NCBI GenBank assembly: GCA_013115125.1 | Contig: JABANN010000134.1 | Location: 1-63,681 of the forward strand | DNA: 63,681 bases | Source: Perkinsus olseni | Lineage: Eukaryota | Reading direction: 5' to 3' | Part shown: piece after piece, positions 1 to 63,681 of the stretch | How the letters are laid out: each line of letters starts with the position of its first letter | How positions within the stretch are numbered: the first letter of the stretch is position 1 | Program-made: the position numbers and the translations under genes | The notes under the pieces: model-generated | The model's input: the letters and a program-made list of their open reading frames with translations, nothing else | Database searches by the model: none | What the model was told of the DNA's origin: nothing

Positions 1-776
1 TTATTCAAGTTAGCCTTTTTCTTGAGACCTTAATGGCACTGAGTTCAGTCCAGGGCGGCTTACCCCCAACAATGTCGAGATTCATTCATTCTTTCGCTAT
101 TGAAGCTTCTTGGAGAGTGCTGTTGTAGTTCTGACAGTGCATATTACTGCTCCGCCTACAGCCGCCGAAGCTGGCCCAAACCGTGACGCATTCAATGCCC
201 GTAACACAACTCATTTCCTGGACAAGGGTCTTGAAAAATGGCTGTGCCAAATGAGAACCATGCATTATGAATGAATGGTGATTGCCTCGTTACACTCTCC
301 TCCAACCACCGCCACTGCTGCGAGTGCTCAGGTCTCATCTAATGAATCGATATCTGAATCCCACTCCAAGGTCTCTGCCACGGAACCTACGTCGGCGAGG
401 CTGTCCTCACGACGACGATAGCAGTCACGCCATCAGGAGAACGACGCACCTGCTTCCTCGGTGGGCCCTGCTTGATAAGCTGCCTCCTTGCCTGGAGGAG
501 CACCCCATTCAGTATCAGAGCGGGACTAGCAAGAACGATCATCGCTTCGCTTATCTACGCTTCGCCTGACCTCCGTCTGATCGATCCTCACTGTATCACT
601 CGAGGCATGAGGGGGAGTGAGGGGCCCCCTACTCGAAGATATCTGAAATGAATTCGGATAGGAGTGAACTTGCCGGCGTTCTGCTCACGTCCGAGAGTGG
701 CCCGATCGATGCGACACGTTCTAGTCTGAGGCTCGCTGCATCGGTGACCAACAGCCGATCCCGAAGCCGCCCCATA

Positions 777-1358
777 TCAGATCGGATTATCCGAACGTCT
801 TGCCCCAGAGCCAGGACTTGAGACTACCACAGCAACCAGATCGTCTCTCGATCCCCCCACAAGTGGCAAGGTAATCACTTGTAGTGCCATAGTGCTCTTC
901 CCCATGTCATGAACCTCCGCCTCCCTGTTGTCCAGATCATCCAGTAACCTCGTCAACCCCTCTGGATCCAACTGTGATTGACGGAGTTCCGCTCTCAACT
1001 TCTGAATGAGATGCGCGATTCTTCGTAGCCGCGTCCGACGCGTTTCCTCGATGGCGAGGCCGATCTAGAGATCCATTGACACAGCAGAGTAAGCTACCTC
1101 AACAGCATCTCGTGCTTCCTCCTGAATGGTGTGAATGAGATCACGTTGTGCGTTGAGCTCCGTTCGAACTTCCTCCATGAATGATTTCAACGAATCTGCC
1201 ACTTGACTTGAATTCGGACAGCTGCAGGTCTGCAAAGAGGCAACTGGAAGCATTCTTAAGACTGGAGAAGTCACCTGCATACAAGCAGCCCTGCTCGGGT
1301 CGGTACGGGTAGACAGAAGATCCGTTTCAGATCCGCTTGCTCCCCGAGGAAGCTCCAC
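777..1358 (-). pseudogene. Decayed coiled-coil-rich ORF, probably an element (gag-like) remnant
   Basis: ORFs 1065..1358 and 777..998 are in the same frame, separated by an in-frame TAG. The sequence is helical/heptad-like (LKSFMEEVRTELNAQRDLIHTIQEEARDAVE). No introns; it lies in a gene-poor region. Confidence 0.35.
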
Positions 1359-2026
1359 GGTTGAGTGCTTATCGAGATCGACTTTGGTCGGCTAACAGAT
1401 CGAGACTCGCAATTGAGAAATCAGGGTTGCACGATTGCAGTACTGACTGGTTGTGGACTACTACGATGATACGAGAACTGAACAAAAGTCGGACTGCGAG
1501 AACACCGGCCCTTAAATCAAACCCTACTGTGCACTCTCTGGCAGAGGGAACGAGGTCATGACTGATGCATCAGCACCATCACGATGTTGACGCTCCAGTT
1601 TGACTATAAATAAGAACCCACCACGCAATATTCCCGAGGTAGTCAGAAGCCGAGGAACGACAGTAATGGCAGAGCGACGCCTACGAAAGTATCGACGACA
1701 GAATTCCTCCTCGTTTTGAGACCATCCTCAATGACGTTCATGTCGAGCGATCCAGGATGGCCCTTGACCGAGGCGGCCTCAGCATGACTCCCGATTGGTG
1801 TTGATTGCGCTGTTGACACAGCCGTCGAGTACACCTAGAGCGGTTACACGAGTGTCACTGTCGCCACGCTATCAAAAGGCATCCGACTTCACGGAGGTTA
1901 TGAGTGGATTCGCTTGAAGCTCCGCAACTTGGCAGTTCCTTTGACTTCAAATCAACCGGAGTCACAGTGGTGGTGATCTGCAAGATAACCTCGACCTCCC
2001 TGAGTCCCTCACGACGACGATAGAGC

Positions 2027-2843
2027 CTACCTCCGCTGACAAGCGCCGATGGCACCGCGCGCCCTCGAACGAGCCCGAGCGGATGGCAGAAGAGCAGCTC
2101 TGCCGGCGAAGTGGCGTAGAGTGCAGTTGATCGCTGGCAGCTTCCGCATGTCGTTTGATAGCAGGGGTAGGAGACGCTGCGTGAGGTAGGTCCGGTGGGG
2201 ACGGCGGTGTTGGCGATGGAGCGCGCTGAACGGGACGACAGCGCGACATACTGAGGAAGGGCGTGCTAGTATGGGCTGAGAACTGTTACCAGTGCGCTTG
2301 AGGGTTGCGAGGATTGGTCCGTAGGATTCCGAATGCGCTGCCACGTAAACTGCTTGGGTCCCCGATGATCGCCTGAAAGGGGAGAAATTCCGCGCACTTC
2401 TGGTGGACAGCGAGCAAAATGAGTTGCCTCGTACTGCCCGTCCACACCACTCTGCCTCCCTCGGACCGCTCGAACTTGAGAGGGCCAGCCCACACCTGAA
2501 CATCACGGCACTGTAATCGCCCGTTTCCGGCTGACCCAAGAGAGTTCCTGACCTGTGGTTGTCGGTCAGGCCCTCGCACCACGCGTAGTTGTATGCATCG
2601 TTCTTGCCGAACGAGTCTCTTTGAGCCGGCAGGCATAATATCGCCAGGAGAGACCTTCTCCTGCCTGAGCACGGTACTTACACGGAGCTTCTCCCGCACA
2701 GAAGCGCCCACTTGTAACAATGAATGTTGCCATCCTGCGCCACGAAATAGTAAGTGCCGCTGCCAGAACCGCTGATCCACCACCCCTGGAGTTTTGCAAT
2801 CGCCCTGAAGAGGTCGTACCCTGGACTCAGCAAGTTCCGCCAC
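2027..2843 (-). mobile_element. Degenerate retroelement-like polyprotein fragment (dispersed repeat copy 1)
   Basis: Frameshifted ORFs. 2641-2727 is homologous at the nucleotide and protein level to 13428-13514 (SVREKLRVSTVLRQEKVSPGD vs SVREEPYVSVVYREQKVSPGD). The element class is inferred. Confidence 0.4.
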
Positions 2844-5800
2844 TCATGCCGGAACTCACTCGGAGATCTCCTTCTGGCTGAGGGCCGTCTGTGTGATGAC
2901 GTTGTGGATGCTGAAAGATGGGGCGAGAAGGCCGCTACCCGAGGAGAAGCTTCCCGCTGTCCCCAGCTGTTGAGGAATCATAGTCTGGAAGGCATGCACG
3001 GTGAAGCTGGTTAAAGGGCGCTGCTTACCCGACTGAGGAGGCCCGTGGTAGGGATCGAGGGCGGAGGGGCCATACTGCTGCCTAGAAGCGTAGTTTGCAT
3101 CGTCGTTTCGACGGAAACCGTATGTAAAGAAAAATCCAACTGCCATCATACCGCGGGAATTTGTGGTCAAGAGCATTCCGTCCGACAGCGCTGGATCGAT
3201 GGGGACATCACTATCTACGACTCATGACCTGCTCAACCAAAGATGCATTCAGAAGGAGACTAAGTCGAGATCGCGTTTATGGGCCTAGTCTGCATAGCAT
3301 GCATGATTTGGCCTTCATTGGTGAGAAAGGGAGCAATACACGAAATACTGTGCACTCTCGGAGGTAGAGGGCACGCTTCATTGGAAAACATAGGCCTCCA
3401 TCCATAGAGTCGTCGGCAACAGGCCTTGACTTGCCAAGATACGTGAGCAGTACCGTTTTTCATCACCCGCTGGAGAAGCTTCCCCCTGCACGAGGTGCAT
3501 GCTGTCACCGCCGTCCCATCCCGAAAAGTTATCATATCGTCATCGAATACTGAGAACAGCCTCACACACCTAAATCATACGCTACTTCCGAAATGACGAC
3601 GAACGGATTGAAGTTCACTCATTGAAAACCTCATTTTGAGGATGCTACGCCGGTGAATCACACAATCCCAGCAAAGACCCGACTGAACAGAGAGAAGGCC
3701 AGCCGGGAGTCAACCCAGTCACAGCGAGTGTCACTGCTCAGGATATGCGTTGGGGCATAGCGCATTGAGAACAAGTGTAGTGTTCCCGGCTTGACCAAAC
3801 CGTTCACTAGAGACAGCAGGAAGCTCGCCACCCTTACAACTCGACGGAAACTGTGACATAGGGGAAATGGGTTAAACTCTTGATACTTCTTAAATAAGCC
3901 ATACATTACAACGTGGGTCTCAATAGTAACTACTAGCCTCACGCTAGAGACAGTACACAAGGAGTGCTAAGATATCATTGCCCTATACAGGCCATGGGGA
4001 CAGATCGGCCACAATAATGTATTACAGTAGGCAATCATTGAAAAGGCGGTTCACTACAAAGTCCATGAGCGAGCTCGAACTGATGAGCCGGCCTAGCCAG
4101 TCGGGGCGAGGCAATCCAGAAGAGCTCCGCATCGGTGTCACATCGGAGCCAATCCGTGCCGAAAATAATACCCACGGCTCCACCACATCGAGGAGTGGCG
4201 CCCAGGGTTTTAGCTCGATACGGTACACACAGTTGCAAGGTCAGAAGGGGCCTATCATAGGCCGTCCATGCTATCGTGCAAGGCTTCGGCGTTCTCATAA
4301 GAGCGTTGGCAATGCTTTGCATCACACGTAGGACAGTTCTACGTCAGTGTAAGCACGCGAAAAGAGCAAAATGAAATTGTGGATTCCACGACGTTGACGC
4401 ACATACATCTACCGGTACGCGGTCACCACGGATAATTGTCAACGTGAGCCGAGGAGCGACGAGCCCGCAAGATAAGTATCTTCGCCCAACATATCCAACG
4501 GTTTCAAAGTATCCGCGCCGGTCACTCGGGGATCGTCTCTGATTGCAACTGTGACTAAAATCTAATCCCCAAGTCTAATCAGCTAAGCTTTTTCAACATA
4601 GTGTCCGGTAACGGCTTCAACTACTGGTTCTGCGTGGTTCGAACCGTTCAAATCGAACGTCACTAGCTCCCTGGTCCGCTGTGTCTCTGCCACGAGTCGT
4701 GGCCCACGACTTGGGCAGGTGATTAGCTATAGATAGCTATCAGAAGTATTGAGCTTGACGACTGTGATGGTTGGTTCATAGATGGACGTGAACTCTCTCT
4801 ATTTCAAGATTAAGGCGTTGCCAGCTGGAGCCATCCCCGATGTCACCCCACGCGGGGTCGACGTCCATTCTGTGCTCTTCGTGAAAGGCTTCACCCCGTG
4901 ACCGCGCATCGGATCGTCATTTGCTACTGTTGGTAATCGATGATAATAAGGCTGGCAACACAATAGTAAAGAGAGACACAAGTATCAGATAATACTTGAG
5001 CAGCGATCAACAAGATTGACAAGAGTGCCAGCAATAATCCTCAAGAGAGTCCTCAGAAGACTCTACTTCCTCGCACCGAACACCGCAAGTCTACTCTTTC
5101 AGATTGATCCACATGCACGCACACATCCACGCATGCACACATAAGCTACGCTTTAGCCACCAGCGCCCGCAATAAACTGTCTTCTTCGACGCAATTTGCC
5201 GAACAGACTCCCATATATGGCGTGACCCAGGCCGCGTGGGAGTGGTTCTCATTCGGAGTAGATTGGTGCTCGACGATTTTGGCTCATACTCATAGTTGAT
5301 TAGACTGTAGTTGCGGATTAGTCGCTGTATTCTCTCGTACCCCTCACCACTTTCGTTTTCGCGTTTCGATCATGTTCCACAGTGTGTACTGCACATGGTT
5401 AGGGATTTTGGGGTTGAGGGATGATGCTGCCACTGGTTACAGCCCCTGAGTGCGTTGGTTGTGGTATGGGCGATGCGCCAATAGGCGTGTGATGCCCCGG
5501 TGATAGGCGTTGCGTTGCCGAAGAGAATCGATTCACACGCAGTCAAGTTATAGAGCTATAAGAGCTGAGAGGCCTCGCCAAACATGGTCGAACGGAGTTC
5601 AAAGACTCCTGCCACACAATGTACATCGAATAGAGGCATAACGCATTGTGTAATGAGTGGGGCATATTACGGCCGAATAATTACGCTAGAATTTCACACA
5701 ACGGGAGTGCATCTGCAGTGTTTTCCCTGGGCGTTTCCCAGCCGCGAGCTAATAGCAATGCCTGCCCTGAAATGAGGAGATACTAAGGCCCATGGCACCT

Positions 5801-6328
5801 CCTTTGTCCTGGGCGAGAAGCCCACTTGCATGAAAACCAGTCAATGCTACATCAACACTGCGTTGAGTCTGTTAGTTCCACCGTATCTGTGCAACAAGCC
5901 CTAACTACACGGAAACAATGAAGCCTGTATTGGTCCCTGCCGCAGTTCATAGGAAGAATGAAAGGTTGCCGCCGCTGATGCTCAAATGGATGGTACAAAA
6001 CCTGAGCACTCTGTGGGGGGCAGTTCCGTGCCTCTCCACTCGTTTGGGACCACTCGTTCGAGAATGTTACTCTTCAGAGCTCCCGCCCGGAATGGTGGAG
6101 CCGATTGTGCGTTCGAGACCGGCCAATTCTCGAACCAAAAGGTGGCAAGTGCCTTGTCGGACAACTCGGGCGTTCCGTCCGCAACAGTTGGAGTTACTCC
6201 TCAGTGACGCCCGCTCTCTTGCACGCAAGTACATAGCTGTCTCCTGGCGCGGGCGGAACATGTTTCTCCCTCGAGCAAATGCGTATGGTTTAACTCAGCA
6301 GCAGCCGCATTTCAGTTCTCACTCGACC

Positions 6329-8365
6329 ATGAGACTCAATAATCTCTCGCTCGCCATCTTGCTTCCGGCTGCTGTTGCCTTTGAGCCAGTACAGATCGCC
6401 AATGGTCCAATATCTGGACTTGTGGTACGGAAGAATACTACACTACAACAGCCTATCGTCCAGGATGTGGAGATCTTCTACGGCATCCGCTATGCGGAGC
6501 CTCCTGTAAAAAAACTCAGGTTTCGACCCCCTCAGCCCTACACCTCTGAAAACTGGACCTGCGCCCGCCGCATGGTCACGCCTGGAGCTTCATGTGTCCG
6601 GCTGGCCTTGAACTTCCTAGGGGATACTGGAGATATCATTGGCCAGGAAGACTGCCTCTTCCTCAATGTGCATCGGCCCTCAACTGCGGAGTGTGGTACC
6701 TCCCGACTTCCAGTCATGTTCTGGATTCATCGTGGGGGCTATGTTAATGGTCGTGGACTGTCAGACAATGGTACCGCCTTGGCGGCGACACACAACGTTA
6801 TTGTTGTCACGGTGAACTACAGGCTGGGCCACTTAGGATTCTTTGGTTCCCAGAGCTCTCTTTCACAAGAAGGCACAACTGGCAATTGGGGGACCTTGGA
6901 TACTCAGCTAGGTCTGAAGTGGGTCCAACAGAACATCGAGGCCTTTGGTGGGGATAAGAACAGAGTCATGTTGTTCGGAGAGTCTGCCGGGGCGTTTACT
7001 GTTATGTGGCACATCGCAGCCCCGGGAAGTAAAGGCCTCTTCCACCCGGCCATTATGCAATCTGGAACGACTTCGACTCCGTTGTTCTTCCAGAAAAAGA
7101 CAGACTCTTTCAGATATTACGACTGGGTAGCAACTGAACTTGCGGGCTGTCAAGATGCCGATGATCTCGATTGCCTCCGTCGAGTTGATCCAAAGAAATT
7201 GGCCATACCAGATGGAGTCCGCTTTGACTCGGCTCGTGCGCCAAACTGGGCATCGACGTTGTTCCCCAACTTGCCTGTGGGTCCTACTGTCGACGGAGTA
7301 ACACTACCCGACGTCCCCCTTCGTGTGGTTGAGAAGGGTAATCATAATGACGTCCCACTTATCGTGGGGTTCAACAGGGGCGAAGGCTCGCTGTTCGGCT
7401 TTCTTCTCCCGAGAGTGGTCCCGCGTCTCCGAATGCCTCTAAGAGAGCCGGGGCTTCGCAGAACCCTGGACTACTTCTTGCAGAACGAGACCGCTGCCAA
7501 GGAAATCGAAAAGTTCTATCCCCGGGAGCAATACTCCTCTCTCTACGGCCCCGAAAATGGTCCTTTTGAACAGGCTTTCTCCTTCATGAGAGACTCTCTT
7601 TTTCACTGCCCCGGTAGACAACTCGCCGAAGCTCTGGTGAAGAACGGCAAGTCCTCGACCTGGATGTATTCTTTCGACAAACCAGATCTCTTCGGGCAGC
7701 TTGGAAGCTTTCGGCTTGGAATACTGTCTCCTGCTTACGGGAATTCAACTGTGGCCCAGCTGAGCAACTTCCACTCAGCCGAACTCCCATTCGTGTTCAA
7801 GGACTTCGGCGAAAACCCGGCTAACTTCTCTAGACCTTCGCTATCGTTAATCACTAAGTCATATACGGCTCGTCCTCCTCGCCAGCCCCGTGACGCCTTT
7901 CATCGCATTAGCGATGCCTTCTCCTGCATGTGGACTCATATGGCCTCCCATGGAAGTCCGACGGATCCACAGCAACACTGCCCGGGGTTACCTGATGGAG
8001 CTATCCCTCCGTGGTTGCCTTACAACTCAAGCCTCGATGGCTGCCAGGCTCATGGTGTCTACATGCACATCGGCGATCAGTTAAGCATGCAGGCTTGGAG
8101 ATCCAACAACATCTACCCAGATAATGAGATGCCGTCTATTGAACAATGTCAGTTATGGAATGAGCACTCGTTTGAGTTCCGCAACCTTCGTGCCGATCTA
8201 CCAGGAGTAACGACAGCATCTCCAACTACGCCTAGTCCCGCTCCGAACGCACCGACTCTTGCTCCTATCACGCCGACTCCTGCTCCTACCAGTCCTCTAT
8301 CTTCTGCCCACCGCAGAGGAGGATTTCTCCTGGTATTGTTCGGAATCCTGGCGCTGGTGTTATGA
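6329..8365 (+). CDS. Type-B carboxylesterase/cholinesterase-family enzyme; secreted, probably GPI-anchored; intronless (678 aa)
   Basis: Signal peptide MRLNNLSLAILLPAAVA. Family motifs EDCLFLN, WIHRGGY, NYRLG, nucleophile GESAG, acid GFNRGEG and His NFHSAEL. Ends in a Thr/Pro stalk and hydrophobic tail SSAHRRGGFLLVLFGILALVL. ATG 6329 was chosen because the paralog starts at the equivalent position. Confidence 0.92.
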   Translation: MRLNNLSLAILLPAAVAFEPVQIANGPISGLVVRKNTTLQQPIVQDVEIFYGIRYAEPPVKKLRFRPPQPYTSENWTCARRMVTPGASCVRLALNFLGDTGDIIGQEDCLFLNVHRPSTAECGTSRLPVMFWIHRGGYVNGRGLSDNGTALAATHNVIVVTVNYRLGHLGFFGSQSSLSQEGTTGNWGTLDTQLGLKWVQQNIEAFGGDKNRVMLFGESAGAFTVMWHIAAPGSKGLFHPAIMQSGTTSTPLFFQKKTDSFRYYDWVATELAGCQDADDLDCLRRVDPKKLAIPDGVRFDSARAPNWASTLFPNLPVGPTVDGVTLPDVPLRVVEKGNHNDVPLIVGFNRGEGSLFGFLLPRVVPRLRMPLREPGLRRTLDYFLQNETAAKEIEKFYPREQYSSLYGPENGPFEQAFSFMRDSLFHCPGRQLAEALVKNGKSSTWMYSFDKPDLFGQLGSFRLGILSPAYGNSTVAQLSNFHSAELPFVFKDFGENPANFSRPSLSLITKSYTARPPRQPRDAFHRISDAFSCMWTHMASHGSPTDPQQHCPGLPDGAIPPWLPYNSSLDGCQAHGVYMHIGDQLSMQAWRSNNIYPDNEMPSIEQCQLWNEHSFEFRNLRADLPGVTTASPTTPSPAPNAPTLAPITPTPAPTSPLSSAHRRGGFLLVLFGILALVL

Positions 8366-8899
8366 GCAGAGTGTACCATTGTCTCTTCATCGCTTATCGA
8401 ACACTATCAAGTATCATTCTCTGTTTTCTGAAGATCAAGATTCATCAATGGTTCGACTATCTTCTTTCATCTCACGCTGCGAGCAGAAGGTTTCGTTCTC
8501 ACGAGTGCGTTCTACGAATTTCGTAGTACGAAACCAATGGCACACCGAGTGGGAGAATGTTCCGCGCTGATATGAAAGGTTCGTCAAAGAAGAGTGTTAG
8601 GCCCAGGTAGCAACGGATATACGCATCTGGATGAATGCACGATTCTGCCACAGCACAATCTGATGCATTCGGCGCTAATTATCAATCTTGGGTACTCAAT
8701 GTCACTATTCACGACACGTGGTCTGCTCGACACAAGATCTAGTCGAAAGGAGATTAAGTCGTAACGTGTTCAAGGATCTATACCATTCAGAAGTCTATTT
8801 GGCGGATATGGCCGCCTATATGGGGGTCGAGGATTTCACGTTGGCGAGTGGAGACATCAGCAAATTGGCGGTAGGGTCGAGATGGGGGGATAAAATTGG

Positions 8900-9025
8900 C
8901 GGATAAGGAAGTCATTTTAGCGGCCGGCCTCAAATAAGGAAATCAACTTAGCGAATAAGGCCCTCAGCGTCATCATTAAGGGAGTCAATTTCGCCGATAA
9001 GGATATCAATTGCACGGATCAACTT
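8900..9025 (+). repeat. Degenerate ~21-nt repeat, about 5 units (consensus near GATAAGGAAATCAATTTAGC)
   Basis: Units ggataaggaagtcattttagc, aaataaggaaatcaacttagc, attaagggagtcaatttcgcc, gataaggatatcaattgcacg. Confidence 0.55.
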
Positions 9026-10483
9026 TGACCTGGAATCTTCGGACATCCAACTCCGCACGACGATCCGGGAAGCCGAGTGTCGCCGAGGGCACTGACCTCA
9101 GGTCAGGACAGAAACACCCACTTGATCGTCCTTAGAGTGTAAGTCGTGTGTTGCTAAGTCGTAGTAGCTAGGAACAGTTTTGCTCGTCGATCGACGCATA
9201 GATCTCAGAGGCACCCATCAGAAGGCGGAAAAGAAGGAGCATTCTCAGGGCCTCGTGTTCCGGCGGCTCAACGAGGGCATCGCTCGGTCGGGCGTAAGCA
9301 CTGAGGCCACGTATAAAACTGGCTAAAAGGGAGTATGTTGTTCGCGGGAGTTCTATCCCATTTGAAATACGAAATACAACTCCTGAAATGAGCTCGATAC
9401 TTGCTCCTGCAGGTAGATCGACGTGAAATTCGCGGAGCAGAGAGTCAATCCACTGCACCGCGTTCCTGGCTTCAGGAGAGGTCTACGTGCTAGAGCGGCT
9501 CCTCCTCGCGGTAACCGTGTCGGCGGGAGCGGCAAGCTAGGTGTGTGATGACAGTAACTCCCTACGTGGATTGCGCGCACGCCAAGGCCAGTTCTACCAT
9601 CACTATAATTGTCAGACTGAGTCTCTATAGTCTCTTTCCATCTACTCGTACGAGGCCAGTATCTTTATTGTGCTTCGCCGTCCCCTTCAAGCCAGCACGC
9701 ATGCGCATAGCGTGAGTGACCTTTCTCTCTGTCCTCTGAGGTATCGTACCACTTGGACTTTGTCAAAGTCACAAAGTCACTTAAGGTATTCTGGCGGCAT
9801 TGGCTCAGCTTAGACTCTGGGCTAATATCTGCAAACGTATATCGGATAACGGACGTTGTTGCGTTGAAACCCTCACAGGTGGAGCTTGCTCCCCCGCAAT
9901 AGCTTAGCTATTTGGTCGCGTACCCCAATGAGCTGCGGGGAACTCGGGAACCACTCACTTCTGCCGGACTTATTGACTAGTTACTAGTCATACTGCCATA
10001 CTGTATGGCATCTTCATCAGGTATTATCATCCTCATTTGCTAATGAATCACTGGCTCTAAAACGGATTCAGAGTTGTCACTGGGGAGGACCTTGCTGGAG
10101 CCTGGTTAATATGTCAGACGCACGCACTGGTGGGTGATCCAGCTGAGCGCTACAGGCTAGCGAGCGTACGTCTTTGAACATATTGTTAGATTTCGCAAGG
10201 ACTTCGATGGGAGGCTAGTTCCAACAACCTACTAGACAACCGCAACAATTTCGAATGGTTGTCCGGCATCCACAACCCCAGACCTCTGCGTCATGGGACG
10301 TTCGAACGGGAGCGAGTGCCGAGTTGGGAAATGGAGAGGTTCCGTCCGCGCTTCGTCCGTTAGAAATCCTATTTCGCACGCGACTGCATAGCTGTCGCCT
10401 AGCGCGAGCGGACTAGAATTCCCCCCCGAGAAGACGTGTATCATTTAGTTGAACAGCGGCCGAATTTCAGTTTACACTTCATT

Positions 10484-12522
10484 ATGGGACTCAATCACCT
10501 TTCACTCGCCATCTTGCTGCCGGCTGCTGTTGCCTTTCAGCCGGTACAGATCGCCAACGGCCCGATATCTGGACTTGTGGTACAGAAAGATACTACACTA
10601 CAACAGCCTATCGAGTGAGATGTAGAGGTCTTCTTCGGAATCCGCTACGCTCAACCTCCCGTCGGGGAACTCAGGTTCCGACCACCTCAGCCCTACACCT
10701 CTGAGAGTTGGACCTCCACCCGTCCCATGGTTACGCCTGGAACTTCATGTGTCCGAGTGGTCGCGAACTTTCTAGGAGACACCGGTGAAATAGAAGGACA
10801 GGAAGACTGTCTCTTTCTCAATGTGTACAGGCCCTCAACTGCGGAGTGTGGTACCTCCCGACTTCCAGTCATGTTCTGGATTCATCGTGGGGGCTATGTT
10901 AATGGTCGTGGACTGTCAGACAATGGTACCGCCTTGGCGGCGACACACAACGTTATTGTTGTCACGGTGAACTACAGGCTGGGCCACTTACGATTCTTTG
11001 GTTCCCAGAGCTCTCTTTCACAAGAAGGCACAACTGGCAATTGGGGGACCTTGGATACTCAGCTAGGTCTGAAGTGGGTCCAACAGAACATCGAGGCCTT
11101 TGGTGGGGATAAGAACAGAGTCATGTTGTTCGGAGAGTCTGCCGGGGCGTTTACTGTTATGTGGCACACATAATGACACCGGGAAGTAAAGGCCTCTTCC
11201 ACTCGGCCATTATGCAATCTGGAACGACTTCGACTCCGTTGTTCTTCCAGAAAAAGACAGACTCTTTCAGATATTACGACTGGGTAGCAACTGAACTTGC
11301 GGGCTGTCAAGATGCCGATGATCTCGATTGCCTCCGTCGAGTTGATCCAAAGAAATTGGCCATACCAGATGGAGTCCGCTTTGACTCGGCTCGTGCGCCA
11401 AACTGGGCATCGACGTTGTTCCCCAACTTGCCTGTGGGTCCTACTGTCGACGGAGTAACACTACCCGACGTCCCCCTTCGTGTGGTTGAGAAGGGTAATC
11501 ATAATGACGTCCCACTTATCGTGGGGTTCAACAGGGGCGAAGGCTCGCTGTTCGGCTTTCTTCTCCCGAAAGTGGTTCCGGGTCTCCAAATGCCCCTAAC
11601 AGAGCAGGGGCTTCGCAGAACCCTAAACTACTTCCTGCAGAACGAGACCGCTGCCAAGGAAATTGAAAAGTTCTATCCTCTGGGGCAGTATTCCTCTGTC
11701 TACGGTCTTGACAACGGTCCCTTCGAACAGGCTTTCGCCTTCATGAGAGACTCCTTATTCCACTGTCCTGGCAGACAACTCGCCGAAGCTCTGGTGAACA
11801 AGGGCAAGTCTTCGACCTGGATGTATTCTTTCGACAAAGCAGATCTCTTCGGCCCGCTGGGAAGCTTTCGGCTCGGAATACTGTCCCCTGCATACGGGAA
11901 TTTAACTGTGGCCCAGCTGGGCAACTTCCACTCAGCCGAACTCCCATTCGTGTTCAAGGAATTCAGCGAAAACCCGGCTAACTTCTCTAGACCTTCGCTA
12001 TCGTTAATCACTAAGTCATATACGGCCCATCCTCCTCGCCAGCCGGGTGACGCCTTCCATCGCATTAGCGATGCCCTTTCTTGCATGTGGACTCACATGG
12101 CCTCCCACGGAAGTCCGACGGGTCCACAGCAACACTGCCCGGGGTTATCTGATGGAGGTATCCCTTCGTGGTTGCCTTACAACTCAAGCCTCGATGGCTC
12201 CCAGGCTCAGGGTGTCTACATGCACATCGGCGATGAGTTGAGCATGTGGCCTTGGAGATCCAACAACGTCTACCCCGATAATGAGATGCCGTCTATTGAA
12301 CAATGTCAGTTATGGAATGAGCACTCGTTTGAGTTCCGCAACCTCCGTGCCGATCTACCAGGAGTAACGACGGGATCTCCAGCTACGCCTAGTCCCGCCC
12401 CTACCACACCTACTCCTGCTCCCACCACGCCGACTCCTGCTTCTACCAGTCCTATATCCTCGGCCCACCACAGGGAAGGATTCCTTTTGATGTCGTTCGG
12501 AATCCTGGCGCTGCTGTTATGA
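10484..12522 (+). pseudogene. Carboxylesterase paralog with a premature stop and a frameshift
   Basis: Collinear with 6329-8365. In-frame TGA at 10616-10618 (CAG in copy 1) and a 2-nt insertion near 11166-11169 (CACACATAATG) just after GESAG. Downstream homology continues to about 12795. Confidence 0.88.
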
Positions 12523-13201
12523 GCAGAGTGTACCATTGTCTATTCACCGTCTATCACAACACTATCAACTTAGTTGATTCAACCACCATTTTTTGTTTTC
12601 TGAAGATCTAGATTCATCAATCGTTTGAGTATCTTCTTTCATCTCACGCTGCGGGCAGAAGGTTTCGTTCTCATCAATGCGTTCTACGGAGCCCATGAGA
12701 CACCGAGTGGGGGAATGTTCCGCGCTGATCTCAAAGGTCCATCGAAGAAGAGTGTTAGCCTAAGACAGCAGCGGATATACCCATCTGGATGAATGATCTA
12801 ATTGTTAATCTTGGGCGATCAATGTTATTCTTGAAACAAATATAGTCAATCTTGAATGGCACAAGAATAGGCCTGCCAACGTTGTCAAGCAGACCAGTTG
12901 TAGCCTATCAATCTTAAACCAGACGGTGTGATATTCTCGAATCCTAATTGTTATTCATGGTATCAGCACTGTCAGTAATGTCTGCTCAACTGCACTCTCA
13001 ACCTTCCTCAATTGACTATTGCACTCTCAATTGACTCTCCCCACTGCATCACCTTCCTCAGTGGACGAATAATTCTGAGCACTCCTCATGTCGCCTGAGC
13101 ACTTTTTCTGCTCAATTTCCTCACCGTGACCCCGTACTAACGTTCCGGTGTGGTCTTTGACTACACCAGCCACAACGAAATAAAGACTTTAGTCCACGCA
13201 T

Positions 13202-13514
13202 CTAGTCCGGGACTAGTAGTCCCTCCTCTCGCCATTCTCGTAGCCTCGCCTCCATCGTCACGACCCGAGGGTTCGGTGCATTGCCGAATAGATGCTCGAG
13301 ATTGGCACGGCTAAGAGGGTCTTGACCTGTAGTTATCAATCCGATCCTCTCCTTATACATAACGGTAGACACCGTTCCCGTTGACGATCCTTCACACGTT
13401 GCTGGGGGTTCGCTGAGAATGAGCAGATCGCCAGGAGAGACCTTCTGCTCTCTGTACACGACACTTACATAGGGCTCCTCCCGTACGGAGGTACCCACTC
13501 GTTACAATGAGTGT
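13202..13514 (-). mobile_element. Degenerate retroelement-like fragment (dispersed repeat copy 2)
   Basis: Homologous to 2641-2727; truncated ORF. Confidence 0.4.
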
Positions 13515-13924
13515 CGGCGCCAAGGGGGATTCCTCCGATAGTAGATAGGGAAATACATCGAACGCTCACGAATGTCGAACTGCCAGCAAGTCCATGAGCT
13601 CATACAAACAAAGCTGGACGAATGTTGGCGCAGTGACAAACTCAACACACGCCCTAGATGCTAGATTGAAAGGCGCTCAGCTGTGGTGTGGTTGTAAAAT
13701 CAATAATTAGAACAGGCACGACTTTGACTTCACTCGCGAGAAACGAACCGTTTCACCCACGGTGGGCCGATATACATGTGTCAGGACTCTTCAGACATTA
13801 CAGTCGGGAGCGGCAGGATCCCCGTGATGATGATCGATAATCTTGGGCGACTGTGCAAAGTGAATTGTACTGCCTCTGATCGTTCGCCGAGATAGCCTTC
13901 CTCGGCTGGGGGTAGATCTCACTT

Positions 13925-16330
13925 CTACAGATAAGCATGAAGACACTGAGTCAACGCTGATGCCTCACCTCCCTCGGGCTGCTCCAGCTCGAGGTTACGA
14001 GCAGCGGATACCTCATTCTCGGGGATGCAGAGTCGGACGCTCTTTCTTGGTGGTCCTGCTGGCTCTGGGCTGAGAGTCTCAATCGTCAAACTCGGGCGAA
14101 AAGGGTCAACGACGCGAGAAAAGTAACGGATGTCGTGGACCCTCGATACCCGACTCACAGCGGGGCAGCTTCCCCATCACTTTGAGTGTCATCGCTTTCA
14201 ACGGACTCGTCATCGGCCATGGTGCCAGACCGCACGAAGCGGGCCGATTTGTCGCAAGTCCGAGAGAGCTGAAAGCAAACGGCTTCGACTCGACTGAGCG
14301 GGTGCCATGGCCCCTACCATAACAGTGTGTGACTTCATCAGTATCGGCATCAAGTCCCGTGTAACACAGTCCAGAGTAGTCTCTCGTCCAACCGTGAAGG
14401 AGCTGTCGTTCCGCGGGGACGAACCGACGCTGACCGAAGCGTGGCGGTTGGCATCCCGTAAGATGGACGTTACGTAGTGTTGCTCGACTTGGAGAGCAGG
14501 TCTCCATGGCCGGCCTCTGATACTCCGACCAACTCGGCATCGCCAGGACAGCTCGGCTGTGTCGATAGAGCTCCCGGTAGGTCCTCACTGCTGCTGCTGT
14601 GGACCGACGAGGTCGGAGTATCTGAGATGCAATCACAGGCGGTATGCCAGGAAGGGCAAGGGCTCACTAGAAGTACACGGGGACGGGGTAACGAGATCGA
14701 GCTGGGGAGAGGCGACTACAGCTTCAGGGATGTCGAGCCGAGTCGACTTGCGCTTGCCTTGCTGAACCGCCTTCCGTCGAACCTGCAACCATTTTTCGAA
14801 TGAGCCCTGGGGGATTCGAACCCGGGACCTCTTGAATATCGCGATAGTCAAGCCGACCATCGCAATTCGCATCCATCATATCGAAGGTAGTACCTGCTCG
14901 TGGTCCGTAACGGAGAAAGCTCAACTCGATCCTCGCTCACCGCAGTATTTTAGATCCTTCTCGTCGATCCTCTGCAGCTGCAGCAGCATCCAGATCAAGA
15001 ACTCATTCCTCGTTATAAACCTTTCATACACATGCTCCTACTGTACTTCTGCGACACCCTTTGAGTCTCACTTCGGACTCTGGCACAAGCCGAGCCTCTT
15101 GAGTTCCTTGAAGGCCTTCGACAGCTGATCGAATGCCCTAGGGTCCAACTCGTTGCCGAACTGATGCAGCACCTACGTGGGAGGTACCCGGAGGCTAACG
15201 CGACGGAGCAGCGACCCACCCTCCGCTCCGCCTTCGCCCGCTGTTTAATAAGAGGTATGCTCGCTAGACTTGACATGGTGCTGGCTCCCACAGCAACTCC
15301 GATAGGTATGAAGAAGATCGTGAAGACCTTGGAGGCGCTGGATGTCAGCTGCAAGTTGCCGTATCCAACAGTGGTCACTGTCTGGACGCACCAATAGAGC
15401 GCCTTGGGGCCACCCCAGCCCTCGAGGAGACCAATCACTCCGGCACCGACGCAGAGGGTCTACATGCGGCAACAGTGGCACGACGAGAGGCGATCAGAGT
15501 CATCTCACGACAGCTAGGCGGGCAAGGGATGTGAGGAGATGTTTCCGAAGGAGCCTATTCTGCATCAGCGACTGCTCGCATCGTTTCATGTGAGATTGTT
15601 GAACCGCCTTGGCCATCTCAGTCTCGGTGGTCTGGACCCACTTGTTGAGCACCTGTCCACATGCTGTATGGTCCAAAGAGCACTGCAGCCCCACACTGCT
15701 CACCAGCCCCGCGGAGTACGCCGCGATGCCGACTCCTAGGATGAGGTAGCAACAGGCAAATATGGAGCTGGTCGTATCCAGAGGGAAGCTCATGTCACCA
15801 TATCCAACTGTCGAACCCGTGACGATGAGAAAGTATCTAAGCTCACGCCATCTAAAGGAATCAATATTTATCCGACGGCGTAGGTGAGAAGGCGCCGGCC
15901 CGATGCAATCTCAATGGCAGCTACGAGCCTCGGACAGGATATAAGCCAGGCGATCGACGCGCGGTCCCCAAGACTACGTTGAATCCACTAGACTCCATCC
16001 GGCCCAACAGAGGCAGTAGAGCAGTCCTGCTCCAGTGTAGAAGGATATGCAGATGATGGAGTGCTTCCACTCTTCCCAAGGCGTCTCTTCGTCCTTCAGT
16101 GAGCGTAACGAGGAGTGCTCTTCGTTCTGATGTACTCGACCATGGCTGGACTCTTGCCGACTCGGAGAGCTCGATGGGGATTCCAGCGGCACAAAAGGTG
16201 ACGATGGCGTGAAGGGGCAAATCATAGGTAGACAAACAAGCACTGTGGACTGGGTGAGTGATACAGGAGCGCCAGTCAGCCATGCTTGACTTATACACAC
16301 AGTAACTCCTTTGAGAGGAAGCCCTATCAT
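13925..16330 (-). CDS. Two-pore-domain K+ channel (plant TPK/KCO-like) with a C-terminal EF-hand; multi-exon
   Basis: Two selectivity filters (YFLIVTGSTVGYGD near 15800, ALYWCVQTVTTVGYGN near 15360), four hydrophobic segments, EFLIWML and EF loop DANCDGRLDYRD. Start is 16225 or 16330. The tail through ORFs 14106..14636 and 13925..14158 is tentative. Confidence 0.85.
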
Positions 16331-16381
16331 TCAATCCCATGATGAACACTCTTCATGCAGCATTGGATGGCAGCAGTTGAA

Positions 16382-18314
16382 CTACCCCGCTATAATCTTC
16401 ATCAACTTGCTCTTTCTGCCTCTCTTCTCAGGCGTCTTTTTCTGTTTGGCCGGCGAGACAGCAGGGCTGCCAGCTGAGCTTTGTCCGCTCATTCGAATGG
16501 TTTCTTCCTCCATGATGGCGCTTGGGTCGAAGCCGCCGCCCACATCACTGCGGGAGATGTCTCCGACTGTAGCCGGGGCGACGATGTCGATCGCAGGACT
16601 TCCTCCTGGTTGCGCGGATGCTCCGGCTGCTACTGGTGTCTTCTGTTGAATATCGCTGCTTGCGAGGGTTATTACCTATAAAAGCGGAAAGCTTTTCACT
16701 ACCGGCTGCTGATAAGGCCGCGGAATCCTAATGAAGTTCGCTCGTTCACTCTCGAACGCGATGGTCGAACCGAGGCTCCCTGCCTTACTGTCTTAGCACT
16801 ATGGGAAGGCACGTGACTTAGCTGCCCTGGCTGGCGATGAGCATGCACGACGTCGATGGCATTCCTGCATAACGTAGTCACACCGCGGCAGAAACCTCCC
16901 CGAACTTACACTTCATCGAATGGGTTCAGAGATGGAGAAGGGAAGGGATTGATACCTGTTATGAGTGGTTGGGTGCCAGGCGGATGTGCACCGTCGTGCC
17001 AGCATGACCTTCATGACTTCCGCCAGCTCGGATCGACTCGGCTCTTCTGTAGACGCTTGCCAACGGTCTCGTGCACTCCTCCATCTCTTTCGTTATCGTT
17101 GACAAGTATGAGCATAGCTGACAGCAGCGAGATCCATAAGGCTTTGCATCAAGCGGAAAGGAATGGAGCGATGCCTACCAGGCCAAGCAGCGTGACGAAC
17201 TCCTTTTCGCGGGTGGCCAGCACACCACTCAGCCTGTCTCGGGCCTCGCGATCCATCTCCTCGAAGGAATGAGTCGCCACACTGTGCTTGAGCTTGTTCT
17301 GACATTCATAGTGTCGAAGCGAACCCTCGCTACCGGCTTCGCTAGCCTAGTCCCACCCTGTCGAACTTCTCGGCAGGAGTTTTCTTAGAGCCCTTCAACT
17401 TCTTCACTTTCACTTCATAATGCGCCATTAAATTGTGCGCACGATCACGGTCTCTGAAGGGTCAGCGAGGCAAGCATAGTTCCCGTCAAGCGCCTGAAGC
17501 TTCTCGACGACGGCCAGCAAGCGCCATCACCGATTGAAGTGGATTGGTTCTCCCTTGTCCGCATATACGGAGAACCGCTGAGCCCGAGGAGCACGCTGGT
17601 CATCTTGGATGCACCACGGGTCACCAAGATGTAGGCAGAATGTGGTACGGAGAACGATCGAATCACCGAGCAGCACGAAGCGTCCCTGCTCTTACGTAAG
17701 CATAGTGCCAATATCTGACCCCTGCTTCATCAGCTTGCTCGATGCAAACTTCATGCCCTCTAGGTTACTGCCTCTACCACGGATGGTGGTCTTGAGGTGG
17801 TCCAAGGCTTCGCTCATAGTCAGCCTTATTGGTGCGTACTGAATACCCGATGGGAGGTGGAAGAGGGAACACACCGACCGCGGTCCTAGGCGGGAGACCG
17901 CCTACCGGGTTCTCATCCGGGAAGAATGACTTGGCGGACTCCATCAGCTCGTTATTGGCGCTCGCGAGCTGCTCCATGATCCTGGACAGCGTGTCCACGG
18001 TGGTGTTGAATATCTGTGCCAAGAAACGCCAACAAGATCCATGGCATCGGTGACTTGGGTAAAGATATTCTTATTCGTGCCACGCACCAATTCCACTCGG
18101 AGACCGGAAATAATAATCCGAGTCCCGAGAGGACCTTGCAGCGTTCGAAGAAGTCCGAGGCCATCGCTCTCTCCCCATCGAGTGGGTCCCCCTTGATCCG
18201 CTTTACTCCTCGAATCTGTTGATAGAAATACTTTGAACACCTTAACACCCGTCCGGGAATGGTCACCTTCTCCTTAATTTTGCGGAGTGTCTTGGATTTC
18301 TCAAAGAACGGCAT
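16382..18314 (-). CDS. BAR-like coiled-coil protein, paralog A
   Basis: Spliced model MPFFEKSKTLRKIKEK|IRGVKRIKGDPLDGER...TDRDRAHNLMAHYEVKVKKLK..KFDR|NKLKHSVATHSFEEMDREARDRL, followed by a low-complexity tail ending KLMKIIAG*. Confidence 0.7.
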
Positions 18315-18698
18315 TCCGCTTGGAAGCAATAATCAACTGGCAATACATTACATCATGCACTCCCAGTGTGTAATGGAGCCTTTTCATCGCGGCTCGCCAA
18401 ATGATGAGGCAAACCCTACCGCACATGGGACTCATCACGCGAGACTTTTGACCGCCACTGAGGGGAAACGCTCAACGGCTCCTATCTGGGTAATTGACTA
18501 ACGCAATGGGTGTCGCTTGCAGTGATACTATTGCTCGTACGTTATAGGCATCAGCTCAAAGAGAATAATTATTACCGGAGTGCTTTTCGATATTAGCGGA
18601 TAGTCGACCGTAAGGGACATGATACATAACAATGCTGCTTCCTTGCATGGAGATGATGACGATGATACTACAGAAAATGAGAGATGGCGGCGGTGGAG

Positions 18699-19892
18699 TT
18701 ACACCATCATGAAGGGCGCTGAAGGGGCGTCCCTCTTTTGCTCACTCATCGGGACCTCGTAACTAAGACAACGACAATTATGACTGAGCCGCCATAGAGG
18801 GTCCCAAGACTTACGGTGCTATCCCCGACATAGACTGGTTGATAATGGATGCACCAGAATTCTGATTGTGGAACGGGAAGGGGTCCTCATCACGCTCCAC
18901 TTGCTGTCTGACCATCGACGGTACTTGGTCAGTGAAGGTTGTTATACCCTGCATGCCAGCCGACGCAGTCACTCCCAGGTACCGGGAGTACTGACAGGGA
19001 AACACTAACAACGAGAGGAGGCTGCAGAGCAACAAACTCACCTCTGCGATGATCTTGGCAAAGTCAGCATCCTTCCCTTCGAGCAGCTGCGACATCTCCG
19101 CTCTTACTTGATTGTCCAGCATGATGAAAGACTCTTGTGCCATACGGTGCTTCTCGACATTCTGACACCTCTAGCTCCGCAAAGAGAGACGCTTCTCATG
19201 CCTACCCGTGCCAGTCTCTCCTCACCCTTGACATCCTTTTTAGAACGTTTGGAAGCATCCGTCTTGAGGTCCTCAATCTTATGGTTGTAATGGTCGAGGT
19301 CTGCATACGCCCGGTCGCGGTCCTTCAACTTCTGCTGCAAGTCCGCGTTGCGCTGCACTAGCTTCTGTGCCTCCCCCACAGCCGCCTGTAGCTGCGGTCG
19401 AGAGGCCTGAGCCGACTGCTGACACCGGCTCAGCTGGTCAGCGAAGAGGGAGATGGACGGTGCATACTGAGGAACGTGAGCAACTGCTGATGGCACGCAA
19501 GAAATGGCGACTCACCCCGCTTTCCTGGGTAGAACTGGGCGTGCTCTCAGAGGGAGTTACCACGTCTCTAGATTGCTTGACAATATCCAACTGGGTGGCG
19601 GCCATTTGATCGGTCAGATTGAGCAGCTTCACCAACTGCTGGTGAAAAGCCTGAAGAGGCGAGCGATGCCTTGAGTACGCCGCTACACTTTGCCCTAGAC
19701 CTTGCCTGAGCCTTAGCCGCATGGTCCAGTAACGCAGCCCTTTGCTTCTCCAGCGGGTCAGATGATATCGCCTTGACACCAATAACCTGAGCATCAGAGA
19801 TGCGCCCACAGTGTGACTTGGAGGAGCCTCTGGCTGCTGTCACGTACCTTGTCGGTGAGATTCCGCCAAGTCTTGCTTGCAAATACTACCAT
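18699..19892 (-). CDS. BAR-like coiled-coil protein, paralog B
   Basis: MVVFASKTWRNLTDK|VIGVKAISSDPLEKQR...RDRAYADLDHYNHKIEDLK..KGEERLAR|NVEKHRMAQESF...|YSRYLG. The 3' end is uncertain. Confidence 0.75.
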
Positions 19893-20596
19893 ACACTGGT
19901 ATTGGACAGTAATGTACTACCAGAGGGGCAACACTCCCAACTTACAGCGAGGGCCGCCTTCGATTCAACGCAACAGATAGTGAAAACGGTAGTACCTTCG
20001 ATCAGTACACTGGAAAGGTTACGAGTAAATAAGGGCGCTGAATGATTAGATAGGAGCCAGAGGGAGGTAGAAGGATCGCTAGTAGAACCCGAGCTCTCCC
20101 GCCTTCCGACTGAGTACGGTAAGACTGCTTCTCTGAAGGAAAGCGCCCATTGGGTGGCTGGGTGTTGACAGCGTGGCCATGCCCAGTCCTGGTTTAGCAG
20201 TAGAACTTGAGGCAAAAGCCATCAGCAGAGGAAATGCCCTCCCATACGTATAACGGAGAGCATTCTGATGGACAACAGCACCCAGCCAATCGAGTTATCA
20301 GCGACGATTCAGTCACTGATCCACCACCACCAGCCCACAAAACACTCGGCGATCGAGAAACAGCACAGTGACTAGGGCGGCGTACTATTGGAGTATAATA
20401 TGCCCATACCAAGGACTCTAGAGGGCCAACAACCCACATGTAGAGTCTCTGGCAGGAGCTCAGCCCTGGAATGATGAGTCAATAAGACAATGTTAATTGG
20501 AGGAATGGTTTCGACTATGAGGGTTTGAATGGGACAAATCGGCCGATCACTGAAGAAGCCGCGGGCCCTGGCGGCACCTGCCCGCGAGGGGATAAC

Positions 20597-22015
20597 TCAA
20601 TGCTTGACGGCAAGGCACGGGTTCAAGTCGAAGGATGAACGGTCGGCGATCGCTGGGCTCGTCGGCTGGCCCAGGCGCTCAGGTGTCGCTGTGGACTCCA
20701 CTGTGCGGAGTAAAACCGGTGGGCTAGGTAGTGAAGCAGCTGGATGACCGGAGGCCAACCTTCACCTGAAGATGACAACACTCGAGGATCATCACAACTA
20801 CCAGGAGGCGGGGAATTTACGGTATTATGAATCGCAGGTCAGGAGGCGGAGCGGCCTTTCTTACATTTACACGAAGAGGCTCCCAAGTCACGCCGCCCTC
20901 AAGTCACGGAATGGCTTACGATGCGAGCCCAAGCATTGATTGCTCAATAATGGATGCACCGGAATTCTGATTGTGGAAGGGGAAGGGATCTTCATCACGC
21001 TCCACTTGCTGTCTGACCATCGACGGTACTTGCTCAGTGAAGGTTGTTATACCCTGCATCCCCGCAAAGGCTGAGACTCCCAGGTACCGAGAGTACTGAC
21101 AAGAGGTAGGCACTGCGAAGAAGCCTTGTCGACTGTATCGCGCACCTGGGAGAGTATCTTGGCGAAGTCAGCCTCCGTCCCTTCGAGCAGCTGCGACATC
21201 TCCACTCTGACTCTCTCATCCAGCTGGATGAAGCGCACTTCCGCCATACGGTGTTTCGCCACATTCTGACACCTCTAGCTCCACAGGGAATGGCGCTTGC
21301 CTCACCTACCCGTGCCAGTCTTTCCTCTCCCTTGACATCCTTTTTAGAACGTTTGGAAGCATCCGCCTTGAGGTCCTCAATCTTATGGTTGTAATGGTCG
21401 AGGTCTGCATACGCCCGGTCGCGGTCCTTCAACTTCTGCTGCAAGTCCGCGTTGCGCTGCACTAGCTTCTGTGCCTCCCCCACAGCCGCCTGTAGCTGCG
21501 GTCGCAACGCCTGGAGAGACTGTTCACATCTGCTCAGCTGGTCAGCGAAGAGGCATATGGCCTGTGCATACTGAGAACAAGGCAAATCCTCGGTACCGTC
21601 AGCCTTCCGAGAGTATACTACTACCCCAGCCCCGCTGTCGGCAGTAGAGCAAAGCGTGCTCGCCTCCTCGTCCTTGGCAGGAGGAGCGATCACTTCCCGC
21701 GACTGTCTTGTTATCTCCAGCTGTGCGCTGCGGATCTCGTCCGTCAGATTGGAGAGTCGTACCAACTGCTTGTACAGGGCCTGATAAGTCGAGCTAGCCG
21801 TAACCGAGGCCACAACGGCTCACCTCAGCCTTGACGGCGTGCTCCAGGACTGCCGCCCTCTGCTTCTCCAACGGATCGAACGGAATCGACTTAACGCCAA
21901 CAACCTGGCAAATCGACAGTGGCCACCAGCTAACGGTTGAGGCGCAGCTGCGAGCCCACCCCTTCACTACCTTAGCAGTGAGATTTCGCCATGTCCGGCT
22001 CGCAAAAACAACCAT
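20597..22015 (-). CDS. BAR-like coiled-coil protein, paralog C
   Basis: MVVFASRTWRNLTAK|VVGVKSIPFDPLEKQR; same motifs and intron positions as B. The 3' end is uncertain. Confidence 0.75.
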
Positions 22016-22248
22016 AAAATAGTACTGGAATTATGATCAACTGCAAGAATAAGAGCAACCCTTCCTGGTCCTGGACCAGCCCCAACGAAACGCAAGTGAA
22101 TAGAAACCCTTGGGCACCACAGAGGAAGCAGAGAACAACAAGCGATTAAATTTTGAAAGATTCGTCACGGAGATGAGTCAGGAGCGGCAGAAGTCTACCA
22201 AATTGAGATGTACTACGATGATGCTTCTAGCAGATAATAATTACCCCT

Positions 22249-23509
22249 TCAGGCAACCGGAGGCAGCTGCGGATAGGCCGAGTCACCATCGCCAACTACT
22301 TGGACGTCAGCAGGAATAGGAGTGTCTTTTTTCGGTCCTTCCTCAGCAGGAATTGGAGTATCTTTTTTCGGTCCTTCCTCAGCGGGAATTGGAGTGTCTT
22401 TTTTCGCTCCTTCTTCAGCGGGAATAGGAGCGTCTTTCTTAGCTTCTTCCTCTACCAGGCCAGGGATCTCTCTGCTGTACGTGTCCACATCCTTGCCGTC
22501 TCCTGCCGCTATCACGCCGATGTATCGTGAGTACTGAAGACAGTACCATGTACGGTCGAGGACAACACGATAGCCCCCCCACGCCACTGCTGGTGTTGAC
22601 TACCTCCGCTATGACCCTGGCGATTTCCCCAACCTTCTGCCCGACGAGTCCTTTCATATCGTCACGCACCTCCCGATCCAACGCGGTGAAGCGCTCTTGG
22701 GCCATGCGATGCTTATCAACGTTCTGACATGTGGCAACCGAAGAGTTCGACGAGAAGCCTTCACACGGATGACCTATTTCACAACAGTACTCCCTGCCTA
22801 CCCTAGCTAGCCTGTCATCCTCCTTCGGATTGGGCTTTGATTTCTTAGCCAGATCAGCCTTGAGATCAGTGACTTTTTGGTTATAGTGGTTCAGCTCGTC
22901 AAAGGCTCGATCGCGACTCCTCAGTTTCTCCTGCAGGGCACCGGTACGTTTGACCAGTTCCTGCGCCGCTATCTTGGTCTTGTCCAGCTGCGGCCGGGCA
23001 TCACGCGCGGTTTTGTTCTGCTCTGCCACACGGTCCACGAATGTAGCTGTTGCCCGGCTGTACTGAAGGATAAGTAACCAATACATCTCCATGAAGAATC
23101 CACTTGACTCTAACGCCCATTCATCGCGCCAGGTTCACGTTGACGGATGCAATAACAAGACAGCGAGCACCCTCCGTACCCCGTCTGTGGGCTCCTGAGC
23201 TCCTTTCCTGTCTCTGCCCACTAACGTATCCTCATCCTCCTCAGGAGCATCGATGAGCTGAATGTCTTTTAGTATATCCTGACGTACTTTGGTAACCTCA
23301 TCCGTCAAAGTGAGCAGACGAACGATGTGCTGATGTAGGGCCTGGAGACACGAGGAAGGTTACGCATAGTACCAGCCCAGGCAAGATCAAGAGGCCCCCG
23401 CTATTCTCACTACCTGAACTCGTCCTGCATAGTTGGCCAGCTCCTTTCTCTCCTTCTCCAACGGATCGGAAGTGATTGCCTGCACACCCATAACCTGATC
23501 AGCAACCAT
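22249..23509 (-). CDS. BAR-like coiled-coil protein, paralog D, with a 12-aa repeat tail
   Basis: VMGVQAITSDPLEKER...RDRAFDELNHYNQKVTDLK..KEDDRLAR|NVDKHRMAQERF|YSRYIG. The start may be further upstream (ATG 23613). Confidence 0.75.
22308..22450 (-). repeat. Coding tandem repeat, 36 nt x about 4 (KKDTPIPAEEGP)
   Basis: Near-identical 36-nt units such as cagcaggaataggagtgtcttttttcggtccttcct. Confidence 0.9.
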
Positions 23510-23967
23510 CTCTTCAACATAACACACCGACAGCAGGCGCGACTGAAGCAGTTCCAACCCCAACGCCTCTAAGAATGTCGAATAGGAGAAACGCAGGGCT
23601 CATTCCCTCCAGATATCCACCCTACTACAGTATTCGTCAAATTCCGCCAATGCCTACTGGAGAACACTACCATTACTGTCTAATAAAAACAATAGAACGC
23701 TGAATAACGAAAAGATGGAGGATAACTCAGCAGCCTGTCGCAAGCACCCTTCATTCTTGTAGGGTAACCTCCACTAAAGCCCATTGATGCCAGGACAACA
23801 ACAAAACAAAGTCGCATACTTCAAACGGGGAAACACACCGTCTTGTCTACAACGACAAGATTCCATTAAAACACACTTTGGTGATAATAACTAACCCGCA
23901 GGGTCGTCAATAGTGACGACTGCTGGGCATATGAATAGAGGCTTGCGAAGAACCCTTCAGTCTCCTT

Positions 23968-24964
23968 TTACTCATCTTGAACGATGGTAACCTCAGCGCC
24001 TCCGATGACTCTGTGACGCTCGCCCTCATCCTGCTCGTCATCATGATGATGCCTGTGATTCTCCTCCCCATCACTCGAAGACGCAGAGCCTTCACGATGA
24101 TGACGTCTGCCGAAGAGACCACGGCGACTACTGTGGTGACCACCTTCGGACGCAGAGCTGCCGCTGCTGCTGCTCGAAGATGACGACGAAGAGCTGCTAG
24201 AATCGTGGTCAGTAGAGCGCTCGGCCATGAGGACAGGCTCCGGAACATCTCTCATACCACGGCGAACCTCACGCGGGACGTTCTTGACCAGAACCGACGC
24301 GCTCTCACCAGCAGGGGCGCAGAAACCGAGGAAGCGGGAATACTGAAAGGAGAAAAGATGAGGTAATCGAAGTTGGATCGAGGGAGAGGTAAGAGCTAGC
24401 GAAAGCAGATTGAGGCTCTTACCGGCGAAAGCATCTTGGCGTAGTCAGCACCGGGGCACTCCACCGACTGATACACTTTCATAGCAGTACCACGATCAAT
24501 AGCTCCGAAATCCTCTTCAGCCTCGAGACGCCTGTAATGGGCAGCAACCTGAGTGGATAAGCAATGTAGAGGGAATGACAAGACTAACCGAGATATGCTC
24601 ACCGCATCAGCCCTAGAAAGAGCACGGTCCATCTTGGGCTGAGCGCTTTCGACGGCATTACGCCAGGCTTCTGCCTGCGTTAGATACATCTTGCAGGCTT
24701 CACGGAACTGAGCAACAAGAGAGCAAAATGGACCATAGAGTCTACCAAGACAAGTCCGTCTCTTACGTGATCGCTCTCGCGGTCGCCAGCCTCATTAATG
24801 AGCTGCTCCTCGAATAAACGAGCAACCTCTGTCTGGGCCTCGGCCAACTTCTCCATGTAGTGCTTGACCTTCTCCATCTCATCCTTCAAGTGCTCAGAAC
24901 GTTCAGCACGCTGCGGCAAACTCTCCTTGAAATTCTCGAGTCTGTCGCCGTCCATGTGCTTCAT
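23968..24964 (-). CDS. BAR-like paralog E, internally shortened, with a Ser/His-rich tail
   Basis: MKHMDGDRLENFKESLP...KLAEAQTEVARLF..|FREACKMYL..AQPKMDRALSRADA|VAAHYRRLEAEEDF..ADYAKMLSP|YSRFLG; poly-Ser and His-rich C-terminus. Confidence 0.65.
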
Positions 24965-26151
24965 GGTTTTGCAAGGCTCCGAGCACAGGTCCCTGAGCAT
25001 GATGACAGAGCCAAGGCTTTGTTGGGGTCCTTGCAGGAGATTGGTGATTACGTTAGCAAGCTTGACGAGGCGCAGCAGGAGGCCGCCAGGCTGTTCCGGA
25101 ACGAGCTCATGGCGCCGACGAGTTGTGCCATCAATCATGATGTAACGAGCTTGGGGTTACTTGAGGGGTCTCTTCTTAGCGTAGTTTTTCTCATTCGTGG
25201 TCCGAGTCGCAGACCTTGCATCGGTCTTGCTGTGACGGTATTCGTGGGAGCACTAACGATAGTAGGACCAGTTCAGAATTGACGAACTCGATAGGCCTGA
25301 AAGAGCCAATATATGAAAAGGGGCAGCTACTTAATATTCTTCTTCTCAGTACTCTCAAGCATGCACGTTATTTGTGAATCAATTAAACGCTATCCACGAG
25401 TCGATTCTAGACGCCCAGTGTGAGCTCGCTGGTGCGGTATGCTTCGCTGAGGAGATGGTGGATCGGAACCATGATATACAACGTCGCCTCCTGCAACGGG
25501 ACAGGAGTAATGGTCAACTTAAGCGATGTATCATGAACGTTGAGGAGCTCTCACAGAAGGCTTCCAAACACAAGGGCCGCGACTATGACCGGCAGATCGT
25601 CGAGGTACGGCTACTCAAGCTTCTCGTGTGCTACTGCATCAAAGGCGGCTCTCAGGCACTTGACAAATACCACGCAGCTGAGCGAGAGGCAGAGACTTTG
25701 GACCGTTGTGTCACGGCGGATCTCAAGGCACTTATTGAACACCAGAACACTGACTACGCGAGGGTCTTGGCACCGGTAGGCAGCTCTTACGATGGTCGAT
25801 GTGACGCATTCTTCTGGTCAGTTCTCTCGGTATCTTGGGGTCGCTGCATCGACTGAAGCCAACACGGCCTATATACTGGCAAAGAAGGTACCTAACATAC
25901 TTCGCTCCGCCGTCCACGAAGATTTAACCTCTAATCGGCCGCCTTGTGTACCGAAGCCGAACGAGGATGAGGAGGGCGTTTCGGCTGCTGGCGGTACCAT
26001 CGATGCTCGTCTAGAGGAGACGCCTGATGATGCATGCAGGAGAAGGGCTAGCGGCACCGCGAGCCAACCTGATAATAGTGCCGAGGCTCCCGGTGGAGGC
26101 TCCGCATCTATTGATGTCACCGAGGACGGTCGGCAGGGACCAAGTTGTTAG
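24963..26151 (+). CDS. BAR-like paralog F, inverted relative to the array; start codon ambiguous
   Basis: Exon FARLRAQVP...KLDEAQQEAARLF aligns with paralog E. Later exons YSQACTLFVNQL..RDRSNGQLKRC..|ALDKYHAAE..TDYARVLAP|FSRYLG. ATG 24963 is one base out of frame with the first exon. Confidence 0.65.
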
Positions 26152-27527
26152 ATTAAGCATTGCCCGAGAGTCGAGGGGCGTCACGCACCCGGTGACTGAG
26201 TCAGCTTATCATTTTGTAGTAGTCCCTAGAAGGCGACTGAGACAGCCGTGTACATTATCCGCCCATAATTTTTAACTGCCCACTCGAGAGCTGGGAGTTC
26301 GCAAAAGTCGAACCCTTGTGTGTTTTTGTGCCAGATAGACGACTCACTCTGTGCTCTCCCGTTGATGTCTTGTTAAATCTATTGTATACTCATACGGGAG
26401 TTTCCTTGCCAAGCGGTTGGGTTTCAGTGTAAAAATTCAGCAGCACGGTGGCTCTTGTCGAGTAGAAACAAGGAGGTGGCGCTTCACTCAGTAACTGGCT
26501 CTGCAGGCGACTTCAAGTTGCCTTAGTCATCTTGTCTCCTCACTTTCATCTGGTACGAGGGTAAGATGATGCTGAATGCTGTCGCAGGGGTCGAACGCTT
26601 GCTCTTGGCTTTCCTGGTTGGTCGGGATTGCTCTCACTGCGAGTTTTCTTGGATTCTCGCGAACCCATTCACGTCAAGCTTCTTTCAAAACACGCCTACT
26701 AAACTAGTCTTTTTGAACGGTTAGTTCTCTTGAATTGGGCATTACGATTTTCACAGACCTGCGAGCTTCTTCCAAATGCTTCATCTTCTCCGAACCTTTT
26801 CCTGCTGCTCGAGACCCACAAGAGAGGTCCGCCACAGGAAGTCCTTCGCGACCTGAGAGTCTTCGTCATATGCTCAACGCGAAGTTGACAGCAGTAACAG
26901 CTTAGTTGTGATGACTGTAAGACGCTAGTGTCACAATGTCTCGTTTTGCACAATAGCTGGGCAAGCTACTGCTGTACACGAAGTCATCATTGTATTGTAT
27001 TTAGAGTGAGTGAACGCTATTGTCATCTGCAGGTTTGATTCTTTGTTGTTGTTTTTACTGTTATAAGAATGGATTTTGCTGAAGAAGGCGATTGGAGGAT
27101 CCTCTCCTGTAGACAGGGTAGCAGCGGAAGATGCGGATCTCTGCCGTGACGGTGAGGTCACCTCATTACTTCTCGTGGATTCGTTCTCTGCCATAGAGAA
27201 AAATCGAAACTCGTAACTGAAAATCTCGGACCACCGCAGGTAACGGGCCGCGGCCACCAGGTTGGGCCAACGCCAATCTAACACAACAACAAGCATCGAA
27301 AATAAGGTCTTTCACTCAAAGAAGATGTGTTATAAAAATAAGAATTCCACCACACAACGGCAGACCTAGTGGTGCGGGCCAAGACGATGAGGTGACGATG
27401 AACTGTAGCGAGACTAATGCCCCGCGAACTAAAATCTTTCAAACTCGCCAAGAGCAGACATTCGGGATAAGCCAGCACTGCTCTTGGCCTGTCTCTTGCA
27501 CAAATCGTTATGATGAGTAGTAGTCCC

Positions 27528-28908
27528 TTAGCATGTCGACTCAACCTTCGCCACAGGGGTGGTGGTTGAAGCACTACTACATTCGCCTCTGTCAGTCAAG
27601 TCTTTACTAGCAGCTTCTGCCGCCTTCTTGTTAGCCCTCACTTGCTCCTCCCTCAGCGCCTTGTTACGATCCACAGCTTCGGGTATTTCCTTGGTAAAGA
27701 CTGGTACGCACGAGGCTGAGGACTGGACGTTAGTCGCTATGTAAAGGCACATCTGAGAGAGTGCTCCATCACGATAGAAAGGGGAAAAGTCCAACTTCTA
27801 TATTCAGACTTTTCTCCAGGAGATTTACGACCATATGCGCCGAGATACCCACCAACTGCCAGCCTCAACAATTCCCATGTAGTTTTACGTTCTCCAGTAT
27901 TTGAGAAAAGTCCGCTTGACGGCCCTCCAACAGCGAAGTGACTGCCGATCGACAGGAGTCGTCGATGCTTTGGAAGTTAGACACGGCATCCTCCTGCTTG
28001 ACCATGTTCTGACGAAGAAGAGCAAGTCACCCGCTTCTCCCGACGCCACAGTAGCACTACCCTCTTTATTCTGTCCTCCAGTGCCTTCTTGGGCTTCTTA
28101 GCTTGCTCTTCGTTCAACGCAGAGAGCTTCTCTTTGTAATGGTCCACAACCTCAGCGGCCTTGTCCCTTTCGTTGAACTGTGTGACCAGGTTAGTAAGTC
28201 TCTCTACCAGCGTCTCCGCTACCGCAATGGAGTCGTTGAGCAAGGACCTAGTGTTCTCCTTAGAGGCTCCCATTATCTCTATTTGACTGGCAAATAGCTC
28301 TCCCACCTGGGCATACTGAAGGCGCAAGACAACAAACATTCACAGGCCGCAGCGAGACAGAGACTCTCTCACCTGAGGGGAGGTGTCGCTGTAATTAACC
28401 GGAAAATCGCCCTCGCTGAGAGGGATGAGGAAGCTCCTTGCCTGCCGTACTACATCATCTCGAATAGCACCCATCTCATCGACATTCCTTTGGAAGTTGA
28501 CGAGTGTGGCGTGCAGATCCTGAAGAGCACGGCTGCTTTCAATAATATAATCCTCTGCCACCCAGAGACTCTCGAGGGTTGAGATGGTGACGAAGTCACG
28601 ATGCAAAAAAAGTCAAAGGGCAGCCTAGCTGTGCTCCTCACTGAGAAGCCCTCAGTGACCTCAAACACACCGTTGCTTGGGCGTAACGAGTACTACTGTC
28701 TCGGTTCCAGCCCTACACCCGGTCATTGATGCCCACCTTTGCTTTGGCAAGATACTCCGTCACTTCTTCTCGCGCTTTTTGCAGAGGATCCTTCTTGTCT
28801 GGCTTCACTCCGAATACCTGTCAAGTCGGTCAATGATTCCGCACCGTGGACTACCGCCTAGCATACCGAGTCTTTGAAGTCTCTAACGGTCTTACTATAG
28901 AATGGCAT
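27528..28908 (-). CDS. BAR-like coiled-coil protein, paralog G
   Basis: MPFYSKTVRDFKDS..VFGVKPDKKDPLQKAR...FNERDKAAEVVDHYKEKLSALNEEQAKKPKKALEDRIKR|..|MCLYIA. Confidence 0.75.
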
Positions 28909-29188
28909 TAATTGGTAATATAATACTGCGTGACAGAAGCCTCTGGCGGGTCCATGCATCCTCACAAGTTCATTGAAATCACTGGAACCCGGAGCTACTC
29001 CCTCTGAAGGTGAAGGCAAGAGCCGCGGAAGAAACTTGTCTTGCTACTAGTACATCAAAGGGCAAAAGAATGCCTCGAGAACAGTACAGCCCGAGCCTTT
29101 ACGCGAGCCGCAGTTGAATGAGCTTCTGAGCACTACTACATACACTCGAGAGAAAACCCCCAACATGGGTACAGTGGAAGGGCATAAA

Positions 29189-30453
29189 TCACTGCCTTGC
29201 CGCCTCATCCGCCGGGGTGGCTGGTGAGGGATCAGGCTTAGTAGTATCTTTGGTCTCAGCAGTACTCGGTTCCTTATCAGGCTCATGATCTCCCTCAGTC
29301 GAGGACGCTGTTGGGGTGGCTACTTCGGACGGCTCCTTGGCCGTTTTAGAAGTAGTAGGCGCCTCTGCAGGTTTCTCGGCGGCCTAAGGGAATCACGTGT
29401 TCGGCTTCCCACGAAGGCGATGATGCTACCTTGGCAGCCTCTTCCCTAGCAGCTCGTGCCTTCTGCAGATTATCCTTACTGTCTTGTATCATTGCTGGTA
29501 TCTGTTCCTCGAAGGCCGGTATGGCAGCCGCCTGTGATTTGCTGTTCTTGGCGATGTAGGTGCACATCTACAAAAACAAGACATCAGCTACTACTACCGT
29601 TGCCAGCGCTCACCTTCTGAAGGATATTCGCAAAGTCAGTCTGACGATTCTCCAGGACCTGGTTGGCCTCGGTCCTCACTTCAGTGTCGACACGCTTGTA
29701 GGCCTCCACAGCGTTCTGCTGCTTCACCAGATTCTAAAGGAGCGAGAGTCTTCCTTCACTGGTCAGCCCCATCGCCTTACTCTCTTAATCCTGTCATCCA
29801 TATCCTTCTTAGGCTTGCTAATATGCTCCTCGCTCAAAGCCTGCATCTTCACCTTATAATGGCTCATCAGTTCAGCGGCCTTATCCCTCTCGTTGAACGC
29901 TGTGGTCAAGTCATCAAGCCTTCTCTGCATGGCGGAGGCCTCACTAACCGCGTCATCCAGCAACTGCCTTGTATCCTTCTTAGAGTGGCTTATGCTGTCT
30001 ACCTCCGATGAGAACAGATTCCCAACTTTGGTCAGCTGAAAATCAAAACAAATGCTGTGAAACGAACAGACTGACGTGACCCAACTGACCTCGGGATCTG
30101 ATGCAACCTGCAGCCCTCCCTGCTGATCCATCGGCAGCAAGAAGGCCTTTGTCGTCTTCACAACATCTCCCCGTACACCGTCGAGCTCGTCATTGGCCTT
30201 AGCAAACGCCTGCAGGGTTTGACAGAGTGCCTGAATAGGGCGGTTACCACCAATCCGGAGCAAGTCTCCCGGCCTACCTTGGCATCCTTACTGTACGCAT
30301 CAACTGCTAGACGAGTGGCCTTCAGGGGATCCTCATCCTGCTCCTTCACGCCGACGATCTGAGACAAAGTTCCTTCGATCAAGCTTGATGGTGTGGAGGC
30401 ACCGAGCCTACCGAATCTTTCAAGTTCCTGAACACTTTACTTGAGAATGGCAT
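29189..30453 (-). CDS. BAR-like coiled-coil protein, paralog H
   Basis: MPFSSKVFRNLKRFG..QIVGVKEQDEDPLKATR...FNERDKAAELMSHYKVKMQAL..KDMDDRIKR|NLVKQQNA..|MCTYIA; ends ADEAARQ*. Confidence 0.75.
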
Positions 30454-30618
30454 ACTTTCTAATTAGATGAAGAAATACTAAACTGAGTCAACCAATGATC
30501 CATTAGCCACTCCCCGTGGACAGCTATTCTACCACTAAAACGAAACAAGAAGCCTGCATAGGAACAGCAGACGTGGGAGACGTAGACCGAGCTTCGGTCG
30601 ATCGGACGGAAGGAGAGG

Positions 30619-32249
30619 CTACGACCTGAGCCGGGCCTTCTTCGGAGCTGGGGCCCCCTCCGAATCTCGGTTCTCATCATTGTCGTCATCGTCTTTCTTC
30701 ACCACTGGAGGCATATCCGGATCTACATCCTCCTCGTCCTCCGACTTATCATTCTCATCGGGGTCACTGGCAGCCTCCGCCTCATCTCCGGCGTCCAACC
30801 TAACTGGATATCGTTGTGCAACTCTAGGCTGACTGCCTTAGACAGCGGGATGCAGCAAAGCAAGACAACCCGTTGCCCAAGTTGTCGCTATGAGAGCAAC
30901 CCCGCGGTACTACCCCAACAACCGACGGAGCTCGTCCCGGCCAATAGCGTCGAGGACTTCATTAGAACCATCCGAGAGTAAACTGTCAGCGTCATCGCTT
31001 TTTAAGCCTAATATTGCTGTCATGTCGACATCCTCGCCCTGAAAGCAACCACTGAGCGAGACGTCCGCCTCCAACCCATGCTTACATCCCGTCCTTTGTC
31101 GTCTATCACTTCAACCTGTTCAAGCACGTCAAATATCTTCTTGCGGTAATTATCCACCTGGACCACAGGGCAGCCCTCTGAAGACAGTCGAGCCTCCAAA
31201 AGGCCATCAAAGGTTTCGAAGACAGGACCTACCGAGATCGATGACCTGCAAGGACTTGATATCCTTCAGCGCCTTGAACTCCTCCACGGTCTCGATGGAG
31301 TTGCCACGGAGTAGTAATAGCCGAAGGGCTGATAAGTTGACCAACTTGCTGAGAGAAACTCGACGATGAAAGCAAGACAGCTGGCGTGGCAAAGCCGGTG
31401 TGGCTAGCAAGAGATAGAGCGACCCTTTGCGCCTTCAGCCTACTCGAGAACGTCCGCCGTAAGCTTATTCTCGCTCAGATCGAGCGTTTCTACGTTGGGA
31501 AGCTCAGGAAACGGGGCCTGTATCTCGGTGAGGCCACAGCAAGTTAAGTTGACCAGAGTTAAACTCTTGCACCTGACATAACGATCATTCGGTGCCCTCT
31601 ACCCAAACCTTCACAAATGCACTATGGAAGTGGCCTCCCACTACTTCGAGATGTCTCCGGACATGTCCGCTTTCGTAAGCTTTGGTAAACTATCCTCGTC
31701 GAGCACGACTTCGGGGAGATCTCCCGGCTCGCAGCCCTGGCATACAGAAAGCCATACTTAGCAAGTCTCATCGCTCGACCGATTTTGAAATCACTTGATT
31801 TTCAGCCCGATGACATACAGATTATTTCACGCCTGCTGTTAACGCTACGCTAGCTGGCCCTTCCTACACATTTTAAAAATACACCCCGTATCAGCCTATG
31901 AAGGTCGGGGCTCCAACAAAACAAAGGCGCAAGGTGGATAGCACTCCCCTAAGAACCGTATCTTATGGCTAGCAACCAGCGAAGCTTCCTCAACGTGTCG
32001 GGAACTGATCAACCAAACCCTTTAAAAACAGATCGAGAATACCGCGATCGACTGAGACCGATTGAACCGGAAAAGGGTCGAAGACTCCCAAGTTGAAACG
32101 ACTCTATCCTAGTTAAACTAGCCCAAGGGTCCATATCACACCATGCGCTGCTAACTAGGAGCAAACGTTGAGCGAATCATTACCTCTTCGGCACAGCACA
32201 TCTTCACGATGGAGTCCATGCTACTTTTAGACTCTTCCTTCGATACCAT
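30619..32249 (-). CDS. ANP32-like acidic leucine-rich-repeat nuclear protein
   Basis: LRRs (LPNVETLDLSENKL, LSALRLLLLRGNSIETVEEFKALKDIKSLQVIDL), LRR cap GCPVVQVDNYRKKIF, acidic tail and C-terminal basic NLS-like PAPKKARL. The first intron is about 440 nt. Confidence 0.75.
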
Positions 32250-32541
32250 GAACGTGCTGGAAGCTCTTACTGAGTGGATACGGGAGTGAAGGAGATGGTG
32301 GATCTCAGATACTGAGAAATCACAAGATCTTGCAAGATGTGCAAGTTACCACAGAACGGGATCGCCACGGAAGCCGTCTCCGCGCCATGATCCACCTATT
32401 GTAGCCTGTAAAACCTGTCGGTTGTAAGAACTTCACTTCTGCTTGATCAGGAGTTCTTGAACAACTCCTGGTTGTTTTCCGATCAAAGCCGATAGAGGGC
32501 TCGTTTTCCATATAACATCCTGCAACATCGCCACACCGGGG

Positions 32542-34087
32542 ATGGATTTTCTCGCCGCGATGAGGTCAGTTGAAGCTATTTCGTGCTATCCGCGATGCAC
32601 CTAACCTCGTCGATATCTGTCACCGTCATCTACCTGGCCACGTTATCCCATGGCCTCACGAGAGGAGGCCCACTTCGGAAAAGGAAGAGGTCCAGCAGCA
32701 GTAGCAGCAGTGATCTCCAGCCTGAAGGTGCTATGGAGGTTGATGCTGGCAAAGCGAGTGATCGAAGGCAGACCGTTGTCATATCTAGAGGTCTTCAGGG
32801 AAGTGGCAAAAGTAGTGGGGTATTTTGTCTCGAAAGAGCGGGGTGATGTATCTTTGGTAGGCACTGCAATGCGGACGGCTGCCATGCTACTCGGCGGAGA
32901 CTGGCTCAATCAGGACGAGTTTACGACCCCCGGCGGAAACTGGAAGGCCGATAGGGCTAGGTTCTTTGACAGCATATCGAAAAGCACCAAATGCGGAAAG
33001 CCTTATGTTTTCGTCGACCGCATGAATACGCTGAAGCAGCATAGGTAACTGTCTTAGACCAGCATGGAGACCACGGTTTCGCTGATACCAGTGAAGTTCG
33101 TTGGATCCTCCCGAACGTTATCTTGATCAGGCGCGACGTTCAAGACCAGATCGAGACCTGCAATGGAGAGTCCCCCAAAATTGTATATCTGCAGTGGATG
33201 CATCCTGCCGATGAAGGCTGCAGCGATCCGGTGAAAGGAAGCCGTTACCGCGAAGTCTGCTTGACAAACCTGCGCAACAGGGCTGGGAGGCATAGGGTGA
33301 GCCTTGACCGTACTCCCGCTGGTCTTCGTGTATGTGTGCCGGGCACAGACGACAGTGGTTTCAGAGCATACCGTCGAACGCTCCCATCGAGAAAATCTTC
33401 GATGCTTCCGCTAAGAAAGTGCAAGCGGTAAAGGAAGATGAGCTTGTAGAGTATGGGGCCGAGATATCCAATGTTGATGTGACACTAGACCGTTACGGGA
33501 TGGTGAATGAGATACTGCGAGTGCTCGGCAGAGACAAGGACTTCACAGAGGAACAGATAAGTGATGCTATGCAGAAAGTAGCTGACATCGAGAAAGACAT
33601 GAAACCTGTTGCCAATGGACCCAAACCCAGAATGTTCCAACTACAGCTCAGCGAAGAATCCACCAAGAAGTTGAGGGATGCTGTAGGATTTGAAACATGG
33701 GATTACATGAGTGAGAAAGGCATAAGGTCAAATGAGAGATTCCATGTTACGCTCCTGTACAACGCCCGGCCTAATAACCCTGATGATGCTACTGCTGAAC
33801 TCGAGAAACAACTCTATCCTCTAGCTGGTGAGGCATTCTCGTTCGAGGTGTCTTCGGTTGTTTGCTCGGGTGCCAGGGTTTGTGCGGTGCCAGTGGAGTT
33901 CCACGAACGCATTCCTTGTCGTAATGAACATCCTCACATCACTCTCGGGGTAGGCCAGGGTGTCGCGCCCAGAGAGAGCAACGACATGCTATTGGGTACG
34001 GATCCTGAAAGACATCCACCTAGTCAGATCCACGAGTGGACCCTAGAACGCCTTGAGCTGGATGGAGTCGTACGGGTTATCAATTGA
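32542..34087 (+). CDS. Polynucleotide kinase-2',3'-cyclic phosphodiesterase (Trl1-type healing domains, no ligase domain)
   Basis: Spliced P-loop GLQGSGKST, WLNQDEF and VFVDRMN..KQHR. The C-terminal 2H phosphoesterase has two HxT motifs (FHVTLLY, PHITLG). Confidence 0.75.
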
Positions 34088-34903
34088 TCACCATTCACTG
34101 ATTCTGTGGCCTTGTAACTTCTCTTGTGCAACTACCGCGCATACTGACTCCTGCTTCTAGAACGTTTATGTTGCTATGTTCTCGCTGTGGCTTCTGCTTC
34201 AGTGCATGACGTAGGTTAGTTCTCACTTGCATTAACGTGATTTCCTTTTTCCATGCATGTTTTTATCCGATTTGATGTGAAGGTGTAGACTCGCCTAACG
34301 ATGTAACAAGACTCAGCTCACCCGAGTCTGTTGTTATTTACGCCTCTAGGGTTTTATTCCGTTCGACGGTTTTTACCTATCCGGTGTAGCCACATGAGAT
34401 TGTTTTGTTTTGGAGTAGGGTTCAATTCAAAACTGTTAGGATTGTCGTGTGCTTGTTATCTGGATTGTTCTTACGAATTTCAAATTCGATTGGCTTTGGC
34501 TCCTTTGGCTTTCGATCACCAAGATCCCTGTAGGAGATTCTCTTTAAGAGAATCGTATGCACGCCACAGTCGTCTGAGGCTCGTCTAGCCTGACCTCTCT
34601 TGAGCATCCAAGCGGGGGTCGAGGCATCTACACGGGTCAGAGGGACTTTCTAAGGGGTTCATTCTTCTTCCTGTGCACTATACCACTCTATCTCGTCCAT
34701 TTGCTGTCCATCCGTCACATCTCACATGTCGGATCCTTCATCATAAACGCTTTATGTATCACTTGCGTTTGGTAGAGCGCCTTTCAATCTATTCACTGTC
34801 CGCCCTAGCAGGTATCCACATCGGTCTCAGTCCTGGTGAATCCGTGTATCCCGCGAAAGTCGAAAATCTCGTAGTATCTTTGTGGATGGCTTGTTCTTGA
34901 GAG

Positions 34904-36488
34904 ATGGATTCTACTCATCCTGAACTTGCTATCGTCGAAATTATATCGCCGCCCAAGGATGAGTTCGAGGTAACCGAAGCTGGCATTAGAGCCAGGCCTT
35001 ACACCACTACGAAGATTGTGGACTGCAAGAAGCGATGGCGTGGACGTACTAGTGGGGCTGGTCTGGCACTTTCATGGCGTGGTGTTGTGTAGTCGGCCTT
35101 CTCGGAGAGACCCTGTTCGGTCCTTACTCAGGGACTCTGAACGATATCATGTCCGTTGAGTTCGCGTTGGACTCTGAGTACATCGGAAGAGCCTGCCGAG
35201 AGGGTAATTTGAAAATTCGAAGGTCAGGGAAGAACTCCGTGCCTCAACGAGCAAAATCAGGTGGCGCTTCCCACGCCAGGTCGTCTAACTATGTTCACTC
35301 GTCCTTGCGTCTATGCATGCATTAAGCGGTGAACTACCGCCGATAACCTCTATAGCTGATTTCGGTTGGTCTTCTTCTATCAGAAAGCCTGCTCAAGAAT
35401 GGAGATAGTCTCGTACACACGTGGAGGGTGGAGGAACCTCGGATCGACTTTGCTTGCGGAGAGACAGGGGTACTTTTCATTCGGGACGACCCCATACAAG
35501 GGATAATAGCGGTACTACCACGAAGTCACTGTATTCCGGGATCTGCTGATTCCTCTACTTTGAAGGTACACAAGCCGGCCGGGCTCCCGACCCACTCCGG
35601 CGGCAAGTACATGAGGACCTCACTCGTACATATCTTGGCGCGGTCGCTACACATACCCACAATCCGGCCTATAAATAGACTGGATAGGGAAACCAGTGGC
35701 GTGGTTCTACTAGCTAAGGATGCTGCTGTGCACGAGAGGCTCAAAGATAGATCTCTACTCGGTAAAGTGTATGTGGCCGATATTGGAGAAAAGGCCTCCC
35801 AGGTAGAAGGGGAGGGGGAGTTATCGAACATGTGCCGCAACGTAGTAAATCGTAGTAACATCCGTCTATCGGTCCAATTCGAAGCCGAAAATCGCTCCCA
35901 GGTCAGTGTTGGCAGGTGCCATCTTCATGCCGCGCTCCGATAGTGGTGGATCGGCACGTGCCGAACCAACCTCTCATGTCGCGTGTAGTGGAGGAATCTG
36001 CCGAGTAAGTGCAAGAGGAGCGGCCGCACTCTCCCGTGACAGGAGGCGGTGATGGGCGTCTCGATATCCAGGTCAACTCCGTGTACCACACTCTTCCGTG
36101 ATCTCGGTGGCGGAATCGTTGCATGCAGGCCAGTGACTGGAAAAACCCATCAAATTCGGGTAGTGCTGAGGTCCTCATATCCCGTTATTATGCGTTGTGT
36201 GTTAGGTACATCTATCCCACATGGGCTCCCCTATCCAAGGCGACACTCTGTATGGCGGTGCAGGGACTCCCGAGGGGAGGCTCAGACTTCATGCGCATTG
36301 CTATCGGGTGAAGGATCCCGATCAAGGTATACGTCACTTTTCTACCAATATCAATGCGCACTTCTGAATTCATTCTTTCAGGGACCTCGGTGGACTTCAT
36401 CTCGCCCATGCTACCCATGTGGTGTACTCCTGCTGAGGGATGGCAGGGTAAGTTAGAAGCCCTCCTCACTGCAAGTACACCCGGCTGA
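34904..36488 (+). CDS. RluA-family RNA pseudouridine synthase
   Basis: HKPAGLPTH, catalytic INRLDRETSGV, KVYVA, PVTGKTHQIR|VHLSHMGSPIQGDTLYG, LRLHA. The 3' end is approximate. Confidence 0.88.
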
Positions 36489-36714
36489 GCGGGAGCGGAC
36501 CACAAGTCGATAAATCGTGGAAAGACATTAAACCACATTCCGTGCGCTCCAGTGGACGAGGAGCACTACCGAGGAGAGACCCATCAGGGTTCCTAGTTGA
36601 TAGCATCGTTTCTGTGGTTAGAACTGCCGTGAGTTGGGTTACTGAAGGTTGCTGATACGCTCACTGGGCGATATTATTGGGACTAACGACAGATCTTCGT
36701 ATGAGGAATAGGAT

Positions 36715-39603
36715 CTACAGACACTGTCCTTCCGCACACTGATAACACAAGTACACAGAGATTTTGAACACTTTGGTATCCACACTCCCCATCACATCAT
36801 GCACCAGCCTCTGCCCCTACAGCATGCTCCTTTTGAGGCCCCACTGCCATTTCCAAGAAATCGTTCATCTTCCTGACCTCGAGCTCTTCGCGTGTCACAT
36901 CACCATCCTCTTCTGTCACCACGCAGAACCTAGCAATACTCCCTCGGTTCCATCACGTCCATCATCGCCACTCACTTCCGCAGGTTGGGAGACAGCTTCA
37001 GGCAGTTGACCCCGCCACGGTCATCTCCCACGAATATGATCGGCTCCGTCGTGTTAAACATGATGTGTGTTAATTTAGCTTTTCGTACTACCTGCAGCAG
37101 GCACAGCAATGGACTGACCCGTCAGCGGATTCCTCTTCCTCACCTTCTGGTAGCAGATGCGCTCGTTGCGATTCACTGAGAGGTCATAGAAATGAACTAT
37201 ACCATCTGAAGTGATGGCTGCGAAGGCTGTGGAGCTGTAGGGTGCCCAGGCCACGTCTCCGACTGCTTGGCCGAGGTCGAAGGACATCAGGCACGACCTG
37301 TGATAGACGCCAGTCGGCCTAGGTCCTCGCAGCCTCCCCCCTACTCCTGGGTGTGGTCCCACAGCTTCACAGTCCAGTCAGCGCTCGCTGATATAAACAT
37401 CCGAGGATGGTAGTTATTCCATCGTACGGTATATACAGCCATAGTGTGGCCCTCATAGGTTGCGAGGTACCTGAGAACTGCTTTCGCCCGAAGCCCTGGT
37501 CTGAAGGAGTAGGTACTGGCCAGAGAAGTCCTTGCTGCACTTGTGGATCTTCCCCTCCTCGGTGCCGACCAAGAAGAGATGATCTATGGTCAAGTGGAAG
37601 TCGAAGCAAAGGCCGCCAGCCAGCCCTGATACAGTACAAGCTCCGAGTCGGATTGTGTCACGGTAGCCCACCTGCTAGCCCTGTGTCATCCTCTGGAGCC
37701 GGGGCAGGACGCTGACCTGATACGATTGGCACATCACCAATCACAAGGTCGTCAAGTGACTTACCGTCGTTTTTCCCCGCCTCAGGCGAGGGCGCAGCAA
37801 TCTTTAGTTGCATCAGCTGTTCGGACCTGGGGCGAGAATACAACCATTGATCAGGGCAAATTGTTCTACTCGAGTTTGTCTTTCATCAACCTCCAGATAC
37901 TCACTCGCCCATCGGCAGAGATTGAGAAGAAGTTCAATACCTGAAGCGAAGCTTGAGAAGGGCTATCACTCGAGGGCCCAACTACCCCGGCGGAATCTTC
38001 AGTGTTCCAATGGACTTCCCAGACAGGGTCGGTGTGCTTGTTGGTCCTGATGGTACTCTGATACAGTGGCTTCCTTCCCTTCGACCGCACGTCGTGGACT
38101 AGTACCGTACCGTCATAAAGTCCAATTGCCAACCTGAGGGCCAGTGACGCTAGTGGCATTCCGGGAATAGGTGAAGAGCTGGTCAGTCGTAGTACATAGC
38201 AGGATGAGAGGGGTGCCAGTCGAGACAGCAGACTCCCGAGTCGGTGTTGAAGACGTATTCAGGGAAGCGGGTATTCTTGATAGAGTAGCAGCAGATAACT
38301 CCCGTCCCTTGTTTGAGGAAATCATAAGACCCGAAGCCCACTGCAAAGAGGTCAGAGTACCTATCAACCACCGCGAGTAATGCGTCCTTATCAGAAAGGC
38401 TTGCTGCTCCTACCTCGGGTTACACCTGATACAAGTAACCTGCTTCCGCTTGGCCTTCTCGCTAGCAAACCGCCACAGCGGCAGCAGAGTGCCGTCGCCC
38501 TCACGGTAGTCATCAGAACGGTCTTCCCAGTATCTGCGAGAGGTTGTTAGGAGACCGGGATCGCGGCTAGAGGAGCTCATCACTTGAGGTCGCTGTAGAT
38601 GTCCCCCTCGGCGTTGTGGTTCACCATACGCTCCATTATCTTGATGACGAGCCGCATGGGGTCACCGTAAAGGGGGTCTGCTTCCCCTCCGGGCTTCTTA
38701 CTGCCTATCATATCCTCATTGGTAAGCTTACGAGTACCTTAAATTGCCCAACTCTTGAGGAAGAGAGGGCCCAGCCATCGGGCCTACCCTCAGCCTTGTC
38801 CTTAGTAGCCTCTATGTCCTTCATGTAGTGGTCGTAGATGGACCACTGCGTGACCGTCTCATTGTGTGTCGTGGTGGAGGGTGGCTCTGAGCAGCGAGCG
38901 TGGGCTAGGAGCTGTGTGGGGCCCAGTAGTACCAGTGCTGATGCCCCGATCTCTGATGATGCCGTTCTTGGTCTGGGAGCCTCTGTCGGCGAAGTGGAAC
39001 TGATTCCTCAGTGTATTGACAGCTGGGTCCGGATCTCCCTCAATATGCCTAAGACGCAGCTATCCGCAACCCTCCCTAGTGAGCCGCCATGTTGTACGCA
39101 CTCGACAGAGACGTCCACAGCCTCTGTGCTGTTCCTGATCTCCTGCTCTCTCGCCTTCCGCTCTCGAGTGTCATCCTCCTCCTGGGCCTCAGGAGAGTCC
39201 GACAACATGAGGACCTGTTGGGCATTAGACGGTATGGGACCGGCGAGGAGAGTGCTACTACCCCGTCCACGGCAAGATGCCAGGCCGTATGGTCGACTTG
39301 ATTGTCGGGCTTATACGCCCTGTCCTTGAAGGAGAACTGTGTAATATTGTCAGGAGCATGGGGGTCGTGTGGGTGGAGGACGCGTGGGGGGACCTGCTGG
39401 GTGGTGGGGATAGTTGGAGATGGGCCGGTAGCTTTGATCCGACCTCTTTCTCCAGCTCCTCAGGTGTGAGGTCCAACTGGTCCTCTGGGGATGCCTAGGA
39501 ATGAGGCTACTTGAGAACGGCCGAATACGTCAAAGACGGTGCAGTGGTTAACTACCTTGACAACTAGGGCCATGTCCGGGTCGAACTCAAAGGCGTCATT
39601 CAT
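36715..39603 (-). CDS. DNAI1: Axonemal outer-arm dynein intermediate chain (IC1/IC78 type, WD40)
   Basis: [106 protein letters not shown]. Confidence 0.9.
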
Positions 39604-39791
39604 GCTGGGGAAGAGGGTGGGTTAACCGAGACTGTTGAGGACGTTGCGCTTCGCTCTCGTACGTCCTAGGAGATGCCTACAGGGACTAGTCACCACGAAG
39701 GACGCGACGGCCCTCTTGTGTCGGCCGAGGGCAATCCCATACCACCAGCATTGACTAACACCAGTATCAGCGCTAAGCTGTTAAATTAATA

Positions 39792-40562
39792 TCAACATCT
39801 CATGCGAGATCTCCTCACAGTCTCCTGCCCCTCCTCTGTGAGGGTCATTGCTTCAGTGAGGACTCTCAAAGTTATGGACACTCGGGTATCAACAGCACCA
39901 CCCAGGCAGGCACTCTCCTTCCTGATACCATGCAGCCAGTCCGTCTGAGCTGGCCCCGAGATCAGACAGGCACTCCGCCTAGGTAAGCGTACGTCGCAGT
40001 AGACACCCTCCTTGGGGTTGGCAAAGGTCATCACACAGTCTGAAGCAAGGGAGAGATCCAGGATACCGTCACCCCAGACCCAGCTGTGGTCCTGATGCAG
40101 GTCAATGTTGCTGCCCCGGTGAGCGGTGTACTCCAGTACCACCATCTCGTGCCAGGGGTGGTCCAGGGGCAGGCTCAGTGCGCAGTGGACGCGCGGCAGG
40201 ACCGCGTCGATGGTGCGTGGAAGGCCTCGGAAGGCGTCCGGACACTTCAACTTCCTCTTCTTGAAGTTTACTTGTGGGCCATAGTCCTGTTTCCGACGCC
40301 CCGACTGTGAGGGCTTCCATGGTCGAGCATAGATATCCCGAAGGAGGTCGGCCTCATCGGCTTCCGTGATAGCATCCTGTACCACCAAGAGGCCCGACGG
40401 GGGGCTGTCGGACTTGGCGGTCTCGAGCACCCCATCGGGCAAGAAGCGATGGCGAAGGTGATGAGCGTTGGGCTTGAGGGTGCGGGTCGCGGCTTCTCCG
40501 CACAAGCTGCAACTCCGTACGCCGGTACAGGCGCACGGAGGCGCCAGGTCGGACGGGGGCAT
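39792..40562 (-). CDS. ALKBH4: AlkB-family 2OG/Fe(II) dioxygenase, ALKBH4-like; intronless
   Basis: N-terminal CACTGVRSCSLC, SQSGRRKQDYGPQVNFKKRK, HxD (HQD), distal His (WLHGI) and RVSITLR. Confidence 0.88.
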   Translation of the reverse strand: MPPSDLAPPCACTGVRSCSLCGEAATRTLKPNAHHLRHRFLPDGVLETAKSDSPPSGLLVVQDAITEADEADLLRDIYARPWKPSQSGRRKQDYGPQVNFKKRKLKCPDAFRGLPRTIDAVLPRVHCALSLPLDHPWHEMVVLEYTAHRGSNIDLHQDHSWVWGDGILDLSLASDCVMTFANPKEGVYCDVRLPRRSACLISGPAQTDWLHGIRKESACLGGAVDTRVSITLRVLTEAMTLTEEGQETVRRSRMRC

Positions 40563-40610
40563 GGACTGGTGAAAGGGCCTACTACTGAACTGACGATGAC
40601 TGACTAGCGT

Positions 40611-42461
40611 TTATTGATTGTAACACGAGAGCGATGGGCGGGTCACTGCACAGCGAGGCAATAGCCAACATGACGACGATGATGATGAACTGATTACAGA
40701 AGTGAACTCAGAACCTCCTCTCGGCGTACGAGGAGGAGGAGGAGGAGGAGGAGGACGAAGCAGCGGCTCCCTACCACCATGACAGGGTTCAGCAGTGGAA
40801 CGGAGGGTGAGCACTGCCCTACCTGTTGGACGGTTGTGGTAATCGCCGAAAGCGGCTGGACCAGGTTGTAGCGTCTCCCAGGTGAGGGTATATTGACCTT
40901 CCTCACGCCGTGCCGAGCGGCATCGTACCTGACACCGATGCTGGTTGGCTCCTCGACCCCAAGTAGGACTACCTGCTCCACCTGCGGACTTGGAGGGAGT
41001 CCTTGGTGCAGACGAAGGAGCCAATGACTGCCGCTACCAGCAGCAGGGTCACAACAGTGACGGCTATGAAGGACCCTGCACAGGGCGAGATGACCCACAG
41101 TCAGCACAGATGCCTGACAACTTACTCATGGCCACCTCTCCACTTGGGAGATGATTGGGTCCCACCTCTCCCTCCACTGGACCGGCCACCGCCTCCTCAG
41201 CCTTCAGATCACCTCCATGCATGTTTTCATCTTGGGAATGGTGCAGGGGCTCGCTGAGCGTTGTAGTAGTATCATTACTCTTCACTGAGGGTCCGTCAAC
41301 GACACTTGGAGTAGTTACTGAGTCCTCCTTTGGAGACTCGCCACCACCAGGTGTCGCCTCCGAGGGCCCTTCGTACGCCGTAGTCGGTCGCAGCCTTCTC
41401 TGCGGCAACGGTAGCCGCGTCATGCCAACAGCTGTGTCCACATGAGCCTCTCTGCTGGGCTCATCCACCCCAATATCACCTCGATTATCTGTGTTTCCAG
41501 CCATCACAGAATCCCCAGTTGACTGGCTATCGTTGGAGACCACTGCCGGCTGTACTAGCCCAGATACCACTCCTTGCCCAACAAGTCCAGTACTCTTTGT
41601 CTTGGACTTATTCACGCCGGGAGGTTCCCCTCCATCCGCGGTAAGATGTAGATGTTTCCCAACGTCCCCTGTCTGTGTACTATCAGAGCTCATGGCTCCC
41701 ACCGACCTCATGGCCTCCCTCTCCTGGCTCGTGTGAAGCCTACCAGAGTCCACGCCAACTTGCCCAGCGGCAGCGGGGCTTAATGACTCAGTTGGCTCCT
41801 GTCTATCCGAGTCCTCAGAGGAGGTTCGACCGGGACCAGCAGCAGGGCGATGATGAGGGAAAACCCTCCCAGTCGAGGCCCCCTTGCCGCCTCCCTCCGC
41901 CTTCTTCCTATGCTGTCTGTCATCCCCTTCCCGCACCCCCTTCGTGTCCCCTTCCAGACTGCCGTGTGGCACCCCAATCGGTATCGGCGGTCCCATGCCC
42001 ATCTCCGGGATACCCGACTTCCCCTCACCTCCCTCCGTTGCACTTACTACCACCGAGCTGTCGTTGCCAAACGACGACGACCGCTCTCGGGTGGTGGGGG
42101 AGCCTATCCCGGCCAGTGTAGTTCCATCGGGAACAACATCACCACTCGGGGAGGCTCGAGGGTCGCTTCCGGTGCTGCCAAGTGGCTGCCGTCGTTGGCC
42201 CTCCGGGGGACCGCCTCGGGGCTCGGTGAGAACGTGGATATCAGCGATCTCGCCATGGCTGCTGCGACCTGACAAAGCACTTGGTGATTGAGAAACCGGG
42301 GAGTGTTCGGGGATGAGAGCGTATCTTAGGTTGACGCCAGTGCAAGACAGGAATATCCTCGGCTCGAGCTCACCTTTGGCCGTCAGGGTCGGGGTAGCGA
42401 TTAAGATCGCAGGTAGGACTAGGTGGAAGCAGATGGATGGGAAAGAAGAGAGGATATGCAT
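40611..42461 (-). CDS. Putative type-I membrane protein with a long low-complexity ectodomain
   Basis: Signal-like MHILSSFPSICFHLVLPAILIA, then a large G/S/T/P/E-rich exon. After a GT-AG intron comes a TM helix SFIAVTVVTLLLVAAVIGSFVC and a short tail. Confidence 0.6.
40731..40755 (+). repeat. (AGG)n microsatellite, about 8 units
   Basis: aggaggagga run; encodes poly-Pro on the minus strand. Confidence 0.9.
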
Positions 42462-42660
42462 ACACCCTTGCGGGTTGGCTGAAGGGAAATCATCAAACCG
42501 ATCGTTCTCGACTTTTACGGCAACGAAAAATTTGGAAACAAATCTTGCGCTCTTAGCGGAGCGATGCAAGACCATCATCTCCGATCGGCCAAATGACTTC
42601 TTCCAGGTGATGAGACGACTATGACAGTGTTTGCAGTTCCTTGTTTGGTACCGGGTGCCC

Positions 42661-43882
42661 ATGTCCTCCCTAGGAGACAGAGTGAGGAAAGGCCCGCTGA
42701 TTTTGAAAGGGGAGAAGCCGAAGAAAAAGAAGAAGTCGAAGCATCATCACCACCACACAGAGGATGATGGTACTACTCCTTATACGGGTATCTTAGGTCG
42801 AAGCTGGACGAAAACAGATAGTGAGAGCCATGGCCCACTTTAATCCTGTATAGTAGTAGAGAGTCCCATCGCACAAACCTCAGTGGGCCCTCGCCTTTTG
42901 GGAAGTGTATCTCTCCCCAGGTTTGATAATCTCCGATGGTAATGTGGAGGAGCAGGAGCCAGTAGAAGTGCCTGTACGGAAGTGTACTGGGAGGATAGTA
43001 TGCACCAACAGCACGATACAGGTGGGGATGGTAGGCAACGATCTGTTCGAAGGTCCACCCGACCTCTTCAGGGTATGAACACCAAGTTCATGGACGAGAT
43101 CGAGCAAGGTGATACCATCTCAGTACACCATCCTCAGAGTCTCCAAGTAAGGTGATAAGGCTCCGCTCCTCCGTGGGAAGGGCGTTGATGTCAGATTGAG
43201 GAGAGGCAGGTGGTCAGTGTGCTGTCATCACGATCTCTGGTGGTCTCCGATCCCTTCAGTCAGGACTTTGTCACCACCACTGAGGTAGGCCTTAGCTGCT
43301 TCGTGTGAGGGGGTTTATGCATCATTCAGTTCCACGTCCGGAAAGATGGTGAGGTTCTACGGCGGAAAGTGGAGGCCAAGATGAAGCTGAAGAAGGAGGA
43401 GATTGACGAGGATGGGAATACCGAGGGGCAGGGTAGTAGTAGGGGGACGGAGGCTTACCGGACCGCCGGGCTTATGTTATTTCGTATAAATCATTGGAAA
43501 AATTTTAGCCAACAGACACGACGCCGTCTGCTGTCGAGTAGTTGAGCCTACCACCCTTTTTCGCTATCGGACCGTTTTGGCATAAAAAATCGGGAAGCAT
43601 GGTTGAACCTCTAGGGAGTTGCTGAATGGCTGTCAGGCTCAGTGGAGGATCTTATCGACAAAGAACTGCAAAAGAAGTTCAAGAAAAAGCAACAGAATCT
43701 ATTCACGTGAGTCTGCCTAACACATCCGGCCGTAACACAGGTAACGGTCTTCTGAAGATAGGTACGTCGAACGACACGGTGCCTTTGGATACAAGGCCCA
43801 CTCGGAAAAAGTTGGTAAGGACGTCACCAAGGAGGATATGCTCGATATGCGGGTTAAGAAGGTCCACGATAAATACTGCTGA
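42661..43882 (+). CDS. Protein with FRG1-like N- and C-termini
   Basis: N-terminus RKGPLILKGEKPKKKKKSK and C-terminus EDMLDMRVKKVHDKYC* resemble FRG1 (KLVLKG..KKKK; LLDRRAKLKADRYCK). Multi-exon. Confidence 0.55.
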
Positions 43883-43992
43883 ATCCTCTGTACACTGCCT
43901 CACTGTATGATTTCCGTACCTACACTCTGCCTTGCGTCACTAGTAGCGCGCCTAAGCAGACCACTTAGTGAAGTTTGGTGGTCCTGTCGGAT

Positions 43993-44949
43993 ATGTCAGA
44001 CGAGGACTCTTCCTTTGGCGAGCTTGTCCTCCTCATCGGGGATATGTACATACCCGAGCGGGCTAGGGAGCTGCCTCTATGTTTTAGGGAACTACTGGTA
44101 GTACACGGGGCACGTCTCCCATCCACTGGAATCGCTCGATAATCTCAGAACACGGACAAAATCGGAACGGTACTTTGTACTGGTAACATAGGGTCCAGCA
44201 AGGAGATGCAGGAGAATGTCCGAGTCATGGGCCAGCAGTCCATCTACGTCGTGAGCCTTGCTCGGTATCCTCCTGGTACGGCCACGGACCTTGCCATCAG
44301 GTTCGCGGCGAGCTTGAGGATACTGATAGTGAAGACAAGCCACTACCAGAGTACATCACCTGCAAAGTTGGAGATTTCCGGATCGGCCTCATACACGGTC
44401 ATCAGATCACCCCGCAAGGGGACCTTGTACGCTCCTTCCCAGAGGTCTCCGTACCAACTTTTTGTGTATTCAGGAGGCATTGAGTATGTGGCAAAGGAAG
44501 CTCGACGTGGATATCCTAGTGTACGGCTCTCCCCACGTGCATGGTATAACGGAGCATCGGGTAGGCCACTGGTTACACTGATGGGAAGAGCCGTGCCTCT
44601 TCTCAGGGTAAGTTTTTCATCAACCCTGGCTCTGCCACTGGTGCCTATGATCCCAACTTGCTCGGGTGAGTCCCTTGATGGAAAGGGACCTGTTGACAGC
44701 ATCATAAGTTCAGGTCACAGGCCACTGGAGTGCGTCCGGATGGTACAACTACACCGGCGTTTATGCTCATGGCGGTGAGTTTACTGACACCTCTAGCTAT
44801 GATTTCTATGATGATAACTACAACAGGTACAAGGGTCCAATGCTGTGGTGTATGTTTACCAGGAGATCGATGGGAAGGCTGACGTTGGTATGTCCGAGTT
44901 CAAGAAGTGCTCTGATAGAGAGGAGGATGATACCTCCAATAAGGAGTAG
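43993..44949 (+). CDS. VPS29: Retromer subunit VPS29
   Basis: [63 protein letters not shown]. Confidence 0.93.
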
Positions 44950-45073
44950 TGAACCATTGTCTCTGCTGGTGGCCCGCCCTTGCGTTGTTAAGACTTCACT
45001 GAGTTCATCCCATTGAGTAATTGCTGTTAAACACGATCCATCAACATTCGAATTGAAATTCCTGCCAAGTATT

Positions 45074-45491
45074 CATGGGGACAGGTCCGCTATTATGTAC
45101 TCATCATCACTCAGCTCTGCTAGGACGTAACCTTCCAGCGGGGGTGGGGGAAGTGATGGTACTATTGGTGCTATGGGGGCTGCATCAGGATATTCCCTGA
45201 TGAAGAAGCCGACAACACTTCAACTTACAGACGCAGCGCACTACAAGATACCCATCACTCGAAGAGGGGCGGTGGTGAGGGGGAGCAGCACCTTATGGTC
45301 GATTGGGTGGGCTCGTTGGCAGCGGCAGGCGTGTTCTCGTCCATAAGGGAATCATCTACCTCCCATCCACCTTCATCAACTGTCTCTGTAAATACCGTCT
45401 TCAAAGGCTCTGACCGACGGTGCCGTTTTACCATTGGATTGAAGGGAGCCGTGAGAACCCTCAGGTGGGATAACAACACTGAGCTCGACAT
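45074..45491 (-). CDS. Small hypothetical protein (acidic, Pro-rich)
   Basis: ORF 45255..45491 plus a probable second exon (PIAPIVPSLPPPPLEGYVLAELSDDEY). No family recognised. Confidence 0.35.
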
Positions 45492-45542
45492 AGTAGTGAT
45501 AATGAGACATATTTTACACGCTTAGCGGTGAAGTAGAAAACA

Positions 45543-47391
45543 CTAATCATCCTTCTGCCCGCATATCCACTTGAGGAACTTCGGCGTCTTCAAAACCTGC
45601 AGGCCGTGAGAAGTGGGCATCCTCGGGTAGACGTCCGTAAAAAAGTAGTAGATGTGGCCGGCTAGGATGCCCTGTAGGTGGTCAGCTAGCTGCCCTCCCA
45701 TGATCTAAAACCGAGTCTTGAAACGTATCTTAGGTTGAAGCGTGGCCTACCAGAGAAATCCCGGCGAGTATCCAAGGTAGATAAGGGGCCTTCACGGTGA
45801 AGGCGATGACGTGTACCCGTGCACCCGGATTCCGCCGGGCCCAGACGTACCTGCGGCGGGCGACTAGACGGAAGATGGTTGGGAGCGTCTCTCACGTCAT
45901 GACGTCGATGATGGCTCCAGAGTAGAAGTTGGAGAAGTGTCCAGTAAGGAAGGATAAGCCCAGGAGCATGAACATCGAGACGAGAAGCATGTACACGAAA
46001 TCCCCAGATCTGAAGAGGAGGGCTCGGGAGGGCGGGAGAATGGGAGAAACTACCTTTGCCGGAAGACAACTTCTTCCAGTTGTGAACAGTAGAAGTACAT
46101 GACATAAACGTTCCACATGAAGCCGACTCCTAGGTCACCATAGAAGAGGAAGCATGTGAACAATCGCCACCATTGGCCGTGCTCCCATACCATCTCCCTG
46201 ACAAGTATTGGGTGATACGAACGAGTCATCCGGAGTCTCGCATCATAGCGATCGTAGAGTTCGGGTTCTCCTCGACAGCTTCGAGTTCCACTACAACTAT
46301 GCTGCCATTTGCGCAAGTTCAACCCAGTTGCACAGTGAAGAGAAAGTGTAACGGAGAAACACTGGCTGAAGCGCAGGTGATAGCCCATTGCCTAGAAGGA
46401 AATTCCTCTTCTCAATTCGCCAGACCAAATCTCAACAAACCAAATCTCAACAACTTTCACGAGGGGCTCTACACCTTTTCCCGAGCAAATAAAATATTTT
46501 TCCATGAGATTTAAAAGAGTATGGGAAACCGAATTTTGTTTTAAAATACTTCACATCCACTTTAAATACTTTAGCAAATTTAAAAGACTCATGTCACGCA
46601 AATCAAATCCCACTCACCATCCAACTTGAAATATTCTACAGTAGTTGTCAAATTGAAGGGAGCGCGCGAAGCTGCGCGCATCCTCGTTGTTCATTGCGTG
46701 CCTCGTCGTGAAATTTTCATACCGTAGCTTTTGCCTCAATATGATCAACGCCAGTGGCGTCGGCATTGAAGGCCGGGCCTTCTAAGGCACAACATTCGCT
46801 GAGGTTAACATGCGATATGATATATAATGTAATTCATGGAGTAGTTCCGGCATCTCGCACGTGGCAGCGCTCCTCCAATTCGAATCATTGACGTATGGTT
46901 CCGGTTGACGAGAAGCGACAGCTGTAGAGCTCCCCCGTGTTTCATCAGCTCAGAGTATGTGTTCAAGTTGCGGGAAGGAGGTCGCAGTAGCAAAATGATT
47001 TAGATATCGAAATTGGATCAAAATCGATTTAAATAGAGTGGCACGTGTTAAATCTAATTTGCTCATAAATTCAATTTGGGTGACAAAACGAATTTGGTTT
47101 GACAATTCTTTAATTCCCATGACACTCGCTAAATTGCTATCAAAACCGTTTAAATCACACGAAAAAATATTTTATTTGGTCGGGAAAAGGTGTAGAAAGA
47201 GGGAAGCTCAGCAGGAGAATACTACCAGTTGAAGTAGAGGGAGAATGGTGATATGAACTCGAGGGTGCATGCCGCCATGAGGCCGAAGGATATGCATAGC
47301 ATGCCCTGATTAGAAGGCGATGCAACGACCAGCACGGGACTCAGCTCCCTACCTTGGTCACCGGGGGTATGTTACCGATCAGGTTATCCAT
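45543..47391 (-). CDS. Derlin (DER1 family) ERAD membrane protein
   Basis: MDNLIGNIPPVTK|GMLCISFG..ISPFSLYFNW|..GQWWRLFTCFLFYG..LEE..YVWARRNP..APYLPW..GILAGHIYYFFTDVYP. Intron 2 is about 1 kb. Confidence 0.9.
46472..47192. mobile_element. MITE / non-autonomous DNA transposon with ~43-bp TIRs and a TA target duplication
   Basis: Left TA|CACCTTTTCCCGAGCAAATAAAATATTTTTCCATGAGATTTAAA; the right end is its imperfect reverse complement TTTAAATCACACGAAAAAATATTTTATTTGGTCGGGAAAAGGTG|TA. AT-rich, no long ORF. Confidence 0.85.
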
Positions 47392-47540
47392 TTCCGTGGT
47401 AAAAACTGATGACGAGAAGAGGCGGTGGCCCAAGTCCGATTGAACTTAACGCAAAAGTGGGTATGTCCGAGGAATGAGGTGATGCTGCTATACACATAAG
47501 TGCGGTAGTAAACGTTGCTTGCCCTTGTCGGGGCTCCTCC

Positions 47541-48625
47541 TTACATGAAGTCATCCTCGATCTCACGACAGGACTCGATAGTCCCGTCACCACCAAGCTC
47601 CGCGTTGGTGGTTTTCAACTCATCGCATTCCTGAAGCAGAGGAAGCAACAGTGAGGACGGACAGTCGGGGGCCAGCTCCGTCGTTTCAGCAAAAGAAGGT
47701 CTCGCGGGAAGGCCTCGACCAGCGTCTTAGTTAATTGCTAACGAGCTTATCAGCGATTCCGGAGGCCTTTGTTCGTCAGAGAATGTGCACAGCGATTAAA
47801 CGGTCCCTCATTACATCAAATGCCTTATAGCTGCGTAACTCCTTCTCCTTGATAGCTGCCTCCTTCTCAGCCTTCTCACGGATGGCTCTCTCCTTAGCAG
47901 CCTACAACATGTTACAATTCCTACTACCACATCTCCCCTAACTCTACCCTCAGGGTACCCCAGCCGAGCCTCTCTGAACACTACCTTCTTGCGCGCTAAT
48001 CGTTCCTTACGATCCCGCTCCTCCTTCTCAGCGTAGAGATCGACTTCAACCTCTCTCTTGGTCTTCTCAATCCTCTTAACAATATCTCTATCCCGGTGGA
48101 GGTTACGGACGAATCTGATAACGATGTAAGATACGCGGCAACCTCCGAACCCTCAGTAGCACTACTTGCACTTCTTGGTGTCATGGAAGCCTACTTGTCC
48201 AGTGGCCATATCCGCTCCCTTCCGGAGGTTCTTGAAACCTGTGTACCTGCACAGGCTCATTAGTCCTTCTAGCCTCACCACAGGCCTTACACAATGTCAA
48301 CCTTGGACGCTTTACTCCCCTCTATGGAGTTGTTCTTCGTCAGTTGGCACATCTCTTCGAGTACTTCTTCCGGTATGTCATCGATCTTAGGCAGCTCTAC
48401 TGGCCTCCGCAGGTAGACATGTGCCGAGGAATGGTCGTCAACCTATCACCGTAGCGCTGGCGTTGAGGACTCCCTCTAATAGAGTTGATTGGCGCGATTT
48501 ATGGTACTTACATGAAACCAGACATCCTCGGGCCAGCCGTACTTAAGGAGCTCCTCATTCTCGTATTTATCCCGGCCCATGTAGACCTTGTAACGAGGGT
48601 CACAGCAATCGTAGAAAAACACCAT
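47541..48625 (-). CDS. CCDC25: CCDC25 (NFACT-R domain protein)
   Basis: [67 protein letters not shown]; ends EDDFM*. Confidence 0.92.
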
Positions 48626-49061
48626 ATCAAGATGAGGACACAAGAGAAACAGCAACAAGGGACTAACGCAGATGTAGAGGCAACGAACCCTAGACCACGG
48701 CCATGAGGGTCATAATTACAGCGTCACGCGCCACGAAATTATTTGGCGATAAACTTCTTTTGTCTATCTGGCGAGGGTCTTGGTTGAAGTGTTCTTCACC
48801 GTTGTGCTGATGCTGGGAGGAAGAAGGCCCTGCGTTCTGTGAACTGTGCTGTATCTACATTTTCTGTGTGGTTCGAGGATACTCCCTATCCCAGCCAGTT
48901 TTGATACTTTCCCTAGAAGTCCCTGGCTTATACATGATGACGATGTCTGTGCATTGCCGTTAGTGCAGAGGGGAGGGAAGGTGGCATATCCTATTACCCT
49001 AGTCCATCATCATCGTTATCAGTTCAACACTTTTTCTATCGCGGTTTCCCTCTTGACAAAG

Positions 49062-50598
49062 ATGATGAACTTACAGCAGCAGTTGCAGAACCTCGCCGGT
49101 GGTGGAGGGGCCGCCATGGGACGGGAGGACCAGACTCTCCCTGATACCAGCGAACAGGTAGTATCACCTTGAGGGAAGGGGGGCATGCTAGAGTCATCTT
49201 CATCATAGGTGTTTGTATCCAGTCTGGCCTTGTTAAAGATGCTCAAGCATGGTAGTATCGGCGAGGGGAGGAGGCTGTATCGGGTATAAGGCGGCCAGAG
49301 GGCATCAAGGGTGTCCCTTTCAGGTCGTGCCGGTGTGCCGATGGAGGTTATGGGGTTACTATTGGGAGAGTTCATCGACGACTACACTGTGAAGGTGGTG
49401 GATGTGTTCTCGATGCCGCAGTCCGGTAAGTCTGGTCATCTCCGCAAGGTGAATACCATCTCTTCCCCTAATCAATGCAGGTAACACAGTATCAGTCGAA
49501 TCTATCGATGAGGTTTTCCAGGCTACCATGCTGGAGATGCTCAATCAGACAGGAAGGTCATACCGAGGGAGTCATCCCATTCCCCTATGCCCTCTCATCA
49601 GGTCTGAGAATGTGGTGGGGTGGTATCACTCCCATCCTGGCTTTGGCTGTTGGTTCTCTGGTACTGATATCAACACCCAACAAGCCTTCGAGCAGCTCAA
49701 CCCTCGTGCCGTGGGCATCGTCGTGGACCCAATTCAGGTGAGTGGTATGCTCTCTTCCGACTCTAGGAGGGCTCTGTGGATCCCTCGCTCCTACACCCCG
49801 CGTTCCCTGACGACAAGACTGAATGCCTCTTTCGACTGCTTGATGGCATGGCTAGTGTGATGTGTGTTTCAGTCCGTAAAGGGGAAGGTGGTCATCGACT
49901 GCTTCCGATTGATCAACCCTCAAATGCTGATGTTGGGCCAGGAGCCTCGACAGACTACCTCCAACATCGGTCATCTCAACAGGCCATCATTGTCAGCCCT
50001 CATCCACGGCCTTAACAGACACTACTACAGTAACCCCATACCATCGCATTCACAACGCAATGCCCTCTATCAGGTATTGCTATCAGCTACAAGAAGAATC
50101 CCTTGGAGCAAAGGATGCTGCTCAATCTTCATAAGGAGAAGTGGCAAGACGGTCTAAGGTAGTATCATAGACCGCTTCGCTCCGCTAGAGTATTGGTTAT
50201 TTTTTAAGGTTGAGGAGCTACTCTGATCATGACAAGCGCAACTCGGAGCTGATGAGTAACATACTGAAAATGACCAAGGGGTAATGACAATTTCAACTTT
50301 GGATGGGCGGGAGAATAGCCAACAGATATAATGACCTAATCCGGGATGAGACGAAGCTGACTGAGGAGGAAATCGTAGTGAAGAATGCAGGCAAGGTTGA
50401 CCCTAAGAAGGGGCTGGTAATAGCGGCCGTCGTGATGAGGGGGAGTTATGGTAGCTTATGGTAGGAGCGCAATGTTGAGGAGACACTCGAGAACAATATA
50501 CTACAGATCATGGGCAGCATGCTGGACTCGGCGGTGAGTGGCAGCACCAGGGGCTCTCCCCCATGGTGGTATGTCCGTCTTCTCCTCAGACCTTCTGA
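49062..50598 (+). CDS. RPN11: 26S proteasome lid deubiquitinase RPN11/PSMD14
   Basis: [27 protein letters not shown] motif [56 protein letters not shown]. Confidence 0.96.
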
Positions 50599-50722
50599 TT
50601 GTGGATGATACGGTTGTTGATAAACACTGCGTGTTATTAAGATAGTTTCCTAATAGATCCTGCCCTCCTTGCGTCGGCCGGGTGGTCACCTCTCATCCTA
50701 GTTATCATCTCTTGTTGATAGT

Positions 50723-52059
50723 ATGTTCAGTTCTGACAGTGGCGTCAAGGTATTAGACAACACCCCATCCAAGGGGCCTGCTATGGACTCTCCCTCCATG
50801 ATTAGCCTACCCGCCCACAGCCCTCCAGTCGAGCAAACCTCGGGAGATCGTGAGTGCCAAGGGACCGCTCAGTAGGGGGAACTTCACGGTTCATCAGAGG
50901 CGGATCGGTCCACCGCCGTACCCGAGAACGCTGCCATACCATCAGTCCTCTTCCACAATGCCGCATTCTCGTATCATTTCTATGCGGCTCACTGTGCAAG
51001 GGATGATGAGGGTAGCAGGAGTTGGCGACATCCTCGAGGCTCACCTCAGTCGTGCTTGGTAGACACAAACGACGTCACGGCAGCAGAGGACACTAACGTA
51101 TCCGTGTGCCCTCGCCCTCAGCTTATAGAGAGGTGGAAGAACACCCTCTTGAACTTGACTGAGGTGCCCAGTGGCGGCTCATCATGTCTGTCAACAGCGG
51201 CTGTTGTGATGACAGGTTGATAACGAGGATATGGACTTCCTGTCATTCTGGAGGGCCATCGACCGGGCAGGGGATATTGAGGATACTAGCGGTGATGTTA
51301 TCCTAGACGGTGAGGGCACAGGAGTATCCTGAGGTCGATTCTGGAACATCATGCAGGTATCCGTATCTTTCGAGATCGGGTCCTGGACGCTTGCCAAGCC
51401 TCGCGCCCGGAGGTTGATGGAGTGAAGGCTGGGGATGTCGCCGCAATCGTCTCGGACGTGAAGAAGAGATGCGACAATGAGGAGGCGGCCAACTACTGGG
51501 ATAACGTCCTGGCGTAGTGGACGGGGTCTTCGACCTCGGTCCTGCATCTTGGGCGTCAGGGCGATACCAGACGATCCAGCTCAGCTGCTCACCACAGGGG
51601 AGATATCTGATGCCATTTACATGTTCCTGAGGGACTACATTGAGGAGCAAAAGTCCACTCATGGTGCCAGCTCCAGTAGGCACCCCTCTGCGGCTTAGTG
51701 TAGAGAAGGGACTGGTTCTAGGCAACGCCAGCACACCGATGCTGAGTGAACGGAGGAGGCGACGACGGTCGGGAGGACGAGGCTCGACTCCCCCGTCGGG
51801 CGCCCTGGTCCATTCCCTCAGTCAGAAGGCTCTTCGGACGCATGAACAGCAAATGCTGATGCGCATGAGTATTCCTGGCGCTATGCAGGACATGGGTAAT
51901 ATACCCCTCACCGCACTCGACAAAGGAGCGTATCTTTTAGGTTGGCAAAGGAACATAACCGAATCGTTGGAGAAGCAAGAAAGACAGACGCAGGAGTTGG
52001 CATTGACGATTACCCAACTGAAAGAGGCTATTGAGAAGGATAAAGCCCCTCCTTCTCCG

Positions 52060-52090
<31 letters not shown>

Positions 52091-52197
52091 AGGGCGTGGA
52101 CAGACCAGCGTGCTGGTGGAGATGTCTGCGGAGTGTGCTGTATGGTGGTGATACTAAGAGCTGCTCCTTGGCCCCTGATGCTTGCTTCCAACAGTGA
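50723..52197 (+). CDS. Hypothetical multi-exon protein with a C-terminal coiled coil and poly-Ala
   Basis: Chain of short GT-AG-bounded exons; last exon LEKQERQTQELALTITQLKEAIEK. No family recognised. Confidence 0.45.
52061..52090 (+). repeat. (CTG)10 microsatellite
   Basis: ctgctgctg run encoding poly-Ala. Confidence 0.9.
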
Positions 52198-52294
52198 TAG
52201 TTCTAATTTATATCAGTACGTATGTACTAGTCACTGCATGACGACGACGATCATTTCTTTCATACCATCATTTCCCCAACACTCTTCTGTTTGA

Positions 52295-53952
52295 TTACCA
52301 GCCAGTACCATCGGCGGAGGGAAGAGCCTGCACGTAGCTGGGTGCCAGAGCAAACATTCCCACGTGGTTGCCAGTGTGGTGGCATACTGAAGTGTTAATA
52401 GCCAGCAATCGACCTGCCTCCGCAATGTCTACCGAGAGGCCGTTCCCTGCGCACCAATACCAGTATGCATGATCGAGGCGCATTCCTGTCAAATGTCCTT
52501 ATTTTTCCGTCCACAGCCACGGACACTTCCCGCACACGGTGGCAATTTACACCCGGCATACGGAACTCGGCACTTGAGAGAGTTCAGAAACCACCACCAA
52601 TGCTGGCATGCATCACCACAGTCTGCCGAAGACTATCCGCCGCCCGCCTCTTTTTTTGCTGCTTGGTTCTTCGCCTGAGTGACTACTTGAGTACTCTTGT
52701 TCTGCACTCTGAACTTCCATGCAATCAGCTTCTTGCGGTTCAATACCGCCTCTCTGAAGGGAAGACAACCCATACGGTGCTCCCCGACGACAGCCTGATG
52801 AGCGGATCCAACAGGTTGTCAAAATATGCGGGTGTTGGCTTGGTCAAATGGCTCGATTTTATGCTACTTTCACGACCACAACGTAATGAAAGGGCTGCTA
52901 CTACCTTCCAGAGTACCGCCTTCTACACCGACTCTTGAACTTCTTCCACACATTCCACTTAGGATGCTGTCGTTGCTTGAACCGATGCTTCGTGTAGAGA
53001 ACCTAGTGGGGTGGGTAACATACAGCCATATCAGAAAGAGTGGGAAGGCTGACTTCATTAACGAAGAGGTCCAGTATAGGGAAGCCAGCCTCCTCTACGT
53101 AAGGGTAGGGGCCTCTCTGCTGGGACCTGTACGTTGCCAGTAGAGAAGAGTGCGTAGCATTGGATAGGGGGGCTCACGATGACTGTTTGTCCTGGAAGGC
53201 CTGCAGCTTGCCACCTCTACGTATCTTGCCGTGATGCCACACCTATCGACCATCGATTTGATAGGAATAAAGCGAGAGTGTAGTGATTACGGTATCGAAC
53301 TCCTCACAGAGCTTAGCCAGCTGCCTGTGCGGGAATAGATCCGTGGACACTGTGGCAAGATGGGACGACAATGGGGTGTCGATGGAATCATACGCCTGTG
53401 TATTGGACTAGAGTCGACCTAAGATACTCTATCCTGTACTACTAATCGGAGATGTTCCGGCACATGATCCTGCGTTAGGAGGTACTGTCGTCCAACATAC
53501 TCCGGGCTGCCCATCCTGAAGGTCGAGGGGTGAGCTGAGGAGCGGAAGCGAGCGGCTCACCCACTGTACGTCCGAGGCAGCCTGGTCATAGGGGAGTGTG
53601 TCGGCTCAAGACCGTTGAGCACCTGTTGCAGCGGTCATCAGGAATAGAGGGCTGCCTCACCGAGGCTCTGAAGGCAGGGTGAGCTCGCATGCCTGGCTGC
53701 CAGAATACCCGTTCGTTGACGGTCAGCATCGGGGACTTCTTCCTAAACCCAACCGTTCTTATCATGCACTCCCTTATTCACGAATTCATCCCTCATAACA
53801 GAACAGCCCGGCTTCCGGCGGAGGATGGGGGTGCCCTGCCGGCCCCTTCCCTACCTAGAGTTGGTATTACCTCACCTCATGGCCGGGTCTCTGCTTCCTG
53901 AACACCCATCGAGGCCTCAGGTGGTGGTCTATTTTGAACCATGCTTGGCATG
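52295..53952 (-). CDS. Hypothetical multi-exon protein
   Basis: Regularly spaced minus-strand donor/acceptor sites with open exons (e.g. YWYWCAGNGLSVDIAE). No family recognised. Confidence 0.35.
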
Positions 53953-54395
53953 CTGTTGTCCCTTGCCGTCGTCCATGCCTCCATGTCATGAGATGACACT
54001 GTAGTAAAAACTATAGTACAACGGGATTGCTGAAAAGTTGCGTTGAACCCCAAATTTTGATACCGCGCGCGCCATTGTGATCGATGTATTTAACTTGGAT
54101 ATATCTCTGCTCGTCCTCGTGCCCCAATCAGTCACCCACTCCTCTACGGATCTTCCTTCAGGCTGTCCTACGAACTCTATGGACCGGTCTCGTCGGGGTA
54201 AGCGACAGAGCTTGGATTAAATCTATTCATCCCGCAGTCTCGAGGGCGGTGGGCAGCTAATGGGACAGTCTGAAGTATTCTCGTTCGGCCAAACAATAGT
54301 TCAGACTTTGTCGTCTCTCCCGTCGTCCGGTGTAACCAACTCTTCAGCCACCACCGTCCTTGCTCTTTTCCTAGTCCCATTTATCCATCATCCCT

Positions 54396-55964
54396 ATGCT
54401 CCGTACCGACTTGACCCAGCTGTTGGGCATAGAGCACCCCATCATGTGCGCGGGTATGGGCTTCTTCGTCACTGGACCCGACCTGGCCGCCGCGGTAAGT
54501 GCTATTAAGTACACTCCTCTCAGGCGTCATCGTTCAGGTCTCTAATGCGGGTGGGATTGGTACCATCGGCGCGGTAGGGTTGAACCCTGCCGGTCTGCGG
54601 CAGGTCATAAGGGAGTTGAAGGCCAAGCTCAGCCCGGGCAAACCCTACGGGGTAGTAATTGCTTCTTACCAGACGCTTCTCGGATGGGAGACCCTGTGTG
54701 ATGATGGTCATCTCGCGCTCTGGTCAGGTTGATTTGTTACTGCCAGCGGACCCGCGGGAGAATCCCAATGCTAGGAAGACCAACAAGGACTACAGCGGAG
54801 GGCAGTTGGAAGCCTTGGTTCAGGTAACTAGGTGGTGCTCATTGCCATGCCCATGGTGATTTGGTCAGGTTATGGTAGATGAGAAGGTTCCACTTTTCGT
54901 GTGCGCCGTCGGAGTGCCTCCACGTTGGGTGTCTGATAAACTCCATCAAAGTGGAACCGTCATCATGAACATGATCGGCCATCCTTCTCACGTTGCCAAG
55001 GCCATCAAGGCTGGATGCGACATCATCTGTGCGCAGGGCACGGAGGCTGGTAACAATAGTATTGCCGTTGGGGAGTCCTCACCCTATCATACAGGTGGCC
55101 ATACTGGAGACATCGCTACTACTGTCCTAGTGCCGATGGCAGTCGATTCGTGCAAGGGCCATAAGAATCACTTTGGCTCTGATGTAGGGGGCCTCTCTTC
55201 CTTTCCTACCCGCTCTACGCTCATGGCAGGTCCTGGTAGTGGCCGCGGGAGGCATTAGAGATGGCCGAGGAGTGGCTGCTGCTCTGGCCTTGGGAGCCAG
55301 CGGCGTTTGGATGGGCACCCGCTTCCTGATGACGCCCGAATCTAATGTTGAACCTCGGGCGAAAGAGGTGAGGATGGAATCTTTCGTCCGGGACGCTTGG
55401 AATATGGATGGTATCAGATTCTGTTGAAGGCGGACTTCAAGACGGCCACCATGCGTACCACCGCTTACACCGGGAGGCCTTGTAGAGTGATCAAGAACGA
55501 GTTCGTCAAACGTTGGGAGTCCCAGCCCGGTGCTCGGGATAAGCTGCTACAATCCGGCGTCATACCGCTGGCTAAGGACCTTATGGATGACAAGGTAGGC
55601 TGGGTTCTGGTCGACGCCACGGTGCTCGACTATCTGCTCAGCATGAGTAGTAGTCCTCCCTGTCACACAGGTCAAACCAACAGCCTTCTATGGTCTCATG
55701 GGTGATGGAACTGGCGCACCGCTCCGCCGTAAGGATGATCCGAAGCTCAATGAGATAGTTGATCCAAAGAACTCGGCCTTGCTGGCTGGCCAGTCTGTCA
55801 TGGCCATCGACGCGTTGAAGTGAGCCACCTTGAGTGGTAGAGCAGGTCCTGGATGTCTCTGTGTCAGGCCGGCGGGTGACCTCCTTCACGAAATCGTTGC
55901 CGAGACCGACAGGGTCCTTCGTCAAGTCAACTCAGTGAGGGTCGCGGGGGTGGCTAAAATGTAA
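54396..55964 (+). CDS. Nitronate monooxygenase / 2-nitropropane dioxygenase-family flavoenzyme with C-terminal PTS1
   Basis: LTQLLGIEHPIMCAGM, LAAA|VSNAGGIG, AQGTEAG|GHTG, AAGGIRDGRGVAAALALGASGVWMGTRF, LAGQS; ends GVAKM*. Confidence 0.9.
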
Positions 55965-56150
55965 CAGCCCGAGCGAGCCCCAATTATTGCGTCAAGTTTT
56001 TGCTAGTTTTCATGATAGAAGTATGATCGCTTTTTCTATGAACACGGGCATTGATGTTCCGAGTTGAGCGGGGTAGTGATGGGAAACTCGTCATCATCAG
56101 TTTGGTTATCTTCCACCCATTTCACACCACTCGACTAGTCCAGCGGCAGT

Positions 56151-57656
56151 ATGAGTACTCTAGACCGGATCAATGAGATCGAGCAGGAGATGGCTCGTAC
56201 TCAGAAGAATAAGGCCACCAACGCCCATCTTGGTCGATTAAAGGCCAAGCTGGCCAAGCTGAAGACGGAGGTAAACTCGACCATCGGGATACAACTTAGT
56301 CGCATGCTATCGCCATTCAGCTGGTCAGCGGCTCCAAGAGCGGCGGTGGTGGTGGCGGTGGCGAAGGGTTCGACGTCAAGGCCACAGGCAATGCCCGAGT
56401 GGGGCTTATCGGATTCCCATCAGTGGGGAAATCTACGTTGTTAAATAAGGTACTTAATACAGGGGTATGGGTTGGGTGCGGTGATGCTCCGTCCTCTCGC
56501 AGTTGACTGGTACCTTCTCGGAAACAGCAGCATACGAGTTCACAACTCTTACTTGCGTGCCTGGAGTATACACTTACAAGGGAGCCAAGGTCCAGGTGTT
56601 GGATCTGCCTGGTAGGTGGAGGGGAGTGCCCGAGAGAGGCTGTTTGAGGGAGTATCTTTAGGTATCATTGAGGGTGCTAAGGACGGTAAAGGTAGAGGTA
56701 AACAGGTTATTAGTGTGGCCATGACCTGCAGTCTGATCCTCATCTGTCTCGACGTTACCAAGCCCCTCACACAAAAGCGGAAAATCGAGCATGAGCTTGA
56801 GGGCTTTGGCATGAGGCTCAACAAGAAGGAACCCAATATTATCATCACCAAGTCTGATAAGGGTGGTATCAACATCACCGTCGCCCCTGGGTATCGGTTG
56901 ATCGGCATGGACGAGGAGACGGTGGTGACCATCTGCAAGGAGTTCCGGATCACCAATGCTTCTATCGTGTTCCGATGCAATGCTAGCAGTGATGATCTCA
57001 TCGATGTTATTGAAGGTAATGATAGACCGACGCCCGCGGTATGAGAATGCTCACCTCTCGTTCAGGCGGCCGGAAGTACGTCCCTTGCCTGTATGTGATG
57101 AACAAGATTGATTCCATCACCATCGAGGAGTTAGACGTTATCTGTAAATGCCCTCATTACGTGCCCATCTCAGCTGATCTTGGATGGAACATAGACGGTC
57201 TTAAGGATAAGATGTGGGATTACATGGACCTTATTCGGGTAAGTATGACAACTGGCGGGGGACTCGGTCATGAGATTACGGCCCAGTCACCAACGAGAAT
57301 ACCCTGCGAACGACAGCGCCGCTTCTTAGGTGTACACGAAGCCTAAGGGGCAAGTACCTGATTACTCCGAACCAGTCATTCTGCCTCGAGAGAAGAGTAC
57401 TATGGAGGACTTCTGCCTCAAGCTGCATAAGGTACGTTACACAGCAGTCCTCATCCTCTAGCGCACCTCCGTCTTTCTCAGAGTATCCTTGATGAGTTCA
57501 AATATGCGTTGGTCTGGGGTATGTCAGTGAAGCACAATCCTCAGCGAGTTGGAAAGGACCATGTACTGCTCCCTTTCCCGAGCAGCAGCTCGTCACCACG
57601 TCTCGTAGGTACTGGTGGATGAAGATGTTGTACAGATCGTGAAGACCACGGGTTAG
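56151..57656 (+). CDS. DRG1: Developmentally regulated GTP-binding protein 1 (Rbg1)
   Basis: [52 protein letters not shown] (DRG1-type rather than DRG2), NKID and TGS domain DEDVVQIVK. Confidence 0.95.
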
Positions 57657-57813
57657 AGAAGGATGATGTTACATTTTCCTCCCTTTCGCTGCTTATTCAC
57701 CAATAGTCTCCGACTTGCGATTCCTGTTGTATTAGAGGGGCTCGGTTAAGTGTCGACGGTTTTGTCAGTATTGTCATCACTTTAGCGTTTGCTACTACTA
57801 CGTCCGATACGCC

Positions 57814-59321
57814 ATGGCCCCCAAGGGTGGTAAACAAGATCAAGGGGCAGAGAAGGCAAAGATGAAGGCACGAGAGAGAGTCGCTGAGGATAAGACTTTC
57901 GGCCTCAAGAACAAGAACAAGTCTCACAAGGTCCAGAGGTACGCTAGCACGGCTGAGAGGATTTGGCGAACTTATATCATTCTGAGCATACGTCCTCAGG
58001 TATGTACAGGAAGTTCAGGCAGCCGCGAAGGCAAAGCCTGGTCAGCGGGGACCTCAGAAGAACGAGGTAATGGAAAGGTCGTGGGTTCAATCCGCGGTGG
58101 CATTGTTATTAATTGTACAGTTCGAAAAGCGGGAAGAAAAGAAGAAGGAGGAGCAACGGAAGTTCTTGCTACAGTCTATCTTCTCCGGTGTGCAATTAGA
58201 GACTAAGAAGGATAAGAAGAAGGCTGCCAAGCAGAAGAAGAAGGAAGAGGTTGGACGGTTTCCCGACCGGTTTGTGTGTTGACGGTGAGACTTTTAGGAG
58301 GAGAAGTACGGCAAGATCGATCTCTATTCTGATAACCGAGACAAGAAGGGAGAATCTGACGAGGAAAAGAAGGAGGATACTATGGACCACTGGGACCAGG
58401 CCAAGCTGGAACAAGTTATTAAAACTAAGCATAACGCTACTAACACGAACAAGCCTACTGAGATTATCTGTAAATACTTCCTTGACGCTGTGGAGAAGGG
58501 TGTCTACGGATGGGTAGGTTACCGAAAGCGGCAAGGGTCTGTCTACATTGTGGGCTGATCAGTTCTGGGCGTGCCCCAATGGCGGTGATAAGTGCAAGTA
58601 TCGGCACGCTCTGCCTGCTGGATACGTGTTGAAGAAGAGGAAGACGGAAGATGATGATGACGATTACGACAACGGGCCGTCAATCGATGAGATCATCGAG
58701 CAGGAACGACAAGCCTTACCGGCTGGAGGTAGAAAGAGAACATACCTAATGCACGCCCTCAACTCGGGGCAACTTCACGATGAACCCGACACTAGACTCG
58801 CAAACCAGGAATTTGCGCGATCTGTACTGGTTAGCTCGGACGAGTGGAGTTCTCTGCGTCCAAGGGCTTCTGGTCAGGAACTCCCGTCACACTCGAGACG
58901 TTCACAGCGTGGAAGAAGAAGAAGCAAGAGGAGAGGGAGGCAGAAGAGGAACGGAAGAAGCAGGAGCGCATCGCCCAGGCTAAGAAGGAGAAGCGGAGTG
59001 TCATGTCCGGAAGGTAAGCATGGCATTCACCAGTGCAACCCATTGGTGCTGAGTTCGGAACCAGCCACGTTGGTATCATCGTTGCTCAGGGATCTTTTCA
59101 CCTTCGATCCGACCTTGTTCGCCGATGACGAGGATGCTAGCTCGGATTCTTCTGATGAGGAGGAGTCTGACGAGGAGGACAACGAAGTTGATGTACTACA
59201 CGGTGATGGGAGTGGTTAATGGAGGGAATGTTCTCCTGTTCAGACTCCCCAGCACGTCCTCCAGAGCACAGATGCCGCTGCCTTGTTCTCGAAGGATGAG
59301 GAACTGCCTGATGATGATTAA
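57814..59321 (+). CDS. ZC3H15: DRG family regulatory protein 1 (ZC3H15/Tma46)
   Basis: [98 protein letters not shown]. Confidence 0.92.
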
Positions 59322-59799
59322 CTCATCAGCGGGGCCTAACTATCGCCGCTTATTGTACGATTCGGCAAGTTCATCTTCCTTATCAAATCTACTTGCAAGC
59401 TTTTGGGTTGCCAAGTCACCGCATTCCTCAGTAGCATGAATACCATGCCGATAAATACGATAATAAACACCCTCCTCCTGAGCAAAGAATGTATCGACCC
59501 TGAACACTATCGAACCGCCAAAGCTTTGCTCCCATCAAACTCGGTCATGACGACAGGCAAGAGTTGCCCTCGGCCGTGGCGCTGAGTTAGTAAGCGAATA
59601 ACCTAACTATTGTGGCCATTCCTGGACGACGTCCCATCTCTATCACAACCTTCACGACGGATTCGTATCTGCTAAAAGTATCACTGCCTATCACTCGGAA
59701 CGTCTCTTATGTGGAGATCTCCAGCGTGGTAGCCGGAGGGAACCTAGCTGACGTAGCTGAACCTGGTGTGGAGTGGGGAGCCCGACGCGTTCGTTACCC

Positions 59800-62100
59800 A
59801 CGCACGTTACACATGCACGCGTAAATGAAGTTGAGTTCGTTGCTACTCATATTACCGCCATCATGACTCTCTCCAAGTTCATCAATTCATCTTGTTCCTG
59901 GTTCACTCCCTCCACACGCCCTTGATCCCAGCGACCGAGGGCAAGCGGGGTCACTCTGTGTCTACTCCCTAGCAAACGAACTGGTCCGCGTCTGCCACTA
60001 TAACTAAACTCCGCGTGCAGAAATGAGCAAATTAGCGAGGCATGATCATAGAATAGAGAGACTTTGAAAACAACCGCTTTCGCCAAAACCGACTTCAAGG
60101 CTCGAGTTGGAAGGAGGCAACTTCAATCTCGGGACTTCGGTATCTACGCACAGGAGGCGATGAGGAGCAGCACCGATATCAGAGCGTTTCCCGGGAAGAC
60201 CCATCTAATGTCCCATCATAGGGGCAAATGCAGGGTGACGCGACGGAGCCTTCGGAATTACAGTGTGTAGAAATGCCGATTGATGTGAGCTCGGCGAAGT
60301 CCATGAAATCTTGCAGAGCTCGATCGTATGTCCCTGAGAAGCGAGACGGAGTGCAAAACCCATCGACCCGGTATCAATTCTACGACTTGCTAGACCCATA
60401 CTACTTAGAAGGAGCTTCCTCAGGACGGTCGACATGGCCCTTGCCTACAAGGAATGAACTACCCGAAGGTCGTAGCGTGACACCCACCGCTGGCACGATA
60501 TGGCAACTTTCTACTTCCAGCTTCCTCTGCTGATACGACGCGGTTCGAGCACGATTAATGATCAAGTTCAAGTCCGCATGATCGTGCCTGCTCAGAGTTT
60601 CCTGAATAGTCGGCTCCTCTGGGGAACGCTCGTGACAATGCAGCACGCAGTGGCTCACGTGAAAGCAGCGATGGCTGTTAGCTGATGGCCAACGGCCGTA
60701 GCTGGCTCTGGGAATAGGCCCGACACCTGAGACCCAGGCACTATAATCAGCTGCTTAGGAGCTATCCCAGCTCACAAGCCTCGCCGAGTCGCCGAATACC
60801 TCTCCAGGTTGGAAGTTAACGAGATCTTTCCACCTGACCACACACCATGTATTGCCATCAGACGGGAGAATATGCGTGTAACTCATTTCGGGAGCGCCGC
60901 CGCGCGAAGAGATGATAAATCGCAGATTGCTGCTTCCTAGGGACCCTCACTTCCAGAGAGCGGACTGGAGCAGCCGACTCGTCGCTCGGTTGATGGCGAC
61001 CTTCATCAAGACCAGGCCTTGGGCTAACCCGCCTTCCAACGTCACAGCTCGGAGCTGCTCCCTGAGGTCCTCGTGTCGAACTAACCAATTGCCGTCACAG
61101 TCGGCTATCTTGGCCCTGAGTTCAAAACAGCCACTATTTCCAATTCCAGAGCGCTTGAGTGGCACAACGCGAGCTGCGATGTAGACGGATCAGATTCGTC
61201 GGTTCCCCACGCGTATTCCTTATCAATCTCCTCTAGTGCAAGCACGTCGTTCTCCGCCTGTCCGGCTTTGATCGCCCAACGCTGGTTCAGAACCTACAGA
61301 GGCACCAGACGTTGAGCGGCGTTTGAACGTGAAATTCCGAGGATGATGCATCTCGCAAAACAGCATCTTCGAGGAATTCTCTGGCACTCATCGTCCGCGA
61401 AGTGTGAGCTCGGAGTCGCCCTCCATCACAAAAGTGCCTTATCATGAAAGCCTCACAGTGATAGCGTAATGATGATCCTTCTGTTCGCGCCGCATCGTGG
61501 CGAGTAACTGAGTTGAGCTAAGTTCCAGGTCGAGCAACGACCGCAAGATGAGGTACACAGATATCGCGTGGCCAGCGACAGCGTCGAGACCAACCTATAC
61601 TTATAGCGACTTTTTTTTCAGAGCGAAACCTCTTAATAATTTTTTTCTCGATTTCCCGAGGCAAAAAAATGGGCTTGTAAGTTTCTCTGGTCGAGACGAG
61701 GTACAGTACGCACCTGTTCTCGAGTTCGGTGAACCTCCTTCGTAGTTCGGTCTAGTGTCGGAAGCTCTGCCCACCGCGTCAGGGCGTCCTTCAGCTCTTG
61801 ATTTTGCATGTATGATATCATCGAATACAGGCGGCGTACCTGACGCAGTGCCCTTGCTGATATAACGGGTCGTGACAGCCGTGAGCGACATTGACCCTAC
61901 TGTGCAGTCCAGGTAGGACATCAACGTCTGCGGAGGGAGGATATCGGTAGGTCCGACATCCTCTCGTGTTGCCTCAGAGTAGACCGAAGACTCCATACGA
62001 TCCACGTTAGCATCAGGGACGAAGCTCGGGGCTCTCACGCCGTTATATTGCTGAGTCACAAACAGAGCGAGTCAGTATACGCTCAAGCCTGGGAAGAATC
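59800..62100. other. Gene-poor region of short broken ORFs, probably decayed element DNA
   Basis: No coherent spliced gene model; fragmentary ORFs such as 60947..61165 and 61601..62059. Confidence 0.3.
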
Positions 62101-63131
62101 TTACGGTGGCCGAGAGTGACTGACTGGTGACAAGGCCCGTAGGATAGCCCGGAGCCTGTAGCTGGGCCGCAATTGGTTGAAAACGTTGGGAAGCATTCAA
62201 GTCCATTAGAAACTGTGAGAAATGAGCAGGCTAATCGTAGGATGCGTCATCACCGCTCCATCATCTAGAGAGGAGCCGAGTTTGCCAAGCGGTGTAATAA
62301 CGGTGCGACTCGCGCCGCGCAAGTAAGAGTGTTACTGCAGGACCCAGACGCCGGGCCCCCGACGCGACACTTGCCATAAGTGACTCTGCAGAAGGCTTCC
62401 GTGAGATGTGATTCGATCACCACTACCAGTTCCAAATTAGCAATTTGCCAGCATTATCGGGAGGCGTTCGCGACAAACCGCACGTTCGCTTGAACTCTCG
62501 GCAAATCTTGCCGAGAGCAGGGTTTCGAGCGGGGTTTCGAGCGGGCATTTCCGACGGGAGCAGCGACGGTCGCAGTGCGACCAGCGAGCCTCCTCAATGC
62601 TAAGTTAGCATCACTGACATCTCTTCAACCTTAGTGATATCAGATTTCATTTGTGCACGTCATGATGCCTCTCTACATCGTCCTGACTGCTTTCCTTCGC
62701 TGCACGGCAGACGGCGAGAGCGTGGTATTCAGCCCGTCTGGCATAGCGGCCAATGGCCGCTATGTTACTCCCCTCAAGTTGATCCCCTCAAGCTCAGCGA
62801 GATTGAATGTAGGGGGCTGAGTGGTCTGGATAGTCGCGGGATACTCGCCCTCGGCTTCATTGAGCTCGTCCAGAGTTTTATCCAGATTCATGGCCGCCAG
62901 TGTTCACTCTAAAAGTCCGTCGGGTACCCGCGGCTCCGCCGCGGCCTCCCTCCCCTCCGCGATGCTCAGTACCGCATCACTAAGATTTCCGATGGCGGAG
63001 AAATTCGCGCGCCCACGGTTTCGTTCCTTAGCTCGGGATAACCCTGTTGAGTTGAATCAATGTGACTGCAAAGGACTTAACTGAATACTTTAAATTTTAT
63101 CGCAGGCTTTCTTTCCCCGGATATCGCACTA

Positions 63132-63548
63132 ATGCCGTGTGTGAGTTCTTACAAAGGCCAGTATTCTTGGCTCCGCATACGTAAAGTCGATGGTGGCTAT
63201 GAATATTGCTGCGGCGAGTGCATGGACCATCGGGCCAGTGGCAAGTGGTCTGACTGGAGAAGATGCCAACCTCTCAAATTCAAGAAGTCTGACTTGGACG
63301 ATCATCAAAAATCCATTGATTCGAAATCGAAGCACCGATTCGGAGCACTTCCGGTTGATATCGCTTTCAAAAAGATAGCCGAGAAACAAAAGGTGACAGA
63401 GGCGGACAGGCTCGCATCCGAATTGGCTTTGGTGGCCCCACTCGCCGATTTGGCCATGACCCTCGCCATTGAGGAAGTGCCAATTCTTAAGACGGAGTGC
63501 ATGCTGCAGTGGGCGGAGAGACACGGTTTGGAGGTGAGTAATCCGTGA
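63132..63548 (+). mobile_element. N-terminus of a putative hAT-type transposase (TTF-like zinc finger)
   Basis: YSWL...YCCGEC...W..W....FKKSDLDDHQKS...KH pattern. Probable donor site at about 63534; the rest lies outside the window. Confidence 0.45.
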
Positions 63549-63681
63549 TTGGCGGGTCTCCAGCGTTTCGTAAACTCAGGTTACGAAACACTGGAGATCT
63601 CTCAATTGCGGGTGGGAATTTGTCAAGGTGGCTCATGCGATCCAGGTGGCCCAGCTAAAAAACTTGGTCGCGGGCACCAAG

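Follow-up and report, generated by a model that had tools for sequence, protein, structure and literature searches.

The proteins Rvs161 and Bin3 consist of a BAR domain with little else and are obligate heterodimer partners, pairing with Rvs167, and motifs of the NPF/DPF type are AP-2 or EH-type linear motifs. One solved structure, PDB 3CAZ, is a structural-genomics entry named 'BAR protein' from Galdieria sulphuraria; our literature search found no paper on it. According to the accessible part of a 2024 J Biol Chem paper, apicomplexan BAR proteins were previously uncharacterised, and only two are described there (PMC11615899). In the same part of that paper TgBAR2 (TGME49_320760) of Toxoplasma gondii, is presented as a protein of 357 aa in which a disordered tail follows the BAR domain, with no SH3 domain; it was reported at the cell periphery and the IMC, it tubulated anionic liposomes, and its authors describe an extremely basic concave face and no amphipathic helix (PMC11615899).

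The DNA analysed here, called the window, is a stretch of 63,681 nucleotides from Perkinsus olseni. We think it likely that eight tandem paralogues in this window encode small proteins lacking SH3 which have a classical (amphiphysin/Bin-type) BAR core and form part of a divergent 3CAZ subfamily. The array is a Perkinsus-specific expansion; the BAR fold itself is already familiar.

Organization of the array

Spliced models were built from the window coordinates gene by gene. They gave eight paralogous, intron-rich genes (A to H) arranged in tandem at 16382-30453 of JABANN010000134.1, from the stop codon of H (16382) to the ATG of G (30453). Seven of the eight genes lie on the minus strand and the main part of E on the plus strand, and a six-frame HMM scan of the whole window detected no copy beyond the eight.

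Gene H, 16382..18314, minus strand: 373 aa, 10 exons (18314-18267, 18215-18135, 18013-17906, 17838-17696, 17453-17357, 17298-17179, 17117-17009, 16955-16910, 16864-16789, 16675-16382)
Gene A, 18699..19892, minus strand: 293 aa, 7 exons (19892-19848, 19786-19706, 19650-19516, 19466-19206, 19161-19042, 18990-18815, 18762-18699)
Gene B, 20762..22015, minus strand: 280 aa, exons 22015-21971, 21904-21824, 21780-21625, 21570-21310, 21265-21146, 21095-20920, 20765-20762 (one base, then stop)
Gene C, 22249..23673, minus strand: 317 aa, 6 exons (23673-23629, 23494-23414, 23341-23180, 23062-22802, 22723-22604, 22533-22249)
Gene D, 23968..24964(?), minus strand: about 267 aa, exons 24964(?)-24767, 24707-24603, 24548-24423, 24342-23968; 5' end and start codon provisional
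Gene E, main part, 24969..26151, plus strand: exons about 24969/24989-25141, 25350-25604, 25656-25775, 25822-26151
Gene F, 27528..28908, minus strand: 289 aa, 6 exons (28908-28867, 28817-28737, 28519-28373, 28315-28061, 28008-27889, 27752-27528)
Gene G, 29189..30453, minus strand: 323 aa, 7 exons (30453-30412, 30358-30278, 30230-30090, 30035-29781, 29733-29614, 29567-29430, 29383-29189)

The models contain 43 introns, 42 of the GT-AG type and one GC-AG (intron 2 of A). The exon encoding GVK..DPL is 81 nt long in six of the eight copies and the helix-3 exon 120 nt in seven (126 nt in D). The helix-2 exon measures 261 nt in A, B and C, 255 nt in E, F and G, and 105 nt in D, and is interrupted by an extra intron in H (143+97 nt). 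The blastp identities were 77% for A-B (E 1e-160), 44% for both A-C and F-G, 33% for A-F, 31% for E-A (E 6e-24), about 24% for H against the other copies (E 1e-13 to 1e-22) and 23% for D-E over 222 aa (58 bits, E 1.5e-13), with D-A at E 1e-8; the similarity of the paralogues is far above chance. An earlier note on this DNA had claimed eight related genes in 16382..30453 with mostly common intron positions, and the spliced models, the blastp comparisons and the conserved exon sizes bear this out.

The canonical copies are A, B, C, F, G and H (6/8); E is divergent and split, and D is without the central conserved block. GVK..DPL is present in all six canonical copies (as GVQ in C), and RD(R/K)A...HY..K likewise occurs in six of eight, E retaining RDR only and D lacking the motif. 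Y/FSR(Y/F)(L/I)G was found in A to E, and its counterpart is MC(L/T)YIA in F and G and LCSYLS in H. The motif pattern proposed in the earlier note therefore holds for the first two elements in six copies, but the partial copies are, in the present lettering, D and E and not E and F. The protein sizes range from 267 to 373 aa and the tails were indeed as unrelated as had been described (repeat, poly-Ser/His, Pro-rich): that of C is a 12-residue K/P/E-rich repeat in 4 copies, that of D poly-Ser/His and that of G Pro/Thr/Glu-rich.

Related proteins and tail motifs

The wider family comprises 92 cluster representatives at E <= 1e-3, with members outside Perkinsus in the ciliate Litonotus and in the red alga Galdieria (the solved 3CAZ). 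Seven window copies and five Perkinsus-like representatives form one clade in the tree (support 0.929). Of the proposal that the family is lineage-specific, the clustered Perkinsus expansion stands, but the family itself is wider. An HMM of 49 non-Perkinsus members scored H at 143 bits, F at 139, G at 122, C at 115 and E at 33.6.

The window's proteins come closest to those of P. olseni, and other Perkinsus assemblies contain orthologues of five types (A, C, E, F and H). The public models P0097 (P. marinus), P0098 and P0104 join neighbours as C+B+A, B+A and F+E, respectively, and this recurrence in fused models indicates that gene order is conserved. P0006, a P. olseni hypothetical protein, corresponds to A and is identical to it across the exon pieces compared, and P0011 matches H at 82-94% per exon with exon 2 skipped. 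As a separate observation, public gene models are unreliable here, showing fused neighbours, the name 'merozoite surface protein', a skipped exon and a partly retained intron.

A count of NPF, DPF or DPW in the tails of 91 representatives of the family gave 52 occurrences, in 23 proteins; shuffled tails averaged 4.6 with at most 12, and none of 1000 shuffles reached 52. This enrichment suggests an endocytic role. Within the window three of eight copies carry such a motif, namely A and B (DPF) and H (two NPF motifs). No clathrin box was found in the family tails.

Sequence relationship to BAR proteins

The top PDB match of a Perkinsus-only profile (A2) was 3caz_A (E 0.0062). A 57-sequence profile matched 3caz at 1e-19, Bin1 at 1.5e-4 (profile positions 8-225) and amphiphysin and Bin2 at 0.002-0.07, and a 39-sequence profile, from which members with a Pfam BAR-clan match had been left out, matched 3caz at 5.9e-15 over helices 1-3. 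The 3CAZ alignments reached 59-75 bits over about 260 positions. The signature of the 3CAZ-like subfamily, RD.A...HY..K ... RN..K...A, is found in A, B, C, F, G and H, in part in E and not in D, and its residues Y, K, R and N are invariant across the 57 sequences. Since the family profiles also match unrelated coiled coils, such as an engineered spike five-helix bundle at E 1e-9, the weaker amphiphysin/Bin1 E-values are to be discounted.

The gathering threshold of Pfam BAR (PF03114, 28.5 bits) was reached by none of the 10 Perkinsus proteins scanned. Five of them (P0002, P0003, P0005, P0006 and P0011) scored 16.3-19.2 bits, and in P0004, P0007, P0008, P0009 and P0105, which include C-, F- and E-type proteins, PF03114 was absent at E <= 1. 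Three of the 44 family representatives scanned pass a BAR-clan cut-off (PF03114 at 51 and 42 bits, Vps5 at 28.4 bits), and the UniRef name of P0104 is 'BAR domain-containing protein'. No copy of the array passes the Pfam cut-off. The Pfam scans reported no SH3 domain in the Perkinsus proteins scanned or the 44 representatives, in agreement with the claim that no copy has one.

Predicted fold, dimer and N-terminal helix

The AlphaFold model of P0006 (gene A; pLDDT 84.8, pTM 0.72) has helices at 28-82, 98-169 and 175-258, and among the Foldseek matches listed all belonged to the BAR superfamily (Bin2 TMt 0.73-0.76, amphiphysin 0.73, APPL1 0.70, arfaptin 0.70). Similar results were obtained with the model of P0105, an E-type protein of P. 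chesapeaki, which was a three-helix BAR (pLDDT 80.1) matching Bin2 with TMt 0.82 and rmsd 3.2. All Foldseek matches listed in both searches were BAR, N-BAR, F-BAR or I-BAR domains, with TM 0.68-0.82 to those of Bin2, amphiphysin, Bin1, arfaptin and APPL1. The models support an elongated, kinked three-helix BAR fold and, together with the 3CAZ profile matches, uphold the suggestion of a BAR-like fold.

A homodimer model of P0003 had an ipSAE of 0.76 versus 0.00 for the best control. Its interface (residues 13-53, 63-79 and 180-225) was symmetric, residue 31 touching residue 31, and the runs showed a contact agreement of at least 95% and a partner pLDDT of at least 84. The predicted dimer is antiparallel and packs through helices 1 and 3 together with the first part of helix 2, which is in silico a symmetric interface of the BAR type, as the earlier note had led us to expect. 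Of proteins solved as pairs of one chain, 21 of 30 attained the mark set for the dimer score, against 0 of 23 solved as single chains; among eukaryotes 17 of 29 did so overall, but only 1 of 7 lacking an older solved relative, so that the pass may reflect the model's memory of BAR dimers already solved.

By core net charge E (-8), F (-7) and G (-3) are acidic, and H (+10) is the most basic copy and the only strongly basic one; in six copies, 4-8 of 20 residues at the helix 2-3 tip are Lys/Arg. In the P0006 model an N-terminal helix spans residues 5-16 (pLDDT 66-84). It lies on its own exon of 42-48 nt in six copies and is absent from the D and E types. The best N-terminal 14-mers of A, B, C, F, G and H had muH 0.47-0.81 and a net charge of +1 to +6, and 2-14% of shuffles reached the observed moment. 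A short basic helix is thus predicted in six copies, where the earlier note had suggested an amphipathic N-terminal helix, but the moments are moderate, and the stretch VFRNLKRF named for this part was a misreading that spans a splice donor; the exon actually ends ...VFRNLKDS.

Arfaptin ranked with the best Foldseek matches (TMt 0.65-0.76) and SNX1-SNX5 BAR domains matched at TMt 0.59-0.71, which raises the possibility that the proteins are arfaptin- or sorting-nexin-like. Their main task would then be binding to a coat or a small GTPase (Arl/Arf/Rac) on Golgi- or endosome-like compartments, as in the biogenesis of secretory organelles, and not plasma-membrane endocytosis. A distant family member, P0016, passes the Vps5 (PF09325) cut-off, and five of the eight window copies are without NPF or DPF. 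We regard this reading as rather unlikely: the 57-sequence profile, which reaches Bin1, amphiphysin and Bin2, found no arfaptin or SNX chain in the PDB at E <= 1, no PX or other SNX domain was detected in the Perkinsus proteins scanned, and the motif enrichment of the family tails suits endocytic machinery better.

The missed Pfam threshold and the cross-matches of the profiles to many unrelated helical bundles could also mean that the proteins are generic coiled-coil scaffolds (cytoskeletal or cortical) with no curvature function, any three long helices being enough to resemble a BAR domain. Single exons searched against Pfam likewise gave no BAR, with weak matches to coiled-coil families only. 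This is improbable, because the 3CAZ alignment is full-length and carries the motifs (RD.A..HY..K...RN..K), which is not a composition effect, the Foldseek matches listed in both searches are of the BAR superfamily and not generic bundles, and the predicted dimer forms via a BAR-type interface.

Transcription and the divergent copies D and E

RNA contigs provided 39 joints, of which 15 were listed. All 15 equal introns of the models, each in four of four runs, and they cover 6/6 introns of A, 3/5 of F and 6/6 of G. A, B and G each have spliced-leader loose ends 26-31 nt ahead of the ATG, with junctions near 19918, 22042 and 30484, respectively; these ends, among them those at 19918 in X1, X2 and X3, match in reverse complement PmaSL1 as its sequence is printed in the accessible part of PMC3101222. 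Transcription and splicing as modelled are therefore seen for A, F and G at least. Contig pieces also end at exon borders in B (at 20763 in 4 runs, equal to junction 20765 allowing a 2-nt ambiguity), C (22533 in X1 and X3) and D (24342 in X1).

Judged by its sequence, D is a degenerate member. It is without about 50 residues of helix 2 and the RD.A..HY..K block, and scored 0.2 bits (not significant) against the non-Perkinsus HMM versus 8.8 bits against the full-family HMM. The plus strand of E has no in-frame ATG ahead of the helix-1 region and no N-terminal amphipathic or usable first exon. Exon 25350-25604 of E is 100% identical to P0104. Two further features belong to this copy.

Detached 5' coding piece of E, 27096..27194, minus strand: 33 codons ending ..GEDP, 335 nt downstream of the F stop
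Inverted segment of about 2.1 kb, 24969..27094, strand not applicable: inverted versus the order implied by P0104 (F and E on the same strand) and P0105 (intact E)

The detached piece was assigned by eye against the N-terminus of P0105, the P. chesapeaki orthologue, and gave no tblastn match because it is short and Ser-rich. The inversion breakpoints could be placed to within about +/-2 nt; on the left the breakpoint adjoins the start of D, and the right one lies within the first coding exon of E, where an X1 contig was collinear with the window over 26068-27752 with 0 differences. No long inverted repeat was found flanking the segment. That the array is mostly decaying, with a few working genes and pseudogenes from recent duplication, is very improbable, since the gap in D and the split E without a start codon on its own strand stand against six copies with complete open frames and canonical splice sites, the splicing and spliced leaders described above, an A-B dN/dS of 0.21 over 273 codons, and the orthologues of five types in other Perkinsus assemblies.

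Discussion

If the eight genes encode SH3-less BAR proteins of the 3CAZ subfamily, as we prefer, their dimers would use the concave face, together with the Lys-rich tip of helices 2-3, to bind curved membranes, aided in the six canonical copies by the short basic N-terminal helix. The divergent, disordered tails may choose the partners of each copy, and DPF in A and B and NPF in H would point to AP-2 or EH-domain endocytic machinery. Duplication probably took place within the Perkinsus lineage, before the split of P. marinus, P. chesapeaki and P. olseni, and would have been followed by sub-functionalisation; D appears to have lost the distal arm, and E to have been disrupted by the inversion in the present haplotype.

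A broader proposal, which we put forward tentatively and consider somewhat doubtful, is that 3CAZ-like proteins are an old, undescribed family of SH3-less N-BAR endocytic scaffolds in alveolates, red algae and others. Their NPF/DPF/DPW tails would plug into the EH-domain/AP-2 network as a stand-in for amphiphysin and endophilin in lineages that are reported to lack these two, and the Perkinsus products might mix as homo- and heterodimers for coats of varied curvature or targeting, for example at micropores.

Alveolate BAR proteins are barely characterised, and the array provides candidates for the curvature machinery of endocytic or cortical traffic in a parasite of molluscs. Its copies also form a paralogue series for studying the diversification of BAR curvature and partner choice, with basic versus acidic cores and with or without an N-terminal helix.

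Among known systems, 3CAZ belongs to the same sequence family and was the top PDB match of every profile. The alignment covers all three helices, with RD/TD..(Y/A)....HY..K...L and R(I/L).RN..K...A in common, and like the Perkinsus copies 3CAZ has no SH3 domain; its tail is short. It differs in being a single red-algal protein, and the Perkinsus models match its structure moderately (TMt 0.36-0.59). The best structural matches of these models are the N-BAR proteins amphiphysin, Bin1, Bin2 and Rvs167 (PF03114; TMt 0.68-0.82), the Bin1 profile match being weak but full-length. Both groups have a basic helix at the N-terminus (predicted here) ahead of a linker and helix 1, a homodimer via helices 1 and 3 (also predicted here) and, across the family, tails with AP-2 or EH-type linear motifs. 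Compared with the amphiphysin type, the Perkinsus proteins are without the C-terminal SH3, fall below the Pfam cut-off, are much shorter and are encoded by eight tandem copies. The nearest experimentally characterised analogue, likened by its description in the accessible part of the report, is TgBAR2, an alveolate protein of similar size and layout, from which the Perkinsus proteins differ by the N-terminal helix exon in six copies and by a strongly basic core in H only. Rvs161 and Bin3 provide, by description, a precedent for heterodimers of paralogues.

Eight related genes form the array

The first protein search returned solely hypothetical proteins of Perkinsus olseni, P. chesapeaki and P. 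marinus, and one of these, P. olseni protein P0006, was identical to gene A across the exon pieces compared. When the pieces of one copy were run against the window with tblastn, related segments were detected at ~19.0–19.9, 22.4–23.7, 25.3–25.9, 27.9–28.8 and 29.5–30.4 kb. Spliced models of the eight genes (A–H) were then set out by coordinates from a three-frame reading of each region, with open frames and splice dinucleotides checked by script. Seven genes are on the minus strand, in the order G, F, D, C, B, A and H from high to low coordinates; E, for its main part a plus-strand gene, is situated between D and F. Of the 43 introns modelled, 42 are GT-AG and one is GC-AG (intron 2 of A). 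The second exon measured 81 nt in six of the eight copies, the helix-3 exon 120 nt in seven and the helix-2 exon 261 or 255 nt in six. These conserved exon sizes, the spliced models and the blastp similarity listed below confirmed the array of eight related genes that had been read from the sequence. A six-frame HMM scan of the 63.7-kb window found no further copy.

The window is eukaryotic, with ~52% G+C and introns of 43–242 nt, and its gene content is that of a Perkinsus. Genes neighbouring the array are unrelated to it: besides the carboxylesterase and channel genes below, they encode a tRNA-ligase-type phosphodiesterase, a pseudouridine synthase and a 2OG oxygenase. Rfam gave nothing at gathering score in the whole window.

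5876–8362 and 10619–12519, plus strand: tandem pair of carboxylesterase-family genes (PF00135, 321 and 218+97 bits)
15016–15910, minus strand: two-pore-domain K+ channel gene (two Ion_trans_2 matches), directly upstream of the array

Table. Similarity among the eight copies (blastp)
A–B: 77% identity, E 1e-160
A–C: 44% identity
F–G: 44% identity
A–F: 33% identity
E–A: 31% identity, E 6e-24
D–E: 23% identity over 222 residues, E 1.5e-13
H versus the rest: ~24% identity, E 1e-13 to 1e-22

For the pair A–B, dN/dS was 0.21 (273 codons); dS was saturated for A–C, B–C and F–G. An HMM of 49 non-Perkinsus family members scored A, B, C, F, G and H at 115–148 bits and E at 33.6 bits, and its score for D (0.2 bits) was not significant. 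Helix 1, helix 3 and the initial part of helix 2 are retained in D, whose helix-2 exon spans just 105 nt and whose RD.A...HY..K block is missing. Separately, in the helix-2 exon (19206–19466 versus 21310–21570, minus strand) A and B agreed in 64 out of a run of 65 residues, compared with 77% identity over the whole proteins, and gene conversion between these neighbours is possible.

Transcripts of the array are spliced as modelled and carry a spliced leader

Contigs of four public RNA runs were mapped on 16300–30600. All 15 splice joints listed (another 24 exist beyond these) coincided with model introns, six of six in A, three of five in F and six of six in G, and each was seen in all four runs. 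The joints cover the GC-AG intron of A and its seventh exon (18762–18699), and in B, C and D contig pieces end precisely where exons do. Loose contig ends were seen for A at 19918 (three runs), for B at 22042 and for G at 30484, and their reverse complement matched the published sequence of PmaSL1, the spliced leader of Perkinsus (PMC3101222); the mRNAs of A, B and G are thus trans-spliced 26–31 nt upstream of their start codons. At 28927 (F) just four leader letters precede adapter sequence, and a spliced-leader junction there is uncertain. For gene H, no contig covered 16300–18207 in the four runs, which is not evidence of silence.

The GC-AG intron of A lies at 19651–19705 on the minus strand, its joint being present in four of four runs. 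P0006 splices this intron at another site and has 9 extra helix-1 residues, which show up as the low-confidence stretch 41–48 of its AlphaFold model.

Gene E is split as an inversion would split it

E has no start codon on its own strand. In intact E, represented by the P. chesapeaki orthologue P0105 and the P. olseni F+E model P0104, a Ser-rich segment ending in GEDPL runs straight into helix 1. In the window this first segment (33 codons) was located on the minus strand at 27194–27096, just downstream of F, and the remainder of E on the plus strand from ~24969. Relative to the other Perkinsus models, a 2.1-kb inversion of 24969–27094 would give a split E of this kind. One RNA-run contig was collinear with the window over the right breakpoint (26068–27752, no differences), so at least the right junction is not confined to this assembly. 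A search of the breakpoints revealed no inverted repeats. The left breakpoint adjoins the probable start of D, and the helix-1 exons of D and E therefore stand head to head, ~20 nt apart and 36% identical at the protein level. A plus-strand first exon for E within intron 1 of D (ATG near 24728) had been considered and was dropped, the true 5' piece being the inverted one at 27194–27096.

Without a break, the collinear contig connects the last exon of F, across a 1.4-kb spacer, with the 3' end of E; it represents either a very long F 3' UTR or overlapping convergent F and E transcripts.

The unusually long 208-nt intron of E contains a ~85-nt stretch (25242–25330) that is matched, with 2–6 differences and foreign flanks, by very abundant RNA contigs (word depth ~9400 in run X1). 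Sequence is probably common to this stretch and the 5' end of a strongly expressed gene located elsewhere; no Rfam match was obtained at 25242–25330. One of the matching contigs, from run X11, ends in the spliced leader. Its end at 25325 was rejected as the 5' end of D; the contig differs from the window at 6 places within ~85 nt and, judged by these differences, probably comes from a related locus.

The encoded proteins have a predicted BAR fold

The proteins are not called by Pfam. PF03114 (BAR) appeared below threshold only (16–19 versus 28.5 bits), in five of ten Perkinsus proteins scanned, and scans of single exons gave only weak coiled-coil matches. Helix-1 exons were misplaced when exon fragments were mixed in one alignment, and they were left out of alignment A2. 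A Perkinsus-only profile collected 92 proteins at E ≤ 1e-3 from 1.84 billion cluster representatives. Among the first 44 family representatives scanned, two passed Pfam BAR (51 and 42 bits) and one passed Vps5. The UniRef name of P0104 is 'BAR domain-containing protein', so automatic annotation had already spotted BAR in at least one copy.

The top PDB-sequence match of every profile was 3caz_A, a solved 'BAR protein' of Galdieria sulphuraria. Its E-value was 0.0062 with the Perkinsus-only profile, 1e-19 with a profile of 57 family sequences and 5.9e-15 with a 39-sequence profile purged of members with Pfam BAR-clan matches. The alignment covers all three helices and the family signature (RD.A...HY..K ... 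RN..K), in which Y, K, R and N do not vary among the 57 sequences. After 3caz_A, the 57-sequence profile found Bin1 (1.5e-4), amphiphysin and Bin2; since the profiles also match unrelated helical bundles (an engineered spike bundle at 1e-9), these weaker hits count little.

The AlphaFold2 model of P0006 (mean pLDDT 84.8, pTM 0.72) showed a short helix at residues 5–16 and three long helices, and all Foldseek PDB matches listed for it were BAR-superfamily domains, with best TM-scores of 0.73–0.76 for Bin2, 0.73 for amphiphysin, 0.70 for APPL1/arfaptin and 0.69 for FAM92A. The model of the E-type protein P0105 (pLDDT 80.1) had the same fold without the N-terminal helix (Bin2 TMt 0.82, rmsd 3.2). 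Two copies of residues 1–236 of the Perkinsus protein P0003 were predicted to form a homodimer (ipSAE 0.76 versus 0.00 for the best control), with at least 95% of contacts agreeing between runs and a partner pLDDT of at least 84. Like the interface of BAR dimers, the predicted one is built from helices 1 and 3 together with the beginning of helix 2; it is symmetric. Of proteins solved as one-chain pairs, 21 of 30 reached the dimer mark, against none of 23 solved as single chains; only one of seven eukaryotic proteins without an older solved relative reached it, so the P0003 pass may reflect solved BAR dimers that the predictor had already learned.

Three lines besides Pfam, namely profiles, fold and dimer, thus agree on a BAR domain. 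Judged by fold and family, the BAR-like reading of the earlier note is well supported. A membrane function, partners and heterodimer formation are inferred for the A–H products.

All copies but D and E start with a separate exon of 42–48 nt whose product, a basic segment, is helical in the model. The hydrophobic moment of this segment was moderate (0.47–0.81), the observed value being reached by 2–14% of shuffles; the predicted helix is compatible with H0 but is not proof of it. The N-terminal helix is absent from the D and E types. The helix 2–3 tip is Lys-rich (4–8 K/R per 20 residues in six copies), and the charge of the core ranges from −8 (E) to +10 (H).

Tails of the wider family are enriched in endocytic motifs

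Pfam-type scans detected no SH3 domain in any copy or in the 44 family representatives, which bears out the earlier note, and the tails are, as it had also claimed, unrelated between subtypes. A conserved acidic DPF motif was present in the tails of A and B and two NPF motifs in that of H; only these three of the eight window copies have NPF or DPF motifs.

Table. Motifs in the tails of 91 family representatives (14,168 residues; 1000 shuffles). Counts are not independent because of related proteins and internal repeats
NPF: 28 times in 15 proteins; shuffle mean 1.8
DPF: 16 times; shuffle mean 2.5
DPW: 8 times; shuffle mean 0.5
NPF+DPF+DPW: 52 times in 23 proteins; shuffle mean 4.6, maximum 12

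The 52 tail motifs, non-independent as they are, were equalled in none of the 1000 shuffles, and the N-terminal and BAR parts held 4 occurrences. NPF binds EH domains, and DPF and DPW bind AP-2 appendages. With this background the enrichment makes the wider family resemble endocytic or trafficking BAR scaffolds, and from the motif content it looks as if partners would be recruited by linear motifs instead of SH3.

The expansion, and not the family, is restricted to Perkinsus

The family had been taken as lineage-specific. This did not hold for the family itself, which has members in the ciliate Litonotus and a red alga (3CAZ) and includes many unnamed proteins; our guess, judged from composition only, is that some of the 92 representatives are dinoflagellate-like. 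It did hold for the expansion. In a tree of 87 of 99 sequences (229 columns; twelve short ones, including D, were left out) the seven window copies included, together with five Perkinsus-like representatives, formed one clade with support 0.929. Inside this clade F grouped with G (0.999) and A with B and C (0.86), and H branched first. Public models fuse neighbours in the order seen in the window (P0097, C+B+A, from P. marinus; P0098, B+A; P0104, F+E), and the same order in other Perkinsus assemblies argues that the array is older than the split of these species. Public gene models of the locus in other assemblies are unreliable: P0097 bears the name 'merozoite surface protein 3g, putative', P0098 is B fused with the start of A, and P0011, a model of H, omits exon 2.

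Literature searches brought up nothing published about these genes or about BAR families in Perkinsus, and nothing relevant on 3CAZ; a literature search for Perkinsus and BAR domain returned only an unrelated MORN paper. The array represents a tandem, lineage-specific expansion, and the domain type is divergent but already known. The A–H genes come closest to 3CAZ in sequence and to the amphiphysin/Bin N-BAR group in fold. Among characterised alveolate proteins, the nearest analogue is TgBAR2 of Toxoplasma, which is reported to be a peripheral protein with a BAR domain and a disordered tail that tubulates anionic liposomes (PMC11615899).

What the first reader, a model, noticed from the sequence alone, without database searches (positions are those of the whole stretch)
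24770..25141. Head-to-head paralogs diverge from one CATG palindrome with no intergenic space
Seen: minus-strand E (DRLENFKESLPQRAERSEHLKDEMEKVKHYMEKLAEAQTEVARLFEEQL) and plus-strand F (HGFARLRAQVPEHDDRAKALLGSLQEIGDYVSKLDEAQQEAARLFRNEL) align without gaps and run away from about 24955-24965, inside the inverted repeat CCATG-TGCTT-CATGG. CATG at 24962-24965 gives an in-frame ATG for E. It also gives a plus-strand ATG that needs one more T in the following T-run to read MVFARL, like the MVVFAS start of B and C. Both genes lack the family's first exon. Inference: either two genes whose 5' UTRs and promoters lie antisense inside each other, or a fold-back inversion that truncated both.
Basis: partly seen in the sequence, partly recalled or inferred. 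Interest (0 to 1): 0.75.

Follow-up and report, generated by a model that had tools for sequence, protein, structure and literature searches.

The report
Inversion that broke two neighbouring genes
In some strains of the clam parasite Perkinsus olseni a 2-kilobase piece of DNA has flipped and cut two neighbouring membrane-shaping genes near their starts, so the apparent back-to-back gene pair is a recent breakage scar that the cell still transcribes and splices across, not a new kind of gene layout.

Summary
The head-to-head layout is real but is one end of a recent 2,131-bp inversion (24967-27097) in a tandem array of eight BAR-domain paralogues of Perkinsus olseni. The missing starts of both genes sit at the other breakpoint: E's first 9 codons at 27069-27095 (+), F's first 32 at 27194-27099 (-). 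Public proteins of other strains and species carry head and body joined. One DNA run holds the window's form in one contig, T-run unchanged; another holds the uninverted form with no substitution in 4 kb. Two RNA runs carry the inversion: minus-strand RNA starts at F's old 5' end, crosses both junctions, loses seven weak new introns on F's antisense strand and ends in correctly spliced E; F's own introns are never seen spliced. Most likely F is knocked out and E, short of 11 disordered residues, trails a long leader; whether E protein is made is open. No overlapping promoters, no fold-back, no missing T. The scan had noted the array on this window, not the inversion, and nothing alike on other DNA. 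Known kind; a neat natural experiment.

The parts
24967..27097 (.). Inverted segment, 2,131 bp: body of F, the old F-E intergenic region and the head of E
   Evidence: Run X6 contig lies 23800-24966 (+), 27097-24967 (-), 27097-27800 (+); run X1 contig lies straight through
24966..24967 (.). Junction 1 (the head-to-head point): E body joined to F body; no shared bases; 2 bases of E's uninverted sequence are absent
   Evidence: tables 5 and 8 (record positions 3492 to 3495); codon count matches P0006
27096..27098 (.). Junction 2: E head meets F head; 1-2 shared bases, net 1 base lost
   Evidence: 27097 used twice in X6; 'both' = 1
23968..24966 (-). Body of gene E: exons 24966-24767, 24707-24603, 24548-24423, 24342-23968; 267 aa from the ATG at 24964; BAR-like, about 50 residues short at the helix 2-3 tip
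   Evidence: Three introns seen spliced in X7 and X8; 166 of 166 compared residues equal to P0006; alignment A1
27069..27097 (+). Head of gene E: native ATG and first 9 codons; now runs into a 26-codon dead-end frame ending 27149
   Evidence: 9 of 9 residues equal to P0006 1-9
27097..27218 (-). Head of gene F: AG acceptor at 27218-27217, ATG at 27194, first 32 codons
   Evidence: 32 of 32 residues equal to P0005 318-349; X8 RNA contig begins at 27219 with no cover at 27220-27307
24967..26151 (+). Body of gene F without start: exons 24967-25141, 25350-25604, 25656-25775, 25822-26151 (model from public proteins); not seen spliced in RNA
   Evidence: 56/58, 85/85, 39/40, 106/109 residues equal to P0005/P0004; no GT..AG plus-strand joint among 12 joints listed
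26931..27194 (-). New chimeric reading frame, 87 aa: F head plus 54 residues read from the inverted segment
   Evidence: covered by RNA contigs X7 record 17 and X8 record 20; protein not shown
23826..27219 (-). Read-through RNA region from F's old 5' end across both junctions to E's 3' end (tiled by several contigs; one continuous molecule is inferred)
   Evidence: tables 5, 7, 8
24993..25051 (-). New intron, 59 nt, GT..AG, on the antisense strand of F exon 1; in the same contig as E's three native introns; its acceptor lies 28 nt before E's ATG 24964
   Evidence: X7 depth 116.4, X8 depth 27
25297..26068 (-). Six more new minus-strand introns: 25297-25352, 25491-25554, 25678-25790, 25853-25900 (X8 only), 25892-25951, 26024-26068 (X7 only)
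   Evidence: table 5; all GT..AG, 45-113 nt, weaker than native sites
24952..24966 (.).
   Evidence: same in X6
26264..26265 (.). 20 bases present in the uninverted allele (X6) and absent from the window, X1, X7, X8; the only other difference between the alleles in 4 kb
   Evidence: table 4
25242..25330 (.). Piece of a multicopy repeat inside F intron 1 (208 nt)
   Evidence: Summed depth up to about 1,800-2,200 against 87 in DNA runs, about 9,400 in X7; no Rfam match

Best explanation
Ancestrally all eight BAR paralogues run head to tail on the minus strand. Very recently, in one near-clonal lineage, the DNA broke twice, in codon 33 of F and around codons 10-11 of E, and the 2,131 bp between were rejoined the other way round with almost blunt ends (net 3 bases lost), as end-joining repair does (inferred; the repair pathway is not shown). 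The bodies of E and F now point away from each other at 24966/7 and their heads face each other at 27097 (shown). Transcription from F's old 5' end still runs on the minus strand, reads an 87-codon junk frame, runs antisense through the whole of F, where the spliceosome removes chance GT..AG segments of normal Perkinsus size, and ends at E's 3' end (pieces shown; a single molecule inferred). F's body has no start and is not seen spliced in sense: F is most likely null. E keeps 267 of 278 residues, losing only a disordered head, but sits behind 1.9-2.3 kb of leader with 28-32 upstream ATGs, so it is probably poorly translated unless a spliced leader is added at one of the new acceptors (not shown). 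The six other paralogues may buffer the loss (inferred).
For: Heads and bodies map to opposite junctions for P0006 and P0005; G-F fused gene models P0004 and P0005 from two other assemblies put G and F on one strand; P. marinus P0003 and the unnamed P0013 have continuous N-termini. X6: uninverted in one 10,761-base contig, 0 substitutions; 10,761 minus 10,738 = 20 + 2 + 1, and both codon counts restore the registers of P0006 and P0005. X1, X7, X8 (three studies) bridge both junctions in the window's orientation. All 10 skip joints in RNA are CT..AC, none GT..AG; F intron sequence is present unspliced in RNA contigs. New splice sites score below native ones (donor 1.6-6.0, acceptor 1.6-6.3, native medians 7.3) and such pairs are as dense on the antisense strand of other genes (1.7-4.8 per kb against 5.1 for F). 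Residues 1-12 of the P. marinus E model have pLDDT under 50, helix 1 starts at 16.
Against: X1 may be the source of the window, so it is not independent; X7 and X8 may be the same cultured strain. All four runs are contigs: no strand, level or true 5' end, rare forms dropped; absence of F sense splicing is not proof of silence. No RNA run of an uninverted strain was laid, so normal expression of F, and absence of the antisense introns there, are not shown. The splice-site thresholds for the density comparison were taken from the weakest new site, which favours F, and F antisense is still at the top of the range. The two breakpoints both touch short palindromes (5.5% and 2.7% of positions by chance, noticed after the fact), so a structure-prompted break is not excluded.
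Confidence: 0.9

Rival explanations
1. Same inversion, but E is rescued: the spliced leader is trans-spliced to a new acceptor born on F's antisense strand (for example the one 28 nt before ATG 24964), or the in-frame ATG at 25131 is used, giving a working E that is 11 residues short or has a new 36-residue head.
For: The 24993-25051 intron is the path kept in both RNA runs and leaves an open 37-codon frame into E; E's lost residues are predicted disordered; Perkinsus adds a 21-22 nt leader at AG acceptors (PMC9399869, passages); a leader-sized side branch may be trimmed from contigs (recalled).
Against: No leader-like loose end at any new acceptor among the 14 loose ends listed; RNA depth upstream of the junction is about that of E's body in both runs, as read-through alone predicts.
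Confidence: 0.25
2. Two intact divergent genes with promoters and 5' UTRs antisense inside each other, F needing one more T or a non-ATG start.
For: E has in-frame ATGs at 24964 and 24955; F's frame is open back to 24818.
Against: True starts found at 27069 and 27194; four T's confirmed; tandem intact allele exists; F not spliced in sense.
Confidence: 0.02
3. Assembly error at the junction.
For: Other assemblies show the tandem order (P0004-P0006).
Against: Separately assembled contigs of X1 (10,738 bases, depth 86.8, 0 differences), X7 and X8 cross both junctions as in the window.
Confidence: 0.01
4. Fold-back inversion seeded by the CCATG/CATGG hairpin.
For: The hairpin (-4.0 kcal/mol) ends exactly at junction 1.
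Against: No duplicated arms, no copy-number change (depth flat at 86.8), a reciprocal second junction, and E/F similarity is ancient. The hairpin might at most have favoured the break.
Confidence: 0.01

Closest known systems
Gene-breaking polymorphic inversions with fusion transcripts, e.g. the human chromosome 19 inversion that disrupts ZNF257 (PMC4591017; abstract and outline seen)
   Same: Polymorphic within a species, made by end joining without long inverted repeats, breakpoint inside a gene, new transcript made only from the inverted allele.
   Different: Here 2.1 kb instead of 415 kb, both breaks lie in the first coding exons of two adjacent paralogues, no alternative allele shows in the carriers' contigs, and the read-through crosses the whole inverted segment and both junctions in a trans-splicing protist.
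BAR-domain superfamily, classical/N-BAR type (BIN2 4avm, APPL1 2q12, arfaptin 1i49, amphiphysin 4atm, Galdieria 3caz)
   Same: The family model (paralogue C orthologue P0024) has three long helices after a short leading helix, and all 39 listed Foldseek rows name a BAR-superfamily protein or BAR-containing coat.
   Different: No Pfam BAR score reaches the cut-off (best 19.2 against 28.5). E and F lack the leading helix; E also lacks about 50 residues at the tip and its own model gives only weak BAR matches (best E 0.24).
Bidirectional (head-to-head) gene pairs with overlapping 5' ends (recalled)
   Same: Divergent reading frames with no spacer.
   Different: Here neither frame has its own start at the divergence point and only one strand is seen spliced.

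Membership tests
Simple two-break polymorphic inversion | Two reciprocal junctions with the segment reversed and no copy change | tested here: met
   joints 24966/27097 and 24967/27097, flat depth
Simple two-break polymorphic inversion | Both orientations exist in the species; ancestral state known | tested here: met
   X6 uninverted; X1, X7, X8 inverted; intact proteins P0003, P0005, P0006, P0013
End-joining (NHEJ/MMEJ-like) origin | No long inverted homology at the breaks; 0-few shared bases and small losses | tested here: met
   0 and 1-2 shared bases, net 3 bases lost
End-joining (NHEJ/MMEJ-like) origin | The organism has the pathway (Ku, ligase IV or Pol theta) | not tested
   No genome held; PMC8062965 passage gives only a general statement
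Fold-back inversion | Palindromic duplication of sequence about the junction | tested here: not met
Bidirectional gene pair with overlapping 5' ends | Both genes have their own start at the divergence point and both are transcribed in sense | tested here: not met
   F has no start there; no plus-strand splice joint in two RNA runs; contigs cannot prove absence
BAR-domain superfamily | Three-helix BAR fold | tested here: met
   For the family via P0024: pLDDT 82.8, Foldseek top rows all BAR; profile hit to 3caz E 0.00096, ranked second of 34. For E alone inconclusive; F not modelled
BAR-domain superfamily | Pfam BAR above the curated cut-off | tested here: not met
   0 of 24 proteins or frames scanned; best P0010 19.2 bits
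BAR-domain superfamily | Crescent dimer that binds or bends membranes | not tested
   No complex job run; no assay
Spliced-leader trans-spliced mRNA | Leader joined at an AG acceptor upstream of the start | tested here: inconclusive
   X8 contig starts 3 bases upstream of the acceptor of F's head; no leader letters seen there or at the new acceptors

The most novel reading that the evidence does not exclude
Trans-splicing rescues a decapitated gene at once: after the inversion, a chance splice acceptor on the antisense strand of paralogue F takes the spliced leader (or a 36-codon head read from antisense F is used), so E is expressed from F's old transcription unit. That would show, on alleles with no substitution between them, that Perkinsus genes need no own promoter or evolved 5' end and that gene structure can be remade in one step.
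Probability: 0.2. Interest if true: 0.7.

Novelty: new member of a known kind. Interest (0 to 1): 0.4.

Why it matters
It removes a seemingly exotic gene layout and replaces it with a clean natural experiment: two near-identical alleles differing by one inversion. They show that about 1.1 kb of antisense coding DNA yields seven normal-sized introns as soon as it is transcribed, which bears on how loosely Perkinsus defines introns and how new ones could arise, and they let one ask whether its genes are transcribed singly or as polycistrons resolved by the spliced leader (asserted for Perkinsus in PMC4858233, doubted for dinoflagellates in PMC7789003). Practically, the junction is a strain marker in a lineage with no nearby substitutions, and a warning that at least two public RNA data sets come from cells in which two conserved BAR genes are broken.

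Tried and rejected
Own genome: none held, so no genome-wide search for further inversions or repair genes. Pfam on 7 window frames, 5 and 12 proteins: nothing above cut-off. ESM Atlas on P0003: no feature hit, structural rows uninformative. Foldseek on the E model: no match at E up to 0.001. Rfam on 23500-28000: one chance-level row, 18.8 bits against 45. Extra-T, misassembly, fold-back and overlapping-promoter readings rejected. Homologous recombination between E and F as the cause rejected: they were direct, not inverted, copies, 49% alike, and the breaks are not at equivalent codons. A pre-existing antisense gene over F considered: its splice sites are weak and no denser than on other antisense strands, though no uninverted RNA was available to test it. 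dN/dS could not be computed: no sister-species DNA was reachable. One of my 30 hand-placed introns (H, third) had wrong ends and was dropped from the splice model. Scan look-ups by words and by P0006 found nothing. Literature searches found no paper on this locus; the library lacks most subscription journals and the P. olseni genome paper was not among the listings. No supplements were opened.

Full report
1. The observation. The two peptides, their frames, the divergence without spacer and the CCATG-TGCTT-CATGG repeat (24952-24966) are as described. The first exons of E and F share 15 of 50 residues and 74 of 150 bases: old paralogues, not mirror copies. F's frame is open from 24818 but has no ATG until near the end of the exon. 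The window is Perkinsus olseni: its exons match P. olseni proteins at 97-100% and P. marinus at about 80%. Eight paralogues A-H lie between about 17100 and 30450; seven are on the minus strand, F alone on the plus strand.

2. The missing starts. P0006 (P. olseni, another assembly) equals the window's E at every compared residue, but its residues 1-9 map to 27069-27095 on the plus strand while residues 12-77 map to 24964-24767 on the minus strand. P0005 does the reverse for F: residues 318-349 equal the minus-strand frame from the ATG at 27194 (32 of 32), and after one residue the protein goes on in the plus-strand frame from 24968 (56 of 58). P0004 and P0005 are gene models that fuse G and F, which is only possible if G and F lie on one strand. 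P. marinus P0003 has E's head and body joined (153 of 193 compared residues identical), and the unnamed P0013 has an F-like head running into the F body (35 of 56 in the body). So the tandem order is ancestral and the window carries an inversion.

3. Real allele or error. Four of 24 listed runs were laid on 23800-27800. X1 (DNA, possibly the window's source) spans the stretch in one 10,738-base contig, depth 86.8, no difference, T-run of four. X6 (DNA, another sample of the same study, also flagged as a possible source) has one 10,761-base contig that runs 23800-24966 forward, 27097-24967 reversed, 27097-27800 forward, with no substitution, two extra bases at the first break, base 27097 used twice and 20 extra bases after 26264. 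Counting bases, this layout gives E eleven codons before the ATG at 24964 and F thirty-three before 24968, the registers of P0006 and P0005. X7 and X8, of two other studies, have E's three introns removed, so they are RNA-derived; they cross both junctions in the window's orientation and show no uninverted joint. The inversion is therefore real, very recent, and present in 3 of the 4 samples laid, which may be one cultured lineage. P0026 lies on a contig of the window's length and is treated as not independent.

4. How it arose. Junction 1 has no shared bases, junction 2 one or two; net loss is three bases. No inverted repeat links the two sites. This is the pattern of two breaks rejoined by end joining (general knowledge; the pathway was not checked, and the one passage found is generic, PMC8062965). 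Both were noticed after the fact and are a hint at most.

5. What it does. Of 12 joints listed, two are X6's inversion joints and ten are skips in RNA, all CT..AC, that is minus-strand introns: E's three and seven new ones within 24993-26068, five in both runs, one only in X8, one only in X7. All seven are GT..AG and 45-113 nt long; 30 hand-placed native introns have median 54. With a small model from 29 of those 30 introns, the new donors score 1.6-6.0 and acceptors 1.6-6.3 against leave-one-out medians of 7.3 (somewhat inflated by the close pair B/C), and at the weakest new site's thresholds non-overlapping candidate introns number 5.1 per kb on antisense F and 1.7-4.8 per kb on eight other antisense regions. 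They look like chance sites used because the strand is now transcribed. None of F's own three modelled introns appears as a joint, and sequence of all three lies under RNA cover. In X8 one contig ends at 27308 behind G and the next starts at 27219, three bases upstream of the acceptor that lies 22 bases before F's ATG, with no cover between; in X7 one contig runs across this gap. The Perkinsus leader ends in CAAG (PMC9399869), so the start at CAG is suggestive, not proof. The simplest reading is one minus-strand unit from F's old 5' end to E's 3' end near 23826. It opens with an 87-codon frame, and puts 1,855-2,252 bases and 28-32 ATGs before E's remaining ATG. With the 24993-25051 intron removed, an ATG at 25131 is in frame with E and would add 36 residues. 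E's lost head is predicted disordered. Hence: F probably null, E structurally spared but translationally handicapped, rescue by leader addition possible and unshown. Limits: contigs give no strand, level or true ends, drop rare forms, and a contig across two genes shows no single transcript; no uninverted RNA was laid.

6. The proteins. A model of the C orthologue P0024 on an 18-row alignment (pLDDT 82.8) has a short leading helix and long helices, and Foldseek lists only BAR-superfamily structures in the 39 rows shown, ten at E up to 0.001. Pfam does not call them. E and F lack the leading helix and the first two introns, and E lacks about 50 residues at the tip, in P. marinus too; its own model matches BAR folds only weakly. 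Membrane shaping is inferred from the fold, not tested.

7. Known or new. Inversions that break a gene and create a new transcript are known (PMC4591017, abstract and outline seen). I found no paper on this locus or on BAR genes or inversions of P. olseni (subscription journals mostly missing). Papers seen: PMC9399869, PMC8062965, PMC4858233, PMC7789003 as passages; the rest as search listings. PMC4858233 states that Perkinsus resolves polycistrons by leader addition; PMC7789003 finds no evidence of polycistrons in dinoflagellates; these alleles can help decide. The scan had noted the array on this window (e1-7181402) but not the inversion, and nothing alike elsewhere.

8. Verdict. Observation mostly right, overlapping-promoter reading wrong, inversion reading right in kind but not fold-back. 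New member of a known kind. Interest 0.4; 0.7 if trans-splicing is shown to rescue E (probability 0.2).

Noticed in passing
window 25242-25330: Piece of a multicopy repeat inside F's unusually long first intron; roughly ten or more divergent copies by DNA depth and very abundant in RNA run X7; no Rfam match, no second copy in the window.
   Followed up: partly
window 24548-24707 (gene E): E lacks about 50 residues at the helix 2-3 tip of the BAR fold, in P. marinus as well: a conserved short-armed BAR variant.
   Followed up: partly
window 26264: A 20-base indel is the only other difference between the inverted and uninverted alleles in 4 kb; it lies inside the inverted segment and may belong to the same event.
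   Followed up: partly
proteins P0017-P0023: Distant relatives from unnamed metagenome and Logan records share the family's DPL, RDRAY and HY..K motifs but pass no Pfam cut-off: an unnamed protist BAR family.
   Followed up: partly
window 19651-19705: Second intron of paralogue B appears to have a GC donor (my model only; public model P0010 places it otherwise).
   Followed up: no
window 18810-19471 and 20915-21575: Paralogues B and C are a recent duplicate pair, 84% alike in DNA, introns included.
   Followed up: no
window 6221-8637 and 10376-12795: Two copies, 89% alike, of a long intron-poor carboxylesterase-like gene (label recalled from motifs); the second is split over two frames.
   Followed up: no
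proteins P0004, P0005, P0026: Public gene models fuse neighbouring array members (G+F, C+B), so counts and lengths of this family in databases are unreliable.
   Followed up: partly
window 22307-22452: Short tandem repeat in the tail of paralogue D encoding proline- and glutamate-rich units.
   Followed up: no
window 46468-46515 and 47149-47196: A 48-base inverted repeat pair, 92% alike, about 680 bases apart; possibly ends of a small mobile element.
   Followed up: no

What the first reader, a model, noticed from the sequence alone, without database searches (positions are those of the whole stretch)
56151..59321. DRG1 GTPase lies directly upstream of its binding partner DFRP1/ZC3H15
Seen: the DRG1 stop (57656) and ZC3H15 start (57814) are 157 bp apart on the same strand. 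Established: DRG1/Rbg1 and DFRP1/Tma46 form a ribosome-associated heterodimer, DFRP1 stabilises DRG1, and the pairing is specific (DRG2 pairs with DFRP2/Gir2). The two are non-homologous, so tandem duplication cannot explain the adjacency. Inference: an operon-like functional pair, possibly co-transcribed and resolved by spliced-leader trans-splicing.
Basis: partly seen in the sequence, partly recalled or inferred. Interest (0 to 1): 0.8.

Follow-up and report, generated by a model that had tools for sequence, protein, structure and literature searches.

The report
DRG1 and DFRP1 neighbours in Perkinsus
In the clam parasite Perkinsus olseni, the genes for a ribosome-bound GTPase (DRG1) and its stabilising partner (DFRP1/Tma46) lie head to tail 157 bases apart and each message gets the parasite's spliced leader, but nothing yet shows that this neighbourhood is more than a local accident in a tightly packed genome.

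Summary
An 8-exon DRG1/Rbg1 gene (56151-57656) is followed on the same strand, 157 nt later, by an 8-exon DFRP1/Tma46 gene (57814-59321). Spliced RNA contigs from 4 of 4 runs confirm all 14 introns. The organism is Perkinsus olseni.

The trans-splicing guess is partly borne out. Both mRNAs carry 5' letters identical to the end of the published Perkinsus leader PmaSL1, joined at AG 56099-56100 and AG 57784-57785.

The "operon-like functional pair" reading is not established:
- The unrelated upstream gene (nitronate monooxygenase) sits 186 nt before DRG1 on the same strand, so the tight spacing is local habit.
- 0 of 80 environmental eukaryotic Tma46 loci hold a DRG gene. Of these, 19 are at least 5 kb long.
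- In Toxoplasma the two genes appear to lie on different chromosomes.
- No fused DRG-DFRP protein turned up.

Synteny in P. marinus and P. chesapeaki, and a dicistronic precursor, could not be tested.

Most likely this is a lineage-specific juxtaposition in a compact, trans-spliced gene array. A selected co-expression unit remains possible (about 0.25). Interest is modest.

The parts
54396..55964 (+). Upstream, functionally unrelated gene (nitronate monooxygenase, 379 aa, public protein P0323). Its stop lies 186 nt before the DRG1 ATG and 136 nt before the DRG1 leader acceptor.
   Evidence: tblastn of P0323 on the window covers 54396-55961. Pfam NMO on its exons. P0323 is named as a Perkinsus olseni protein.
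56099..56100 (+). AG acceptor for spliced-leader addition to DRG1 mRNA. The mature 5'UTR is 56101-56150 (50 nt).
   Evidence: Contigs of runs X1 and X2 align from 56099 and carry the loose 5' letters TCTTGGCTCA / CTTGGCTCA. X3 and X6 contigs start at 56100 (tables 7, 8). Leader sequence taken from papers.
56151..57656 (+). DRG1/Rbg1 GTPase gene, 371 aa. Eight exons: 56151-56270, 56321-56449, 56503-56611, 56662-57015, 57066-57238, 57330-57431, 57482-57562, 57609-57656.
   Evidence: Model. All 7 introns are skipped by RNA contigs in 4 of 4 runs. Identical to P0056. Pfam MMR_HSR1, MMR_HSR1_Xtn, TGS. Rbg1 488 bits against Rbg2 374 bits.
57657..57813 (+). 157-nt spacer. It holds the DRG1 3'UTR (contig ends imply about 57708-57715, a weak inference), a short stretch of outron, the AG acceptor and the 28-nt Tma46 5'UTR.
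   Evidence: Sequence. Contig lengths and start points (table 8). X1 and X3 contigs extend 8 and 4 nt upstream of the acceptor with genomic letters, so they are not trans-spliced there.
57784..57785 (+). AG acceptor for spliced-leader addition to Tma46/DFRP1 mRNA. The mature 5'UTR is 57786-57813 (28 nt). The acceptor lies only 129 nt after the DRG1 stop.
   Evidence: The X6 contig aligns from 57784 with loose 5' letters TTGGCTCA. The X2 contig starts at 57784 (tables 7, 8).
57814..59321 (+). DFRP1/Tma46/ZC3H15 gene, 339 aa. Eight exons: 57814-57938, 58000-58066, 58121-58249, 58298-58513, 58563-58728, 58878-59013, 59090-59192, 59244-59321.
   Evidence: Model. All 7 introns are skipped by RNA contigs in 4 of 4 runs. 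Pfam DFRP_C on exon 6. 7rr5_T (Tma46) at E 2e-12 on exon 4. 92% identity to Perkinsus orthologues P0001 and P0002.
58298..58728 (+). Exons 4-5 encode the conserved DTMD.WD..KL block and the single retained (second, atypical) zinc finger, C165-C183-C190-H194. The first CCCH finger is absent.
   Evidence: Alignment A1. Cys/His inventory. Exon 3 (58121-58249) encodes a Lys-rich linker without Cys or His.
58878..59192 (+). Exons 6-7 encode the DFRP (DRG-binding) domain, including the invariant SGRDLF motif.
   Evidence: Pfam DFRP_C at 9.5e-08 on exon 6. Invariant columns G276, R277, F280 of A1.
59322..59386 (+). Tma46 3'UTR, as far as RNA contigs reach (about 59384-59388 in 3 of 4 runs). This is a weak inference.
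   Evidence: Contig lengths, table 8.

Best explanation
These are two ordinary, separately matured genes of Perkinsus olseni: the ribosome-associated GTPase DRG1 and its cognate partner DFRP1/Tma46. They lie head to tail in a compact run of at least three co-oriented genes (nitronate monooxygenase, DRG1, Tma46).

Shown: each mRNA is cis-spliced at 7 introns and receives the 22-nt-type Perkinsus spliced leader at an AG 50 nt (DRG1) or 28 nt (Tma46) before its ATG.

Inferred: only 129 nt separate the DRG1 stop from the Tma46 leader acceptor, so the Tma46 primary transcript probably starts inside or upstream of DRG1 (read-through, or a promoter embedded in the gene) and is freed by trans-splicing. 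The same geometry holds at the unrelated upstream junction. Any co-transcription would therefore be a generic property of the locus, not a device for this pair.

The partners being neighbours is most likely a lineage-specific juxtaposition. It could bring a mild benefit of correlated dosage but is not a conserved or ancestral unit.
For: - Gene identities and models.
- Leader letters on both mRNAs match PmaSL1. Both show TTGG, which is the 22-nt type and not the 21-nt TCTGG type.
- NMO stop to DRG1 ATG is 186 nt, and stop to acceptor 136 nt. That is nearly the same as the 157 and 129 nt at the DRG1-Tma46 junction.
- Pfam-bearing frames in the window lie on both strands with several strand switches. 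This is not a long unidirectional array built around function.
- No DRG gene beside Tma46 elsewhere: tblastn of DRG1 hit 0 of 80 metagenome or metatranscriptome Tma46 loci. Of these, 19 are at least 5 kb long and 16 have at least 3 kb upstream. The window served as positive control.
- In L013, whose Tma46 is most like the coccidian and first-finger-less type, the upstream genes are a short-chain dehydrogenase and SRP receptor alpha on the other strand.
- Toxoplasma gondii: the Tma46 cluster's longest contig is 7,728,230 bp, the DRG1 cluster's is 3,677,453 bp. This suggests different chromosomes, by inference.
- No DRG+DFRP fused protein: 0 of 55; 0 of 150 by position of the match; 0 of the 10 longest by Pfam.
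Against: - Chance adjacency of one named pair is a priori rare (about 1e-4).
- DFRP1 is known to protect DRG1 from degradation, and the two exist mainly as a complex (review PMC8629797, passages read). Balanced expression would therefore be useful.
- Perkinsus has one published co-transcribed functional cluster of fatty-acid elongase and desaturase genes (cited in PMC2868825; the original paper was not seen).
- The negative synteny sample holds no close relative of Perkinsus (at most 48% identity). Many of its loci look green-algal, several pairs seem to be the same organism, and gene density there is unknown.
- Synteny in P. marinus and P. chesapeaki was not testable.
Confidence: 0.5

Rival explanations
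1. A selected, operon-like co-expression unit. DRG1 and DFRP1 are transcribed as one precursor and resolved by polyadenylation plus spliced-leader addition, and the arrangement is kept because it delivers the two subunits of an obligate heterodimer in matched amounts.
For: - Same strand, 157-nt spacer, and the downstream gene is SL trans-spliced 129 nt after the upstream stop.
- The partner relation and the stabilisation of DRG1 by DFRP1 are established (PMC8629797).
- There is a precedent for co-transcribed, functionally linked genes in P. marinus (PMC2868825).
- The DFRP domain and the G-domain, TGS and other DRG1 domains are intact.
Against: - The same spacing occurs at the unrelated NMO-DRG1 junction.
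- No conservation of the adjacency in any non-Perkinsus locus examined: 0 of 80, of which 19 are long.
- Toxoplasma apparently has the genes on different chromosomes.
- No fused forms anywhere in the samples searched.
- No precursor was observed, though the data could not have shown a rare one.
Confidence: 0.25
2. Two fully independent transcription units that are neighbours by chance. Tma46 has its own start site in or just before the spacer, and the leader is added to a short private outron.
For: - Separate mature mRNAs, each with its own leader.
- SL addition in Perkinsus and dinoflagellates does not by itself imply polycistrons; its function is called obscure in PMC9399869 (abstract; passages).
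- Non-trans-spliced contigs reach only 4-8 nt upstream of the acceptor.
Against: - At most 129 nt are available between the DRG1 stop and the acceptor. That space must also hold the DRG1 3'UTR and its end-formation signals, leaving little room for a promoter plus outron unless these overlap DRG1.
- Perkinsus promoters are undefined, and transfection vectors rely on whole flanking regions (PMC4858233).
Confidence: 0.2
3. The identities are wrong. The GTPase would be DRG2 or another Obg-like protein, or the downstream gene is not the DRG1 partner, so there is no partner pair.
For: The first CCCH finger typical of ZC3H15/Tma46 is missing.
Against: - Rbg1 488 bits against Rbg2 374 bits.
- DFRP_C domain, the Tma46 match and the conserved N-terminal and second-finger blocks are all present.
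- The same fingerless form occurs in the named Tma46 orthologues of Vitrella, Toxoplasma and Besnoitia.
Confidence: 0.02

Closest known systems
Yeast Rbg1-Tma46 / human DRG1-DFRP1 (ZC3H15) heterodimer (PDB 4A9A, 7RR5)
   Same: Same two protein families with the same domain sets: G domain with insertion and TGS in DRG1; DFRP domain, second zinc finger and N-terminal basic block in the partner.
   Different: In yeast the two genes are, as recalled and not from a call, on different chromosomes. Here they are adjacent. The Perkinsus partner lacks the first CCCH finger.
Perkinsus marinus co-transcribed fatty-acid elongase/desaturase cluster
   Same: Same genus. Closely spaced, same-strand, non-homologous genes of one function, reported as co-transcribed 'as an operon' (passage in PMC2868825).
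   Different: Co-transcription was shown experimentally there (original paper not seen). Here it is untested, and the pair encodes binding partners, not pathway enzymes.
SL-resolved operons of nematodes and polycistrons of kinetoplastids
   Same: Head-to-tail genes, a roughly 100-nt gap between upstream 3' end and downstream leader acceptor (recalled figure), and a downstream mRNA that begins with a spliced leader.
   Different: No precursor is shown here. There is no specialised downstream leader: both genes carry the same 22-nt-type leader. Genes in the window switch strand often.
Dinoflagellate tandem gene arrays with DinoSL
   Same: Sister lineage with a homologous leader that differs by one base in the TTTT/TCTT motif.
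   Different: Those arrays repeat copies of one gene. Here the neighbours are unrelated in sequence and rich in cis-introns.

Membership tests
DRG1/Rbg1 subfamily of Obg-like GTPases | Obg-type G domain (MMR_HSR1) with the DRG-specific insertion (MMR_HSR1_Xtn) | tested here: met
   Pfam on exons 2, 4 and 5. Precomputed Pfam of P0056.
DRG1/Rbg1 subfamily of Obg-like GTPases | C-terminal TGS domain | tested here: met
   Pfam TGS on exons 6 and 7. Match to the DRG1 TGS structure 2eki at 3.4e-38.
DRG1/Rbg1 subfamily of Obg-like GTPases | Closer to DRG1/Rbg1 than to DRG2/Rbg2 | tested here: met
   488 against 374 bits full length. 124 against 86 bits on exon 4. No tree was built.
DRG1/Rbg1 subfamily of Obg-like GTPases | GTPase activity and ribosome association | not testable with these tools
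   Biochemical property.
DFRP1 / Tma46 / ZC3H15 | DFRP (DRG-binding) domain | tested here: met
   Pfam DFRP_C on exon 6. Invariant SGR..F columns. The whole window protein was scanned exon by exon only.
DFRP1 / Tma46 / ZC3H15 | Two CCCH-type zinc fingers | tested here: not met
   Only the second, atypical finger is present (C165, C183, C190, H194). The first is replaced by a Lys-rich linker, as in 11 of 27 aligned homologues, including Vitrella and coccidia.
DFRP1 / Tma46 / ZC3H15 | Direct, specific binding to DRG1 | not tested
   Inferred from orthology only. No complex prediction was run.
SL-resolved operon (polycistronic unit) | Same-strand genes with a short spacer | tested here: met
   157 nt, both on the + strand.
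SL-resolved operon (polycistronic unit) | Downstream mRNA begins with a spliced leader | tested here: met
   X6 contig with TTGGCTCA joined at AG 57784-57785. The leader letters were seen in 1 of 4 runs.
SL-resolved operon (polycistronic unit) | A precursor RNA spanning both genes | tested here: inconclusive
   Only assembled contigs could be laid, and these cannot show or exclude a rare precursor.
SL-resolved operon (polycistronic unit) | No independent promoter for the downstream gene | not testable with these tools
   Needs transcription-start mapping or reporter assays.
SL-resolved operon (polycistronic unit) | Gene order conserved in relatives | tested here: inconclusive
   Absent outside the genus: 0 of 80 loci; Toxoplasma inference. 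Within Perkinsus it could not be tested.

The most novel reading that the evidence does not exclude
Perkinsus keeps both subunits of the DRG1-DFRP1 heterodimer on one primary transcript that is cut into two mRNAs by polyadenylation and spliced-leader addition. That would be a eukaryotic operon whose purpose is matched dosage of a GTPase and the partner that shields it from degradation, and it would be only the second functional operon described in Perkinsozoa.
Probability: 0.22. Interest if true: 0.5.

Novelty: new member of a known kind. Interest (0 to 1): 0.3.

Why it matters
If the pair were shown to be co-transcribed and kept together by selection, it would be a clean case of an operon that encodes a protein complex, not a pathway, in a eukaryote. 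It would also give a handle on how perkinsids, whose promoters are undefined, organise transcription. As the evidence stands, the value is more modest. The locus provides two precisely mapped spliced-leader acceptor sites, fully RNA-validated gene models for both genes, and an easy RT-PCR target (a 129-nt stop-to-acceptor interval) for asking whether closely spaced Perkinsus genes share a precursor.

Tried and rejected
- No RNA contig covers about 57716-57775 in any of the 4 runs laid, so no contig bridges the two genes. Contigs drop rare forms, so this says nothing for or against a precursor.
- Contig depths: Tma46/DRG1 ratios are 1.46, 1.51, 1.45 and 1.80. The upstream contig/DRG1 ratios are 0.36, 0.44, 0.57 and 0.13. 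This is tempting as co-expression, but depth is one figure per contig, there are only four runs, and the share of parasite RNA differs between runs. I did not use it.
- The whole genome is not held.
- The cluster look-up that could have given accession numbers or locus tags of neighbouring Perkinsus genes was unavailable.
- A search with an exon of the upstream NMO gene, meant to bracket DRG1 on the P. marinus and P. chesapeaki contigs, returned only the P. olseni protein.
- The long metagenome records could not be searched whole.
- Earlier-findings look-ups by place, sequence and words gave nothing on this locus.
- My first impression was a filamentous fungus, from the short introns, a 'fungal tRNA ligase' Pfam name and an 829-codon open carboxylesterase frame. 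I dropped it after the leader letters and the Perkinsus olseni protein names.
- No SL RNA gene lies in the window: 0 matches to a 15-nt leader motif with up to 2 mismatches.
- A possible convergent minus-strand gene just after Tma46 (64-codon open frame, 59340-59534) has no Pfam match and is left unassigned.
- Literature on adjacency of the two genes: a search for DFRP1/DRG1 with synteny, operon or fusion terms was too loose to be useful. A DFRP1/DRG1 search plus term look-ups in the review PMC8629797 and the preprint 10.1101/2023.05.31.543024 found no mention of synteny, operon, adjacent or fused genes. Supplements were not opened.
- Complex prediction was not run.
Full report
**What is there.** The stretch 56151-59321 holds two intron-rich genes on the + strand.

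The first has 8 exons and encodes a 371-aa protein. Its exons hit Pfam MMR_HSR1, MMR_HSR1_Xtn and TGS. My spliced model is identical to the public protein P0056, 'GTP-binding protein [Perkinsus olseni]'. That protein's longest contig, 63,681 bp, equals the window length. P0056 scores 488 bits against yeast Rbg1 (4a9a, 7rr5) and 374 bits against Rbg2 (7nrc), so it is the DRG1 orthologue.

The second gene has 8 exons and encodes 339 aa. It has a DFRP_C domain and matches yeast Tma46 (7rr5_T, E 2e-12). It is about 92% identical to proteins named from P. chesapeaki (P0001) and P. marinus (P0002).

The stop TAG ends at 57656, the next ATG starts at 57814, and the spacer is 157 nt.

**RNA evidence.** Of 24 runs listed for this stretch, 20 hold half or more of its sampled words. 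I laid four of them, from four studies. All four are contigs, not raw reads.
- Each run gave three contigs: one spliced DRG1 mRNA, one spliced Tma46 mRNA, and one that runs in from upstream.
- All 14 predicted introns (46-149 nt, GT..AG) are skipped in 4 of 4 runs. This includes the 51-nt last intron of Tma46 (59193-59243), which settles the C-terminus and the stop at 59321.
- In X1 and X2 the DRG1 contig aligns from 56099 and is preceded by the loose letters TCTTGGCTCA / CTTGGCTCA.
- In X6 the Tma46 contig aligns from 57784 and is preceded by TTGGCTCA.
- Both positions are genomic AG dinucleotides. Leader letters plus AG give ...TCTTGGCTCAAG, the 3' end of the 22-nt Perkinsus marinus leader PmaSL1, ACCGTAGCCATCTTGGCTCAAG. 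That sequence is printed in PMC9399869 and PMC3101222 (passages read).
- The TTGG in both excludes the 21-nt variant (..TCTGG..).

So both mRNAs are SL trans-spliced with the same leader type. The acceptor sites are mapped to 56099-56100 and 57784-57785, giving 5'UTRs of 50 and 28 nt. In X1 and X3 the Tma46 contig instead starts 8 and 4 nt upstream of the AG with genomic letters, which shows some RNA not yet trans-spliced.

**Is the tight linkage special to the pair?** No.
- The public P. olseni nitronate monooxygenase P0323 maps to 54396-55961 on the same strand. Its stop is at 55964, 186 nt before the DRG1 ATG and 136 nt before the DRG1 acceptor.
- The DRG1-Tma46 junction measures 157 and 129 nt. 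An unrelated gene is thus joined to DRG1 in the same way that DRG1 is joined to Tma46.
- Contig lengths suggest the DRG1 mRNA ends near 57708-57715 and the upstream contig near 56020-56030. That would be some 70-80 nt before each acceptor, but contig ends are only a weak hint.
- Across the window, Pfam-bearing frames lie on both strands with several switches.

**Is the adjacency conserved?** I aligned 27 Tma46 homologues (A1) and scanned metagenome contigs with that alignment.
- 411 stretches encode relatives, and the best 80 loci were kept.
- tblastn with the window's DRG1 hit 0 of 80 loci. The same query finds the window's gene.
- Most loci are 1-3 kb transcript-like contigs. Nineteen are at least 5 kb, and 16 of those have at least 3 kb upstream of Tma46.
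- Several long loci appear to be pairs from one organism (L001/L003, L010/L013, L020/L025, L063/L064), and many look green-algal.
- The two most alveolate-like are L010 and L013. In L013 the genes upstream of Tma46 are a short-chain dehydrogenase and SRP receptor alpha on the opposite strand.
- For Toxoplasma gondii, the Tma46 cluster's longest contig is 7,728,230 bp and the DRG1 cluster's is 3,677,453 bp. This points to different chromosomes, by inference.
- No fused DRG-DFRP protein appeared: 0 of 55 word-index hits; 0 of the 150 best of 480 HMMER hits judged by where the match lies; 0 of the 10 longest of those by Pfam.

The adjacency is therefore not ancestral or widespread.

**Mechanism.**
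- Shown: two mature monocistronic mRNAs, each cis-spliced and SL-capped.
- Inferred: at most 129 nt lie between the DRG1 stop and the Tma46 acceptor, and this space must also hold the DRG1 3'UTR. The Tma46 primary transcript therefore most likely begins inside or upstream of DRG1. The locus may be transcribed through and resolved by 3'-end formation plus trans-splicing, as asserted in general terms for Perkinsus in PMC4858233 (passage) and reported for one fatty-acid gene cluster in P. marinus (passage in PMC2868825).
- Since the NMO-DRG1 junction looks the same, this would be a generic feature of the locus.

That DFRP1 stabilises DRG1, and that the pairing is specific, is established (review PMC8629797, passages). 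It makes matched dosage a plausible benefit. But plausibility is all there is.

**Chance.** For one named pair, adjacency by chance is about 2/N, roughly 1e-4 for a genome of order 10^4 genes (recalled, not from a call). The pair, however, was noticed after the fact in a scan of very many windows, where any textbook binding pair would have been flagged. Some such coincidences are expected. I therefore put a selected operon-like unit at about 0.25, generic compact-array neighbours (possibly co-transcribed) at about 0.5, and fully independent units at about 0.2.

**Comparison and novelty.** The proteins are ordinary members of the DRG1 and DFRP1 families, except that the partner lacks the first CCCH finger. 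It shares this trait with Vitrella, coccidian and several unnamed environmental sequences (11 of 27 rows in A1). The arrangement resembles SL-resolved operons, but the defining precursor is unproven and conservation is not met outside the genus. I found no mention of DRG1-DFRP1 gene adjacency in the papers searched. At best it is a new candidate member of a known kind. Interest is modest.

Noticed in passing
window 58121-58249 (Tma46 exon 3); alignment A1: The Perkinsus Tma46/DFRP1 lacks the first CCCH zinc finger, which is replaced by a Lys-rich linker. The same gap is seen in 11 of 27 aligned homologues: P. marinus, P. chesapeaki, Vitrella, Toxoplasma, Besnoitia and six unnamed environmental proteins. 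This suggests a loss shared across Myzozoa.
   Followed up: partly
window 59193-59243: The last Tma46 intron is 51 nt, in frame, and holds a TAA. If retained, the protein would end ...VLHGDGSG and lose the conserved acidic C-terminal LF..DE.LPDD tail. The public P. marinus model P0002 keeps an extra in-frame segment at this place, probably an unspliced intron in that annotation.
   Followed up: partly
window 54396-56150: The nitronate monooxygenase gene ends 136 nt before the DRG1 leader acceptor, the same head-to-tail geometry as DRG1-Tma46. This junction is a ready control for asking whether Perkinsus neighbours share precursors.
   Followed up: partly
window 56090-56100 and 57773-57785: Both leader acceptors are preceded by the same heptamer GTCATCA (gtcatcatcAG and gtcatcactttAG). 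This could be a shared acceptor or branch context, or chance. It was not tested against other acceptors.
   Followed up: no
window 33308-35940: Two RNA-processing genes sit next to each other on the + strand: a frame with a tRNA-ligase cyclic phosphodiesterase domain (33308-34084) and a pseudouridine synthase frame (35356-35940). This is another possible functional neighbourhood.
   Followed up: no
window 5876-8362 and 10619-12519: Two tandem carboxylesterase-family genes lie on the + strand. The first is an uninterrupted 829-codon frame, unusual in this intron-rich window.
   Followed up: no
proteins P0178, P0027, P0035 (not in the window): Some long Tma46 homologues carry extra domains: a C-terminal glutathione S-transferase N-domain in P0178 (700 aa), and histidine-kinase and receiver domains in two Closterium models. 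Whether these are real fusions or merged gene models is unknown.
   Followed up: no
window 59340-59534, minus strand: A 64-codon open frame ends 19 nt after the Tma46 stop on the opposite strand and would overlap the Tma46 3'UTR. It has no Pfam match, so it is unassigned.
   Followed up: partly
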